64,000 nt of DNA, from assembly GCF_964204645.1 (NCBI RefSeq), contig NC_134031.1, forward strand, positions 13,255,807-13,319,806, read 5' to 3'. The position numbers were made by a program, and so were the translations under genes. Shown here in pieces: positions 1 through 64,000 of this stretch. Source of the DNA: Tubulanus polymorphus. Taxonomy: Eukaryota; Animalia; Nemertea. The first letter of the stretch is position 1. Every line of letters starts with the position of its first letter. The notes under the pieces were generated by a model. The model was not told the DNA's origin and made no database searches. It saw only the letters and a list, made by a program, of their open reading frames with translations.

Positions 1-1408
1 TCTTGATACTGTATTATCACCATGCTTAAAAATGGATCTGTCCTATTAAGAACTCATCTTAAGCACCTGCTGAGTCGATAGATTGAGTGAATTTACAGAT
101 AAGAATGTACTATGATTTAGAATAGATTTAAGAAGTTAATGTTTTTATTGAAATATTTGAATAAATACATATATTGTAGTGTAGATTCAATAAATTATGA
201 ATTGATCTGGTCTGGGTTTCCGGCTGATGTTGATTTTGGCTTTTATGGATTACAAATTCTATAGTGATAAACAATTGATACCTGCAACATGTGTGTAAAT
301 CAAACCTATTCCACTAGTTGCGTGTGTTTCCTAATAAATGGGAGAGTCACTCTTGATCCGAGTTATTAGAAAAATAATGTTCATTTAGTTATAGACATTC
401 ATTGCCTTTTTGGAAATTCTGTAATAATATTTGTTCTGTCCTAATTTTTATTACTGTATGAACCAATGATATGCTTTGTAAATATGATGTAATAAAATAA
501 ATTTGAATTTGAATTAAATTTGAACATGAGAATCAAGCATAACTTGTGTTTTTTCAACTTGTCTTTTGTTAACAGTTCCAGAGTTTCAATTACAATCAAA
601 TCCAAATTGGCTAAAAAGTACATAGGACTAAATGAAATGAACCGTTAGTTACTGCAAACCTATTCCAGTGTTATGTCGATCGTGTTGAATCACTTTCCCT
701 GAGTTGAAAGAATCAGATCTTCTATGGTGCAACATCGGTCCAAGAGAGATTTTTTGGTGTTGACTGTCCTTGACCATCTAACTTTATGCGTTTGACATTG
801 GAATCAGCATCATACCCATTTGAACTGCAAAATATTCACACAACATGAAAACCTACAGTACATGTATACAGTAATGAAACTTTCACCGATGTTGGATATT
901 TGAATGAACGTTGGGCTTATTTCAGTATTCTAAAGCAGGAAATAATAAGCCCAATAAATAGGCCCTATTCCAATTGGAACAATTGTATAATGCGTACAGC
1001 AGCACTTATCAGTCAAGTATGGAGAAATCGGTATACCAAACCTACGAACAGCAAAATGTACAGGCCTACAATGATTTCTGGTATACAAGCCGTGACCACA
1101 TGAACGTTTTGGTTTGACTATTAATGTCAGCAGGTCAGAGAAGGCCTGGCCAAATTTAATCACATGGCTCAAATCAATTAGCCTTTCTGCGTGTGAATAC
1201 TTCACTGTATTGTTTTAAAAATAGGCCTATCGAGTGAATTAGTACAAAGACTGAATTAGACTTTAGGCTAGTCCTGACCAAATCCTATCCATGTTATAAT
1301 TGCACCAGTTATAGTAACATCACTGTAGGGCCGACGAGAGGGAAAAAGTTGTGTTTGTAGTACTTAGGCATGGTAGGCTTGTCGTACTCACTTAATACTT
1401 AAAATGCT

Positions 1409-1758
1409 GTTGTTACCTGTACGTGACTGTACGGTGATTTCTACAGGTTAGCCGTATGTGAGTACGTTGACGCTCAGACTTGCAATATTGGGATTCGAAA
1501 CCAAACGAAAAAAAAACCAGTTGTAGTACAGTGATTTACCCATGGTGCCACAGAACGTAACTGCAGGGTGGATGAAATTTGATTTACAAATAGCCTAGCC
1601 TCACCTAACCCAAACTCTATTCTTTCACGAATGCGCGTTTGCAGATTATAGGAACTCACATACGGCGTTTTTAGGGAACTCACGTACGGCGTTTTTTAGG
1701 GAACTCACGTACGGTTAAACTGTGGATATCACCGTACAGTCACGTACGCATAACAACT
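1409..1758. mobile_element. Small MITE-like element with imperfect ~55-bp inverted ends and an internal 3x GGAACTCACGTACGG repeat
   Basis: gttgttacctgtacgtgactgtacggtgat (~1409) is the imperfect reverse complement of atcaccgtacagtcacgtacgcataacaac (~1728-1758). Tandem units lie at ~1651-1713. Confidence 0.55.
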
Positions 1759-3089
1759 TCGTACTTAAAAAATGGTATTGGCTACTATATAATAGGCCTA
1801 TAGACAAATAAATACCGGTAGGCTTTCTTAGCTTACACACTTCACAACCGAACCAACTGACCAACCAGTATATTTATTCCCAGTACGCACCAACCGGCAC
1901 AGGCCTAACACTGTTTGTCAACTGTGTGTACCGTAGTAGGCTATCGATAATCACCTGATACTTTTCTGTCGTTTGTTTTCTCTCTGAGACGAACGTAATT
2001 CTGCACCGAAATTCTAGTAGCCCTCCGCGACTCAACGACCTTGATTTAAACTTGATCAATTAAAAATCTGTTTATTGACGCTTTTGGTTACATGAACTGA
2101 TCAGCAATATACTTAAATGAAATAACCGGAATAACAAGAAATCAAAAATATTAAAGAGGTAACAAACAAATTCCCGTAAATCTGTCAGACATGCGAACGC
2201 CGGACTCGTAAACTATTGGACTCGGACCCGCTGAGCAATAAATTCATAAAATTGACTTTGAAATTGATTGTGGAGAAGAGAGGGAATTATTCGATAGCTC
2301 TTCCTCGAAAAGAAGAGAGAAAATCGGAAAGAAAACACAACATGGCTACTAATTGAACGGAGCCAAATTTCCGATGTTTACGGCTCGACAGTGCCTTTAT
2401 AACGTGGATTTATCAAAATTCCCATGCAGTATCTGGAGATTGAAGTGAGCTGAAGGATATCATACGGATTGTATCGGCGACTGCGGTAAGGTAAGGAAGC
2501 CTTTACGCTTTTAACAAAAACTATGTGGAAAAGGGGGAAAAAAATAATAAATATAGCTGCAAAGCAGCGATAACAGGTTTTCTGAGCAGGCGTGCTATTC
2601 ATAGTTTGAAAAGTGGATAATAGAAATATATCAATACGGGATACGCATTTGACGTGTCAAGTCACACCAATGCGGTTTAACATAACATAATTTATAGTTA
2701 TAGTCTAATTGGGGGTTACTCGGGTCGTTTATTGTCTGCGGAGTCGAGTAGATTGGTTACCCGGAAGTAGTGCGCATGCGCGAAGGGGAAAGGCTGTCTG
2801 CTAACAGCTCCGATCAATTTCGGATTTTTGGACCTAAAACTAGCTAACGGACTGTGTATTCACTACATATTATCAGATTCGGCCCAAGGAACCATCAGAA
2901 ATTGCTGAAGCGCTGCGACAACGTAAATTGGTTGCATTTGCAGTAGTTTTAAGTCGGTTAGAGACGTTGATTTTGACACTTGGCAACACGTGTGTTTACA
3001 CCGGAAGTAAACAAACCAGCGCTCACAGAAATCCATACGCAGAGGAAATAGGACAACTTCATTTTATTATTAACTGACAAGTTAGCTGT

Positions 3090-4697
3090 TTGAAACCAAC
3101 TATGATGGCTTCGGGATTAAACGAAGGGAATAAGTATTCAATACGTAATAATGAAGCTAACGAAACGAACAGTATTGACGAAATAAACATTTTGGATGTT
3201 TCAAGTAGCAACCAGGTGGTGCCAGCGTCGATTCGCGAAAACCAGGAAAACTCTAAAAATTCACGTAGGACATCGCTGGCACTGGAGCTATCAAATCATC
3301 AGGACGCGGCAGGTACATCGAATGTTTACTATTGTTCACCTACTAACACCACTACTAACAACACATCCCCCAGTACCGTTGTTACTAATACACTACTAAA
3401 TCCGACTCACGATGACTGGCCCGATGATAACAACAGAAATGAAGAGTGGCAGGATGACTGGAGATCCGAGGGGGACGATAGCTCTGATCCCGAACACTTG
3501 ACCACGCCAAAATTGAAGAATCAACAGAGAGTCAAATATCACCTCTCCGGTTCCTCACGTACTAGACAGTTCATCAGACCGCAGCAAGGGATATCATCTA
3601 CATCAGCTAGTTTCAGTAGACCAACATATCTGGCAGCTGAATCGGATACACCGATAGGGTTCTCCCCGATACCTAAGATAAGAATATCCAAAAACACTTC
3701 AAACATGCCAGAAAATAGTATGGATATTGAGATCGGGCCCCATAAAGGAGACAAACCCATCCAGCAAGCTAGTAAAAAAAGGAAGATGAATATATGTCTA
3801 TCTTGTGGGGACAGTGGACGCAATATCAGTTGTTCGATATGTCAAGGCAACTGGTGCGAAACCTGCGTCAGAACGATGTACGAAGATATTGACCTGAAAA
3901 ATTTGATGTTCTTCATCTGCAAGCCATGCAAGGAGGATCTTCCTAACCTAAGCAGAACAAGAAATGAGTTTAGTCCTGAAATTACCGGTACTCATAGTTT
4001 CTCACCGGAGGACTTAGCTTGCATGAAAGATATTTTCAAAGCTGGAATCAAAGAGGTTGCCGATCAAAAAGTAGACAAGGACGACTTCAAGCAACTTCTA
4101 ACTGAATTCAGTAAGCTCAACACAAAGGTTGAAACGATGAGCACAAACCTTGAAAAGTCTGAGACCAAGAGGATACAGGAAATTGAAGAGAAAGTAACAC
4201 AAAATATAGAAAGCGATATTCGTGATATAACCGATAGTATCCTGGAGTCAAGACAGAGACGTACCCACCTGATCCTGTACAACGTCCCCGAATGCAATGA
4301 CCCGGACTGGAAAGTTAGATTAAAAACAGATAGTGATGCTGTCGAACGATTTCTCACTATTACTCTGGGAGCATCAGTCGAAAAACCAAAGCACCTGATG
4401 AGATTGGGATCCCAACGTACAGACGGGTCAGACAGACCTCTTAGAGTAATATTGAATACGGAATGGGAAAAAGATTCATGCTTAGATCGCTATCTCAACA
4501 AACTTCGATACAATAGGGATACTTTAGGAAATATCAGAATGAGCGAAAATAAATCAAAACTTGAAATGAAAAAGTACAAGAAACTACGTGACGAACTTGA
4601 AAGAAGACAGCAAAAAGGGGAGAAAAACTTGACAATCAGAAATTACCGAATAGTTGAACAACGAGCCAACAACAGGAGAGATAACAGCTTTCGATAA
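3090..4697 (+). CDS. LINE ORF1 protein (PHD-like zinc finger, coiled coil, RRM-like domain)
   Basis: CLSC...CSICQGNWCETC...FFICKPC finger; coiled coil; RRTHLILYNVPE...RLG...RPLRVIL motifs typical of CR1/L2 ORF1. Confidence 0.85.
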   Translation: MKPTMMASGLNEGNKYSIRNNEANETNSIDEINILDVSSSNQVVPASIRENQENSKNSRRTSLALELSNHQDAAGTSNVYYCSPTNTTTNNTSPSTVVTNTLLNPTHDDWPDDNNRNEEWQDDWRSEGDDSSDPEHLTTPKLKNQQRVKYHLSGSSRTRQFIRPQQGISSTSASFSRPTYLAAESDTPIGFSPIPKIRISKNTSNMPENSMDIEIGPHKGDKPIQQASKKRKMNICLSCGDSGRNISCSICQGNWCETCVRTMYEDIDLKNLMFFICKPCKEDLPNLSRTRNEFSPEITGTHSFSPEDLACMKDIFKAGIKEVADQKVDKDDFKQLLTEFSKLNTKVETMSTNLEKSETKRIQEIEEKVTQNIESDIRDITDSILESRQRRTHLILYNVPECNDPDWKVRLKTDSDAVERFLTITLGASVEKPKHLMRLGSQRTDGSDRPLRVILNTEWEKDSCLDRYLNKLRYNRDTLGNIRMSENKSKLEMKKYKKLRDELERRQQKGEKNLTIRNYRIVEQRANNRRDNSFR

Positions 4698-7600
4698 AAG
4701 GGATGTAGACCAACAGCCAATCAAAGTTTGCATCCCAGAAAACACCAGAAAAATTTACAAAAATCAGGACGATCAAAAAACGCATGAAACGAAAACTGAA
4801 AAAATTCATAAAATTCGAGATAATAAATTCCAAGTAATCGAACGGAACTCCAATCAAAACGCCAGTCGACAAATTCAACTGGAGAAATTAACTTGTTTAA
4901 TGACTAATGCCGATCAATTGCCTAATAAAATAGACGAACTGGAGCTAATGGTAAATCAGTACTCGCCTCACATAATTGGGATCAGTGAAGTGAAGGCTAA
5001 AAACCCGAGAAGTACTACACGAAACAAGCCACCAAATATCAGGGGCTATGACTGTTTCAGCAATCTCGAGTCAGAGGCAGATAGCAGGGGAATATGCCTG
5101 TACATAAAAAGTGTGCTTTCCCCAGTACCCTTTCAGCTGAAGACAAAGTTCTCCGAAAATGTTTGGGCTTCGGTTAACCTAGAAAATGACAGAAAACTAC
5201 ATGTAGGATGTATATATAGGAGCCCAAACTCAAACGACGAAAATAACAATAAACTTCTGAAAATGCTAGATGAAATTTCACAACAAAATGCAGAAATGGT
5301 ATTTTTCGGAGACTTCAACTATAGTGAAATTGAATGGGGAACACCTGAATGTAGCAAACCACCAGGACACCGTGCCTCAAAATTCCTGAATGCTACTCAG
5401 GATGCTTTCCTAACTCAACATCAGCTCGAACCATCTCGTTTCCGCGAAAACAACCAACCTAGCAATTTGGATCTTATCTTCACGAACAGAGAAGGAAAGA
5501 TATCCTCGATAGAACACACTTCTGGTCTTGGAAAGAGTGACCACAACATTATAACATTTGATTATAATTCATCAGTCTCCTACACAAGAAATATCCAGGA
5601 TAAGGTGCAATACTCCAAAGGTGATTATGATAAACTACGACGATTAACTCAGCGAAACTGGGCTGATGAAATGAAAAATATGAGTGTCGAGGAAAGTTGG
5701 GAGCACTTCAAATCAATAATAAAAGAGGCAGGGGAAAAGTCTATTCCTACTTCAAAATATAGTGGCGAAAGCAAACCTAGGCCACTCTGGATGACCCCGG
5801 ATACTTTGAAATCAGTGAAAGAAAAGAAGAAGTCATGGAGGAAATATTTAAAAACGAAATGTGACCAAGATTATGCTCAATATGTCACCGTCAGAAATAA
5901 AACCAGAAGAGATCTAAGGAAAGCTAAGAGGAACTTGGAAAAGAACATAGCCGAAACAGCCAAAACTAATCCAAAGGCTTTTTGGCAATATGCAAATAGT
6001 AAACTAACAAATAAGCAAGATATACCGCCTCTATACACATCCTTAGACCAAAACACCCTTACTGATTCCGATGACATAAAAGCGGAAGTTTTTGCCGTCT
6101 ATTTCGCATCCGTATTCGTTAACGAAGACTTGCAGAATATTCCTGTTTTACATGATGTGCCAGAGCGCCCAAAACTAGAAAATATAGAAATCAAAGAAGA
6201 CAAAGTTTTAAAATTATTAGAGAAAATCAAGGTCAACAAATCTCCAGGTCCAGATCGACTCCACCCCAGAGTACTCTTTGAAGCTAGAGAAAACCTTTAT
6301 GTACCTCTTACAGTCATTTTCAACAAGTCGTTACTAAGTGGTGAAATACCAAAAGACTGGAAACTCGGGTGTGTTACCCCGTTGTTCAAAAAGGGAGATA
6401 AACATAAAGCTGAAAATTACAGACCCGTAAGTTTAACTTCCCTCGCATCCAAGCTTATGGAGACGCTAATTAGAGACGCTGTGACGAAACATCTGGAAGA
6501 AAATAAATTGTTATCGAACGACCAACATGGATTCAGGTCGGGAAGGTCTACCACCACAAATCTGTTAGATTCACTTGACGATTGGACTGAAGCACTGGAT
6601 AATGGATATGCAATCGATTGTATATACCTTGATTTTCAAAAAGCATTCGATACAGTGGCCCACCATAGATTAAACTTAAGGATAAAGCACATTGGTATAA
6701 CAGGCATCATCGGTCGATGGATTGAAAATTTTCTTAAAGACAGAAAGCAATGCGTTCGGGTAAATAACAGATGTTCATCGTGGAGAGAGATCAAAAGTGG
6801 TGTACCGCAAGGTAGTGTATTGGGACCTACACTATTCACTATATACATAAACGACCTTCCAGGGGTAACAAGTGTCCCTACAAAGCTCTTTGCTGATGAC
6901 AAGAAGTTGTATAACATCATCAGATCAAGAAACGATTGTGAAAAACTGCAGGAAAGTGTTCTAAACGTAACAAATTGGTCGAACACATGGGACCTAAGTT
7001 TCCACCCAGAAAAGGCAAACAGGCTCAGAATTGGACCCAAAACGAATCCTTTCAACTACAGCTTGAGTGGTGTACCTATAAAAAGAAGTACCGCCGAAAA
7101 AGACCTCGGAGTGATTATAGATGATAAAATTAACTTTAAAACCCATATAACCGATTCTGCTAACAAAGCTAACAGAGTACTCTACACGATAAAAAGAACG
7201 ATGCACTTCCAAGACACTCGTGCTTTTCTGCTACTGTATAAATCACTAGTGCGTCCTATACTAGAATACGGAGTGTGTGTTTGGGCACCAAACTCTATCG
7301 CCGAGATTGACAAACTCGAAAGTATCCAGAGGAGAGCTACGAAGATGATTAGAAATATTAGACATGTTCCATATGAACAACGATTACAAGTACTAAATCT
7401 CCCCAGCCTATCTTATAGAAGACTGCGTGGAGATATGATCGAAACCTACAAGTATCTCCATAAAATAAATCGCGCAAGCTCCATCGTCCATCTAGACCCT
7501 AGACCAAGAGAAACACGAGGGCACTCTCTAAAACTGGAGAAACGTAGAAGCAAAAAATCTATATGAGCGAACTTCTTCAGCAATCGAATAGTGAATATCT

Positions 7601-7713
7601 GGAATTCTCTACCTGATGATGTTGTATCATGCGAATCACTAGACCTATTCAAGAAAAAACTCGACAAGCAATGGACAAATTACGAACTGAAATTTAATTA
7701 TAAAGCAAAATGA
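4654..7713 (+). CDS. LINE ORF2: AP endonuclease + reverse transcriptase, with one premature stop at 7564-7566
   Basis: APE motifs (IGISE, YRSPNS, GDFN, LDLIF, SDH) and RT motifs (KSPGPD, NYRPVSL, QHGF, DFQKAFD, GVPQGSVLGP, FADD). The frame continues past TGA 7564 (ANFFSNRIVNIWNSLP...) to TGA 7711-7713. Confidence 0.92.
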
Positions 7714-9499
7714 ACTGAAACTAGTCCATCCCCTTTTAGCAGCGCACTACGACGCAGATAACGGACTATGTACAGCTAACCAGTGCAAGATCGCAGAGCG
7801 GTCACTCACTTATATGCTGATACTGATACTGATACCCGTCTGTAACATTGGTTACGGAAACGACTCGTCAGCTTGATGAGTTGTATGTATTATGATTGTG
7901 CGCCACCTGCATCTTCCGAAATAATGTTCATATAATTATTTGAAGGGAGGATTGAAATCAATTATCAACGTACATCTGAATATGTAATAGTCCTTAGTAA
8001 CTTTCTGTAACAGAGGGCATAGAAAAGATTTTTGAAATTATTTAATTAAAATATAAATTTTATTTACGAAAAATAAACTATTATGGTCAGTACAGATTGA
8101 AAATTCATAGTATATTTTTAAGAACAAGCTTACATAGCTTACAGAATACATCACGTACAGAATACATCACGTACATTTGAATTTTATAGGTGATGGGTAA
8201 AAATCAACGTGTGACAGAAAAAAATGTAGTTAATTATTTAACAATATCGAAATATGTGCTCTCTTTTTAAACTAATGGAGTGATACGCAATTAATCACAT
8301 GGCCTGTATTAAAAGATAGAACATACAAGTTGGATATTTATAAGTCGAAACATGTGAACAGAAACTAAAACTTTGATGTCAGTGACCAGTATCGAATTAC
8401 ACAACGACAATTGGCTTTAAACTCAACAAACATTATTAAAGAATGTTTCAAACAAAATGCTTTATATAACGACATGAATAAACTTGTTTTACAAAACAAG
8501 AAAGTACATTTTGAACTTTTGAATGGTCGAATCCCATTTATTCACAGTAACCTGTGATGTGGCGATCCTCGGAGCCATCATTCTTGATGACATCACTAAC
8601 AAGTGGTCACGGCCGTCGCGTGCACTCATTTCTTTGAAAATCTCGCTTCCTCGCGGAGCGGGACCTGGTGACGCTGCGCCCCGCCCTCTTCGCGCTGGGA
8701 AATATCTTATTCCCAGTCAGCAAAGACAGGTTCTAAAGATCATAGAGTGCATCGCTGGAGGGTTTCCGATCCAATTTGAATCGGTGCGGTGGCGCTCTCA
8801 ATGCGGAAGTTTTTGTAAATTTTTCAGTCGGCGACGGACGTTTATCGTTGTAAGTGATGTAATATGTAAAAAAATGCAGGGAAACCTATCTCAATTTGTT
8901 TTTAGCGATGCAGCGGAACTAATAAGGAACATTTTGATATATAACATGACTATAGTACACTAATCACTATCCCTGATGGAATAATAAGCTCCACTCGACA
9001 AACTCGTTCCCATACATTTTTATCTCTCTGTTTCACACACACAGCCCCTCTACCATCAATGCCTAACCCCTGTTCGACCAACTGTGGGCGTTTTCCTTTG
9101 AAACATAAGCCTAATTGTAAAAGATAAGCATTAATCTATGTTAATGCTGCATCTTTATCATGAAACCTAAGAAAGATTATTCTATTATTTAGGCCTATTC
9201 AAATTTTCTGTCCACTACCACGTGGAAATAAGACCCAGTCAAAATTGTGCATCACGCTTTGACGAAGAAATTGGTTCTAGGCTATAAATTTTACGACTCA
9301 AACGAATCTTTTCCTCAACAAAGCCGCTTTTAGTTTGATGCAAAATGAAATTTGCTTTTAAAAAGTGTAACTAGGCCTAATCAAAAGGATATTTCAAAAG
9401 CAAACTTTGCCGGGCCAAGAGCCATATTGAATTCAATTTTTTCCGAACCATTATGCCTCTTTCATCATAACATTATTTATCCTATTTCAAGATCTTAGG

Positions 9500-10162
9500 C
9501 CTACAAGTAGAGAGAGGGCCTACGTTGGGTTCAAATCGGAATTTTAAGATTTATTTCATTTAATTCCAGGTTTTCACTGTAGATTATCAAAGACATGTGG
9601 CGTTGTGGGAGTTCATAGTTGTTTGATAATCCATCATTTGTAAGTGTAAGGCTATTTGAGGGATTCGAAACCGACATTTTGTAAATTTTGTAGCTTTATT
9701 ACGTTTAATCCCAGATGTTTATCATGACACATTTCATTTTGGGGGTTTGTCAGCGAGTTGGTATGCTGTCGGCAGAAGTAGTTTGATAATTCGTTTCATG
9801 TAAGTAAACAGCTATTTGAAGGATTCGAAACCGAAATCTGTATTGTGAATTTTTTAGTTGCATTTTGTTTGATTCTAGGTGAATAGGACATGATTCATTA
9901 TGGGAGTTTGTCCGCGAGTTTGTATACTGTCAAATGAAGTTTCTTCGTCAATTTGTCGTATGTAAGTATCAATCTATAGGTTATATAGGCCCTATTAGGG
10001 GTTCGATACAGAAATTTGGTGAATTCCTCAGATTTATTTTAATTTATTCCAGGTTGTTATCAGAAAAATATACTTTATTTCATAGGTTGGTCTTTGATTG
10101 AAAACTAAAAATGGATGATAGTTCTAAATTTGATGTTGATCACATGACCAATCTAGTAAGTA
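9500..10162 (+). repeat. About four diverged ~160-bp tandem units, each resembling an exon plus a short intron
   Basis: Acceptors (ccag/ctag) at ~9569, 9715, 9878 and 10052; gtaagt donors at ~9641, 9800, 9962 and 10157; a recurring GG(A/G)TTCGA(A/T)AC motif in the spacers. Confidence 0.5.
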
Positions 10163-12008
10163 TGGCTCACTCGTCTTTTAGAATAAGAGACCTATTGCAT
10201 TAATCCTTCAATTCAAGTTGCTATACAACCTTTTATACAGATATTTACCTTATCAATATAAACATGTATTTGCCATTAGCCATACAATTCAGTAAAACTT
10301 TTCCCGTCCAGATTTTGAAACATCATTTGACTCAATTTTTCCTCCTAGAAAATTGCTTTAGCTCATTCCAATGTTCGCAGTAAAAGTGAATGTAGCATGT
10401 ATGATTCCCATCCATCAATTTTGTCTTGTTTCGTATTTTTAGCGAAAATCTCGAAAAAGTCTGACGTCGAGGCAGGTGGTGGCCAGACAGACATATTCTT
10501 GGGAATTATTTAAAGACGCATGGCAAACACACTTATTGTTCAATTTTTTCCTATCCTTATTTTGAAATTGAAGTATTGTAATAAACTATTGATTTATTTT
10601 TGTTGATCAACGCAACTAGTTTTGTTGTTTTCTTTCTTAATTTACATTTGAATTGGATGGTTATCTTGCATAGGAGTCAGTTTTTCATCGAAGCAATACA
10701 GTCTAACTTGTTGACGTCTCCGATGCAGCGGGGCAGGGCGGTCATTATATTGTGGACTTATCCAAATTACACTTACACAGCCCAACGTGTTTCAGTGTGT
10801 AAACTCCGTCGTACTCGGCATTATAAGACAGTGAGGAATTGAGTTTTAGTCACCTGAGCCCTCGGCTTGATTCGACCAAAAAGACCTTAACTGACTTCAC
10901 AGAATTTGATTATGAGTCAAGGATTTTCTAAATTTCTGAATGCTTTCTCTGGTTTTAAGATCAATTCAAATTCAATCTTCAAAATATTTTATTGAAAGAA
11001 ATTCTACTGAAGACAGATTTTGAAATGAAGGATATATCCAGGCAAATAATTATAGCAAAATCAACTGATGATCATCAAGGTGAAGTTTTCATTCATCTTC
11101 GGCTAATTTGTCTACCCCTGATGATTGAAACATTTTGGTTACTCGTGCCAATTAGTCAGCCACAGTCGATTTTCATGCCATCTGACCTCTTTCCATCTGT
11201 AATTAAGCAATCAAATGTAAGAATTACTTAGGTAAGGAGTGAAATAATATATAGATATCTTAGGAGACTATTTGAAATCATGAGTTTGTTGTGAAAATCT
11301 ATTACTACAGTCTCGTAGAGCATAGACACCAAGCCACGTGGCATTGGTATTTTAAGGGCTATTCAGTTTACTCCAAAACAAGTCAATGATTAACATTAAA
11401 AAAGCTTCATATCAAGGGTATGTCGCAGGACTCGTGACGCCCATGAATTATCATCCCATAATTACAATGAATCCAATTCTGCATGTACGTTAGTACGACT
11501 GATTACTAATCCAAATATTGCATTACAAAAAAAAATTACGCAAAACGTCAAGTACTTACAGCATCTGAGACAGTTGCGCTTAAGTTAGCGTGTTAAGTTA
11601 CGTCTTTGGCTGTCAATGTCGAAAAAGCCTAATTTGAAACATACATTTGCGCACTGTGGTTTAATATTCCTGCAAGAATCCGCAAAGGAATTGAAGACCG
11701 TAGTGCCCAGTTCATTCCACGAATAATAGCTGGAAAGAAAGTAATCAAAATAAATTGTCATGCACATTCAGTGTAAACCAGGCCATAACTAGCTGCTATT
11801 AAGGCATTCCACCGACTGGCTCTACCCATTATATTTAGGGCCTAAATCTATTCTAGGCGCATCCCCCAAAAAAGCTAGGCATTAAGTTAGTAGCCAACAA
11901 TGATCATTGCTACACCGAGTAGGCCTACTCATTTGCTACCATACTCATATTATTAAAGAAATCATTTAATACATTCCCTGGTTAACGGATTCTCACCTTA
12001 AAATACAT

Positions 12009-12045
12009 CATAGAACTATAACGGAATATCCGTTATAGTTCTATG
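12009..12045. mobile_element. 37-bp palindromic micro-element (CATAG...CTATG) with a 7-bp target-site duplication
   Basis: aatacat | catagaactataacgg aatat ccgttatagttctatg | aatacat. Confidence 0.7.
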
Positions 12046-12368
12046 AATACATAAACTCCGCTGTCGTTGTCATCGATACGAGTCGTCAACTGAACGCGGA
12101 AGTAAAATTCCGTGTGAAAATTCCTACAATTTCTGTCCATATCACGTTGATTTGACCCCGAAATCTTCAGGAAATGTAGCCAACGTAAATTGATTTACGA
12201 ATAGATTTAATCAATTGACTCATTTCAGAAATCATAGTTTCGTGAAATTCATTAAAGTCCTAAAACTCGCGATAAATTTAAGCCGAAAATGATTTCAACC
12301 ATCCACCATGTTGTTTCATTAATAAAACAATTGTTGCGCGCCGGCGCTGTACTGTGATAATGCATGGT

Positions 12369-12438
12369 TTCACTAGGATTCGAACCCTCGACCTCTCAGT
12401 TGGGAGTCAAACACCTTATCCACCATGCCACAGGACAG
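12369..12438 (-). pseudogene. tRNA-derived sequence (tRNA-Gly(CCC)-like pseudogene or SINE head)
   Basis: Minus strand shows A-box TGGCATGGTGG, anticodon loop CT-CCC-AA and B-box GGTTCGAATCC. The acceptor stem does not pair well. Confidence 0.55.
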
Positions 12439-12801
12439 GGCGCTGTTATTATCGTTAGTGGGAGTACCCGACAGGGCGAGTCGCGATTGCTAATATCATC
12501 CGGTGTTATCTTTCAGTAAGTAATTTTAAGTTTAAAATAGGACGGAGAGTGCATAGGTATAATCTACGCGGAGCGAATGCGTGTTATATTACTATCAGAA
12601 TTCTACATTTCAATTAGAAGTAGTTAGTTGTCGAATCTGATAGAAGATGAATATGGAAAATATGTAAATAATAATAATAATAATCAACAGAATTACAAAA
12701 GGGTTTTCGACGAAAGTCAGAAAACCCTAATAATCACGCGAATTTCAATAGGGTTTTCTGTGAAGAAACAGAAAACCCTAATGAGCATTGAATATTTTAC
12801 C

Positions 12802-13402
12802 AGCTTCACAGGCACTTGAATATGGGCTTTGATAATGGATAAATATTTAATGATTCACCAGCGATACGTTATTCCTACTTCGATAATCCACCATGTTTTA
12901 TAATATTTTACCCATGATGCAACGCGCGCCCGTCGTTTAACTATACTATACAGAGAGGCTGGAAACGATCCTATCTCCGTAATGCTTAAATCTACCGGCA
13001 ATTATCGGGACAGCCAAACACTGCCGATGATTGCCGAAGTACGTCCCAAGTGTCAATTTTAATCCTGAAATATGAGGAGCGCCCATGATTTCAATTGTAG
13101 ATGATTTTTTGGAAACATTGACACTGTTTTAGCTACATTAAAGATTTTAACTGGCAACAAAATTGATTTTTGAAAATTCGCGATGCCTCTATGGGATTGC
13201 TGTGACGTCATCTGTCCCGATATTTGCGGGTAGATTTAAGCATTACGGAGATAGGAGCGTTTCCAGCCTTTCTGTATAGTATAGTTAAACGACATTGGAT
13301 CATGGGTAAAACAGTTGCATCATGGATAATTAAGATGGCAACCCCGTTGGTGTTTTTATCGTAGACAAGGTCAAAGCCCATATTCAAGTGCCTGTGCCAG
13401 CT
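12802..13402. mobile_element. MITE/foldback with ~30-bp outer TIRs and a nested ~65-bp inner inverted-repeat pair (12932-13293)
   Basis: Outer pair cacaggcacttgaatatgggctttga / tcaaagcccatattcaagtgcctgtg. Inner pair gtcgtttaactatactatacaga...aaatctacc / ggtagattt...tatagttaaacgac. Confidence 0.75.
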
Positions 13403-14273
13403 TTAATATAGTCACTATGAGAATGAATGGCAGCTTATTGGAACACTGCCAGCCTCTTCCAATGTTGGCCGGGGAAGTTAAAATACCAGTACAGAAGAAA
13501 TCGGCTATTAGATCGTTTTAAATCCTGGAATTTACGACTACAATATTCAGACCTCGACCTATACTTGTAGTTTGCTGCTTAATATTTTCAGGTCACAAGA
13601 AATTACAATTTATTACAAATTCTATCAAACAGAAAAACACAGCGCTCATCTTCTGCTATGAATATTCAGCCTTTTTTCATGTCAAACGTGCACGCGTTAC
13701 AGCATTACCTTTAGTAGTGTACTGTACGAGCTTGTGGGTGTGTCGTGTAGCACTCCGCGCGCACGTGGAGGCCTCGTGTAAGTGAATGTTCGCTTACACT
13801 TGTCAATCAAAACAATCACCGGGTATTAAAATGAAACAATACCTATGGTGGATGTGTGAAATAATTACATCCTCACCAGCAATGAGCATTTGAAATTCGC
13901 ACGTATACAACACCTTGTCCAATGAAATGTACGCCATTCTATGGCTTTTCCATAATTATTTTAGTAGCTCTGGAATTCCCCGTATATCCCAAAAACAGCC
14001 AATCCTATTCGCTCGTAGAGACGACGCCCCCAATTGCGGTCATTGCAATTTCATACGCGAGAGCTAAGAATTTTCCCGCCAAAAACAGCTTTTCGTAGAA
14101 TTTTAACTCAGTTGACCATGTCATCGACGGAGGTTCGCCATGTCTTCAATCGCATCGATTATACGTCGTTTAAGCCGAGAACCAATGAAAAAAATGCTCA
14201 CATAAAAAAACGTACCGCGATTTTACATGAATTGGCTCAATGCCAACATCATATCGCTGACAAAGGTAAACCA

Positions 14274-14403
14274 AAAATACACTTTGTAAAGTAGACAATT
14301 CAGTTCTTTCGAATATCTCATACCTTGGTATTTAAAAAAAACATATACAAAGGTATGAGATATTAGGAAGAACTGAATTGCCTACTTCACAATGTGTATT
14401 TTT
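14274..14403. repeat. Imperfect ~130-bp palindrome (decayed MITE)
   Basis: aaaatacactttgtaaagtagacaattcagttctt...tacc versus ggtatgagatattaggaagaactgaattgcctacttcacaatgtgtatttt. Confidence 0.6.
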
Positions 14404-14534
14404 TCGAGTTAGCACTATTTTAACCTTAACATATTGACATCGAATCAACGAATACAGTCCCATGATCCCTGCCACTGTCAACGATGTCGACTAGCATATG
14501 AAATACATATTCAATTGGTGTCAGTGATGTCAAC

Positions 14535-15961
14535 CAAAACCATACCCACTTGGAAAGTGGTTTCAAGTGCTCAACAATGCAACAATGTCAATATTCAACC
14601 AATGGTGAACATATACATAAACTAGTGACCTTGAAACTCACCACATTCATAGAACATGTCAGCAGCTACAATTTTACAATTGGTTGCGATAACATTATAT
14701 GCCTCGGTACCAATGAAATATGGATTAACTAGGTAATTCTACTATTTAACACCCCCTGGTGACCATATGCAAAACCTAATGACCTTTAAACTCACCACAT
14801 TCATAGAACACGTCAGCAGCTACTATTTTACAATTGGTTGTGACAACAAAATATGCCTAGGTACCAATATAATAAGGAAATACTAAGTTATTCTAACTAT
14901 TCAACGCCCCTGGTGACCATAGAATAACTAATGACCTTGAAACTCACCCCAATCATAGACCATGTCATGTGCTACAACTTTGCAATTGATTGTGGTAACA
15001 GAATATGCATAGGTATGAATATAATAAGGAAATACTAAGTTATTCTACTATTCAACGTCCCCTGGTGAGCATATAGAATAACTAATGACCTTGAGATTCA
15101 CCACAATCATAGAACATGATATGGGCTACAACTTAGCAATTGATTGTGGTAACAAATTATGCATAGGTACGACCATGATATACAAATACTAAGTTATTGT
15201 ATTATTCAATGCGCCCTGGTGGCCATATACAATAACCAATGATTCCAAAAATCACCAAAATAATAGAATACTATATGAGCTACAATTTTCCTATTGATTG
15301 TGGTAAGAAAATACTTAGGTATCAATATAATGTGGAAAAACTTTTTTCCACCTACGAATGAGTACTGATGATAGCAAGATGGCCATCAATTGCGTGATAA
15401 TTGGCTGATCAAAAATACCTATCTCAGGTATTAAAGATCCATTTTCAAAGAATACCCATTACAATTTGCCATTAAAGAAAGGCGAATGAGTAGGAGGCTA
15501 CAGGACTCAGAATTTGGGCAAAAGATTGACATCTTTTGGCACAAAAAAGGTCAGGGGCGATGGAATTTTTGGTTGCCGCGGCCAATTGCCTTTTCTTTAT
15601 AGATCCCAAATATTGCCGCGGCGAATATACTTTAATTTCGTCAAAAACATTGTAAGGATAGAAAGAAAAATACTATTCAGTAAATTATTAATGTGGCTTT
15701 CGCCGCTGCAGTCGCTACGATTCCACCGCCACTGAAGGTTATAGGACAGCGGCCATCTTGAGTCCAATCAACCCAATTTTTCTTATGCTGATTGGCCCTT
15801 AGGGGATTCAAATATATAGGAAAGATCAAGGTAAGTGAAATATCAAGACGTTACATTGAAGCGTCTTCAAAACTTCCCAAAATAACTGGATTCCGTCTAC
15901 GGACGGACGGACGAAAAGTGAACACAATAGCCCGCTGGGACTAAAGTCGCAAGTGGGCTAT
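14535..15961 (-). mobile_element. HINE-like (Helentron-associated non-autonomous) element, diverged copy with about five 154-bp repeats
   Basis: Same family as 37032-38302: subterminal cccacttggaaagtgg, internal repeats, (GGAC)n microsatellite and terminal hairpin cccgctgggactaaagtcgcaagtgggc. The left end is degenerate. Confidence 0.7.
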
Positions 15962-16676
15962 AAAGGCAAAATTCATCAGACTTAAGATGAGGATGTACGT
16001 TTTGATGAAGTGAAAGACTGTGAGTGGGGAATTCCCAGGAAATCCCAACAAATAAAGGGGATATTTGTAAAAATCACGTTGTGTTTCCTGCACAAAGTAC
16101 GTACTACAAACATTGCAACTCCCCTTAGAAAAGTATGTACGCCTTGAGCTCACCCCTCCCCTCCCCCTGTATGTTTTTCTAAAAACCACACTCCTCCCCC
16201 TTCATGCATACATACGTACTTTATGCATGACCCCTAATTGATGAGGCAAATTTCACCAAGAACTATAAATGGGAAAACCCAGGCTGTGCACTCTGGCTAG
16301 TGTGGTAGGGTTTCGTACGGTTTGAATCCCTGCTAGGCAGGATGTGTTCTTTGCACATAGTCAGTAAATTAATAAATTAGCCCCCATGTTAACAAAAACC
16401 CTGGATCCGCCCTTGGTCATGGTGGCCCTTTTGATAAATGCAGCACTGCTGTCTTACCAAACCTAGGGGGGATATTTACCGGGGGATTATCACTTACATT
16501 CTAACCAGGACATATCACAGGGTTGATACGAACTGGTCGAAATGGATTTGTTACAGATTCGGTTTGATACAATTCAGCTTCCCGATTATACCATAATTTT
16601 TCAATTGTCCAAGATGATTTAAACCAGGCATGTACTGTTGTCTAACCATATACAAAATAATCAAATAGCTGCTTAC

Positions 16677-16786
16677 CCAAGATCTATTGGTTTTACGCAT
16701 TCATCTGACTTATTTCTGACGTTATTGACTATTGTTGATACTGGAAACATCTCAACACCTGACTTTGGAGACAGTAATTCTATAGC
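16677..16786 (-). CDS. HMCES: HMCES coding exon 8
   Basis: tgtag|AIELLSPKSGVEMFPVSTIVNNVRNKSDECVKPIDLG|gtaagc. Confidence 0.88.
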
Positions 16787-19700
16787 CTACAAAATACTTA
16801 ATCAATCATTTATTCAATCACAGCAAAGGAAATTGCAAGTCTTTTTAAAACGTGTGCACAAAATATATCACATTTGTGTCAATTGCTATGGTCCACTAGG
16901 CTGTTATTGTTTCTAAATACTATTTTTGAACTGAAGCTTCAATCCAAAGGCTTATATGTTAATTAAGAGGTAGCAGGTAATAATCCCCAAAAAAGGGGCA
17001 CTACAGCCAGCCAGTCCGCTTTTCATAAAAGGCTCTTGATGTAAACTGTGGGTTATATTTGTCAAAATACACTCCCCGCTCAATATAATTTACGCAGTGA
17101 AATTGTGTAGCATTTCTGACCACAAATACTAGCCGCGTTCACACTAGATACAGCGCTTATGAAGTACCGTACTTCGCTGGTGCCGAATCCACCAAAATAC
17201 GGTGCTTACACAGCCAGTTACGTTCACACGTTAAATTAACGTTCAAGCCGCGTATTTCAGTACGGAACTGAATAACTCGCGAATAGGCCTCGAATAATTT
17301 GTGTAAAGTGTGAACGCTTGGTACCTTACTGAAATCCTAGAGTGAACGCAGCTACAAATAAAGCCAACCACTAAATTGATCTAAATTAGGCCTATGACTG
17401 AAAATGCATTCACTTAAGTGAGTGTATACATATATATCTTTATTTAAGTTTCATCTCATATATAAACAAGCCAGCCTATAATAAGGCTTACAAAGACACA
17501 TTGATAATTACAAGATACATAAAAAAACCACATTTTACAAAACTCATACCACGTTTAGGTTTTAAACTTTTAAACTCTAAGTTCTAACTTGATTAAGTTA
17601 GGAGTTGCGAAGTTTCATTGCAGCTAGTGTAATGACTAATCTAGTGAATTATGCAAGTAGTTAGTGGTCACAAGTATTTACAAGGGTTAAGCCACGATCA
17701 CACGGAGACGATTTGGCCTGGGCTAAATTGACACGGGTGAGGCTCAAGTCAAATTTGGCCCATGCTTAATAAGAAAGCGCTCTCGCACGCAAACTACTCA
17801 CTTGATACTAAACAATGCTCAAACGAAGCGAAGTGAGTCATTTTCGATACAAGTTGTTGCAATGCAAATGCAATAATTTGTCCCATGCTAAAAGACTGAT
17901 GAAGTGACTGTGTGCCAAACTGTAAAACTTGCAACTGCTGTGCTACATAGGATATGAATAATATACATGTATTTCGATGGACAAACCTTTTCTAAAGGTG
18001 TATTCCCTGAATCGAGCCATTGTCTGATTTCATCTTCACCCTCCAATATCGCCTGAAAAATTTTACAGATTTTTTGGTAGAATACATGGTATATCTGAAG
18101 ATTCAAGTTTTAATGGTTTTACTTTGTGATAGAATCTTACTGGCATGCGAGTATGAATGGCTGACATTGGTTTTGAAGCATCCACAGTTATCACACTGTA
18201 ACTGTATAATGGTTTTCCACTCTGAAAATATGAGAAATTTCTAACAAATATCAGTGTCATATTATCACCGCCATTTTCTGATGGAATACAATATACAACA
18301 ATATGTCGAATACATTTGAACCAACATATCAAGTTTTCAGATGGATTTTGCACAATACTACGGGATGGAGATAAGACTGGAGATTAAGGGTTTCATAATC
18401 AATCAACAATTTCATAAAATAATATACTGGTACTGTCAAATGGATAATGTCAAATGGATAATTTTTCCAAATAATTTAAGTTGTTCTTGTTTTAATAACT
18501 TACATCAGTTTTATTCACATCAAAAACCCCAGCCATAGTAAGAAGACGCTTCCCATTCCAATCTGAAACACAAATTCAATTGTAGTCATCAATATTCAAC
18601 TCCCCTGGTTGCGAAATTAAACTACCGTATTTTCCGGCCAATAAGCCGATTTTCTAGCCTCAGATTTTTACCCAAAATATCGTGATCGGCTTATTGGGCG
18701 GATACGATCTGACATAAAAAATCACTTCCTGATCTATGCCACTCTAATGCTCTCAATGATCGTCAAAATCAAGAAAAGTGGTCGATATTTATTTGAGGTC
18801 ATTATTTACTACCAATTATAATCTATTTTGAACTATTTTATTTTTACTTTGATTGTTCCATCACCGCACAGCGGCAATGGTATACATTTATATAACGCGC
18901 GAGTTCATCGTACTACCACGTGTCAGTTCATACATTAGAATATATGCAAATCAGCAGTGAGCCGCGTACTGCGTGTATGGCTGTGTGTATAGTAATCAGC
19001 TGAGTGAGTCTATATATAGCACAGTCACTCGGCGATGATAGTATACACAGCACTCTCACACATCGGCGGGCGCTACTGTCAGCCTCTTAAATCGTCAATT
19101 AAGACAAACTAATTGACAAATCAGTGAATTAAAATCTCTGATGAAGGGCCTCGGCTTATTGGGCGAAGCTTTATGAAATCCATGTATTTTAGGCTAAAAA
19201 ACTGCCCTCGGCTTATTGGCCGAGTCGGCTTATTGGCCGGAAAATACGGTATGCCAGCGGTAAAAATCATCAAATATCAAGACTATATGTTAATATAAGG
19301 GTCAAAACAAAATATGGGATAGTAAATTGCAGGCCCCTGATGAAGTAGTATCTTGGGGTAAATCAAAACTTCATATTCTATGCAATTTTATACAATATAT
19401 TGCTACCAAGTTCTTGTTAACATTCAAAATGGACGATTTAATCGATTGATGGTAAGGAAAGTTGTCAAGCTTGCATAACATTGCATGATTGAAGCAATAA
19501 CAAAATGATAGCGCTATTTTGAAATTTTTGTAACCAGTCCAATTCTTGATAACTAAATATAGGTCTTGAGACCATCATTGGGACCATCATCGATCATAAG
19601 ATATTGAATTGGATGTGAACATGCGGGACAGGATGGCCACCAGTCGGCAATCTTGATTCTGACCAGGCCAATTTATGGACTGGAGATGTGTCAATAAACC

Positions 19701-22700
19701 ATCACTAGAATTGGATAATAATAACTTCCCAAAAAACTTGATTCCATCTACAAACAACAAGCGAACACAACAGCCCACTGGGAAAAAGATCCGAAGTGAG
19801 ATGAAATGCCATTTTACCAAGAGCTACGCTAGCTCTTGGCTGAAGAAAATATTTAACAAAATAGATACGGATCATCATCTATTGACAAAAATGGCAAATG
19901 CCAGGCCTCGAAATTAATGGTGGCAGCGGCGGCATTTGCCACTGGCTACACAACCACTGCTGCCGGTTGGTCTCCTTACTGGCGGCAATGAAATGCCGTC
20001 GGTGAATTTATTTCTATTATTGCCGTAGGTGATATAAATAACCCGCGGCAAACCTGGTTCACAATATAGGTCAGCCGTCAATCACCCGCAGTTCTTGACG
20101 CTGCATTATAAAATATAAATTAGCGCTGCCACTTGACCTATTTATCTAACTTCAGTCAGAGCTCCATCCAGATTTACTGATAAACAATGCCCAGCATACA
20201 TCTATAAGAAATACGGGCGGCATCAGCAGTGAGCCGTGCATGTGTCTGTCTATACAGGTTTCAATAATCGCATGCATAGAATAGTCACGGCAATGAATAA
20301 ACACATCAGCTTGGCGACTATTGTACTTAGTGTTTTTCAGCCTCTTACATCCTCAATTAAGACAAACGAATTGACAAATCAGTGAATCAAATTATCTGAC
20401 GAAGGGTAATTGGGCGAGTTTCTGGAGTTTGCACTGGAAAATATTACCATTTTAATTTCAAAAGGGCACAGAAGTTTTGCAACGGGAGCACGTGCTTCTT
20501 GTGCTCCCATCTAGATTCACCCCTGGCCATCTCTTTCCGGAAGGGCGCATACAATTAAGATGATTTCTTATTTACCTTTTTCTTTACCTTTATCACCATT
20601 ACCATCATCATCATCATTATCCACAACATCATCAGCTACACAAGGGTCTTGTGGTTGCTTCTCAGAATCATTACCAGTGTCGGTGTCATTCCATGGAAAA
20701 TGTACAAAATATGGCTGCTTTTTGCCGGCAGCATCCTTTTTCCACTCAAAAAATCTGTGAAATGATGAAATGTATGACAAAATCAAAGGAAATCAAAGAA
20801 CATGTTCGCGTGATTTTCCTTGGTAATGATGACTAATATGAATCAGGGTTATGGTTAGGTTTAGTGTTTTCTTGTTAATCAGGGATCCCAGGGGGCCTTA
20901 CAGCAAATGCGCGGAAATTTCAGATGTTCCAAAAAGTATAGAAAATTGAATAAGTCAGTATCACGGCAATGCACCCACTACGTGGGTGCCTGAGCGCCGT
21001 AGGCACGAGTGGGGGGAGCTCGGCTAGAGAATTTTAGAGTTTTTCCATCCAAGAGAGTGGTTTTCCATGAAGATAGTGTATTTTTGCAGCTGCATTACCG
21101 GCTTTTTTTTTATCTATCATGTCACACGATGGGGCCACCATCTTGATTCTCACGTGAGTCACGTGAGTCAGTGAGATGGTTCGAATCCCATCAATGTTAA
21201 ATGAGAACACTGGGGGCCGACTCTATTATCGCATCGGGATATCAATCCGGATAATGCAGTGAATTCAGTGAAATAGAGTGTAAATGGAAGAATAGTGGAA
21301 AACAACTGTGGTAACAGCTAATGGACTGGTTGCCTGTCTAAACGCACGTATATCTTCTTAACCGAACGGCGCCACTATCCGCTTTCACACCACCTCACCT
21401 TCTATTCTTAGAGGTAGGAGTAGGGTTAGGGTTAGGTTTAGGTTTGGAATCATCATAAATAGTTAAAAAATTTTCAGTTCCGTGTCTTGGCCACGTTGGT
21501 ACAGCGGGTAAGGGCACTGCATCACAATGGGTTCTGCGTTTGAAACCAAATTTTTCTCCAATTTCTACTTAGGATTTTCCAACAATTACTGTGCATGCAT
21601 ATTTAGCAATGTCAGTTCGATTGTTGGAACTAACTCTACCCTGAAAATAATGCTTATCAAATATCACGATACAAACTGAGGCAATATTTCACGTACCCAT
21701 CTACAACTACAACACAACGTCGGCCCTTTGACAATGGTGTCTTGAACATATTCTTACTGTTGATCGAGTCTGCACGACAGTTAATTGTAGAAAATGAAAA
21801 CTTTTCTGGCGGGCCATTATACCAAGATGGAATCAAACCCCACCTCATTGGCTGCAACACAAATTCAGTTTCCTCAGTAACAGTCTCAACTTCTTCGTCT
21901 TGTTTATCTTTAAAACTATTTGCCGATACCATTACAGGCCTGTGATTAGAGATAAACATATATCATATTACTTGTACATAGAAAAATACTTGCAATACGA
22001 AATAAGTCCTTTAAGTCATTATTCTAACTAACTACAGTAGACTCCCCATACCTCGGATCCACATAACTCGGAATATCGTTTTGCACAGACAGAAGTAAGT
22101 ACTTTTAAACAAGGTGCCCATGGGCACCGTTAGATTCAGCGCAGAAATTAGTGAATTGAAGGAGTTAATTATATCCACCATACTAGACCATACATAGGTA
22201 TAGTAAGGTGCTCTATCAGCTTATACTTGACATAAAAGGAAATGCATGTTATAAAAGTATAAGGTAATTAGATTTTAAATGACAAACAGTTGTTTATACA
22301 AGGAAGAGAAGGTATAACACATTTAAAGTAGGCCTGATATATTTTGAAGTGAAATACATACATTATAATCGTAATAGGTTATAAGCATCCTAATGAATTA
22401 AATGTTTTCGTTAAATCAAAAGCATCTCAGATGTCATATCTATATTTTTGATGCTGAAGCTGATATCAAATCTAGCTGTATCAGGAGATGAGAAAGTATT
22501 CATACAAACTCTGTCCGGATTTTCAGGATTCAAAGCCAAGACCTAAGGCCAAAAAATTGATACCTTGTCTCCCTAAATACTGCAAACTACACTGCGCATC
22601 GACAAACAATTTTCAGCACAGTAAATGAAAAATCATTGTCAACGTTATTTCTTCTTTTGTAGTTTCCTCATCGATGAATTTTATATGTTGTATCAGTAAT

Positions 22701-25700
22701 ATATAACTAGGGGTCCAGGGACACCAAGCCCACTTGGGAAGTGGTTTCAAATGCTCAACAATTTAACAATTTCTATATTCAATGCCCCCTGGTGACCATA
22801 TACAAAAACCAATGATCTTGAAACTCACCACAATCATAGAACATGTCAGCAGCTACAATTTTGCAATTGATTGTGATAACAAAATATGCCTCGATACCAA
22901 TTCAATATGGAAATACTAAGTTATTCTACCACTCAACACCCCCAGGTGACCAAATGCAAAACCCAATGACCTTGAAACTCACCACAATCATAGAACATGT
23001 CATGAACAACAACTGCAATTGATCATGGTGACAAAATATGCTTACTGTCTGTCACACCTGCTCTCTGTGTGACGTTTTGGTCCGTAATTTCGTCAATCAA
23101 CAGTTTATTTACCTTTATTACGCATCAATTTGTTCAGTGAGGACTTTGCATTCAGAAATAAACAAAAAGTTTTACTAAAGTTGTTTTTGTTTTCATTTAT
23201 GAAACGGAAACATTACAGTGACGTCATCACCTGCTCATAAGCATACCAAAATACAGTAGGTGGCGCCACATGATGCGCCATAAAAGCCGTTTTTCAGCAT
23301 TACAGGGGCGTATGCTAGGTAAACTATCGCTGATAGATGAAAATACAAACAAATCTATGCCACTTCATGATTTATCGCAAATTCCTTACCGAACAAAATT
23401 GATTGTGGTATCAAAATATGCATAGTACAAATATGATATAGAAATACTAAGTTATTGTATTATTCAACGCCCCCTGGTGGCCATATACAAAATCCAATGA
23501 CGTTGAAACTCACCAAAATTATAGAACACGTTATGAGCTACAACTTTCCAATTGATTGTGGTGACACAATATGCTTAGGTATCAATATAATGTGGAAAAA
23601 CTTTTTCCAACCTACGAATGTGTACTGATGACACCCAAGATGGCCACCAATTGTGCCATAATTGGCTGGTAAAAAATACCTATCTCAAGTATAAAAGATC
23701 CCTTTTCAAAGAATACCCATCACAAATTGCAATGAGAAATAGTTAACCAGTAGGAAGCTACAGGACTCAGAATTCAGGCCAAAATTGACATTTTTGGGCA
23801 CTAAATAGGTCATAGGACGGCCATCTTGAGTCTGATCGAACCAATTTTTCTAATGCTAATGGGTCCTTAGGGATTCAAATATATATGAAATATCAAGGTA
23901 ATTGCTCCAAGCGTCTCCAAAATTTCCCTCAAAAAGTTCAAAAATGTGTAAAAAGTGCTGATTTTGGCGAACAATGGCTGCCAGTCGGCCATCTTAATTC
24001 TGTCAGGGCCAGTTTTTGGGCTGAAGATGTGTCTAGGGTATATACATGTGTAACCCAAATATCAAGACATTACATTGAAGCGTCTTCAAAACTTCCCAAA
24101 CTAACTGGATTCTGTCTACGGACGGAAGGACGGACGAACGGATGGACGAAGAGTGAATGCAATAGCCTGCTGGTACTAAAGTCCCAAGTGGGCTTAAAAG
24201 CTTCTTGTAAATTTGACGGCAAATGTTGTACAATACTGCTCATGTTGTTTACGTTAGTAGATCAAGATGACGTCACACTACATCGCTAAAAATCCCCAAA
24301 AAGGCATTAAATTGCCAATTTACCCAATTTAGGCTTCATCAATAGCCTTCAAAAGCAGTTGCCACTTAGCTGCCATAATAACAGCCATCTTAATGCATAC
24401 CTTAGCCCGTGAATCATTTCCCACTCGGAGGAGATAGGGGTCAACAAGAATTCAGCACTCTGTTTTATACTAATAGATTCAGCTGTGCTGAATCTAAAAA
24501 TAATTCATTCTCAAATAAATTTCTTCGTCTAGCTTGGAATTCTATAACTTGGAAAATCACACACCTCGGAACATTTTTTAAAAGAATATGACGAAAATAT
24601 CACATAAGTCAGATATTCCGAATAACCTCTGAGACCCGATACACTATTTTCCCGCCATTGAGAATACTGTCGCGGATGTGACCGCCTAGTGGCCACCAGT
24701 CTTTATATCTAGCCAATCAGAAGCTTGGTAATGTCGATAGTGAAAAACATTGCATCCGATAGACTTAATGTAAAGGCTGATGGCTGTGTTTCTGAAGTAC
24801 AACAGGAACAAGAAATGTTTGGGGTGAAAGAGTTGGCCAGGAGGATGTTGTATAACAGTGATTATTTCACTTCATTTCACTTTAGGTGTCAGGGCACCAC
24901 AGTATTGGGGAATCCTGGTTTTGTTGTGGTAACAGAAATGCACTTGTACATGTCAAGGATTGAATCAGTTTGGCTGCATAGTTCTGTACACACGAGAAGA
25001 TACAAAAATAGTACTTAAAAGACACATAGGTACGTAAGAAAATATATTTTTGAAAGTGGTTTATTCATCCACAATAGTTTTTTTGGTTAACAGGATACTT
25101 TCGTACCGTTTAACCCTTTCATGACCGCACTATATGTTCTCTAATGGCCCGGGCATTTTTTCCAAAACCTTCAAACCCCCAAAATACGCAGAATAGGGCT
25201 TATATCATGTTTATAATGCATGCACGTAATGTCCCTAGTGTTAGTCTTTTGATTCTGATCAGTTTTGGCCAAAAAAAATTTTAAGGGTCCAAAAGACCCC
25301 AGAAAAGCCCAAAAATTAGGGTCAAGGTCACATGCCTGGAGGACCCCCTTGCCGATTTTTTATGACCGTAAAAACCATCAAAATATATTTAGAACATATC
25401 TAGCTCGTGTCTAATTGACTATTCATTCATATGCAAATTTTGTTATCATTTCTAACGCCAGGGGGAGCTTAGGGGGTCTTTCAGGCCTGGTCCAGGCCTG
25501 GCAATTTGACCTCCAAACGGCCCACAACATCCCTTTAGAATGACATCACCATTGTAATTTTGCTTCACTGGATGCTGCTGTTGATATGAACGACAGTACG
25601 ACAACTTCCATAAGTTTATCTACTCTGCTGTGAAAGAAAATGCCATCCGGTATGTCATACCAGACTGGGCTATTCCGTGATTTCTGTATCCGGTATGTCA

Positions 25701-27704
25701 TACCGGATAGGTCGTGAAAGTGTTCAAAGAATAGACAAGAGCCCCAAGGGGCACTATGGCCAGCCTGTTAGCATTTCATAAAATGGCAAATGAAGCATTC
25801 TGTGAGTTAAATTTGTCCAAATACACTCCCAGCTCAGTAGACTAGCCAATCCCAGGCTAATATTTTACACAATGCAATCGTGTTTTCATAAGTAGCACAG
25901 ACAGCGACTGGAGATGGCAGGAACAAATACCTCAGATAAATCTTTTCCCTTGGTCTTATTGATTTGAATGCTGAATAGAATTGAATTTTCTGAAATTTGC
26001 CCGATAAAACACAATACAATTGGATTTGCTATTTTACCTTGTTCAATAAAGTAAAATTGATTTGGATTTGATATTTTTTTGCAGAATAAAATTTGATTGA
26101 ATTTGCAGTTTGAGCACATGGCTAATTAGCATATCAAGGTCATCCATCAGATTCGAGAAAAAGCTATTTTTTCCCGGACTTTGCACAATTGTCAATGATA
26201 TTTTCTGTAGTGCAAATAAATATATTCCTCGCAAAAACCAAATCAACTAAAGATTTTACAGAAATCGATATTGAAATACAATTTTAGATCTTAAAATAAA
26301 ACCCGGATGAAAACGATAGATGATACCGCGGGTTCACATGAACACCTGCTGATCTCTGCAGCTAAGCCGATCATAGATGAGTCTTTGCTTTCTGATTGGC
26401 TTTTTAAAACAGGTATTTTTGCGATCAGATTTTTGAGAAAAAGCTCATATAAATTTTAACGAGGCCCTCTTTCAAAATTCAGCTTCATAGGGGTTGGAGA
26501 ATGGATAATGCTCTAATGAATGATTTGTATGAATATATGCTAAGTTGCACAGTCAAAGAGCCTTCACTCTGGAAACCATGTCATTTAAATTTGCTCCATT
26601 TGTATAGTAATAGGCTCAGCCTACGGCTGGCCTAAAAATTATGTCTCCTATTGTACTGCTCGGAAATCGTTTACCTCGGAACAATTTACATGGTTCCAAG
26701 TATTCCGAGGTATGCAGAGTCTACTCCATAAAATTTCACGAAGCTACTCTCAAATCAAGAATTCCAAGTTTCATCTGTCAGCCATTCGATATTCTATCAT
26801 TGTGCTTCAAATGTTTGATTCGCGTGACTAAGACTTTGTCTAAGACATAAATGTATTTTCTTTTAGTTAAATGAAGAATAAATCATTTCTATTATTAATG
26901 AAAAGGGACTTGTAGGCTCGGGTGTTCAGGTTGGTTTCTTCTTGGTATATCTCGAGCAAAATGGCTTAAAAAATCATGGAATATCAACATCAAGGTAGGC
27001 CCTATATCTAGCCTAAATTTCAAAAACAAAATAGGGGCCTATCATCATCACATCAATCAATGTGAAACTTACGTTGTATTTCCAGGGCATACATTATAAG
27101 AAGTTTCATACGCAGCTGTTTTACCACCTTTAACTTGTCGCCATCGTGGTTTCTCAACATTTCCATGAGAATTTCGGTATGCACAAGCTCTTCGTATTGA
27201 ATTACGTGGATTTGTGCTATACAAGAGAAGAAAATCGAATCAGGTTGTGCACTACCTCCAGTTCACGGAGCATCTAATGTCTACTCTTTTCATTTTAGAA
27301 CCGTTAGATATCATCATTAAAATTCTATGCATAAACCAGATATTGAATTAAAAATAATGGTAAACAGAAAAACTGACATGAAGATGTAGTGAAAATATAT
27401 CACTGATTTGTGCGGTTAACCGATTATCAGTACCGAATTAGGACAAGTTTATGTACCATGGGCATATCCCATAAAGTTCTTGTGGCTAAGGGTTAATCAG
27501 TTCAAGATCTACTACTGACATCAGTAATGGCCAAAAACATTCTCGGAAAGACATGACTTTATTAATGTAGCAAATTAAAGAAATCTGGGGTCCAGATTCA
27601 TACATAGGATTAACCCCTAGGCCTAATCTAAATTAATTCAAGAGTTAAACCTGCTTTGCGAAACTTGACTCTGCAAATACTTACCAAGCAGTTCTGCCAC
27701 ACAT
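16677..27704 (-). CDS. HMCES: Abasic-site-processing protein HMCES (SRAP domain); spliced gene, 8 coding exons found, terminal exon not located
   Basis: Exons 27685-27704, 27073-27216, 21697-21939, 20576(or 20588)-20754, 18504-18562, 18141-18221, 17987-18052 and 16677-16786. All are GT-AG and phase-consistent, giving MCGRTAC...RACAY...SYNVCP...PMRWGLIPSW...TINCR...GRRCVVVVDGFFEW...QPYFVHF...RLLTMAGVFD...LYSYSVITVD...IHTRMPAIL...WLD...PVSTIVNNVRN...C. Catalytic Cys2, Glu and His are present. Confidence 0.93.
17130..17354. mobile_element. Short MITE with imperfect TIRs
   Basis: tagccgcgttcacactag ... ctagagtgaacgcagcta. Confidence 0.5.
17987..18052 (-). CDS. HMCES: HMCES coding exon 7
   Basis: ttcag|AILEGEDEIRQWLDSGNTPLEK|gtttgt. 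Confidence 0.88.
18141..18221 (-). CDS. HMCES: HMCES coding exon 6
   Basis: ttcag|SGKPLYSYSVITVDASKPMSAIHTRMP|gtaaga. Confidence 0.9.
18504..18562 (-). CDS. HMCES: HMCES coding exon 5
   Basis: ttcag|DWNGKRLLTMAGVFDVNKTD|gtaagt. Confidence 0.88.
18625..19249. mobile_element. Tc1/mariner-pogo-type MITE with TA duplication, in an HMCES intron
   Basis: TA|ccgtattttccggccaataagccga ... tcggcttattggccggaaaatacgg|TA, with subterminal tcggcttattgg repeats. A partial second copy lies at ~20220-20410. Confidence 0.85.
20576..20754 (-). CDS. HMCES: HMCES coding exon 4
   Basis: cacag|FFEWKKDAAGKKQPYFVHFPW plus an acidic linker. Two same-phase donors give exon ends at 20576 or 20588. Confidence 0.85.
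21697..21939 (-). CDS. HMCES: HMCES coding exon 3
   Basis: cacag|PVMVS...PMRWGLIPSW...NCRAD...GRRCVVVVDG|gtacgt. Confidence 0.92.
22705..24198 (-). mobile_element. HINE-like element interrupted by a truncated MITE (23045-23398)
   Basis: Runs from aactaggggtccagggacacc to ctggtactaaagtcccaagtgggc. The insert matches the left part of the 36126-36632 MITE. Confidence 0.75.
25110..25726. mobile_element. Degenerate piggyBac-type MITE
   Basis: ttaa-ccctttcatgacc ... ggtcgtgaaagtg-ttca. Confidence 0.5.
25735..26638 (-). mobile_element. Element of a second HINE-like family
   Basis: Terminal palindrome gccccaaggggc next to subTIR ggccagcc. The other end is aggctcagcctacggctggcct-aaaa (subTIR plus inverted repeat). 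Confidence 0.55.
27073..27216 (-). CDS. HMCES: HMCES coding exon 2
   Basis: tatag|...TNPRNSIRRACAYRNSHGNVEKPRW...SYNVCPGNT|gtaagt. Confidence 0.88.
27685..27704 (-). CDS. HMCES: HMCES first coding exon (MCGRTA/C)
   Basis: ATG TGT GGC AGA ACT GCT TG|gtaagt. A putative acceptor at 27800-27801 implies an upstream non-coding exon. Confidence 0.85.
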
Positions 27705-28869
27705 TTTGACAGTTATTCCAGGTTTTTTCCCATAGAATTAAAGTTGATATGATATTCTACTGCTAATCTATGGATGACTGATGGATTATGTTTCCACACC
27801 TACAAACAAAATCATTTTAAAAATTATAAAAATCATTAGGCTGCTTTCACAAAACGCAATCAACTCAAGCCTAACTAAATTGGGAACTTTATCCTAATAA
27901 AATTTCCCTTATCACCATCAAATGGTTTAATAATGCTCAAGAGAATGATGTGTTTAACTAAATTTCAATTACTTTAAATTGAGAGCATTCAGTTTGTGAA
28001 ACACCTAGCCTAACTCGATCACTTAATCAATTTAACTATTGTGTAAGCGAATCATAAATCAAGGTTCGATTACACTGCCTTTCCATTCAACTTCAGCTAA
28101 GTAGGCTGAAAAGATTTTTAACCATTTCTTCAATACAGTGTGAACTAGGGGTCCAGGGATACCAAGCCCACTTAGAAGTGGTTTGAAATGTTCAATTTCA
28201 ATATTCAACGTCCCCTGGGGAACATATACTGAAACCAATGATCGTGAAACTCACCACCATCATAGAAAATGTCGAGATTCAAATGCAATTATGCCTAGGT
28301 ACTAATATAACATGGAAACATACTATACACTCAAAATATTCCGCTATTCAATGCCCACTGGTGAACAAATCAGGGAAGATAATTTTCCGACCTTAGTCGG
28401 ATTTGCAACCTTTTTGATTGATTTTGATCATCCCTGAGATCAATGCAGCATCTTTGCGAAAATTGGGGGAGGGCTGTGTTGTGAAGCATTCCGTGAATTA
28501 TACTTTTAATTCCGGTACTGTAGTTTAGACCGAACCGTAATAGCAATCAAAACTCTGGTTATTCTTTTGTTTTTGTTAGCGAATCATTGCCAAAGAACAA
28601 TACAGCATGTGAATGTGTGCAGCGAGTCCATTTTCCTGGAAATCCTTGATAAAGCCATCCTCCCCGTCAGGGATTCGAACTTGATGGCGTCGAGATTACC
28701 ATGGTATGAAACCCAGCCACACTAGACTGAGTGCGCAGCTTAGATGATGTCATTATTAACCAATCTGATATGCTATTTTATTCTAGCCCGGGTTTTCCCA
28801 TTTATAGTTCTTCCGTGAAATTTACCACAGCGATCATACAACGGACAATCTGATTGGTGCCACAAGTAA

Positions 28870-29836
28870 AACTAGGGGTCCAGGGACACCATGCCCACTT
28901 GGGAAGTGGTTTCAAATGCTCAACAATCTAAAAATTTCAACATTCAACGCCCCCTGGTGACCATTTACAAAAACTTATGTCCTTAAAACTCGCAACAATC
29001 ATAGATGATGTCATGAGCTACAACTTTCCAATTGATTGTGGTTACAAAATATGCATAGGTACGAATATAATAAAGAAATGCTAAGATATTGTATTATTCA
29101 ACGCCCCCTGGTGGCCATATACGAAATCCAATTACCTTGAAACTCACCACATTCATAGAACACGTTATGAGCAACAATTTTCTAATTGATTGTGGTAGCA
29201 AAATATGCTTAGGTATCAATATAATGTGGAAAAACTTTTTCCCACTTACGAATGAGTACTGGTGACACCAAGATGGCCGCCAATTGCGTCATAATTGGCT
29301 GATGAAAAATACCTGTCTCAGGTATAAAACATCCCTTTCCAAAGAATACCCATCACAAATTGTAATGAGAAATGGCAAACCAGTAGGAAGCTACAGGACT
29401 CAGAATTTGGGCCAAAATTAACATTTTTTGGCACTAAAAAGGTCATAGGACGGTCATCTTGAGTCCGACCGACCCAATTTTTGTTATGTTGATGGGCCCT
29501 GGGGGGATTCACATATATCCGAAAGATCAAGGTAATTGATCAAAGCGTCTTCAAAATTTCCCTCAAAAAGTTCAAAAATGTGTAAAAAGTGCTGATTTTG
29601 ACGAACTACAATGGCTGCCAGTCGGCCATCTTGAATCTGACAGGGCCAGTTATTGGGCTGAAGATGTGTCTAGGGTAGATACATGTGTAACCCAAATATC
29701 AAGACATTACCTTGAAGCGTCTTCAAAACTTCCCAAAATAACTGGATTCCATCTACGGACGAACGGACGCTACGACGGACGACGGACGAAAAGTGAACGC
29801 AATAGCCCGCTGGGACTAAAGTCCCAAGTGGGCTAA
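28870..29836 (-). mobile_element. HINE-like element with 2 internal repeats
   Basis: Near-identical to 37032-38302 but with fewer 154-bp units. A terminal fragment of the family also lies at ~28143-28365. Confidence 0.8.
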
Positions 29837-31007
29837 AAACCAGGACAATTTAATACTGTCAGGGACACCGTGACAAGTGCCGTGTCCACGGGACAAGTCC
29901 CGCCGAAAACAGGACAGTTGGCAGCTCTGTAATACCGACCATAGGACCGTTTCGGGTTAAATCGATAATTTAAATTAAATTTTGCCAGGTGATCTTTTGC
30001 CAATGCGGCATTATTCCTATCAACCCATCTTGCCAATGGCTCGCTTTGATTGGCTTTTAGATGCTGCGCATGTGCACTGAGGTGTGCAACTTGTGCGAGA
30101 AAGTTCAAGGAAAGTGTGGAGGACAGAGTTAGAGAAAATAGGAGCATAGAGCGGGATTCAAACTTGGACCAGCATATTGCTAGTCTAATGTCTTTCCACA
30201 AGACCACCGGGGCTCACTGGAATCCACCCGTTACACTACATACAGCCTCACCTTACCTTAACCCTATCCCTAGGGCTATAAAGGGCCCTAAACCTCACCC
30301 TAACCCTAACCTTTTTGGGTTTAATTATCGATGCGCGTTTCACAAATGCAAATTATATGGGAGTGTAGCAAAATTTCAAAATAACTGAGGCGTGGATCTG
30401 GGTAAAAGTGCAGATCCGCACCTCTCGTTAATGGTTCAATCAATTACATTAAATATCACACTCAGAATGTCATCAGGTATTCAATACAGATTGTCACGAT
30501 CTTTGAACCAGACACCATATTGGATGGGTGAATCTAACGTGAAGATATGCTGAAACATTATTTCATGACCAACAAAATAACTTTCTTGTCAATTTCAACA
30601 TTCATGTCAGACAATTTGGCTAGCATTAATAACCCGGGTAACAGTTGACAAAAATTTGATTAGTTTTATGCACTGATTACCCTCATATCGTTTCAGTAAT
30701 TACTTAAGACAAATCTTCACTTCAGATTTCCCAATCCAATATGGCGTCCTATTGAAAGATCGTCACGATTCTGAGATGAAAATTACAATTTTTAGTATGA
30801 AAATTTGTATTCCCGAGTATACTTACCTGCAAAACATACTAGCCAGTAACCTTAGCTTGCTGGTATAACCGCCCGAAATTCAACTTGGCCTACTACCACC
30901 AGCCGGTGGCGCCACCGGAAGTACGCTCATATAATTCTTGGGTAACATAACCCAATGAGCGGGGAGGCGGGAGGGACTAAAACGTATGTTTTGCAGGTAA
31001 GTATACT

Positions 31008-33036
31008 TCAAGGGCCTTCAACACCGCCAGAAGCTCGAGGTAATTTATATGAAACTTCGACTCCCGGCCCGACCACACCCCCACCTTCCGCGACTCCTCG
31101 ACGTGAGCACCCCATCCGTAATGGCTCGCATCCGTATAAAGATAGACTGGAGCCTGGAGCGGGGCTAGGGATGCTCCCTGCGTCACATTCCGTGGAAGCA
31201 TCCACCATCGAAGGGCGCCCAACAGATGGGGGGGCTTGGGGGGCATAAACGCATCCCAACTGAGACTTAAGGCAGCGCACGAGGTCTTCCAAAACCTCTG
31301 CAGCGGCCGACTGTGAAGCCTGCCCAATGGAACAAATGGCTGACATGGAGCTGATCTGACCCAGCACCCTGCTCCAATACCGAGCAGAGTGGGGAACTCC
31401 CTGTAACAGAGGACGAAGAGCCTGGCACAGCTTCAGTACTCTGGCTGCGGTGGGGCGAACGCGTCCCTGTCGCAAATCGAAGTCCATACCGAGGTATGTG
31501 AACTCCTGAGACGGCGAAAGCCGGGACTTCTCTGTGTTGACTCTGAAGCCCAGGTCTTGTATCATGCCGAGGGTCAATTTGATCCCGCGGCGACACTCCA
31601 TGCGAGAGGCCCCTACTATCAGCCAATCGTCCAGGTAGACGTAAAGCCTTACCCCTCGAGATTGCAACTTTTTTTGAACGGCCCTGACTAGTTTGGTGAA
31701 GACCCAGGGTGCCGAGCTGAGCCCGAAGGGCAGAGAACAGAACTGATACACTTGCCCCTTCCACTTCACCCGGAAATATTTCCTGTAGCTGGGGTGGATA
31801 GGGACCTGGAAATAAGCATCCTTTAGATCTATGGATGCTGCCCATTGACCCGGGCGTAGCCCTTGAATGATCTCCTTTGGCGTGGTCATTTTGAACTTTT
31901 GACAATCGAGGTACTTGTTCAGCATCGACAGATCTATGACCGTTCTGAACCTCCGGACGCCTTGGGTACTGTAAAAATTCTCGAGTACACAGTTGCACAG
32001 TCAAAGAGCCTTCACTCTGGAAACCATGTCATTTAAATTCGCTCCATTTGTATAGTAATAGGCTCAGCCTACGGCTGGCCTAAAAATTATGTCTCCTATT
32101 GTACTGCTCGGAAATCGTTTACCTCGGAACAATTTACATGGTTCCAAGTATTCCGAGGTATGCAGAGTCTACTCCATAAAATTTCACGAAGCTACTCTCA
32201 ATCAAGAATTCCAAGTTTCATCTGTCAGCCATTCGATATTCTATCATTTTGCTTCAAATGTTTGATTCGCGTGACTAAGACTTTGCCTAAGACATAAATG
32301 TATTATCTTTTAGTTAAATGAAGAATAAATCATTTCTATTATTAATGAAAAGGGACTTGTAGGCTCGGGTGTTGAGGTTGGTTTCTTCTTGGTATATCTC
32401 GAGCAAAATGGCTTAAAAAATCATGGAATATCAAGATCAAGGTAGGCCCTATATCTAGCCTAAATTTCAAAAACAAAATGGGGCCTATCATCATCACATC
32501 AATCAATGTGAAACCAAGACCCAGGCTGCCGAGCTGAGCCCGAAGGGCAGAGAACGGAACTGATACACTTGCCCCTTCCACTTCACCCGGAAATATTTCC
32601 TGTAGCTGGGGTGGATAGGGACCTGGAAATAAGCATCCTTTAGATCTATGGATGCTGCCCATTGACCCGGGCGTAGCCCTTGAATGATCTCCTTTGGCGT
32701 GGTCATTTGGAACTTTTGACAATCGAGGTACTTGTTCAGCATCGACAGATCTATGACCGTTCTGAGACCTCCGGATGCCTTGGGTACTGTAAAAATTCTC
32801 GAGTACCAGCCCGGAGACCCTGGATCCTCGACCAATTCCAGTGCCCTTTTGTCCCAGAGCTCTTGAATGGCTGGATCTATGTGCAGCTCCTGGCCCTGTT
32901 TGGGCTTCATGTCCTCCGGGGTCCTGGTCAAGGGCGGCCTCTCTCTAAAAGACATGCGATACCCGGTCGAGACAACCCGAGTCGGCCAGGTATCGCCAAA
33001 AATCTCTGCAGACCAGTGGGAAGCGCAGGTTTGTAA
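31008..33036 (-). pseudogene. DIRS reverse transcriptase/RNase H, with a duplicated segment, foreign insert, frameshift and 3' truncation
   Basis: GWYSRIFTVPKASGGLRTVIDLS, IDLKDAYF, LPFGLSSAP, YLDDWL, YLG, LYTDAS..GWGA, HINYLELLAV. Frameshift at ~31325. Confidence 0.9.
31991..32514 (+). repeat. ~525-bp copy of HMCES intron sequence 26543-27068 inserted into the DIRS RT
   Basis: Near-identical from agttgcacagtcaaagagcc to caatcaatgtgaaac. It is flanked by a ~290-bp direct duplication of RT (31699-31988 / 32516-32806). Confidence 0.9.
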
Positions 33037-33060
33037 ACAGCCCCCACTGGTCCCTGGCCT

Positions 33061-35312
33061 TCAAAGCTTGTCCTTCCTCGCGAACTTCCGAAACCCCTGT
33101 CCTTTCTTGGGGCCTTTTCCCTTCCCCTTGAAGGACCTATTCCGGGCCTCGGGCTTGCCCAACTGCTGTCTAGGGGCTGAACCCCAACCAGACTTCTGTT
33201 GCAGCTTGGAGGACAAATCAACACCGGAGGTCCCCTGGTCACCCGACTTCTTCGGAATACGCCACACTCCGGGCTTACTCTGAGTTTCCCTGATCTTCTG
33301 TGCCGGGACTGCAGCCGGCCCACACCAACCGGAAAACAAGCGAGACGAATCGCCCAGCAGAGCCCTGTATAAGGCCTTCTTCACTGGGTCCGGAAGTTTG
33401 GCATCCTTTAGCAACGACTGACGCGCCACCAGAGCCAAATTAGCTTGCACCCTTATCGCTAAGGGTACCTGATGGCACAAGGACTTTGCCATAGACTGTA
33501 ACAACCTATCCAAGATCACAACCTTGTCGGCTATCTCGTTGGGGTCAGGGTTGTCTCTAGCAAGAACCTCCTTGACTGCCGACAATTCACCATGCATGGC
33601 TAATAAAGCTACGTCCTGGAAGCTATTTATCGTACACAAGTTCTCTGACAAACTCTGTAGAGCCTGAAGAGCCTGCTTAGGCATGGAGAGCGATGGTGAT
33701 TAAACGGACGGGAGCCCTATCGAGCTGGCGTCCTTGTCCAACGACGTGTGCGGTTTGAAGGAGAACCCCGGGGTTGAATAGAACCCGGTTCTGAACCCTC
33801 TTATCTTGGGGTCTACCGCCGTGAAGAACCTATTATCCTTCGCCCCTGATTCCAGGGGGGGCCAAGTCCACTCCTGAGAGGTTCTCTTTGAACCCCATAA
33901 TGTGGAATGCAAGGCCTCTTTAAATTCCTCGCGGTAGCTTGCATGAGGGGCGAGGGCCACCTCTTCTTGACCCTCCTGAGCCTCAAAGATCTTACTGGCC
34001 GCCGCCCCGTGTTGAGTGGGCTTAGGCCTCTGAGACGTACCCCCATAGTTGACCAGGACCTCCTGAATCAACTGGTTCCACGATAAGTCGGGACCCTGAT
34101 CCCCCCTGTGGAGGGAGAAGGAGAACCGGCTCGGCATAAGGGCGTTGCCGCGGGTAACCACCTTGCTGAAGTACCTTCAAGGTTCATACCCTGTACGAGC
34201 CGACTAGGGGGGTTGGATAGTGAACCCGACTGGGGCCCCTGTTCCTCATCAAAATCAGAGCCTGCTTGAAGATCGACTCGATCCTCATTACGAGAATCAG
34301 GCTCGGATTCCGAGGCAGGTACCGCTTCTACAGCTGTTACCCGGCTATCAATAGTAGAAATCTTTTCCACCAAGGCCGAAAGCTGTCGAGTACAGGTAGC
34401 CATAAATGATTTCAACTCCTCTACGCTGGGGTCATTGCGCCCTTGCGAAGGGGGAGTGGACCTGCGATGAAAGTAACGCCTGTAATCTCTCGCCAGCCTA
34501 GAAGACCTCGAGTCAGTTGACGACTCAGAATGACGTCGAGAGCGATTAAGGGGCTTACGTTTCCTAGACCGTGCCCTATGGGCATTCGTGGACCGGTTAC
34601 TGCTTGAACTCCCCGCAGAGGAATGACTCCTCCTGGGGCTAGAAGTCGAAACTGTAGCGTTATGTAGCCTGCGACCGGCACGAGTCCCTTGTGAGCCCGA
34701 CCGTGACCGGTGGTCCCGCGACCGTGGATCCCTTGAACGCGACCGGTAGTCCCGTGACCGTGAATCCCTTGAACATGACCGTGGAACCCGTGAACGCGAC
34801 CGGTAGTCCCGTGACCGTGGATCTCGTGAACGTGACCGTGGATCCCGTGACCGTGGATCCGTGGACCGGGTATCGTCCACTTTGGAGGGCCTGTCCGGGA
34901 CACAGTTCTTGGCCTGTGCCCACGGAGACCTCTGGGCACCACTGCCGCCATCAGGTAATGGCAGACAGGTGCCTAGGCGTTGGCCCTGACCAGGAGCCTG
35001 GGCAGGACCAGATGAAGCCACACCGGCCCCCGCCCCGCTGGAGGGAGGGGGTGGGTTACTGGAACCCTCTGGTTGGATACCGGTCGCTTTTGACCATGAA
35101 GCGGCTGGACGAGATCGTGCAGTTCGCTTCCACGTGGCTTCATCCCACACCGCGCAGTGAGGACACTAGGAGTGTCGACTGCAGGGCTGACCGTGGACAG
35201 CCTTGCGGCAGGCCTGACACGTATCATGCGTGTCCCATAAGCCGAACACACGGCCACAACCCTTATTCGAACACCTCTTCTGCCCATTGGGGGCAAGAGG
35301 TGAACTGGACAT
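33061..35312 (-). pseudogene. DIRS ORF1 (gag-like), broken by stops and frameshifts
   Basis: N-terminal Cys/His cluster (CSNKGC...DTHDTCQAC...C...CPHCAVW), an RS-rich repeat tract (~34700-34870) and a helical C-terminal part. It is pieced from ORFs 35166-35354, 34068-35150, 33700-34161 and 33061-33684. Confidence 0.75.
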
Positions 35313-36125
35313 TCTGATTTCGAAAAAACGAATAAGATGCCTTAGAAAAATCAATTACAAAATGCGAACGGCTAAGAATACTCAATTACAAAATGCGAAC
35401 GGGACCGAACAGAGAGAACCGTCGCCGAGAAATCTCTGAACCGGAACGGTGAATCGAATTGATGGGATTGAATCTCGGCAAAGAAAAGAAACCTCACCGT
35501 ATTGGGAACGACGCTGGGCCGATCCCGGCAATCCAATCGTTATTTCTTCAAAAAACTCCTACTCTACAATTCTTCACCAAACACGTGCCGATGGGTTCGT
35601 TGAAACGAGAGAACACGCGATTAAAACGGGCAACCAGCTCAATGACATTAACCATGCCACCGCGCCAAGAATTATATGAGCGTACTTCCGGTGGCGCCAC
35701 CGGCTGGTGGTAGTAGGCCAAGTTGAATTTCGGGCGGTTATACCAGCAAGCTAAGGTTACTGGCTAGTATGTTTCGCAGGGAATATATATGAAGGGAATA
35801 CCGGGCTAAAAATCTACTTTCTAGTTAAGATATCATAAAATAAATCACTGCATTGGATTCCGTGAGACATTCTGAAGCTAGAACAGTGATTTGTAATTTA
35901 GTAGATTGCGTTTATCATGAGAGGTGCGGATCTGCACTTTTACCCGGATCTGCACTTTAACCATTCGTTCTTGTTTAGCAAACGAGTTGAAATTTTCTTT
36001 TTATTCAGTTGGCCTGAGTCAGTAACCTGTCTCAGTCATTAAGTTTCACGATCAGATATTTTCACATTCATTTGCATTGCAGTCCGATCTTACCACCAAC
36101 AATTGGGTAACTAACTGTTGGCTAG

Positions 36126-36632
36126 ACTGTCTGTCACACCTGCTCTTCGTGCGACATTTTGGTCCGTAATTTCGTTAATAATCGGTTTATCTACCTTTAT
36201 TACGGACCTATTTGTTCAGTGATGAATTTACATTCAGAAATAAACAACAAATTTTACTTAAGTTGTTTTTGTTTGCATTTAGGAGCGATAGTTTACTCAG
36301 CATATGCTCACGTAATGCCGAAAAATCCGCTCCGCGGACGCTCGGAAACGTTACAGTGACGTCATCACCTGCTCATTAGCACATCAAAATACAGTAGGTG
36401 GCGCACTGTGATGGGCCGAAAAAGCCATTTTTCAGCATTACGCGAGCGCATGCTAGGTAAACTATCCCAGATAGATGAAAACACAAACAAATCTATGCCA
36501 GTTCATGATTTATTTCTGATTGCAAATTCCTTACTGAACAAATTGATGCATCACATTTACAGGTAGGCTAACCAGATTAATAACGAAATTACGGACCAAT
36601 ATGTCGCACGAAGAGCAGGTGTGACTGACAGT
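36126..36632. mobile_element. MITE with ~55-bp TIRs
   Basis: actgtctgtcacacctgctcttcgtgcgacattttggtccgtaatttcgtt / aacgaaattacggaccaatatgtcgcacgaagagcaggtgtgactgacagt. Confidence 0.8.
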
Positions 36633-37031
36633 AGTTCCTAGCGGTTGTGCTTCCCCAAACAAACAGCAGGGGAACCCGTAACGTAACAACGACTGGTATT
36701 CAGACTAACGTGGCTTTCAGTTATAGTAGTTACCTAATCGTTGGTGGTATTGGTAAGCTTTTTATAACCGGATGGGCTTATACCAGATTAATATCGGATG
36801 GGCTTATAACATACCTCATGTGGTTTGTGAAAATATTCGATCATGAAACTAAACCACAGACAGGTTACTGACTAACCGTGGCTAAACTGTTGGCCTAACC
36901 AACGCTTGTCTGAATACAAGTCGTTGTTACCGGTTCTCTTACAACGTCTGACGCTTAAGTATCATATAGGCTTATAGAGGTTAACTCCAACAACTGATTT
37001 TAGTGTCAAATCAAACATTTGTACTAAAAAA

Positions 37032-38302
37032 AACTAGGGGTCCAGGGACACCATGCCCACTTGGGAAGTGGTTTCAAATGCTCAACAATCTAACAATTTC
37101 AACATTCAACGCCCCCTGGTGACCATTTACAAAAACCAATGACCTTGAAACTCACCACAATCATAGAACATGTTGACAGCTACGATTTTGTAATTGTGAT
37201 AACAAAATATGCCTCGTTACCAATTTAATATGGAAATACTAAGTCATTCTACTATTCAACGCCCCCTGGTGACCATATTCAAAACCCAATGACCTCGAAA
37301 CTCACCACAATCATAGAACATGTCATGAACTACAACTTTGCAATTGATCATGGTAACAAAATATGCCTAGGTACCAATATAATAAGGAAATACTAAGTTA
37401 TTCTACTATTCAACGCCCCCTGGTGACCATACAGAAAAACTTATGTCCTTAAAACTCGCAACAATCATAGATGATGTCATGAGCTACAACTTTCCAATTG
37501 ATTGTGGTTACAAAATATGCATAGGTACGAATATAATAAAGAAATGCTAAGATATTGTATTATTCAACGCCCCCTGGTGGCCATATACGAAATCCAATTA
37601 CCTTGAAACTCACCACAATCATAGAACACGTTATGAGCTACAACTTTCTAATTGATTGTGGTAGCAAAATACGCTTAGGTATCAATATAATGTGGAAAAA
37701 CTTTTTCCCGCTTACGAATGAGTACTGGTGACACCAAGATGGCCGCCAATTGCGTCATAATTGGCTGATGAAAAATACCTGTCTCAGGTATAAAACATCC
37801 CTTTCCAAAGAATACCCATCACAAATTGTAATGAGAAATGGCAAACCAGTAGGAAGCTACAGGACTCAGAATTTGGGCCAAAATTAACATTTTTGGGCAC
37901 TAAAAAGGTCATAGGACGGCCATCTTGAGTCCGACCAACCCAATTTTTGTTATGTTGATGGGCCCTGGGGGGATTCACATATATCCGAAAGATCAAGGTA
38001 ATTGATCAAAGCGTCTTCAAAATTTCCCTCAAAAAGTTCAAAAATGTGTAAAAAGTGCTGATTTTGACGAACAACAATGGCTGCCAGTCGGCCATCTTGA
38101 TTCTGACAGGGCCAGTTTTTGGGCTGAAGATGTGTCTAGGGTAGATACATGTGTAACCCAAATATCAAGACATTACCTTGAAGCGTCTTCAAAACTTCCC
38201 AAAATAACTGGATTCCGTCAACGGATGGACGGACGCTACGACGGACGACGGACGAAAAGTGAACGCAATAGCCCGCTGGGACTAAAGTCCCAAGTGGGCT
38301 AA
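37032..38302 (-). mobile_element. HINE-like element with 4 internal ~154-bp repeats
   Basis: Terminal palindrome plus subTIR (gcccacttggga); repeat anchors at 37107, 37257, 37411 and 37565; (GGAC/GAC)n microsatellite; subTIR with inverted repeat at the other end; A-rich flanks (TT target on the minus strand). Confidence 0.8.
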
Positions 38303-38744
38303 TAAATTAGTTGTTGATGAAGTTAGTTCATATTTGTATTGCTAGTTTGCCGTAACCCAATCCGTGTATCACTGAAAACCGGATTCTGTATACGTGTACT
38401 GTATGCTACGTGGTACTGATAGTCAAGCAGAAATAAACATCATATGTTCTGTTAAATATATCGTGTTTTGTCCTGTTTGCCGGACCTCGGAAAGTCAGCA
38501 TTAGTTACCTTGTCGACTTTGAAAACCTGTTTTATAATAATATTTTTGATGATTTAAATCGCGAACCGGAGAGTTTATTGATTTGATTTGAATTGATTGC
38601 CACAATCGGGATTTCCAATACGGACTAAATTAATAAAATGTGAAAATTCAATATGCCTCTCTGAAATTACTCTTGGAATATCCCAAAAAGATCGTGGACA
38701 ATAAAAAATAAATAGACTTTAGATGGCAACACCTTTTTATTGTA

Positions 38745-39186
38745 GCGCTTTTACGAAATTGAATCTGATTCGATTTAGCTAAATCCGATTCGATGTCAGA
38801 AAACAAAAGGTTTAGTAAATCGAATCGTTTTTCGTAAATGAGTCGAATCGATTTGACTCATTTACGATCATCATCAATAATTCGGTCACCATTGATGCCC
38901 ATTTTCTTTCGAAAGAAAATGGGCATCAATGGTGACCGAATTATTGATAGATGATGGTCTTAAGCCCGCGGTCGAAGAGGACGCCATGTTGGATTTCACT
39001 GACTAAATCGCCACTAACTTGCTCGCCGAGCAAGTTAGTCGATTTAATAAATCAATTTACTAAACCGCGTCCATAAACGAGTTGATTTACCAAATCCGAT
39101 TCACTAAACCGCGTGCCGTAAACGTGAAGCTTAAAATTTAAGTCCTACTTAAATCGATTTACAAAGATTCAGTTTCGTAAAAGCGC
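38745..39186. mobile_element. MITE with TIRs that contains a perfect 76-bp palindrome (38873-38948)
   Basis: gcgcttttacgaaattgaatc / gattcagtttcgtaaaagcgc. Confidence 0.65.
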
Positions 39187-40709
39187 CTTTGGTATGACTG
39201 CAGTTTCTTTAGGTGTCCCTAATAATGGTTATGTTAGGTATGTTCATGTCCGTGCGGGGCGCCACTCTCGATTGTGACGACCATTATTGATTAGGAAAAG
39301 TGTGATGCGCGTTTTTTCTACGCGGTTTGACATCGCGTAGTAAAATCATTCATAAAACTTGTCTATCAATGCAAATGAGCTAAAATCTTTTGGAATCAAC
39401 CAATAAGATCGATCTTTATCACTTGGGGGTTGGTTTAGTGTATAAATCCGCATTTTAGTCCAAGAAAATAGAAATCGAAATATACCCTTTTTCAAGAGCA
39501 AAATTCGTCAGCTTAGGACCCGGAATAAGCAACGAATCATCAGGAATCGGAAGGTTTAGGATCTTAAAATTCAAATACTGAAGACCGCATGATTTTATTT
39601 CGTGTCGGGGCTGAGCGATCGCTGCCGGAAAAGTCGATGTCTAAGTTTTGCGTTGAAGCGAGCTATACAAAATGGCGGCCGGCACTTGTTATTGAATGAC
39701 GACGCGCCGCGCTGCTCGTGATGAGATCAATATTCAACAATTATTCATCGGTCTAGCGGTGAATTATTGTACTTATTTTCCGATTCATAATTATTCATCA
39801 CTATATTTCTGAATATTAGGACAGATTTAGCGAAATGATCGGCAAAACGCCACTACGCTCCGGTCGGTAAAGCGGCTGTTGAAAAGGGAGGCGTCTAATG
39901 GGATGAATTGAGGCTTGTGACGGGCAAAAATAGAGGCGCGTGATGGGACAGTGAGGCTCCCGAGGGGATTTCCCAAAAGCAGCAAAATTGAAATATATAT
40001 AAAATATTGTTGAAATTTAGCTCAAAACAAAACAAATGGATTATTATTTAGTTATTATTAGTAGTATTATTACTATTGCTTGGTTTATGTTTCTAAACTG
40101 ATTGATTTTATTATGATATCATGAATATATTTCAAATTTCAGTTTTGAGCTAGGCCAAGCCTAATTTTCTGCTTTTCTTAACTAAAATTCATTTAGCAAA
40201 TATATATAAAATTGGTATATTTAAATCAATTTGCAATAGGAGCCTATGGCTAATGACCTAACTGACAGGCCTTGATAATCATGTTTATTCATTTCAAAAA
40301 TAATGTAGTGAAAAAAATAATTTCATCTGAAATCATATCAATATTTCACATTTTTTCTTGCCGTTACCATGGAAACCTAATAATAATAATCCATATAATA
40401 ATAGATATTCCTAGATAAACTTAGGGCAAACATAAACTATTGATAACTAGTTATTCTATCCCCTTTCTACATCATAACTTTTGATCTAACATCAATATTT
40501 TCATTATTTTACCATTTTTCGGCTGGTTTCCATGGAAACCATAGGCATTTGGAATCAGATAAAAATTTTGGGTCTTTCAACTGTCACCTGAAAGTGCTAT
40601 GAGTGTATTGCTCTTTAAATTTCTAGTCTATCTCTTTTAGTTTAAGAGATATTGAAGTTTGTTTACATGAAATATTGCCTTCTTAGATCACAGTTTTTGT
40701 GTATTGAAA

Positions 40710-42014
40710 CACAGGGGCTTGTAAACTGGCTTGGATTTTACTTCCGGGTTGTTGATAATCTCGCGAGAATGGCGCTAAATTTAAACTGCAAATAAATTCA
40801 AAATATCACAGAAATACCTCGTGTTGATGTTGTTTATTTATCCACTATAGAGTTTTGATAAACAATTGGCTGTTAAGGATCAGTATCAGCGGGCGCGACA
40901 CCTTACTATATTAAAATAACAAGGGATGAAACGGCTTCGCTTTTGCCTGTGACCGTATTGATGCGGCGGAAACCACTGCGCATGCGCGGCAACTTTCCGA
41001 AAGGTTAAGATCAGTTCAAGTTCAATTGATTCTTCTCAAAAACCTATGTCAAGCCAAGGCAATCACACTTCTAAGGAAATTATCAATTTTTGAATTGATG
41101 TAGAAAAACTATAATGTGTAGTTTGATTGACAGCTCACAAGCGCTCGGAAGTTGCCGCGCATGTGCAGTGGTTTCCGCCGCATCAATACGGTCACAGGCA
41201 AAAGCGAAGCCGTTTCATCCCTTGTTATTTTAATATAGTAAGGTGTCGCGCCCGCTGATACTGATCCTTAACCCTTTCGCTGCGTACACGCTTGCACCGC
41301 CCCCTACATAAGGTATTTTCCGAAAAATTCGATTTTTTTCAAATTGTTTTTAACCCCGATTTTTCGCGTTTTTATCGAAGATTATGATGTTATTTAGTGA
41401 AAATCAGTAAAAAATCATACCAACAGCCTTTTCTGTAGGGGGGGGGCGTGTTGGGGGGGGGGTCAGGATGGGTTAGAAATTTTTTTTTTTCAGTTTTTCA
41501 CCCAAGTGCCTATCTCAGTCTTTGGTGATTGATGATACGGTGTGGATGAAAGAAATTCAATTGATATGGGATATCCTTTTCCGCTGGTAGAGGTACGTAA
41601 GTGGGGAGCCATCTCAATCCCGCGCAAATTACCATGTGCTCAACAGGCTGACAGCACCAACTACTGACGCATTTTCGCCATCTGTTGTTTAGAAAGCTAA
41701 CTATCTTGTCTTACATGCGTTTCCATACTGTTTGCTGTGTACGCGTTCGAGTTATAAATCAATAGGTGCATGACGTTTCTACAACGTCATACGCACAGCA
41801 AGTGTCACTCATATGACGTTTCCAAAACGTCACACGTAGCGAAAGGGTTAACAGCCAATTGGTTATCAAAACTCTATAGTGGATAAATAAACAACATCAA
41901 CACGAGGTATTTCTGTGATATTTTGAATTTATTTGCAGTTTAAATTTAGCGCCATTCTCGTGAGATTATCAACAACCCGGAAGTAAAATCCAAGCCAGTT
42001 TACAAGCCCCTGTG
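40710..42014. mobile_element. Foldback element with ~290-bp inverted arms, CACAG...CTGTG ends and a 7-bp TSD (attgaaa); possibly P superfamily
   Basis: The left arm 40710-~40998 matches a right arm split into ~41145-41271 and 41848-42014. Confidence 0.8.
41272..41847. mobile_element. piggyBac-type MITE with TTAA duplication, nested in the foldback arm
   Basis: TTAA|ccctttcgctgcgt ... acgtagcgaaaggg|TTAA. The undisrupted left arm has a single TTAA at the matching site. Confidence 0.88.
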
Positions 42015-42378
42015 ATTGAAACATGAACATGAAGACACTTTTCGCTCAAATTTTCAAACTTCAATTTGCGATATCTCAAAAACTACTGAAGATAATTCAA
42101 AAATTTAAAAAGCATATTGTTATTTGAGCCCTCCCCATTCCAACAAGCTTTCTTTCAGTAAGCTATTTGAATTTTTTATGGATATAGCTAGTTATGTACC
42201 TAACCTTACCATAACACTATTCTTTAATAACACTAGCGCCACCCAGTGGATAGGTGACCCAAACTGCAGTTAGACATACACACGTCTCAACAGATCGGGC
42301 CTATATGCGTCATGTCACGATTCACACAGAACTCCATGAATCACACTTCACTTACCCGTTGGTTGTTTATCGATTGAT

Positions 42379-44804
42379 GTCTGTCTGCAGAGTTTCCAGA
42401 ACCTGTCATGTCAGGTCTTAAGACCTGACATGACAGGTCTGACCTGTCATGTCAGGTCCCGAAAAAACCCAAACTCATGACAATATTTGACGAAACGGCG
42501 AAATATCTAGGCATGTGTTAGATGAATGGAAGAACATTTTGAGTTGAATGAATATTCTGACCCGTCGTTAATATCGAAAATGATTCAACAATAACGATAA
42601 GGAAAATGTTCTGACAAATAATTCATTTGAAAGGTTGATTTATAAGAAGAAAATATTTATGTGTAAACTATGACTTATTTCTGTATTAAAGGTAAAAAAT
42701 AAGTTTCAGGCATAGATGAATTAATTAATGTAGAAATAAGAGCACATTATAAGAGAATATTTTCGCTAGATGAATCGAGGTCTTGATATTTCGTTTCCGC
42801 AATAAGACACTGAAAATTATCTGCTCACTATCACAGTTCGGCAACACTCCTCACTGTCCTGAAGTCCTGAAGTCTCACTATTTATATTCATTGTCTTTAT
42901 GATGTACATGTAAAAGAGCCGAATGCAATATAGAGACTGATTTTATTGAGACTGATTTTAAATCAACTCATCAATTTAAAGCATGAAGTTTTTTTCTTAT
43001 ATCAGTTTTAATGCAGACCTGTCACCACAGGTCCCGAGAAGCTCTGTAAAATGGCGCGAGCTGCCGTGTGAGGTCTCGCTTCATAATTTCTGTTTTATAG
43101 TAACTTTAGATTAATTCTATCCATGATTAGCAATTGATATTATACTCTTTGCTATAAAGAGACCATAAGAATTAATGTTTTCCTTCATTTCATCAGTTTT
43201 AATGCAGACCTGTCACCACAGGTCCCGAAAAGCTCTGCAAAATGGCGCGAGCTGCCGTGTGAGGTCTCGCTTCATAATTATTGTTTTATAGTAACTTAAG
43301 ATTAACTCTATCCATGGTTAGCAATTTATATTATACTCTTTACTATATAAAGGTTATAAAAAGTAAAATTTTTTCAATTTCATCAGTTTTAGTGCAGACC
43401 TGTCACCACAGGTCCCGAGAAGCTCTGCAAAATGGCGCGAGCTGCCGTGTCAGGTCTCGCTTCATAATTATTGTTTTATAGTAACTTTAGATTAATTCTA
43501 TCCATGGTTAGCAATTTATATTATACTCTTTACTATAAAGAGACTATAAAAATTAATGTTTTCCTTCATTTCATCAGTTTTAATGCAGACCTGTCACCAC
43601 AGGTCTCGAGAAGCTCTGCAAAATGGCGCGAGCTGCCGTGTCAGGTCTCGCTTCATAATTATTGTTTTATAGTATCTTAAGATTAATTCTATCCATGGTT
43701 AGCAATTTATATTATACTCGTTACTATAAAGAGACCATAAAAAGTAAAGTTTTTTCCATTTCATCAGTTTTCAAGCAGACCTGTCACCACAGGTCCCGAG
43801 AAGCTCTGCAAAATGGCGCGAGCTGCCGTGTGAGGTCTCGCTTCATAATTATTGTTTTATAGTAACTTAAGATTAACTCTATCCATGGTTAGCAATTTAT
43901 ATTATACTCTTTACTATATAAAGGTTATAAAAAGTAAAGTTTTTTCAATTTCATCAGTTTTAGTGCAGACCTGTCACCACAGGTCCCGAGAAGCTCTGCA
44001 AAATGGCGCGAGCTGCCGTGTCAGGTCTCGCTTCATAATTATTGTTTTATAGTAACTTTAGATTAATTCTATCCATGGTTAGCAATTTATATTATACTCT
44101 TTACTATAAAGAGACTATAAAAATTAATGTTTTCCTTCATTTCATCAGTTTTAATGCAGACCTGTCACCACAGGTCTCGAGAAGCTCTGCAAAATGGCGC
44201 GCGTTGCCGTGTGAGGTCTCACTAATTAATCAGTGTTATGTCTAATTTATCTATGTCAACTTATAAGCTTGGACTGAAATGTTTTTAAATTGTATGTGCA
44301 CTTGGTGAATTAATTATATTGCGAGTAATTAATAATAATATATAATAATATAGGGCCTAATCATAGTGAGTATAATGATTGTTATTAATGCTGATTATGA
44401 TTACATAAGGCACTACTAGTATCATTGCCTGATCTTGATATTTTCATGTTTCATGTTACAAAAAAATAAATTAATTGTAAAAATTTCTTTCAATGTTCTC
44501 AAATAATTCACAATCATTGCATCTTTACAAGGCAAACATAAATTCTTAAATGAATTCATAACACATCATAGTTTGTTTTTTGTTTTTGAATAATATATTC
44601 AGAAAGCACTAAGATATGTTCTTTTTGTTTCTTATCGGCTATCATTTGTTTTAAATCCGCGCCTATCATATCTTCTAATCGCCTATCATCGGTTCAGTCA
44701 TAACGATTTTCATTTTAGCAAATCGACCTGTCACCTGAGGTCCCACCTGTCATGTCAGGTCTTGGGCCCTGACATGACAGGTTCTGGAAACTCTGCAGAC
44801 AGAC
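42379..44804. mobile_element. Non-autonomous TIR element carrying a satellite array
   Basis: gtctgtctgcagagtttccagaacctgtcatgtcagg / cctgacatgacaggttctggaaactctgcagacagac. Confidence 0.8.
43000..44221 (+). repeat. 190-191-bp tandem satellite, ~6.4 copies, with a 571-bp higher-order period
   Basis: The anchor tcagtttt...gcagacctgtcaccacagg recurs at ~43002, 43192, 43382, 43573, 43763, 43953 and 44144. Units 571 bp apart are nearly identical. Confidence 0.95.
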
Positions 44805-46078
44805 CTAAATGTGTTTATCTACCATTCATTTATTGCGCCATTTCCGGGTTTCCCAATAAGTAAGCGCGCAATTCACGAACGAACGCTAATTCGAGGATCA
44901 CGAAATCGGGCGCAAGTACTTATCTTTCTGAAGGCGGGCGACAAATCAAAATGTTCTTTAAAAAGGGCAAATACCGGGGTACCTCGTGTTGTAGTCTGAA
45001 GCTTTTTGTTGGGTTCTGAAAATTCTTTTGAAAACTTTAGAATGGACAGAGACACCCAAGAAGCCATCCTCCTCCCTCGGCATAGTTAGTTACCTTATCG
45101 TTGGTAAGCTTTTTATAATCGGATTTATATCGGATGGGCTTATAACATACCTAATGTGGTTTCTGAAAATATCCGATCGTGAAACTAAACCACAGTCAGG
45201 TTACTGAATACCCTCGGCAGGGATTCGAACCTGACCGGCGTCGGTACGACTCCCGGCACGAGGTGCGACAATCTTGATGCCATCAGGTTCAATCGCTGCC
45301 GGGGGAGGATGGCAAGAACTGTCCAAGTCCAAAGTTCAAATTCAAGTTCATAGAAGAGAACACGTACAACATAATGATATTTACAGTAACTGGGAAATGT
45401 TTGATGGATCAAAAGTCGTGCGCCATCGCTTCCCCCTACCCTGTTTACGGGGATGGAAATACGAGTCCTTGACCTACAATATGGCCTAAGTAGAATATAA
45501 GTCCCACAATCACAGGATCGAAAAAGTTTTTAAAAAGTCGGAACTATCAAAATTTATCAAAAACCCGAATTTTTAAAACTAGGTGATATTGACCATAGAA
45601 AGGAAATGTATTTGTTAGTTTATTGGAGGAGAAACGAAGGTTACCAATTGACACAAGAATTGGAATGGGAATTTATTAAAGCCGACTCAACTATGTGACT
45701 GTCTTGATATTTGGTTTATTCTACCCTAGACATATCTGTAACTCGGTTAAACATATGATAACATTTTGAATTGTGTTACACTCATTGCAGATTGAGTGAA
45801 GTGAGCCGCTTTGTGTCGTTGCTCTTATCGATGCCAAGACACACAATGGGCGAAATAATTTAGGGTGGACCAGGCTGTGAACTTCGGCCGATAGAAGAGG
45901 ATATACAGAAAGTCGAAAATGTGTCTGAAATTCTATTGAAAGAAATAGATAAGGATTTAAATCAAGATGGTGTCAAAAGAATTGCTGCAAGTTATGCTTT
46001 GGTGTTAGCCTACTATTTGCCAAAAAGGCGAGTCCCCCATTTCCTGTGGAAATCTTTAATATAGCAATTCAAAACAGT

Positions 46079-46885
46079 TTTTAGCCCACTTGGGACTTAA
46101 GCCACAACGGGCTATATTGCGTTCACTTTGCGTCCGTCGTCCGTCCGTTCGTACATCCACAGACAGGATCCAGTTATTTTGGGAAGTTTTAAAGACACTT
46201 CAATGTAATGTCTTGATATTTGGAGACACTTTGATCAGTTACCTTGATATTTCCCCCGAAAGGACCCATCGGCATGAGAAAAATTGGGTCGAACGGACTC
46301 AAGATGGCCGTCCTATGACCTTTTTGTGACCAAAAATGTCAATTTTGACCCAAATTCTGAGTCTTGTAGCTTCCTTCTGGTTTGCCATTTGTCATGCAAT
46401 TTGCGACGGGTATTCTTTGGAAAGGGATTTTTAATAACGTAGATGCGTTTTTTTTATCAGCCAATTATGATGCAGTCGGCGGCCATCTTGGTGTCATCAG
46501 TACTCATTCGTTGTTGGAAAAAGGAAGGTTTTTCCACATCATATTGAAACCTAAGCATATTTTTTTAGCACAAGTTGTAGCTCATGACATGGTCTATGAA
46601 TGTAGTGATTTCCAAGGTCATTAGTTATTCTATATGGTCACCAGGGGGCATTGAATAGTAGAATAACTCAGTAGTACTTCCATATTACATCGATACCTAG
46701 GCATATTTTGTTATCACAATCAATTACAAAAATTCGTAGCTGCTGATATGTTCTATGCTTGTGGTGATTTTCGAGGTCATTGTCCTTTTGTGATCACCAG
46801 GAGGCGTTGAATATTGAAATTGTTGTAGTGTTTTAGCATTTGAAACCACTTCCAAGTGGCAATGGTGTCCCTGGACCCCCAGTTC
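46079..46885 (+). mobile_element. HINE-like element in the opposite orientation, partly deleted
   Basis: ttttagcccacttgggac...(gtcc)n...aagtggcaatggtgtccctggacccccagtt. Confidence 0.75.
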
Positions 46886-47257
46886 AATCTTTCTTTCAAG
46901 AATAGTTTAAGGATGCCATAGAGATTGACGAAGGCGTACGTCCCTTTGGGCTGACAGAGATTTATCTAAGTGTTTAGTACGTACGTCACATATCCGAAGT
47001 AAAAATCGGAAAGTTACCTTCGGTGTAACTACAATTTATATAAAAAGAGAAATGATATCACAAAATAATAAACCTGTAAAGATATCATTACAACCACAGA
47101 TCTAATAGGCTAATAATTAGAGCTCATATGATACGAAACAGAGTAAATCTTACCTAAAAAGAGGTACACTTCTAATAATCGAAATCGAAAGTTGCAGAAC
47201 CTGGAAGCTACACTTTCTCTCACAGAGATGGCTGCAGCACGTGATTGGTGAATCCGG

Positions 47258-47370
47258 GTCATAATACCTCCGCCCAAAATACCTCCACCCAAAATACCTC
47301 CACCCAAATATCCCACACCCAGAATCCCTCCACCCAGAATACCCTCATATGTGTCCAAAATACCTCCAGG
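47258..47370 (+). repeat. Short ~15-bp tandem repeat (AAAATACCTCCACCC)n
   Basis: Directly visible. It explains the spurious GGILG ORF. Confidence 0.8.
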
Positions 47371-49065
47371 CTCTAGATCCAAAAATTAAGTAATACAATT
47401 TTAAGTAATACAATATTTTGTCCCCCCAAGGTTAGAATTTGCAGGTCATACTCATTGTTGATATAAACCAAAGTTCTTTAGTTTAAAGTAGTTAATTGGG
47501 CAAAACAAAGTAAAATGTATTTAAGTGTGTTGTTAGAAGAGCATTGTTGCAGTTAAATGGATATGAACTGAATGCAGTGTGTATACCGAAATGTAGTTCA
47601 TTGTTTTCTTAGATTATAGGAATAATTAATATTCTATAATCTAAATATTGAATTGTTTCCTATATTGTTTCCAGAGAAATCTAGAAGATTAAATGTTGCC
47701 GGGCTGTTTATTCGGCGGTATAATTGATAGCCTCCGTTCGGTGCTGCCATCTTCATGGTCTGCATATAGTTTGAAGTCTTGGCGGGAACAGTGTTAGTTT
47801 GTTGGCGGTCGCCTTCCAGGCAACCACTCTGTGAAATATATGTTGATGTGATTTACACTGTTCCCGCAGGTAAGAAAGCTTCGTATGATTCTGACTTAAT
47901 TATTTAGCATGTGTAATATTTATTGGTTAGTTTGTTGGCGGTCGCCTTCCAGGCAACCACTCTGTGAAATATATGTTGATGTGATTTACACTGTTCCCGC
48001 AGGTCTTTCGTTGTTGTTTAATGTTGGTTGGTGGAGTGGACCTCCGGACAGACGAGGCATATACAGGATTTACAAGAAAGCCCCGTCACATTTGGCACCC
48101 TCGCTGGGATTGGGAAGGTCATCACTACACCGGAAGATACGTGGATCTACAATTTGCGTTTGGAAAGCGCGGGAACGTCTAGTGCGGTGAAATCGCGATC
48201 CGCAGAATAGTGCGGAGATTTTGTCGAATCTAAATTGGGTACACCGGTTGAGATATATGTATAGTGTTAAATTGTGATCCGGAGTTCTGGAATTCGATGC
48301 AGTTTGAAATTGGAAAATATTGTTTCTATCGCTGCGGTTGGATCGTCGAGCAACGGATCGGAGCTCGAGTCGTTGTTGATATTGACACGGTGACAATAGG
48401 ATCGCTCAGTCGTATTCGAATCGTCGCACGGTGTATTTTTGTCGTGTTTCTTGTGCCGTGTTAAGCTGATATTTGCGAATTAAATTCAGCCGGCGTGAAA
48501 TAAAATAATCCTTTTCTGACTCTTTTGTCAGGTTGCTGGAGCAGTGCGCGTTCGTCGTGACAGGTGAAAACTCTTAAATTCTGCTCATTGATATAAGTTT
48601 TGCTTTATTCAGTTGATTTCCAATTCTACGCTGGGTTTCAGTGTGATTTCAATTTATTTTGCTTTTTGTTCGCTTGATTGCGGAAGTCGCAAAGCGGTGG
48701 CTGAATGCTTATTTTTGTGCCAGATAGCTAGAAAACGGAGCGTTAATTGCTCGTTTATTCGTCTATTTATTATTCATTTATTTATTTATTTATTATCATT
48801 ATTTTGTTTTTTGTTTTTTGTTTTTGTTTTTTTTTTGCTTGCTTATTTGTTGTGATTGTTCGCATTGATTTTTGCACGTGCATCTTGTGATTAAAGACAA
48901 GTTTCTATTTTGCTTTTCTTTTGTGTGCATGTAAACTGAGGAATCAGTTATTCAGTGTATTAATTTTATGTTTAATTGTTCTGGGTACTGGAAACAGGTA
49001 GTTTTGGTTGTATGTTACGTACCTGTATTATTTACGTGGTGTTGTTGCTTATGAAGTACTTGAAA

Positions 49066-50613
49066 ATGGCATTTCACGAGAAGGTAGTTATTTCGGGGAT
49101 AGGGTCTCATTATACGGCAAATGATATAAGGGTAGCTTTCCAGAGTTTCCCCGTGGTAGCTGTACACGGCTCAGCGGTAGAGGGGTTTTATGTGCTTTTT
49201 CCTTCCGGATGCGTGGCGAGCCAAGCGATGGCATTTTTTCAATTCGCAAGCGCAAAGTACCAACCTTGAGCAGGGGGAGCTATGTGTGCGGCTTTTGCAA
49301 AAAGAGAACAAGAAAAGTTTCTTTTTCGTGTTTTTAATGGGGTAGAAGATGGGGAACTACGTCAGGTGACGGTTGAGGAAAATGAAAATAAACCTGATTT
49401 TAAAAATGACGTGACTTTTAACACGGTTTATAAAGCTTTTGGAGAATTGGACGAGGAGGACCAGCAGCGTCTAGTTCATGAGCTGATTAGCAGGGGAAAG
49501 TCCTCCCAACCTTGTAACCTTCGAAGTTCTACTCCAGTTAAGCAGCCGCTTCCCGGTTTGTCTTTTAATTTACAGCCACAACGGGTCGAGAAAACTTTCG
49601 CCATTCAAGCGCCCAGGTTAGGTACTTTTTCTGGCGAGAGTGTCTCCAAAGGAGACCTTACCTTTAGGCAGTGGAAGCTTGAGGTTCAAGCGCTGCTACG
49701 AGACGAAAGTTATGGTCAGGGTTCGATTCTTCAAGCCATGCGCAGATCCCTCAGAGGGGATGCTGCGGCTGTTCTGTTTAATTGTGGTCCGAACGCGGAT
49801 GTATCCACCATTCTAGAGAGGATGGCTCTTGTTTTTGGGGAAATCTTTTCGGTAGAGGAAGGCTTAGCCCAGTTTTATATGATGTCGCAGAAGGCGGACG
49901 AGTCAGTGGCTCAGTGGTCTTGTAGGCTTGAGGATGTAGCTGCTCGTGTCCGTGGTCTGCCAGGAGGAGCGGGCGCTGTCGGTTCCGAGACACTCCGTGG
50001 TCAGTTTTGGCGTGGTCTCCGTAATGGAATGGTGCGCATGGGAACACGCTTTCTCTTTTATTCCAACGCGACCTATTACGAGATCGTAACAGAGGCTAGA
50101 AAGATTGAAGGGGAAACGGAACGGAGAGATTTCAAGTCTGTGGTGCCTCCGAAAAAACTTATGAATTCTCAAGTGTCTTCTAAAGACACACCCGGTCACT
50201 CTGGGGATCCCGCCTCCTCGTGGGAAAGGCGTTTTGATCAGGTGATGAAGCGGATGGCCGCTATCGAGGCTAAATTGGAGAACCGTCCTAGGTTGTGGGT
50301 CCCTCCTCCAAGACCTCCCTTTAGGAGTCAGGTAGGGCAGCGCTACGGAGGAGCTTCTTCGTTTGGGTTTCGTCCAAGGCTGCCCACACCTTCGCAGCGG
50401 ACGTGTTTTTCCTGTGGCGGCGTTGGGCATATCCGTCGCGTATGTCCGAGTAGAAACATGGATAACAGGCCTTTGTCAGCCGGTAACGGTAGTTCGGGTG
50501 ATAGAGATGGTCTCTCTAATAGAGATGACAGTCTCTCTGGTAATAACAGCTCGTATGACCCAAAAGAGAAAGTGTCCGTTTCGAGGGGCGGACGCGTGAC
50601 ACGTCGGTATTAG
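49066..50613 (+). CDS. Gypsy gag (PNMA/Arc-like capsid + CCHC knuckle), with an in-frame stop at 49267-49269
   Basis: PRLGTFSG...FRQWKLEV...MRRSLRGDA...Q...ESVAQWSCRLE...QFWRGL; CFSCGGVGHIRRVC. ORFs 48976-49269 and 49282-50613 share a frame. Confidence 0.85.
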
Positions 50614-50639
50614 GGAACAGCCCTCAAACGAATATATCT

Positions 50640-51071
50640 TATCGCGTCGTTGGTAGAGCCAATCTCTCGACAGTTTCATTGGATGGGGTACCTTGTTATG
50701 CTTTAATTGACAGCGGGTCACAAGTGTCCACGGTTTCGAGGAAGTTTGTCGAGGTTTACATGCCCGAAGTCCCTGTGCAGCCAGTAGCTGATTTTCTTGA
50801 GGTAACGACCGCGGGTGGTGCGGCCCTGCCATATTCCGGTTATGTCGTTGCTCGGTTGCAAGCAGCCGATTTGGATATGGAAATCCCTATGCTTGTTGTT
50901 GAGAGTACCGACTACCATGAGAAGGTACCTGCTTTGATTGGCACCAATGTGCTGGACCGGGTCAAGGATTTTTCGACCTTGTCGGCGGCCTGGGCTGCAG
51001 CGGACCCTATACGTTGTAACAACATTTCCGAATCGGTAAAATTGACTAAGGCAGTCTCCGTGAGTAATTAG
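50640..51071 (+). CDS. Gypsy aspartic protease (start of pol, truncated)
   Basis: ALIDSGSQVSTVS...LPYSGYV...PALIGTNVL, in the -1 frame relative to gag. Confidence 0.85.
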   Translation, partial: YRVVGRANLSTVSLDGVPCYALIDSGSQVSTVSRKFVEVYMPEVPVQPVADFLEVTTAGGAALPYSGYVVARLQAADLDMEIPMLVVESTDYHEKVPALIGTNVLDRVKDFSTLSAAWAAADPIRCNNISESVKLTKAVSVSN

Positions 51072-51111
51072 GAAAGTAGGCTTTCAGATCAGAGGACGAG
51101 AGGACGAGACA

Positions 51112-51150
51112 CCACTCATCACCACAAGTAATTTTTTTTCCTTATAAATG
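51112..51150 (+). promoter_or_regulatory. Shared 39-bp promoter-like motif of plus-strand Polinton genes (second copy 51457-51495; variant 62047-62095)
   Basis: CCACTCATCACCACAAGTAATTT(T/G)TTTTCCTTATAAATG ends exactly at the start codon. Confidence 0.7.
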
Positions 51151-51354
51151 GAAGAGAATAAGACAGAACAAATTGATGTTAATGAAAATCAATATCATTG
51201 TCCATATTGTAAAAAATACATTGATAAATCAAATAAACCTTACATGGAAAATGTTAGAAATTATATTGATTCACTAGAAATAAAAGATACAATTGAAATT
51301 TTAGAAATATTACGCAGTAAAATTGTGACACACATAAACAGTGAGTGCGCGTAA
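51148..51354 (+). CDS. Small hypothetical protein with CxxC (Polinton)
   Basis: TAAATG start after a shared 39-bp motif; YHCPYCKKY. Confidence 0.65.
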   Translation: MEENKTEQIDVNENQYHCPYCKKYIDKSNKPYMENVRNYIDSLEIKDTIEILEILRSKIVTHINSECA

Positions 51355-51492
51355 CAACAGCTGCGCGTGTGTTAACTGTACCTGGATAAATAGATGCTGT
51401 GAGGCTTGGGTGAGAACGGTTAATAGCGTGTTTGTTATATACAGGGGAAGTAATCCCCACTCATCACCACAAGTAATTTGTTTTCCTTATAA

Positions 51493-51819
51493 ATGGGAGA
51501 TAGAAAAGCATTCTTAGCAACAATAAATAACAGAATAAAACCAGCAAAAAAACAATTTGAAATAAAAAAGTTAGTTGATGTTACAAAAGAAATTGAACAT
51601 AAAATATTGAAATTAGAAAAGATAAAAACTAAATATGGAGAGAAAGTATCAGCTAATTTAAGCTACTGTAATGTTAGTACATCACGAGAATTTAAAGTGT
51701 TTTTACCCGATAAATGGGTTTCATTGAGTACAGAGGAATTGAAAGATTTAGTAGGATTTAAAATAATATATCATGGGAAAAATGAAGACGGTCATCATGA
51801 TTTAGAAATTGTTGATTGA
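51493..51819 (+). CDS. Hypothetical Polinton protein, possibly an OB-fold ssDNA-binding protein
   Basis: TAAATG start after the same 39-bp motif; TKYGEKV...FKVFLP beta-rich pattern. The fold call is inference. Confidence 0.65.
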   Translation: MGDRKAFLATINNRIKPAKKQFEIKKLVDVTKEIEHKILKLEKIKTKYGEKVSANLSYCNVSTSREFKVFLPDKWVSLSTEELKDLVGFKIIYHGKNEDGHHDLEIVD

Positions 51820-52924
51820 ATAGAAAATAAAAATAATGAATATCTAGAATCCAAAATGACCTTAGTCGTTTTATAAACAACTACAATCATACAGTACATC
51901 TGTTACATGTTATTATAAGAGAGTGCTTCATTTGAATATTGATCGATCAAACAGGTGTTGCACAACGTTGTTGTTATATTGGATAGCTAGCAGTTTTATA
52001 ATAAGCACGTAGTACATACAACACACACAAACCAGTTAGCCGGCATTGAACTACCACGTTTTCATTGGTTTCTGAAAGCGAGGTTTATTTAAATTAGCTC
52101 GGCCGTGACGACAGGAGGATAGTCATCATTCTCTCGTGATTAAAAGGAATATTTCAATGTTTTTACGGTAAGTTTTAGCAAAATTGCCCTATCGTCGACC
52201 TATAGAGTTTTCAGGGGATAAGCATCCCATTATTGAAAGGCGCCACGGGACGCTTATCCCCCGTCATTTCTACTTACACCCCCGGAGACCCACGTCAACC
52301 GGGATCTCCTTCAATGATTGGTAGAAATCACATTATATTAAAGGCGCCTAATGTAATTTCTACCAATCTCGAAATTCGAAACCGAAGGAGAAACCCGGAG
52401 AGTGGACGAAGGTGCATTTTCAAAATGCCTCTGCTGGCCAGAGCTACTCCAGTGGTTGAATGAATTGCCTTATATACTTAGCTAAAACACCTAAGTAAAT
52501 GTTGTTGGTGCTAAAAAAATATGTGAAATTTGAAATTATAAATTATTCCGAATGAAAAGAATGTAAGAATGAAAACTGATCAATGAATTATGTATTTTTA
52601 ACTTAATTATGATATAATTTTTAATCAAATTAGTAATCAATTACTATGTTAATTGATTAACAAATTCAAATTCAAATATTCATTTTAGCATACTCAGTGC
52701 TGCCATCTTTCAATTTAAGAAAAAACTAATAATAAGAAACGACTGTAATACAATATTCAAATAAAAACAAAATAAATTAATAAAAATAATGAATATCTAG
52801 AATCCGAAATGACTTATCTGGACAATTTAATTGCTCCACATAGATAGACAAAAGTAGTGAGATGGTGCCGTACGGCTCCCACATGGTGATATTCAATTAT
52901 TTTTTTTGCTTTTTTTCTAAAATA

Positions 52925-53224
52925 TTAATCCATTTTTTTTATTATCAATTTTGGAATTTCAGAAGTACTTTCATTTTTGATAGCAGTTGGTTCAGAATTA
53001 CTAATATCATGAATTTTATTTGATTTCTTATACCAATTACACCCAATCAAAATGAATACAATTACAAATCCAACTCTAAAATATAGATATTTATCAAATA
53101 TTCTATTATCAGAAGGAGTAGAAATAACAATATTTTCACCATTTTTATTAACATTTTTATTACTTATTTTTTCTTTTACAGCTTTTTTATATTCTTGTGA
53201 TTTAATTCTAATTGCCGAGACCAT
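52925..53224 (-). CDS. Hypothetical protein with a transmembrane segment (possibly the C-terminal part of the upstream gene)
   Basis: VGFVIVFILIGC; in frame directly after TGA 53225-53227. Confidence 0.6.
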   Translation of the reverse strand: MVSAIRIKSQEYKKAVKEKISNKNVNKNGENIVISTPSDNRIFDKYLYFRVGFVIVFILIGCNWYKKSNKIHDISNSEPTAIKNESTSEIPKLIIKKMD

Positions 53225-53831
53225 TCAATTTGTTTCTGAGTTCTCGGTTTTTTCTTCACAGTTAATTCCTTCACTTCTTTCACCTCGCTCATTTATTATA
53301 GAAATATTTTTACTTTCAATATTTGAAAATGTTATAACCCCGGTTGATAATAATGTCATAAATCCACCTAATTGAAATGATAAATATCCAATCCATTTAT
53401 TTAATTCAGTCATAACTAAATAGTCATTTTTTAAATCGGAATATAATCTATTTTCATTTTCAATTGGTAGTATATAATTACATAATTTACTATAACCTTT
53501 TACTACATTTTCTGATATCGCGTCATTAATTTTAGCTGTTCTCGCGGCTTCATAAATCTTAAATAATCTAATAATTTCAACTGATTTCATTGTATCTAAT
53601 TCATTATAAGTTAAATTTTTATCAACAAATTTTTTACATTTTCCAGATGCTATTAATATTTCTAATTGATGTTTACAATAAAGATAATATTCATAATTAT
53701 TATTTGTTGTAACATTATTTAAAGCACCATCATCTGGAGTTAATTTTGTTTCTGTTATTCCTAAATCATCTAAAGTTTTTTCAATTGGAACATCACCATT
53801 TTTAGATTTTATTTTGTTTTTCACCTCCCAT
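53225..53831 (-). CDS. Hypothetical Polinton protein; true start probably the ATG at 53831, followed by a 1-nt frameshift
   Basis: ~200-aa ORF with a hydrophobic C-terminal helix. The T7-GTTATA-TAAATG motif sits out of frame at 53829-53847. Confidence 0.7.
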
Positions 53832-53864
53832 TTATATAACAAAAAAATTAATTGTGTGATGTTG

Positions 53865-54113
53865 CAACTAGAATTTAACTAGAATGTAACTAGAATTCAA
53901 CTAGATTAACAAGCTAGTTGAAATATTGTTGTTTTTGTTTATTTCTAGTTAAATCTAGTTGATTTTTGTTTCAACTACTAACAACTAGAATTCAACTAGA
54001 ATGTAACTAGAATTAAACTAGATTAACAAGCTAGTTAAAATATTGTTAAATCTATTTGATTTTTGTTACAAATACCAATAACTAGAATTCAACGAGATTA
54101 ACAAACTAATTGA
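53865..54113. repeat. Intergenic array of ~11-bp AACTAGAAT motifs in direct and inverted orientation
   Basis: caactagaatttaactagaatgtaactagaattcaactagattaacaagctagtt occurs twice, with inverted ttctagttaaatctagttg between the copies. Confidence 0.85.
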
Positions 54114-54115
54114 AT

Positions 54116-54724
54116 TTAAATAAATTCATATTTAAATGGGTGTTGTAATCTAAATAGTAATTTTGATCTTTTAATATTTTTCAACTTATCCATATATTCA
54201 TTATGTAAATCATGTGGAATAATATCATTTTCCTCAAGTGCATTTTTCATCGATTTTCTATCTTTATTGTAGAATAAAACTAGAAATCTAATGTTTTCTC
54301 TAAAGTCTTTAACAATTGAATTATATTTTTGATTTAAAACCCAAGTTGTTATCCCAAAATGTCTCCCAGAGAAAGCTAAATAGCATAACTCACTTTCTCT
54401 AACTTTTGAATCATGTAGATTAGCACAATCATCTATAATGAATAATGTATTTGATCCTTTATAAATATCAATTGCTATTTTAATACAATTATCTAAATTT
54501 TCTTTTACTGTTTTAGGATCTAATATAATAAATTTATTATTCCTAGTAATATTTCTATCATAAGTTTGATTAAATTCATATGTTGGGCAAAATAATACTA
54601 TATTATCAAAATAGTTTTCATAAACAGGTTCTAATAAATTTAATATAAAATAAGTTTTTCCACAATTTGTTACACCAGAAATTAACATATTATGAGGCTC
54701 AAATATGAATAATTCCTTATTCAT
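54116..54724 (-). CDS. A32/FtsK-like genome-packaging ATPase
   Basis: Walker A ISGVTNCGKT, Walker B LFIIDD, arginine-finger region SGRHFGITTWVLNQ. Confidence 0.92.
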   Translation of the reverse strand: MNKELFIFEPHNMLISGVTNCGKTYFILNLLEPVYENYFDNIVLFCPTYEFNQTYDRNITRNNKFIILDPKTVKENLDNCIKIAIDIYKGSNTLFIIDDCANLHDSKVRESELCYLAFSGRHFGITTWVLNQKYNSIVKDFRENIRFLVLFYNKDRKSMKNALEENDIIPHDLHNEYMDKLKNIKRSKLLFRLQHPFKYEFI

Positions 54725-55624
54725 TTATATATTTTTAATTTTACTTGATAATATCCATTCATTGAATTTATCTGGCCATCCAACCCATTTTACCAAAGAA
54801 TATTTTTTTCTTTTAATAGTTTTTGTTTTTAATACTTTTTCAATTTTATATTCTTGTTCTAGATTTTCAGTAGTTAAACTTAATTCTTCTTCGTAAAAGT
54901 AGCCATCAACTTCTTCACAATCTAAATCTTCTAATTTATAGACATATACATTTATATCATATCCCTCTATCAATTTTGGTAAAACATCAATCCATTTAAA
55001 AGTATTATTTGCTGTAAAATATTTCCACATTCTTGTTCTTAATGTTCTATTAAATCGTTCAACAACTGCTGCTTTTTTATCCGATTTTGTTGAAAAATAT
55101 TCAATATTATGATTATCTAAGAGTTCATGAACAAGTGAATTATCAAACTCTTTTCCATCATCAAATTGTATTTTTTCTGGTTTTAGTTTATCATCCGAAA
55201 GAAATTTTCTTAAAACATTTGATGTTTGTACAGCATCTTTTCTATAAAGTGGGAAACTCCATACATAACGACTAAAAATATCAATTATATTCAATAACCA
55301 CCAATAATCATCATTATCTTTCTTAACATTTTTCATATCAATTAAATCTCCTTGCCACTGTTGATCTACATAACTTACCATAGTTTAACGAGTTTTATAT
55401 TTTCTAACAATTTTTTTATGTGTTGTGTATGTTGGTTGTTCTAACATAAATTCATTTATATCTTTATATTTAACTAAATTTTGTGGGGTTATCTTATCTA
55501 ATTTATCTTGTTTTACTTTACGCCATATATTTTTAGTAGAAGAATAAGCAACCGAACTCTCAGGGTTGTAATATAAATTTCTTAAATATTGTTCTTTAGT
55601 ATTAGGAGTTTTTTTACCACCCAT
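54725..55624 (-). pseudogene. Retroviral-like (rve) integrase with C-terminal chromodomain; nonsense codon at 55385-55387 and an apparent internal deletion
   Basis: YYNP N-terminus; QWQGDLIDM, IDIFSRY, QFDDGKEF, VVERFNRTL (DDE); YKIEKVLK...LVKWVGWPDKFNEWI. The usual segment after ...LIEGY appears to be missing. Confidence 0.9.
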
Positions 55625-55654
55625 TTATATATCCTTAATTTTAACTTTATATTT

Positions 55655-56903
55655 CTAATATTGAATACTATCTAATTGTGAATTTACAATATTTAATTGC
55701 GCGTCAGATATAATATAAATATGCATTTTAAAATTTAAGCTTCCTTTTTTCTTTTTCATGAATAATTGTATTCCATCTTTAGTGTTCTGTAGTTTTTTCC
55801 CAGAACCATGTAATGAATTATCCTCTGTTGTTCTAAAATCTAACCATAATGCATATTTATTGCCGGTATAATAATCAATTTGATTAATATTACAATTTTC
55901 AAATGATTTTACTTTTTCATTCATAAAATGTTTTCTAATTTCTGGCCATTGATCAATCATTCTCATTCCTTGGCAAAATATTTTATTTGCTATTCCTTCG
56001 ATAGTTATTTCTACTTTTGTTATTTCAGGATTATAATAATTATCTACCTTTATTGCACCATTAGAATATGTTGCAATGGTAAAAAATATTAATATACCTT
56101 TAATAGATCTTCTTGGGAAGTTAATATTCTCATTAATTATTTCATCATTTGCATTAATAGTTACGGTTTTAAATTTATCAATATAATCATATAATAATGA
56201 AAATCCTTGATTGTATTGAGTTTGAATTATACTTGAAATATTTTCATCAGTTACTGTATCATATTCTAAACATATATTCGATAATTTATAACTCATATCT
56301 TTAACAACGCTAGATAATACAATTTCATTTACAGGAGCAAATGTTATCTCAAATATAATATCTTCTTGAATTGCGTATTTATATAAAGGTGCATTATTAT
56401 TTATCAATTCAAAATCTAATGGAATTTTATATTTGCTTCCATAAATCTTTTTAATCAAATTATCTGTGGCACGAGTTACTATTACGTCATTAGCTCCTGA
56501 TCTTAATTTATTATGGTTTTCCGATTGGATGCCTTGAAATATCATATTATTTCTATTTTCTTTAGTTAACCATAAATCTTTATAATGCATAAATGAATTA
56601 TAATCATCTAATGAGAAAACTGTTTCCGGACCAATCTTTATAGTTAATTTTTTAATCAAATATCTTCCAACATTATCAACAACATAATTGTTATCATATA
56701 CCAGTTACTTTTATATTGGCTGATAAATAAATACTATTTGGAACATAAAAAGTATTTTGTGTTAACCTAGGAATTCTAACATATAAAGTTTCATCGGGAT
56801 TAATATTTGAAGGGTTATGAGTAATTATATGATATGATCTTTCTGCTTTAATAGCATTAGATATTCTAGAAATCTTAGAAGGACTTATATAACTCCCACT
56901 CAT
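55655..56903 (-). pseudogene. Major capsid protein (double jelly-roll), frameshifted at ~56695
   Basis: ITHNPSNINPDETLYVRIPRL...then NVGRYLIKKL...YKIPLDF...YKLSNICLEYD...PRRSIKGIL...YYNPEITKVEITIEG...YALWLDFRT...HGSG, matching adintovirus/Polinton hexon-type motifs. Confidence 0.85.
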
Positions 56904-56927
56904 TTATTAAACAAAAAAATTAATTAT

Positions 56928-58412
56928 TTATTTTTTATTATTTTTTTCTTGATATCTTTTTGATATCATATTTACTAACCCAAAAAGAATAGCACTTACA
57001 ACTGTGATTAAAAATAAAATAATATGTTCAGCAGCAAAGTTAAGAATATTACCTGCAGATTTCAATATAAAACCAACAATTGATGCAATAACTCCAGGTA
57101 AAGCTGCAGCAGATTTTTTAGATAGTTCCCATAAATATTTTGCTAATTTCTTTAAACCATCCTTAACTTTATCTTGTATAGAATTATTGCCTGGAGGTTT
57201 ATCTGGTTTATTGGGAGTGGGAGTAGGAGTAGATTTTAAAGCATTTGATATAGCTAAACCTATTGTTGTAAATACCATAGTTACAGATGTTAGAATTGAA
57301 AGAATTGTTATTCCTTCTAACTTAAATAATAATTTTATTCTGTCTTTTAATGATATTTTAGAATTTGGTTTTATCAACAAATCTTTAAAAATAACTTTTC
57401 ATCTATTAATATTATAATCATATGATTTTAATAATGTATCTCTTTCTTCTTTTTGTAATTCTTTGTTATATTTTAAATCATCTATTTCTTTTTCTAAACG
57501 TAATTCTTTTTGTCTATATTCTATTTCATCAATTACTTGATGATCTAAATCAGACTTTAATTGTTCTATTTCTTTATTTTTATCAGTTAATTCTTTTTCT
57601 AAAGTTCTAATTTTTTGATCTCTTATACTTTTATTATGTGCAATTTTATCAGCTTCATTTCTTATACTAATAATTTCTCTAATTGCTTCATCAGAAAATA
57701 TATTTAAATCTTCTAATTGTTGATCTGTTGCATCAAGTAATCCATTCGGTAAAAGTTTTTCAGTTTGAACTTCGTTTGATTTAATTTTACTAGTTTTGGA
57801 AGTTTTATTCTGTTCAGAAGTTGTTTCTATTTCCGATTTCTTTTTGATTATTTTAAATAAGTCATCAATTCTTTGTTTAAATACTCTTATATTATTATCT
57901 CTTTCTTCTTGTGTTACATTTTCTATTTCATTACTATTTCTTATTCTCTTAATTCTTTCTGTTTCTAAATTTTTCAAAGTTGATTCCGCTAATATTTTAC
58001 TTTGTCTTGTCCTTTGATTAGTGATATCAATATAATAATCACCATCCAAATGATAATAATATTTACCATCTAAAAACTTTAACTCTTGTGCTAAAATTCT
58101 GGTGTCTCTAAAATTTATATTATATTCAGATCTTTCAAATATATGTTGTAATCTAAGCGCTTGGTTTATATTTTCTAAATCTTGTCTTTCTAAACCTGGG
58201 TCTAAATTTTCAGGATTTATTCTCGATCTAGTTCTTCTATCAAATTCATCTGTTGATGGGGCTTTAGTATCAGGTCTTGATAAATTAGAATTATATGCCG
58301 TTTTATTATCATTACTGAAACTTGTTTCACTAAAATCAGGTTGTTGTTCATCACTTATACCGGGTTCATCTAAAGGATCCAATGGAATATCTTCTCCACC
58401 TTCTACATCCAT
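56928..58412 (-). pseudogene. Coiled-coil protein with C-terminal hydrophobic helices (conserved adintovirus-type membrane-active protein); in-frame stop at 57399-57401
   Basis: ORFs 57399-58412 and 56928-57380 are in frame; LKDRIKLLFKLEGITILSILT...LPGVIASIVGFIL. Confidence 0.75.
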
Positions 58413-58428
58413 TTATATAATAAAAAAA

Positions 58429-59757
58429 TTAAAATTTAAAATATAATATTCCTCCGATTACAATTCCTATACAAGTTATAGCTAATTTAGTATTTTCATG
58501 GGATTTATTATCATCATTTAGTTTAATTATATCATGTTGAATAATATCAGTTCTAATATCACCGTGTGGGTGCCGTACGGCACCATTTTCTGATGTATTA
58601 TAATCTTTTATTTTGGAATCATTATCCAATTTAATATTCTTAGTTTTAGTTTCTGTTGATTGAATATGTTTTTTATTTTTTTCACCTTCCATTAATTTTG
58701 GAGCAGTAATAATCTTTTTATTTATATCATTCAATCCAAATGAATTATTTATTGTTGCAGTTTTAATTAGATTATTATAACCAATTATATTTCCCATCTT
58801 CAATACTAAATCATTAGAAATAATTAATAGATTAGGGCCTATACAATAATTAAGTCTTACATGTGATTTATCTAAATAATTTTGATATCTTATAATGTTT
58901 TCTGGAATCGATCTATTTTTATCATTATGAATTGAATCTTCAAATAAAACTTTAAACTGTTTCTGCGCATCGAATGAAGTGTTATCATTTCCAATTATTG
59001 GGGATCTTGTTTCAACTTGAGCGCCTAAAATACATATCAAATAAATTCTAATAGATTGATTTATTCTTTGTATACCTGATTTTGTAAAACCTTCACCATT
59101 TTCTAAAATGAAATTAACCCAACCATTATTATTATCAATTCTATAATTATGATAAGCTGAAATTCTATGCATATAATCAATTCTTTTTATTTCAAACTCT
59201 TCACCAACACCTTGCAATTTACCATGCGCTCTGAAATCGGAATTAATATTTATATTAAATTCATTACATATTTTATAAAACTTAGATATATTAATATTAT
59301 TATCCAATTCTTTTAAATATTTAGACCCGGGTAAAGGACATTCTAATTCATTTAATATTATTCTGATTTGAAAATATGTGTGAAATCTAAATATTGTGTG
59401 AATTAATTTTAAATCAGAATACTTTAAATTTTTATCTAAGTTATTTAAATGATCATTCCAACTTATTCCACATCCTGTTGTTGCACAATAAACAGCAAAA
59501 TCTAATTGGTTGTGCCAATATTTCATATTAGATTCTACTTTATATATATGATATTCATCTCGAGTAAAAGTAACTTCATATGTATTAAATATATTTTCCA
59601 TTTTAGAAATAAAAAACTGTGATTCAGTAACATAAATTTCTAAATTAGTTAATGAATCTAAAACTACATTTTTATATGTAATATTTTTCTTAAAATCTAT
59701 TGCCGGAATATTATATTTAATTGATTTATTATATTGGAAAGCTTTTGGAAACCCCAT
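58429..59757 (-). CDS. Conserved hypothetical Polinton protein with a C-terminal membrane anchor
   Basis: 442 aa; WHNQLDFAVYCATTGCGIS, FRFHTYFQIRIIL, RINQSIRIYLICILGAQ; C-terminal LAITCIGIVIGGILYF. Confidence 0.8.
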   Translation of the reverse strand: MGFPKAFQYNKSIKYNIPAIDFKKNITYKNVVLDSLTNLEIYVTESQFFISKMENIFNTYEVTFTRDEYHIYKVESNMKYWHNQLDFAVYCATTGCGISWNDHLNNLDKNLKYSDLKLIHTIFRFHTYFQIRIILNELECPLPGSKYLKELDNNINISKFYKICNEFNININSDFRAHGKLQGVGEEFEIKRIDYMHRISAYHNYRIDNNNGWVNFILENGEGFTKSGIQRINQSIRIYLICILGAQVETRSPIIGNDNTSFDAQKQFKVLFEDSIHNDKNRSIPENIIRYQNYLDKSHVRLNYCIGPNLLIISNDLVLKMGNIIGYNNLIKTATINNSFGLNDINKKIITAPKLMEGEKNKKHIQSTETKTKNIKLDNDSKIKDYNTSENGAVRHPHGDIRTDIIQHDIIKLNDDNKSHENTKLAITCIGIVIGGILYFKF

Positions 59758-59773
59758 TTATATAACTAAAAAA

Positions 59774-60208
59774 TTAATAATTAACTAATTCTTTTAATAA
59801 TTTATCTTGTTCTTCAACTGTTATATGGCCATTTAAACTTATTATATAATCTAGTGTATTCTTTAATTTATTAATTTCTTTTATATTAGTTTTGATTTTT
59901 TCTTTATTACTTTTTATATTTAATTTTGAACTTATACCAGTTAAAACACTTGAACTTAATCCTAATACACCAATTGATATAGCTAAAGGTGTTAATGGGC
60001 TGAATATTGCTAGAAATGTTATTACAGAACTAATTGTAACCGAACCACTTATAATCAAATAATATATAATTTTACTTTTTAAATATTTTTTCTTTTTTAT
60101 CTTTAAGTCACTTTCAAATTCTAATATTTGTTTTTCTAAATATGTTTTTAATTTAGTTTTATTTATATCATGAGGAATAATATCAATATTATCAACTTTA
60201 TCTTCCAT
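59774..60208 (-). CDS. Two-TM membrane protein flanked by coiled coils
   Basis: Hydrophobic hairpin IIYYLIISGSVTISSVITFLAIF...LAISIGVLGLSSSVLTGIS; TAAATG start. Confidence 0.75.
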   Translation of the reverse strand: MEDKVDNIDIIPHDINKTKLKTYLEKQILEFESDLKIKKKKYLKSKIIYYLIISGSVTISSVITFLAIFSPLTPLAISIGVLGLSSSVLTGISSKLNIKSNKEKIKTNIKEINKLKNTLDYIISLNGHITVEEQDKLLKELVNY

Positions 60209-60227
60209 TTATTTAGAAAAAAAATTA

Positions 60228-60650
60228 CTAATTAGTAAATTTATACGCTACAAATATAACAATAACAGTTCCGCCTAAAATCCAAATTATTTCATATTTC
60301 TGTTGTTCTTTACTCGGGGTATAATAATCTGATAATTTAGGTTTGTATAGATGTAATTTTTCTTTATTTGTTACTGCGTTATATAAACTCATTGCATCAT
60401 CAACTGATTGAAAATCTCTATGTGAAATCTTCTGATCATATCATTCTTTATTGATGTAATCCATATAGTTTTGTCTCTTTTCTCTATATTCTTCTGCAGC
60501 TTTATTATATTTCTCTAACGCTAAGTTATGTCTTCTTTGTTCTCCTAATGAACTATTTTTATCAATATGTTTAAATAAATATCCACCACCAGTAAATGCC
60601 AAAGCGTTAACAATTGCCGATCCTATAATAGTTATAATTGCAGAAGCCAT
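60228..60650 (-). pseudogene. Small membrane protein with N- and C-terminal hydrophobic segments; premature TGA at 60441-60443
   Basis: MASAIITIIGSAIVNALAFTGG...EQRRHNLALE. The frame continues after the stop (YDQK...PKLSDYYTPSKEQQKYEIIWILGGTVIVIFVAYKF) to TAG 60228-60230. Confidence 0.75.
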
Positions 60651-60666
60651 TTATTTAGTAAAAAAA

Positions 60667-60895
60667 TTATGCATTTATATGGGAGGAATATTTTTTTTTT
60701 TCCAAATAATCAATAGTTAAATTAGATAAAGTAACTGCTAATGTTAATTTTAAAATATCATTTATATCAAATCTATCAACATTAACACTTCCCATTTTAA
60801 ATACTTTTTTTTAATACCATTGAATAACCAACAGTTCCAACTGATAGTAATGCTCCATTATATAATCCAGTTATTATCCACTTATTATCACTCAT
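60667..60895 (-). pseudogene. Small hydrophobic protein missed by the ORF track; frameshift in an A-run
   Basis: TAAATG at 60893-60898; MSDNKWIITGLYNGALLSVGTVGYSMVLKK / VFKMGSVNVDRFDINDILKLTLAVTLSNLTIDYLEKK. Confidence 0.65.
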
Positions 60896-60898
60896 TTA

Positions 60899-61252
60899 TT
60901 AATCAAAAAAATTACTATCTTCAAAATATTTAGTTATCTTAGTGATGATTATTTCAACATTTATTTTATTACTAGTTTCATTTGTATATATTTCAATTAT
61001 TATTTTTTTAATATCATCGATGATAAAATCTTCATCTAATTCATAAAATCTTAAAGATTCCTTAATTAAATTAGTAATCTTTTCTACATTTAATGTTTCT
61101 TTATCTATTGTTGTTTCATACTCAAATGTTGTTTCATTAGAAAATGCAATATTTTTGATATGTGTAATTACATCATTCATGTTAAATTTCATTTCTTTCT
61201 CACGTTTGAAATCAAATCCAAAACATATACTCGGTCCAACAGTTATATTCAT
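60899..61252 (-). CDS. Hypothetical protein
   Basis: 117-aa ORF with a T-tract/TAAATG start, packed between its neighbours. Confidence 0.65.
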   Translation of the reverse strand: MNITVGPSICFGFDFKREKEMKFNMNDVITHIKNIAFSNETTFEYETTIDKETLNVEKITNLIKESLRFYELDEDFIIDDIKKIIIEIYTNETSNKINVEIIITKITKYFEDSNFFD

Positions 61253-61268
61253 TTATATAGGTGAAAAA

Positions 61269-62024
61269 TTACTCTTTACATCTTATAACTAATTCATAAA
61301 TTACAGGAAAGTTATTCAAATCAATTAAATAACCATTGTGATTTCTTATTTCTAATTTAAAATTATTGAAATGCGGAATACAAGGTTTAAAATCACATTC
61401 AGCTAAATTATAATTTATTTGCGTTCCAAATTGTTTAACATTCTTCAATGGTAAAATATTTAATAAACCAGAATTACAAATTGTATCTTTAGTTGCTTCA
61501 AATGTTTTTGTAGGATCAATTAAATTGCAATAAATATAAAAATGTGTAAAAGGTATTATATTTGTATAAGTATCAATATTTGAATAATGTCTATCCGGAA
61601 GAATTCCAAACAGTTTAGCTAAAGGTTTTCTTACTAGAAATCTATGTTGTTCATTAGTTAACTTTATTCTTATTTTATTCGAACTATCACTTTTGATGAA
61701 TTTAATTTCAAATCGAGCAGCTGAGCCCATTTTTAAACGAGCTCTTTTATTAATATCTTGCGCTAATGTTTCTAAATTATATAATCCTGGTTTTAGATAG
61801 AGATGAAACCATTTATTCAAATTTCTATCATAAATTTTAAAAGCTAAATGATCAAGACTTTTATTCGATATATTATGAAAAGAATTACATAAACTTATAT
61901 TAACTAATTTTAAATCTACACAATTCTCGAATTCTCTATCTAATTGTACTAGTAAATTATGTGATTTATAATTTGTAAGTTTTCTAGAATCAACAAATAT
62001 TCTGTATTCTTTTAATTCTACCAT
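61269..62024 (-). CDS. Minor capsid protein (penton, single jelly-roll)
   Basis: IFVDS...LVNISLCNSFHNI...LKPGLYNLETL...FYIYCNLID...LEIRNHNGYLIDLNNFPVIYELVI. Confidence 0.8.
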   Translation of the reverse strand: MVELKEYRIFVDSRKLTNYKSHNLLVQLDREFENCVDLKLVNISLCNSFHNISNKSLDHLAFKIYDRNLNKWFHLYLKPGLYNLETLAQDINKRARLKMGSAARFEIKFIKSDSSNKIRIKLTNEQHRFLVRKPLAKLFGILPDRHYSNIDTYTNIIPFTHFYIYCNLIDPTKTFEATKDTICNSGLLNILPLKNVKQFGTQINYNLAECDFKPCIPHFNNFKLEIRNHNGYLIDLNNFPVIYELVIRCKE

Positions 62025-62092
62025 TATTTATAACATAAAAAAATTACCGCTCATCACTAAAAATTAATCTTAATAAAATTTTTCCTTAATAA

Positions 62093-63418
62093 ATGGATGA
62101 GAAGATACCATGTGAAATTTGTGGTGAACTTCTAAGAAAAAGTAATATGGCTCGACATATGAAAAAACATGATGAAAATTATAAACCCCCTAAAATAAAC
62201 TGCCCAAAATGTAATAAATTATTCTCAAGAAATTATGTTAAAAAACATTCAGAGAAGTGTAGAATTAATGGCGCAACGGCTAATGTTGATAGTAACGAAA
62301 GTAATAGTAATTCTGCTGAAGTTGAACCTGAAGTTATTTGGAAAATACCTTTCTTATTCTATGATAAGGATAATATAAAATATCATTTCTGTGAGCCTTG
62401 TCGAATGAAATATAACCCTGAAAATATAGAAGATTGGGAGAATCATCAATTTCGTAAAGTACATATAGATAAAATTTCTAATAAATTTGAAACTGAATTT
62501 AATGAAAGAAAAAATAAAATATTAGAAAAAATAAAATATGAGAAAACGTTACCAGATAATGAAGAAACAGTTGAAAAGTTAGAAAAACAATATAATGAAT
62601 TAACAAGAAAAACATATTATTGTAAATATTGTAAATTGATTATTACAACAAGTAATTCAAATCTACATAATAGAACAATAAAACATAAAGAAAACGTAAG
62701 AAAATACCAAGAGCTTAATGAAGATCTATTACCAATAAATTATAAACAAAAATGCCCACAATGTATTTATGCGACCTTAAGACAAGAGGGTACTGTGTTA
62801 TTTTGTAATGAATGTGGATGGCAAAAGAATTTATGGGGTGAAGAAAAAACTAGAAATTTTCTCATAGATCCAAAATTAAATTATCTAGAAGAAATTTTTG
62901 AAATATTTTCTATGGAAGATCATACACCAGAATATATGCAATGGCTTGAAAAAATGAAAATAATAGAAAATGAAAATGGTGAAATAACTAAAAAAGATAT
63001 TATAAAAACAATTATTCCACCAACATTTAACACAAAACAAAAGAAAATGTATTTATATTTATTATTTAACGATTATTATGAAAAACCTAAATTAACAGAA
63101 GAAGATATGGAAAATATAAAAAAAATATTTAAACAAATATTAATGTATCATTTGGAAAATAGAATAACAGATTCAATAAATTATGAATTCTTTTTAAATA
63201 AGATTGTAAATTATTTAAACATAGATATTATAATTCCATTTGATGAATTAACAAACAAAAAGAAACAAAGAGAGCGAGATGAAATGTGGAACAATATAAC
63301 ACGTTATTTAAATGAGAAAAATGAAATAGAAGAACCTAAACAAATTATACAAGAACAATTAAATGAAAAAGAAGAAACCAATAGTGATTTCGAGTTTGAT
63401 GATATTGATCCATTTTAA
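62093..63418 (+). CDS. Poxvirus A2/VLTF3-like late transcription factor with N-terminal zinc fingers
   Basis: Four C2H2/C2HC-like fingers, a CPQC...CNECG ribbon, then NFLIDPKLNYL...LTEEDMENIKKIFKQI...EN...SINYEFFLNKI...W, which resembles vaccinia A2. Confidence 0.75.
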   Translation: MDEKIPCEICGELLRKSNMARHMKKHDENYKPPKINCPKCNKLFSRNYVKKHSEKCRINGATANVDSNESNSNSAEVEPEVIWKIPFLFYDKDNIKYHFCEPCRMKYNPENIEDWENHQFRKVHIDKISNKFETEFNERKNKILEKIKYEKTLPDNEETVEKLEKQYNELTRKTYYCKYCKLIITTSNSNLHNRTIKHKENVRKYQELNEDLLPINYKQKCPQCIYATLRQEGTVLFCNECGWQKNLWGEEKTRNFLIDPKLNYLEEIFEIFSMEDHTPEYMQWLEKMKIIENENGEITKKDIIKTIIPPTFNTKQKKMYLYLLFNDYYEKPKLTEEDMENIKKIFKQILMYHLENRITDSINYEFFLNKIVNYLNIDIIIPFDELTNKKKQRERDEMWNNITRYLNEKNEIEEPKQIIQEQLNEKEETNSDFEFDDIDPF

Positions 63419-63999
63419 TAACCATAAGGTAATGTTTTTATACCATCATCTGAAATATGTCTTTTATCATCAAATGGATTTAAACTAGTTTTTTCAACTT
63501 CATTAATGTACATCTCGTGATCTTCTGATCTTAAACAATTCATTTTGTGTTTCATTACAATTGAGCTATATAAACACTTTATATAATCTTGAAATTCTAT
63601 ATGTTTATCAACCACATGTTTTGTTATTCCTTTTAACTTTTTAGCTTCATGATCTTTTGTTCTGTAACTATACATTTTACTTCTTATCCCAACAAATTCA
63701 ATCATTTCATCACCTCCTAATTCATCTTTAAACTTACCAGGAATCTTTTTATTATCATTGCTAAATAGTTCATGATCTTTGGGATAATTGCTAAAATCAA
63801 AATAATGTTTTAATGTTTTTAAGTCTTTTGTTATGTCATTTGTCTTGATTTTTAGTATGTAGGCGTCAGTATTGAAGCAAATTAATGGAAATCCACAGTT
63901 AAATGTACCATCTTCAGTTGATAAATCATAAACATAATCTGTTGGGTTATATATTTCAAATAAATCTTTAACTTCTTCAGTTAAATCTTTTTCTGTGTG
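63415..63999 (-). CDS. polB: Protein-primed family B DNA polymerase, C-terminal part (frame open to the window edge)
   Basis: TDAYIL...FDFSNYPKDHELFS..NKKIPGKFKDE...EFVGIRSKMYSY...KKLKGI...SLNPFDDKR...TLPYG. Confidence 0.93.
   Translation of the reverse strand, partial: HTEKDLTEEVKDLFEIYNPTDYVYDLSTEDGTFNCGFPLICFNTDAYILKIKTNDITKDLKTLKHYFDFSNYPKDHELFSNDNKKIPGKFKDELGGDEMIEFVGIRSKMYSYRTKDHEAKKLKGITKHVVDKHIEFQDYIKCLYSSIVMKHKMNCLRSEDHEMYINEVEKTSLNPFDDKRHISDDGIKTLPYGY
63871..63999 (-). other. C-terminal splicing region of a putative intein in pPolB motif C
   Basis: ...EVKDLFEIYNPTDYVYDLSTEDGTFNCGFPLICFN | TDA: intein block F (YVYDL), block G ending in Asn, and +1 Thr. Confidence 0.78.
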
Positions 64000-64000
64000 G

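Follow-up and report, generated by a model that had tools for sequence, protein, structure and literature searches.

Maverick-Polintons and adintoviruses (Polintoviricetes; PMC8502044; bioRxiv 10.64898/2026.06.19.733378) integrate into host genomes and encode a protein-primed family-B DNA polymerase (pPolB), an rve integrase, an A32 ATPase and a double jelly-roll capsid protein, together with a SLATT-like gene and, in some members, VLTF3 (PMC11131425); the locus described here shares all of these. PMC8097293 and PMC11296320 raise the question of whether the Polintons of animals live as autonomous viruses or as virophages. VLTF3 has already been reported in coral polintoviruses and Polinton-like viruses (PLVs) (PMC11131425; bioRxiv 2026.06.19.733378), and PLVs associated with entomopoxviruses have been proposed as poxvirus hyperparasites in invertebrates (PMC11296320); that source mentions neither promoter, motif, transcription nor TAAAT for them.

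The window, the whole stretch of 64,000 nucleotides that was analysed, carries at 51091-64000 the AT-rich left part of a Polinton/Maverick, which adjoins a Gypsy-like element (Table 1) and is recognized by its double jelly-roll capsid, A32 ATPase, rve integrase and protein-primed PolB. GC content lies at 22-26% in the region 53-64 kb and at 31-33% in 51-53 kb, compared with about 38% for host DNA, and the genes align colinearly to those of relatives without intron-sized gaps; the AT-richness and lack of introns stated in a preliminary description of the locus are thus borne out. Both were dropped as evidence for a helper virus, since control Polintons without the promoter motif described below share the AT-richness and Polintons are generally intronless. 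At the left end, the ORF at 51148 matches the N-termini of four close PolBs (48-68% over 28-33 aa, blastp E 1e-8 to 4e-5) and is likely a terminal-repeat copy of the PolB start, which would be compatible with a terminal inverted repeat; it shares a 44-nt promoter cassette (95% alike) with the ORF at 51493. Rfam gave no match anywhere in 50500-64000. In the sequencing-run index, 4 of 10 listed runs, all from a single study, contain part of the stretch, and no RNA run is listed.

Table 1. Positions of the features of the window and the basis of each assignment
Position	Strand	Feature	Basis
49282..51090	+	Flank: Gypsy-like gag (PNMA-like, zinc knuckle) and protease-like stretch, finishing right before the element	Protease called by eye
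51091..51147	.	Probable left terminus, opening with a short tandem AG-initiated repeat	GC drop also marks the boundary
51148..51354	+	Shortened copy of the PolB N-terminus (likely), 68 aa, behind TAAATG promoter	blastp to close PolBs
51493..51819	+	Conserved ORF, 108 aa, TAAATG	74% to an L001 ORF
52925..53292	-	Conserved gene, frameshift-broken, TAAATG at 53292	Alignment to relatives
53225..53831	-	Conserved gene, frameshift close to start, TAAATG at 53831	Alignment to relatives
53865..54121	.	Non-coding array of 11-nt units with CTAG inside	Similar arrays in L002 and L012
54116..54724	-	A32-like packaging ATPase, open, TAAATG	Pox_A32 (PF04665) E 1.4e-12
54725..55624	-	rve integrase with chromodomain, TAAATG at 55624	rve (PF00665) E 1.4e-10
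55655..56903	-	Double jelly-roll major capsid protein gene, frameshift-broken, TAAATG at 56903	78% to intact P0001
56928..58412	-	Gene for coiled-coil protein with hydrophobic tail, broken by in-frame stop, TAAATG at 58412	Comparison with relatives
58429..59757	-	Conserved 442-aa protein, open, TAAATG	66% to an L001 ORF
59774..60208	-	SLATT-like protein, two membrane helices, open, TAAATG	SLATT_fungal E 0.0037, below cut-off
60228..60650	-	Small conserved gene of membrane type, in-frame stop, TAAATG	Alignment to relatives
60667..60895	-	Conserved small gene, frameshift, TAAATG	Alignment to relatives
60899..61252	-	ORF, 117 aa, TAAATG	ORF comparison with relatives
61269..62024	-	ORF, 251 aa, candidate minor capsid protein, TAAATA before ATG	43% to an L001 ORF
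62093..63418	+	Zinc-finger protein with C-terminal A2/VLTF3-like domain, open, TAAATG	Pox_VLTF3 and ESM Atlas
63415..63870	-	C-terminal extein, protein-primed family-B DNA polymerase	72-81% to closest intein-less Polinton PolBs
63871..63999	-	Intein C-terminal 43 residues in PolB D-TD(S/A) motif, running off the window	P0152 comparison

The model of P0001, the intact capsid relative (pLDDT 90.7), matches the capsids of iridovirus, PBCV-1 and mavirus, and by this modelled fold the broken gene at 55655..56903 is identified as that of a double jelly-roll capsid protein. Against the same model the mavirus capsid ranks below those of iridovirus and PBCV-1, at about 10% identity, and placement among virophages as a taxon (Lavidaviridae / Virophaviricetes) was rejected, the capsid not being of the virophage type. 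Sequence relatives of the capsid include proteins from animal genomes; no relative was found in viral_contigs or genome_contigs, and PDB sequence searches returned none for the capsid, the VLTF3-like protein or the minor-capsid candidate. The last of these is possibly a minor capsid protein, judging by size and position only, and had no significant match in Pfam or PHROG either, as was also the case for the 442-aa protein. An adenain-like cysteine protease motif, typical of group 1 Polintons and variable in group 2, is present in 14 control loci but was found neither in the window nor in the related locus L001, a hint that the element may belong to group 2.

Seven of the 15 genes are broken in this copy, including those for the capsid and the integrase (the latter has an in-frame stop and has lost an internal segment), a decay that the preliminary description overlooked. 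The copy at 51091-64000 is a decayed integrated Polinton that is unable to make particles unaided. It had been regarded as a silent copy awaiting its helper, or as antiviral defence; because of the broken genes, it cannot itself be a defensive provirophage.

TAA stands directly before the ATG at 14 of 15 homology-defined gene starts, compared with 24 of the 469 other ATGs of the element (Fisher p 4e-16), in line with the earlier claim that nearly all genes have poxvirus-type late promoters; the 15th start (61269..62024) reads TAAATA-ATG. A stricter post hoc motif, which requires AA at -18/-17, T at -14 and ATAA-ATG, is found at 14 of 15 starts and at 3 of the 469 other ATGs. With automatic ORF calling, the count is 11 of 17 starts, because downstream pieces of broken genes are then counted. 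As in vaccinia late promoters, a T-tract sits 9-11 bases upstream: among 64 starts, 49 of which come from relatives and were pre-selected for TAA, T occupies the positions 9, 10 and 11 nt ahead of TAAAT in 91, 78 and 77%, respectively. The box is present at the capsid, ATPase, integrase and VLTF3 genes and at the PolB-start copy, and no separate class of early promoters was detected, the VLTF3 gene and the PolB-start copy included. Neither mimivirus, CroV, baculovirus, pox-early and Pol II TATA motifs nor the mavirus-type TCTA were enriched upstream of the starts. Since about half of the sites contain TATA, the ASFV late initiator, the type of helper is not pinned down by the motif.

One can suppose that such a motif is a by-product of compact packing in AT-rich DNA, through overlapping stop and start codons or poly(A) signals. 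Indeed, the TAA at -19..-17 is the stop codon of the upstream gene at 4 of 15 starts, the TAA at -3 serves as a stop codon at one start, that of the ATPase, where it ends the integrase gene, and six of the 14 TAA-ATG sites read AATAAATG. The other eight, however, read TATAAATG, and the motif also occurs ahead of genes that have no adjacent upstream gene and, in two cases, within coding sequence. In addition, relatives with a GC content of 0.36-0.44 still have the motif and AT-rich controls seldom do, which makes packing a very improbable source. In 12 related loci (GC 20-44%), TAA precedes ATG at 55 of 63 ORFs, compared with 23 of 472 ORFs across the 41 control loci. The figure is 10 of 110 when only the 11 AT-rich controls are taken, and 0 of 18 ORFs have it in the four sister loci. 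These counts leave out 12 of 65 loci, all shorter than 2,300 bases; the clade loci are partly near-duplicates and the sister control amounts to about three independent lineages. One control locus, L049, is an outlier with 5 of 14 TAA starts. All 13 motif-bearing loci fall within a single capsid clade (SH-aLRT 97, quick tree). The motif puts T at position -3, where A is found in 57% for control loci. The promoter marks one capsid clade and is kept up to 44% GC. Coding-strand AATAAA was seen 195 times in the clade against 195.6 expected from codon shuffles, i.e., it is not avoided, and most controls behave likewise; avoidance of AATAAA and TTTTTNT was discarded as a helper test, since codon shuffles do not separate the clade from controls.

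The whole 441-aa zinc-finger protein gave no Pox_VLTF3 match, whereas its residues 217-406 matched Pox_VLTF3 (PF04947) with an E value of 5.8e-6 and 26.6 bits (cut-off 25), and a VLTF3 cluster was its top ESM Atlas match (0.96). By sequence, the protein belongs to the Pox_VLTF3 (A2L) family, with a zinc ribbon and a VLTF3 helical domain, as the preliminary description had proposed; its homologues are P0121, P0122 and P0131. A word-index search with the VLTF3 region yielded 0 of 499 candidates, and viral_contigs contained no relative of the protein. The best viral structural match, to cowpox VLTF3 (E 0.07), was discounted, the single-sequence domain model being poor (pLDDT 48). The domain is real, yet as evidence for a helper it is weak, since Polintons were already known to have VLTF3; its occurrence in Polintons, PLVs and Mriyaviruses with no demonstrated pox helper counts against a helper. 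The same protein can be given the opposite role: in an autonomous nuclear virus, it might redirect host Pol II to the T-tract/TAAAT box as a private promoter, helper-free. The fusion of the VLTF3 domain to extra zinc fingers, the presence of VLTF3 in small Mriyaviruses and about 30% of some PLV clusters, and its retention by some nuclear NCLDVs that have no RNA polymerase speak for such a virus. We nevertheless consider it rather unlikely, as the VLTF3 gene and the PolB-start copy bear the same box, which leaves nothing to set off the cascade; the box extends over the ATG, with T at -3; the spacing is as in vaccinia; TATA at -40 to -20 is found at 8 of 64 starts (11.7 after shuffling) and TAAGA/ATAAAC at 11 of 64 (11.9); and no TBP match was obtained among the 20 window proteins scanned.

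The polymerase could also come from the right part of the element, whose right end falls outside the window, or from a sister cytoplasmic linear element that, in the manner of pGKL, would have its own pox-related RNA polymerase and a TAAAN initiator. pGKL promoters have this initiator and poly(A) leaders (PMC6211774), and Polintons gave rise to cytoplasmic linear plasmids (PMC11161782). This source appears decidedly improbable: neither an RNA polymerase nor a capping enzyme was matched among the scanned window proteins (the preliminary description had also seen no RNA polymerase gene) or among the scanned subset of relatives' proteins, and the pGKL upstream box ATNTGA occurs at 2 of 64 starts, compared with 8.0 after shuffling. 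For the closest relative, each of three clusters (capsid, VLTF3 and PolB) includes a member from a contig 16,883 bases long, which suggests, from equal lengths only, an element of 17-18 kb with little room for an RNA polymerase.

The window holds the C-terminal part of PolB only, the PF03175 match being on the relative P0152, and its intein tail shares 69% identity with the corresponding tail of the LAGLIDADG intein carried by P0152. The closest PolBs lack the intein, which turns up sporadically in other Polinton PolBs, and in the Atlas the P0152 intein has phage, bacterial and unclassified-virus clusters and one NCLDV cluster as its top matches. The tail is real, but the NCLDV style ascribed to it earlier is not upheld as a specific origin, and an intein that is both patchy and not NCLDV-specific is weak evidence for a helper.

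Of the three pointers to a large-DNA-virus partner named in the preliminary description, the VLTF3-like factor and the intein do not discriminate, and the promoters carry the case: their fixed bipartite vaccinia-late-like architecture, the T at -3 and the restriction to one capsid clade make this argument stronger than could be shown at first. The sequence match to the vaccinia late architecture makes the element virophage-like in sharing the late motif of a large virus. Since a late-type signal is present at nearly all gene starts, we believe that the lineage probably borrows the transcription machinery of a putative pox-like virus: a cytoplasmic DNA virus of pox type, co-infecting the cell, would supply in trans the RNA polymerase that transcribes the element. 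The deoxynucleoside kinase encoded by L001 (E 1.7e-31) also counts in favour of this reading. Initiation by the late machinery of the helper would take place at the AAA of TAAAT, with slippage adding a poly(A) leader, and the element's own VLTF3-like protein would bias this machinery towards element promoters; pPolB would copy the element genome, packaging would fall to the capsid and ATPase, and insertion of copies into the host genome to the integrase, as for mavirus. A scan of viral_contigs with the promoter pattern retrieved 71 scattered stretches, 11 of which open a frame of at least 60 codons, with no sign of one helper among the 71.

It is conceivable, though we stop short of calling it probable, that a whole clade of animal Polintons left host Pol II for poxvirus late transcription, its members being virophages that integrate and that exploit undescribed pox-like viruses in invertebrates other than insects, with an A2/VLTF3 factor of their own to steer the helper polymerase. 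If so, TAAATG signatures in host genomes would constitute a fossil record of the unseen range of poxviruses. The clade promoter predicts pox-like viruses in hosts for which none are described, can serve as a sequence marker for telling likely helper-dependent Polintons from ordinary ones, and makes the question of autonomous virus or virophage answerable by a simple reporter test. A literature search, which largely missed subscription papers and missed all supplements, found no report of TAAAT promoters in Polintons.

Unlike ordinary Maverick-Polintons, the element has a clade-wide TAAATG promoter with a T-tract, no cysteine protease motif in the window and a patchy PolB intein. With mavirus and EMALE virophages (PMC8547959) it shares the rve integrase and pPolB, AT-richness and a single promoter motif that matches the late promoter of a large virus, but it differs in its animal host, its Polinton-family capsid, the use of TAAATG instead of TCTA and the putative status of its helper. 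The entomopoxvirus-associated PLVs, likened to it by their description, are Polinton-like but were co-sequenced with pox occlusion bodies, lack an rve integrase and have a protease (PMC11296320). Yeast pGKL elements likewise combine pPolB with a TAAAN initiator, but have their own RNA polymerase, an ATNTGA upstream box and neither capsid nor integrase (PMC6211774). The vaccinia late/intermediate promoter (PMC11980589) is alike in having TAAAT followed by G over the start codon and a T-rich stretch about 10 nt upstream; the AA fixed 14-15 nt upstream of TAAAT in the element differs from the vaccinia late promoter and appears to bring it nearer to the intermediate class.

The preliminary description had claimed poxvirus-type late promoters on nearly all genes of the element at 51091-64000, and this was borne out: 14 of 15 window gene starts carry TAA directly before the ATG (TAAATG), and the remaining one reads TAAATA before its ATG. 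By comparison, TAA precedes 24 of 469 other ATGs in the element (p 4e-16). A T-tract and an AA lie at a fixed distance upstream of the window TAAATG starts, and when the 15 window starts were combined with 49 starts from ten related loci, the latter pre-selected for TAA, T occupied the positions 9, 10 and 11 nt ahead of TAAAT in 91, 78 and 77% of the 64 sequences. The early and late motifs of mimivirus, the late motifs of CroV and baculovirus and the pox early motif were not enriched over shuffles in this set. In the vaccinia late promoter, TAAAT followed by G overlaps the start codon, and ten bases upstream there is a conserved T with further Ts around it (PMC11980589). Overlap of stop and start codons accounts for the TAA at -3 in 1 of the 15 cases; we consider an origin of the motif as a by-product of gene packing very improbable. 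The element's genes show no distinct class of early promoters. We conclude that the promoter signal is real and is the core of the finding.

The GC content from 51091, where a Gypsy-like gag and protease region ends, to the window edge is 31-33% and then 22-26%, that of host DNA being ca. 38%. Pfam profile searches assigned one protein to the A32-like ATPases (E 1.4e-12) and another to the rve integrases (E 1.4e-10), and at the window edge the element codes for the C-terminus of a Polinton PolB. The capsid candidate, a member of a 415-aa family, had no Pfam match; its intact relative P0001 (78% identical) is predicted to fold as a double jelly-roll (pLDDT 90.7) matching iridovirus, PBCV-1 and mavirus capsids. 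Because of these four components, the element is a Maverick-Polinton. A search for a protease motif found none in the window or the related locus L001, the motif being present in 14 control loci; at the level of this motif, the result hints at group 2 of Polintons (bioRxiv 10.64898/2026.06.19.733378). LINE and Gypsy-like elements neighbour the Polinton, and the named eukaryotic relatives come from bivalves and a hydrozoan; the host is thus probably an animal. Since the first ORF at the left end (51148-51354) is a 68-aa shortened copy of the PolB N-terminus, the PolB gene probably starts at the same TAAATG promoter, and the copy suggests that the promoter and start of PolB lie within the terminal repeat.

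Of the 15 window genes whose start can be recognised, 7 are broken relative to L001 and L002: the capsid gene and three small ones carry frameshifts, whereas in-frame stops interrupt the coiled-coil protein gene at 58412, the small membrane-type gene at 60650 and the integrase gene, in which there is also a deletion. Because in-frame stops are present, we infer true decay beyond homopolymer errors alone; judged by its sequence, this copy is unable to make particles by itself.

Twelve metagenomic loci (GC 0.20 to 0.44) encode capsids that share 52-84% identity with P0001; of 63 ORFs called automatically in them, 55 start with TAAATG, versus 23/472 in 41 control loci, 10/110 in the 11 AT-rich ones among these and 0/18 in four loci whose capsids belong to the same family (12 loci shorter than 2,300 bases were excluded). 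The motif puts T at -3, where 57% of control starts have A. A quick, midpoint-rooted tree of capsids places the window together with the 12 loci inside one 29-row clade (SH-aLRT 97) and the four motif-less loci outside it; several clade loci are near-duplicates, so that independent lineages are fewer than loci. Thus, the promoter marks one Polinton capsid clade. Avoidance of AATAAA and TTTTTNT did not separate the clade from controls in a codon-shuffle test. One control, the protease-bearing L049, has 5/14 TAA starts with variable spacing; A-rich ATAATAA(A) leaders, a different motif, precede most of its starts.

Several further features were observed (see the table). Each of several clade members has its own short GC-richer repeat, intergenic and in frame inside genes; three carry non-coding arrays of 11-nt units containing CTAG or TAGT, possibly an origin or packaging signal; and free-standing HNH-like endonuclease ORFs follow the clade's TAAATG promoter. 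The same promoter precedes a deoxynucleoside kinase gene in L001 (10340-10981), and P0154 is apparently a PolB piece with such a kinase domain. Polinton PolB contigs inside many bacterial metagenome-assembled genomes (L043-L065) are presumably mis-binned eukaryotic or viral DNA.

Coordinates of repeats, arrays, endonuclease ORFs and retroelements
Sequence	Feature	Coordinates	Remark
Window	GC-richer repeat	52862-52893 and 58555-58586	copy at 58569 a perfect palindrome
L002	GC-richer repeat	2341-2459 and 5708-5826	
L012	GC-richer repeat	2185-3071	
L015	GC-richer repeat	2277-3246	
Window	11-nt unit array	53865-54121	
L002	11-nt unit array	3717-3825	
L012	11-nt unit array	6074-6260	
L002	HNH-like ORF	5568-6083	Pfam match below cut-off
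L006	HNH-like ORF	1717-2448	by eye
L007	HNH-like ORF	3289-4023	by eye
Window	LINE	3078-7566	open 970-codon endonuclease/reverse-transcriptase frame
Window	DIRS-like retroelement, GC-rich	~31000-35300	duplicated RT segment; DIRS call by eye

Two other signals had been taken to point to a cytoplasmic helper. The A2/VLTF3-like factor is present: its excised domain passes the Pox_VLTF3 cut-off, which the whole protein failed, and the top ESM Atlas match is a VLTF3 cluster (0.96), Preplasmiviricota clusters ranking next; 3 of 28 phmmer matches cover the domain. Since VLTF3 has already been reported in coral polintoviruses (PMC11131425), Mriyaviruses and PLVs, it does not by itself indicate such a helper, and the signal is real but not decisive. 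The PolB intein is likewise real but weak: the last 43 residues at the window edge form an intein tail before the TDA of PolB, and inteins occupy this site in 11 of 115 parsable relatives (121 examined) from several lineages, the closest (82%) lacking one. A specifically NCLDV origin is not supported: the intein of the PolB relative P0152 has phage, bacterial and NCLDV clusters alike as Atlas neighbours; homing-endonuclease insertions in Polinton PolBs have been noted before (PMC11161782). The observation is confirmed and the helper-dependence interpretation partly supported, through its promoter part.

Since the promoter overlaps the ATG, has T at -3 and precedes every gene, that of the transcription factor included, it fits Pol II poorly and a pox-type polymerase well. 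The Pol II TATA motif was also not enriched over shuffles at the 64 starts, and a self-driven Pol II system needing no co-infecting virus appears unlikely. A polymerase could instead be encoded on the element's unseen end or on a sister element, as in pGKL, but none was found among the window and relatives' proteins scanned, in agreement with the preliminary description, and assembled sequence lengths indicate that a close relative is probably ~17-18 kb long; we regard this source as distinctly improbable. For these two reasons, a polymerase from a co-infecting pox-type virus is favoured, with moderate confidence, as the one transcribing the element's lineage.

In the literature searched, supplements and most subscription papers being outside its scope, no report of TAAAT promoters in Polintons was found. 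Poxvirus-associated PLVs have been published (PMC11296320), a term search of the available text of that paper giving no mention of promoters, and the idea of animal Mavericks as virophages has been voiced (PMC8097293). The pox-type polymerase would start within the AAA of TAAAT and then add a poly(A) leader, by slippage of the kind described in PMC6211774 and PMC7163114, and it would be supplied by the co-infecting virus, as CroV does for mavirus (PMC8547959).

Follow-up and report, generated by a model that had tools for sequence, protein, structure and literature searches.

An open reading frame that runs off the edge of the window (the whole stretch of 64,000 nucleotides analysed here) encodes the end of a protein-primed DNA polymerase (pPolB) of a Polinton element, in which the YxD half of the catalytic motif is missing before the Thr residue. 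This raises the question of what stands in its place. An earlier note, made on the letters of the DNA, had proposed that blocks F and G of an intein replace the missing half, at the pol-c site used by giant-virus PolB inteins. The minus-strand frame from 63999 to 63415 was confirmed to be open up to the window edge, giving 194 residues that read ...DYVYDLSTEDGTFNCGFPLICFN|TDAYILK... (the bar marks the predicted splice junction), and the bases agree with the Asn and Thr codons on either side of the junction, and with the Phe before the Asn, as the note had placed them. Features of the window are collected in Table 1.

Table 1. Features of the window, with strand and basis of assignment.
Feature	Position	Strand	Basis or remark
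Two-ORF APE-RT LINE	3078-7566	+	ORFs, Pfam
Two exons of host HMCES/SRAP gene	18066-21962	-	Pfam, PDB comparison
G+C-rich RT element, RT start duplicated	about 29.8-35.4 kb	-	ORFs, Pfam
Gypsy gag-protease, weak PNMA-like match; ends where Polinton starts	49270-51071	+	Pfam
Polinton/Maverick element	51100..64000	.	Left end approximate, right end beyond window
Polinton packaging ATPase (Pox_A32)	54116..54724	-	Pfam E 1.4e-12
Polinton integrase, rve and weak chromo match; two ORFs split by in-frame stop	54725..55624	-	Pfam
Probable major capsid protein, two overlapping ORFs in different frames	55655..56903	-	Capsid_N E 0.0084, below cut-off
C-extein: last 151 aa of Polinton pPolB, frame intact	63415..63870	-	83% identity to intein-free P0002 and P0366
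Thr+1, first C-extein residue, predicted splicing nucleophile	63868..63870	-	Bases; same junction in homologs
Block G end: penultimate Phe (codon 63874-63876) and terminal Asn (codon 63871-63873)	63871..63876	-	Bases
Block F region YVYDL..TFNCG; Asp is the block F Asp of relatives	63892..63936	-	Alignment
C-terminal 43 residues of pol-c-type intein (post-endonuclease linker, blocks F and G)	63871..63999	-	Runs off window edge

The window holds the last 43 intein codons only, and the N-terminal junction of this copy lies beyond position 64000. The related pPolB P0005 has a complete intein of 354 aa at this site, and 30 of the 43 residues are identical to its end (70%, pairwise E 2e-18). On a profile of 150 giant-virus-type pol-c inteins, built with no Polinton rows, the segment scored 28.9 bits, compared with at most 1.4 bits for 200 shuffles; in 90 intein-free pPolBs, the 43 residues that precede the site reached no more than 3.0 bits. 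A profile of the upstream stretches from 90 intein-free pPolBs gave it −2.2 bits. These scores rule out a chance resemblance or a divergent polymerase segment, and a spliceosomal intron or a frameshift is ruled out by the presence of the same protein-level insert and junction in 11 homologs. BLAST matches of most intein-free pPolBs start at residue 39–45 of the query, and those of intein carriers at residue 1–21; related pPolBs that align through the segment, which the note had named as contrary evidence, did not appear. The insertion is in frame at an xxD|TD site and absent from close homologs, as in a class 1 intein of the pol-c type, and the block F Asp, the terminal Asn and Thr+1 are all present. 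Searched alone, the 194-aa fragment gave no Pfam or NCBIfam match at E ≤ 1. We conclude from the sequence that the window almost certainly ends inside the C-terminal end of an intein set between the Asp and Thr of YxD|TDx in a Polinton pPolB.

Homologs of the window pPolB were examined for the same insertion (the best 120 of 434 longer ones). Among these 120, 11 contain an insert ending at the same N|TDS junction and the others lack it, the polymerases closest to the window pPolB being empty. Intein-free sister Polintons, for which the note had asked, are among them; P0002 and P0366 are intein-free (Table 1). A representative library gave no pPolB carriers among its best 150. Further carriers came from additional protein searches. 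One carrier, P0167, is a pPolB of a very different class; its intein, at YLD|TDS, belongs to the same clade as the others.

The anatomy of 12 full-length Polinton inteins was compared. They are 333–354 aa long, and each (12/12) contains Ser1, a D[VA]TxxH block B, two GF[FY]xxDG (LAGLIDADG-type) motifs, the block F Asp and a terminal Asn|Thr. The xxD|Ser1 junction, TxxH-type block B and LAGLIDADG motifs predicted in the note are thus found in the relatives, and lie outside what is read of the window copy. The proposed profile check also gave matches, some of them below the cut-off. In the four full-length carriers scanned with Pfam, LAGLIDADG_3 was above its cut-off in 4/4 and Intein_splicing matched in 4/4 with E 2e-9 to 1e-5, above the cut-off only in P0026; in the four Polinton carriers scanned with NCBIfam, intein_Nterm (TIGR01445) matched in 4/4, with 2 above the cut-off.

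The window copy has Phe in place of the penultimate His, the usual but not universal residue. Nine of the 12 full-length Polinton inteins have His at this position, two have Lys and one has Ser. The penultimate His does not define this allele, because the 150 giant-virus-type inteins have Lys in 123 cases and His in only 17, as the note had anticipated in saying that His may be missing. None of these 150 has Phe, which occurs in only 2 giant-virus-type inteins among 132 new representatives. Inteins with a penultimate Phe can splice. Our literature search found no report on splicing with this residue.

The element around the polymerase was assigned as a Polinton/Maverick from its protein-primed PolB (the C-extein homologs carry PF03175), its interrupted rve integrase and its packaging ATPase. 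G+C content drops from 40% in the flank to about 25% from ~51.1 kb to the window edge. Terminal inverted repeats or a target-site duplication were not seen within 48–64 kb; the right end of the element lies beyond the window. Because its integrase and capsid genes are interrupted, the window copy is partly decayed and may be a dead copy.

The word TAATTT-N8-WWWAAATG, a pattern picked after the repeats had been seen, occurs exactly 10 times in the Polinton (51129 and 51474 on the plus strand; 53850, 56922, 58431, 59776, 60227, 60669, 60914 and 61271 on the minus strand) and not at all in the 51-kb flank. Its terminal ATG starts an ORF wherever checked, and the word is likely an element-specific promoter or initiator; we take its TAAATG end to resemble poxvirus late promoters. 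The Polinton also contains a G+C-rich inverted pair of 32 bp (52862–52893 and 58555–58586, 94% complementary), one arm of which lies inside a 442-aa ORF.

The decay of the element bears on the state of its intein. That the intein family is real, but the window copy a remnant, decayed or truncated, that has lost splicing and homing, is unlikely, though we give it some weight. The rarity of penultimate Phe in the family, the interrupted integrase and capsid ORFs and the presence of only the C-terminal part of the intein in view all fit such a remnant. However, the frame is open across all 194 visible codons, the block F Asp, terminal Asn and Thr+1 are intact, the absence of His is normal among the giant-virus-type relatives, and the TDA variant of the motif, found in the window, is also found in intein-free P0369.

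Precise in/out alleles of the intein were found among close relatives. P0026 aligns with four empty members of its own cluster at 97.0–98.2% identity, interrupted only by one 346-aa indel at the insertion site; the cluster has 136 members, and the 15 that were listed lie on contigs between 57 kb and 1 Mb long. Filled P0355 and empty P0358 are identical at 740 of 742 residues (99.7%), with a single 339-aa indel and identical flanks. In the P0026 family, comparison of six filled with two empty alleles placed 8–9 of the 16–26 extein differences within 28 residues around the site. This clustering would fit either co-conversion during homing or escape of empty sites, two processes that protein data cannot separate.

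Raw reads were surveyed in 4 runs (at most 3 samples, 2 studies). Depth in run X5, which belongs to a second study under the same species label, was 145–183 on the intein side, 346–489 over 63620–63824 of the extein, and about 210–325 over 62800–63290 in the neighbouring gene. This is as expected if empty and filled copies coexist. Because of the difference between the intein side and the extein, roughly one to two thirds of the related copies would be filled. Among the contig pieces listed, none spans the junction by 31 letters on both sides.

A tree of 127 C-exteins (P0102 was dropped as too short) placed the carriers in six separate places, mostly mixed with empty relatives. In this tree empty P0002 is the sister of the window pPolB, and no sequence is more distant than P0167. 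With the exception of P0167, the carriers all belong to one polymerase subclade of 57 members (support 0.915), a pattern that an old gain with many losses would also fit, and the intein subclades broadly match polymerase families. Alternatively, the intein could have been gained by a single ancestral Polinton lineage, then passed on by vertical descent and lost precisely time and again, with little homing between families. We regard this as distinctly unlikely, given that P0167, for all its distance, has an intein inside the same clade, that the endonuclease motifs are kept in 12/12 inteins, and that the differences clustered at the site in the P0026 family have the pattern of a co-conversion tract or a homing-resistant site. 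One capture, followed by homing between Polintons, is likely, because the inteins form one clade yet are scattered over the polymerase tree.

The source of the captured intein was sought among its relatives. A search with the P0005 intein returned 1302, and nearly all of the best 120 reside in RNA-primed PolBs at YGD|TD, in agreement with the pol-c site named in the note. Pattern-based extraction of pol-c inteins gave none for 8 of 116 new proteins. Of 132 new intein representatives, 120 are in PolBs like P0193 and none in a pPolB. Polinton inteins are 43–46% identical to their best giant-virus-type match. P0193 itself is encoded at 100% in a giant-virus MAG, and a search of IMG/VR with the intein alignment gave 5 loci, 4 of them with GVMAG names; for most of the other PolBs a viral source is presumed. 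The top fold matches were polymerases of a phycodnavirus, pandoraviruses, a marseillevirus and a megavirus, obtained with a weak model (pLDDT 60, below 50 in the C-terminal 58 residues). P0026 had no relatives in IMG/VR, the intein alignment found none in prokaryote genomes, and P0001 matched four loci in JGI metagenome contigs, all by the extein only.

Two intein trees were built, limited to inteins of at most 380 aa and omitting members retrieved from PolB clusters. The Polinton inteins are one clade among giant-virus-type PolB inteins, with support of 0.993 in the FastTree tree of 106 inteins, and SH-aLRT 100 and aBayes 1 in the IQ-TREE tree of 60 (12 Polinton inteins, 44 representatives of the 150 PolB-type inteins and 4 outgroup inteins). 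These outgroup inteins, which are not archaeal pol-c inteins, occupy a neighbouring site in polymerases of the same kind. Both trees place the Polinton clade several nodes deep among the PolB-type inteins; its sister group differs between them, that in the IQ-TREE tree including P0193. A non-nested tree was rejected only at p-AU 0.046 (5000 replicates, with a quicker search for the constrained tree).

An origin outside giant viruses, with the Polinton inteins as a sister lineage or with transfer in the opposite direction, is improbable. The marginal rejection of non-nesting, the unstable sister group and trees that lack an archaeal outgroup leave room for it. It is opposed by the nested position in both trees, by the far greater abundance and diversity of giant-virus-type pol-c inteins (those 120 representatives in PolBs), and by the FN[CT]GFPL wording of blocks F/G, which is common to the Polinton inteins and one PolB subgroup. 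The claim that a giant-virus-type intein moved into a protein-primed polymerase thus stands as to its giant-virus affinity, recovered in both intein trees, and is marginal as to the nesting that would give the direction. Capture from a giant virus seems to have been one old event common to several Polinton lineages. The note had also read into the locus a time spent alongside a large DNA virus; because the capture is old and shared, that contact concerns an ancestor, possibly outside animals, and not necessarily the lineage of the window.

Inteins of the same family also occupy D|TDG or D|CDG motifs of type II topoisomerases, in all five proteins scanned (P0378, P0469, P0478, P0495 and P0499) of 12 unassigned representatives. 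Because of these sites, we conclude that the family has jumped before between proteins with a short Asp-Thr-Asp-like motif. Several giant-virus-type PolBs (P0306, P0156, P0158 and P0160) contain a second intein at TD|S, and in P0306 the YGD|T and TD|S inteins are separated by only two extein residues.

The flank of the Polinton was examined for the identity of the host. Two of 111 short ORFs matched Pfam, both as SRAP. One HMCES exon scored 74 bits against human HMCES and 20 bits against bacterial YedK, in a comparison that weighs only human against bacterial SRAP proteins, and the same exon ends in a GT donor. Because of this resemblance and the donor site, the host is evidently a eukaryote. 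It is very probably an animal, because of the PNMA-like gag and the APE-RT LINE, whose C-terminal motif we take to be CR1-like. The RT element is presumably DIRS-like. No tRNA or Rfam matches were found in the window. A dispersed family of 154-bp tandem repeats (14603–15342, 28942–29225 and 37104–37702) and a 190-bp tandem array of 6.5 copies (42986–44220) also lie in the flank.

That the host is not an animal, or that the element is not integrated but is a free virus or an assembly chimera, is very improbable: the PDB comparison could weigh only human against bacterial SRAP proteins, but one gap-free window links the element with a Gypsy gag-protease, an APE-RT LINE and an intron-split HMCES gene, and the carrier P0018, filed under a symbiont bin from the clam Ctena, is likely host DNA. 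Of the note's claim of an intein in a metazoan chromosome, the animal host is likely, short of proof, and the gene that contains the intein belongs to a transposon rather than to the host. Two Polinton polymerases are filed as bacterial, P0018 in a Ca. Thiodiazotropha bin and P0015 under Bartonella sp.; both are likely host DNA in bacterial bins.

Taken together, we consider it probable that the locus holds a pol-c intein in a Polinton pPolB, likely with a LAGLIDADG endonuclease as in its relatives, predicted to splice itself out, likely derived from a single capture from a giant virus, and likely to home. The pPolB would be made as a precursor with its catalytic motif split in two, and the polymerase would be dead until spliced. 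From class 1 chemistry, with its Ser1, Thr+1 and terminal Asn as given in the accessible text of PMC7765530, we infer that an acyl shift at Ser1, attack by Thr+1 and cyclisation of the Asn would restore YxDTDx. Going by the distribution of the intein, the freed endonuclease may cleave the unoccupied sites of other Polinton copies that share its nucleus; when such a break is repaired with a filled copy as template, the intein would be written into the cut copy and so spread. A multi-copy family would offer a steady pool of empty targets, which single-copy animal genes lack. The first capture would have required a single encounter of a Polinton with a giant virus inside the same cell, and the host at that time was not necessarily an animal. 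For a bolder form of this account we see about even chances: active homing LAGLIDADG inteins from giant viruses would reside inside Polintons in the nuclear genomes of several animals and cross between distant pPolB classes, Polinton replication would depend on splicing, and empty copies would alter the surroundings of the motif to escape cutting, in an arms race.

The absence of inteins from metazoan genomes is described as an unexplained puzzle in the accessible text of PMC6805012. An intein kept in many Polinton copies of likely animal genomes would mean that the animal nucleus does not bar inteins, and makes testable the proposal that they persist only if empty targets abound, as they do in multi-copy elements. 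Such an intein would also document, at the molecular level, an exchange of DNA between giant viruses and Polintons, and the jump of a homing element between two very distant classes of family B polymerase sharing little beyond the motif. The natural in/out alleles, up to 99.7% identical, are a ready system for homing studies in animals. These implications extend to a virus-like element, not to a host gene.

Inteins of animal-infecting viruses provide one point of comparison. The intein of Chilo iridescent virus lies in its ribonucleotide reductase. It is an intein of a virus that infects animals; it differs from the Polinton inteins in being of the Glutamine type and in residing in a large virus which, in the accessible part of PMC549080, is not described as integrated. 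In the literature searched, we found no description of a Hint-type intein in a Polinton or pPolB; an earlier mention may exist elsewhere. The word "intein" has no occurrences in PMC8502044, animal terms looked for in PMC4760082 gave no match, and the accessible part of PMC12220804 mentions inteins in general terms.

A second point of comparison is given by the HNH and VSR nuclease insertions of Polinton pPolBs (10.1101/2023.08.22.554363), which likewise place endonuclease domains inside pPolB. They differ in the type of nuclease, and the accessible main text, in which "intein" and "LAGLIDADG" have 0 occurrences, describes no splicing domain at the catalytic motif. Citing that work, the accessible text of PMC11071308 puts forward the idea that these insertions "result from intein invasions".

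A third point of comparison is given by archaeal PolB inteins. A profile of the Polinton inteins matched 8 PDB sequences at E ≤ 0.01, namely PI-PkoII and other inteins. PI-PkoII (2cw7) was matched with E 1e-10 over N-terminal, endonuclease and C-terminal stretches, and the split intein NEQ068, which marks position III in the accessible text of PMC549080, with E 2e-4. The archaeal PolB inteins differ in their distant sequence and archaeal hosts, and that of Nanoarchaeum is split and acts in trans.

A further parallel is the PolB intein of Mimivirus, whose pol-c allele is described for Mimivirus and archaea in the accessible text of PMC549080. It shares with the full-length Polinton inteins a length of about 350 aa, a first Ser, a last Asn, Thr+1, a LAGLIDADG domain and position III of a family B polymerase; the giant-virus-type set used in our comparisons did not include the Mimivirus sequence itself. 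They differ in their hosts: the Mimivirus intein resides in an RNA-primed viral PolB (PF00136), whereas the Polinton intein resides in a protein-primed pPolB (PF03175) of an integrating element, in what is likely an animal chromosome. The allele type of the Polinton intein is known; its host gene is of a new kind, and the chromosomes that carry it very likely belong to a new kingdom.
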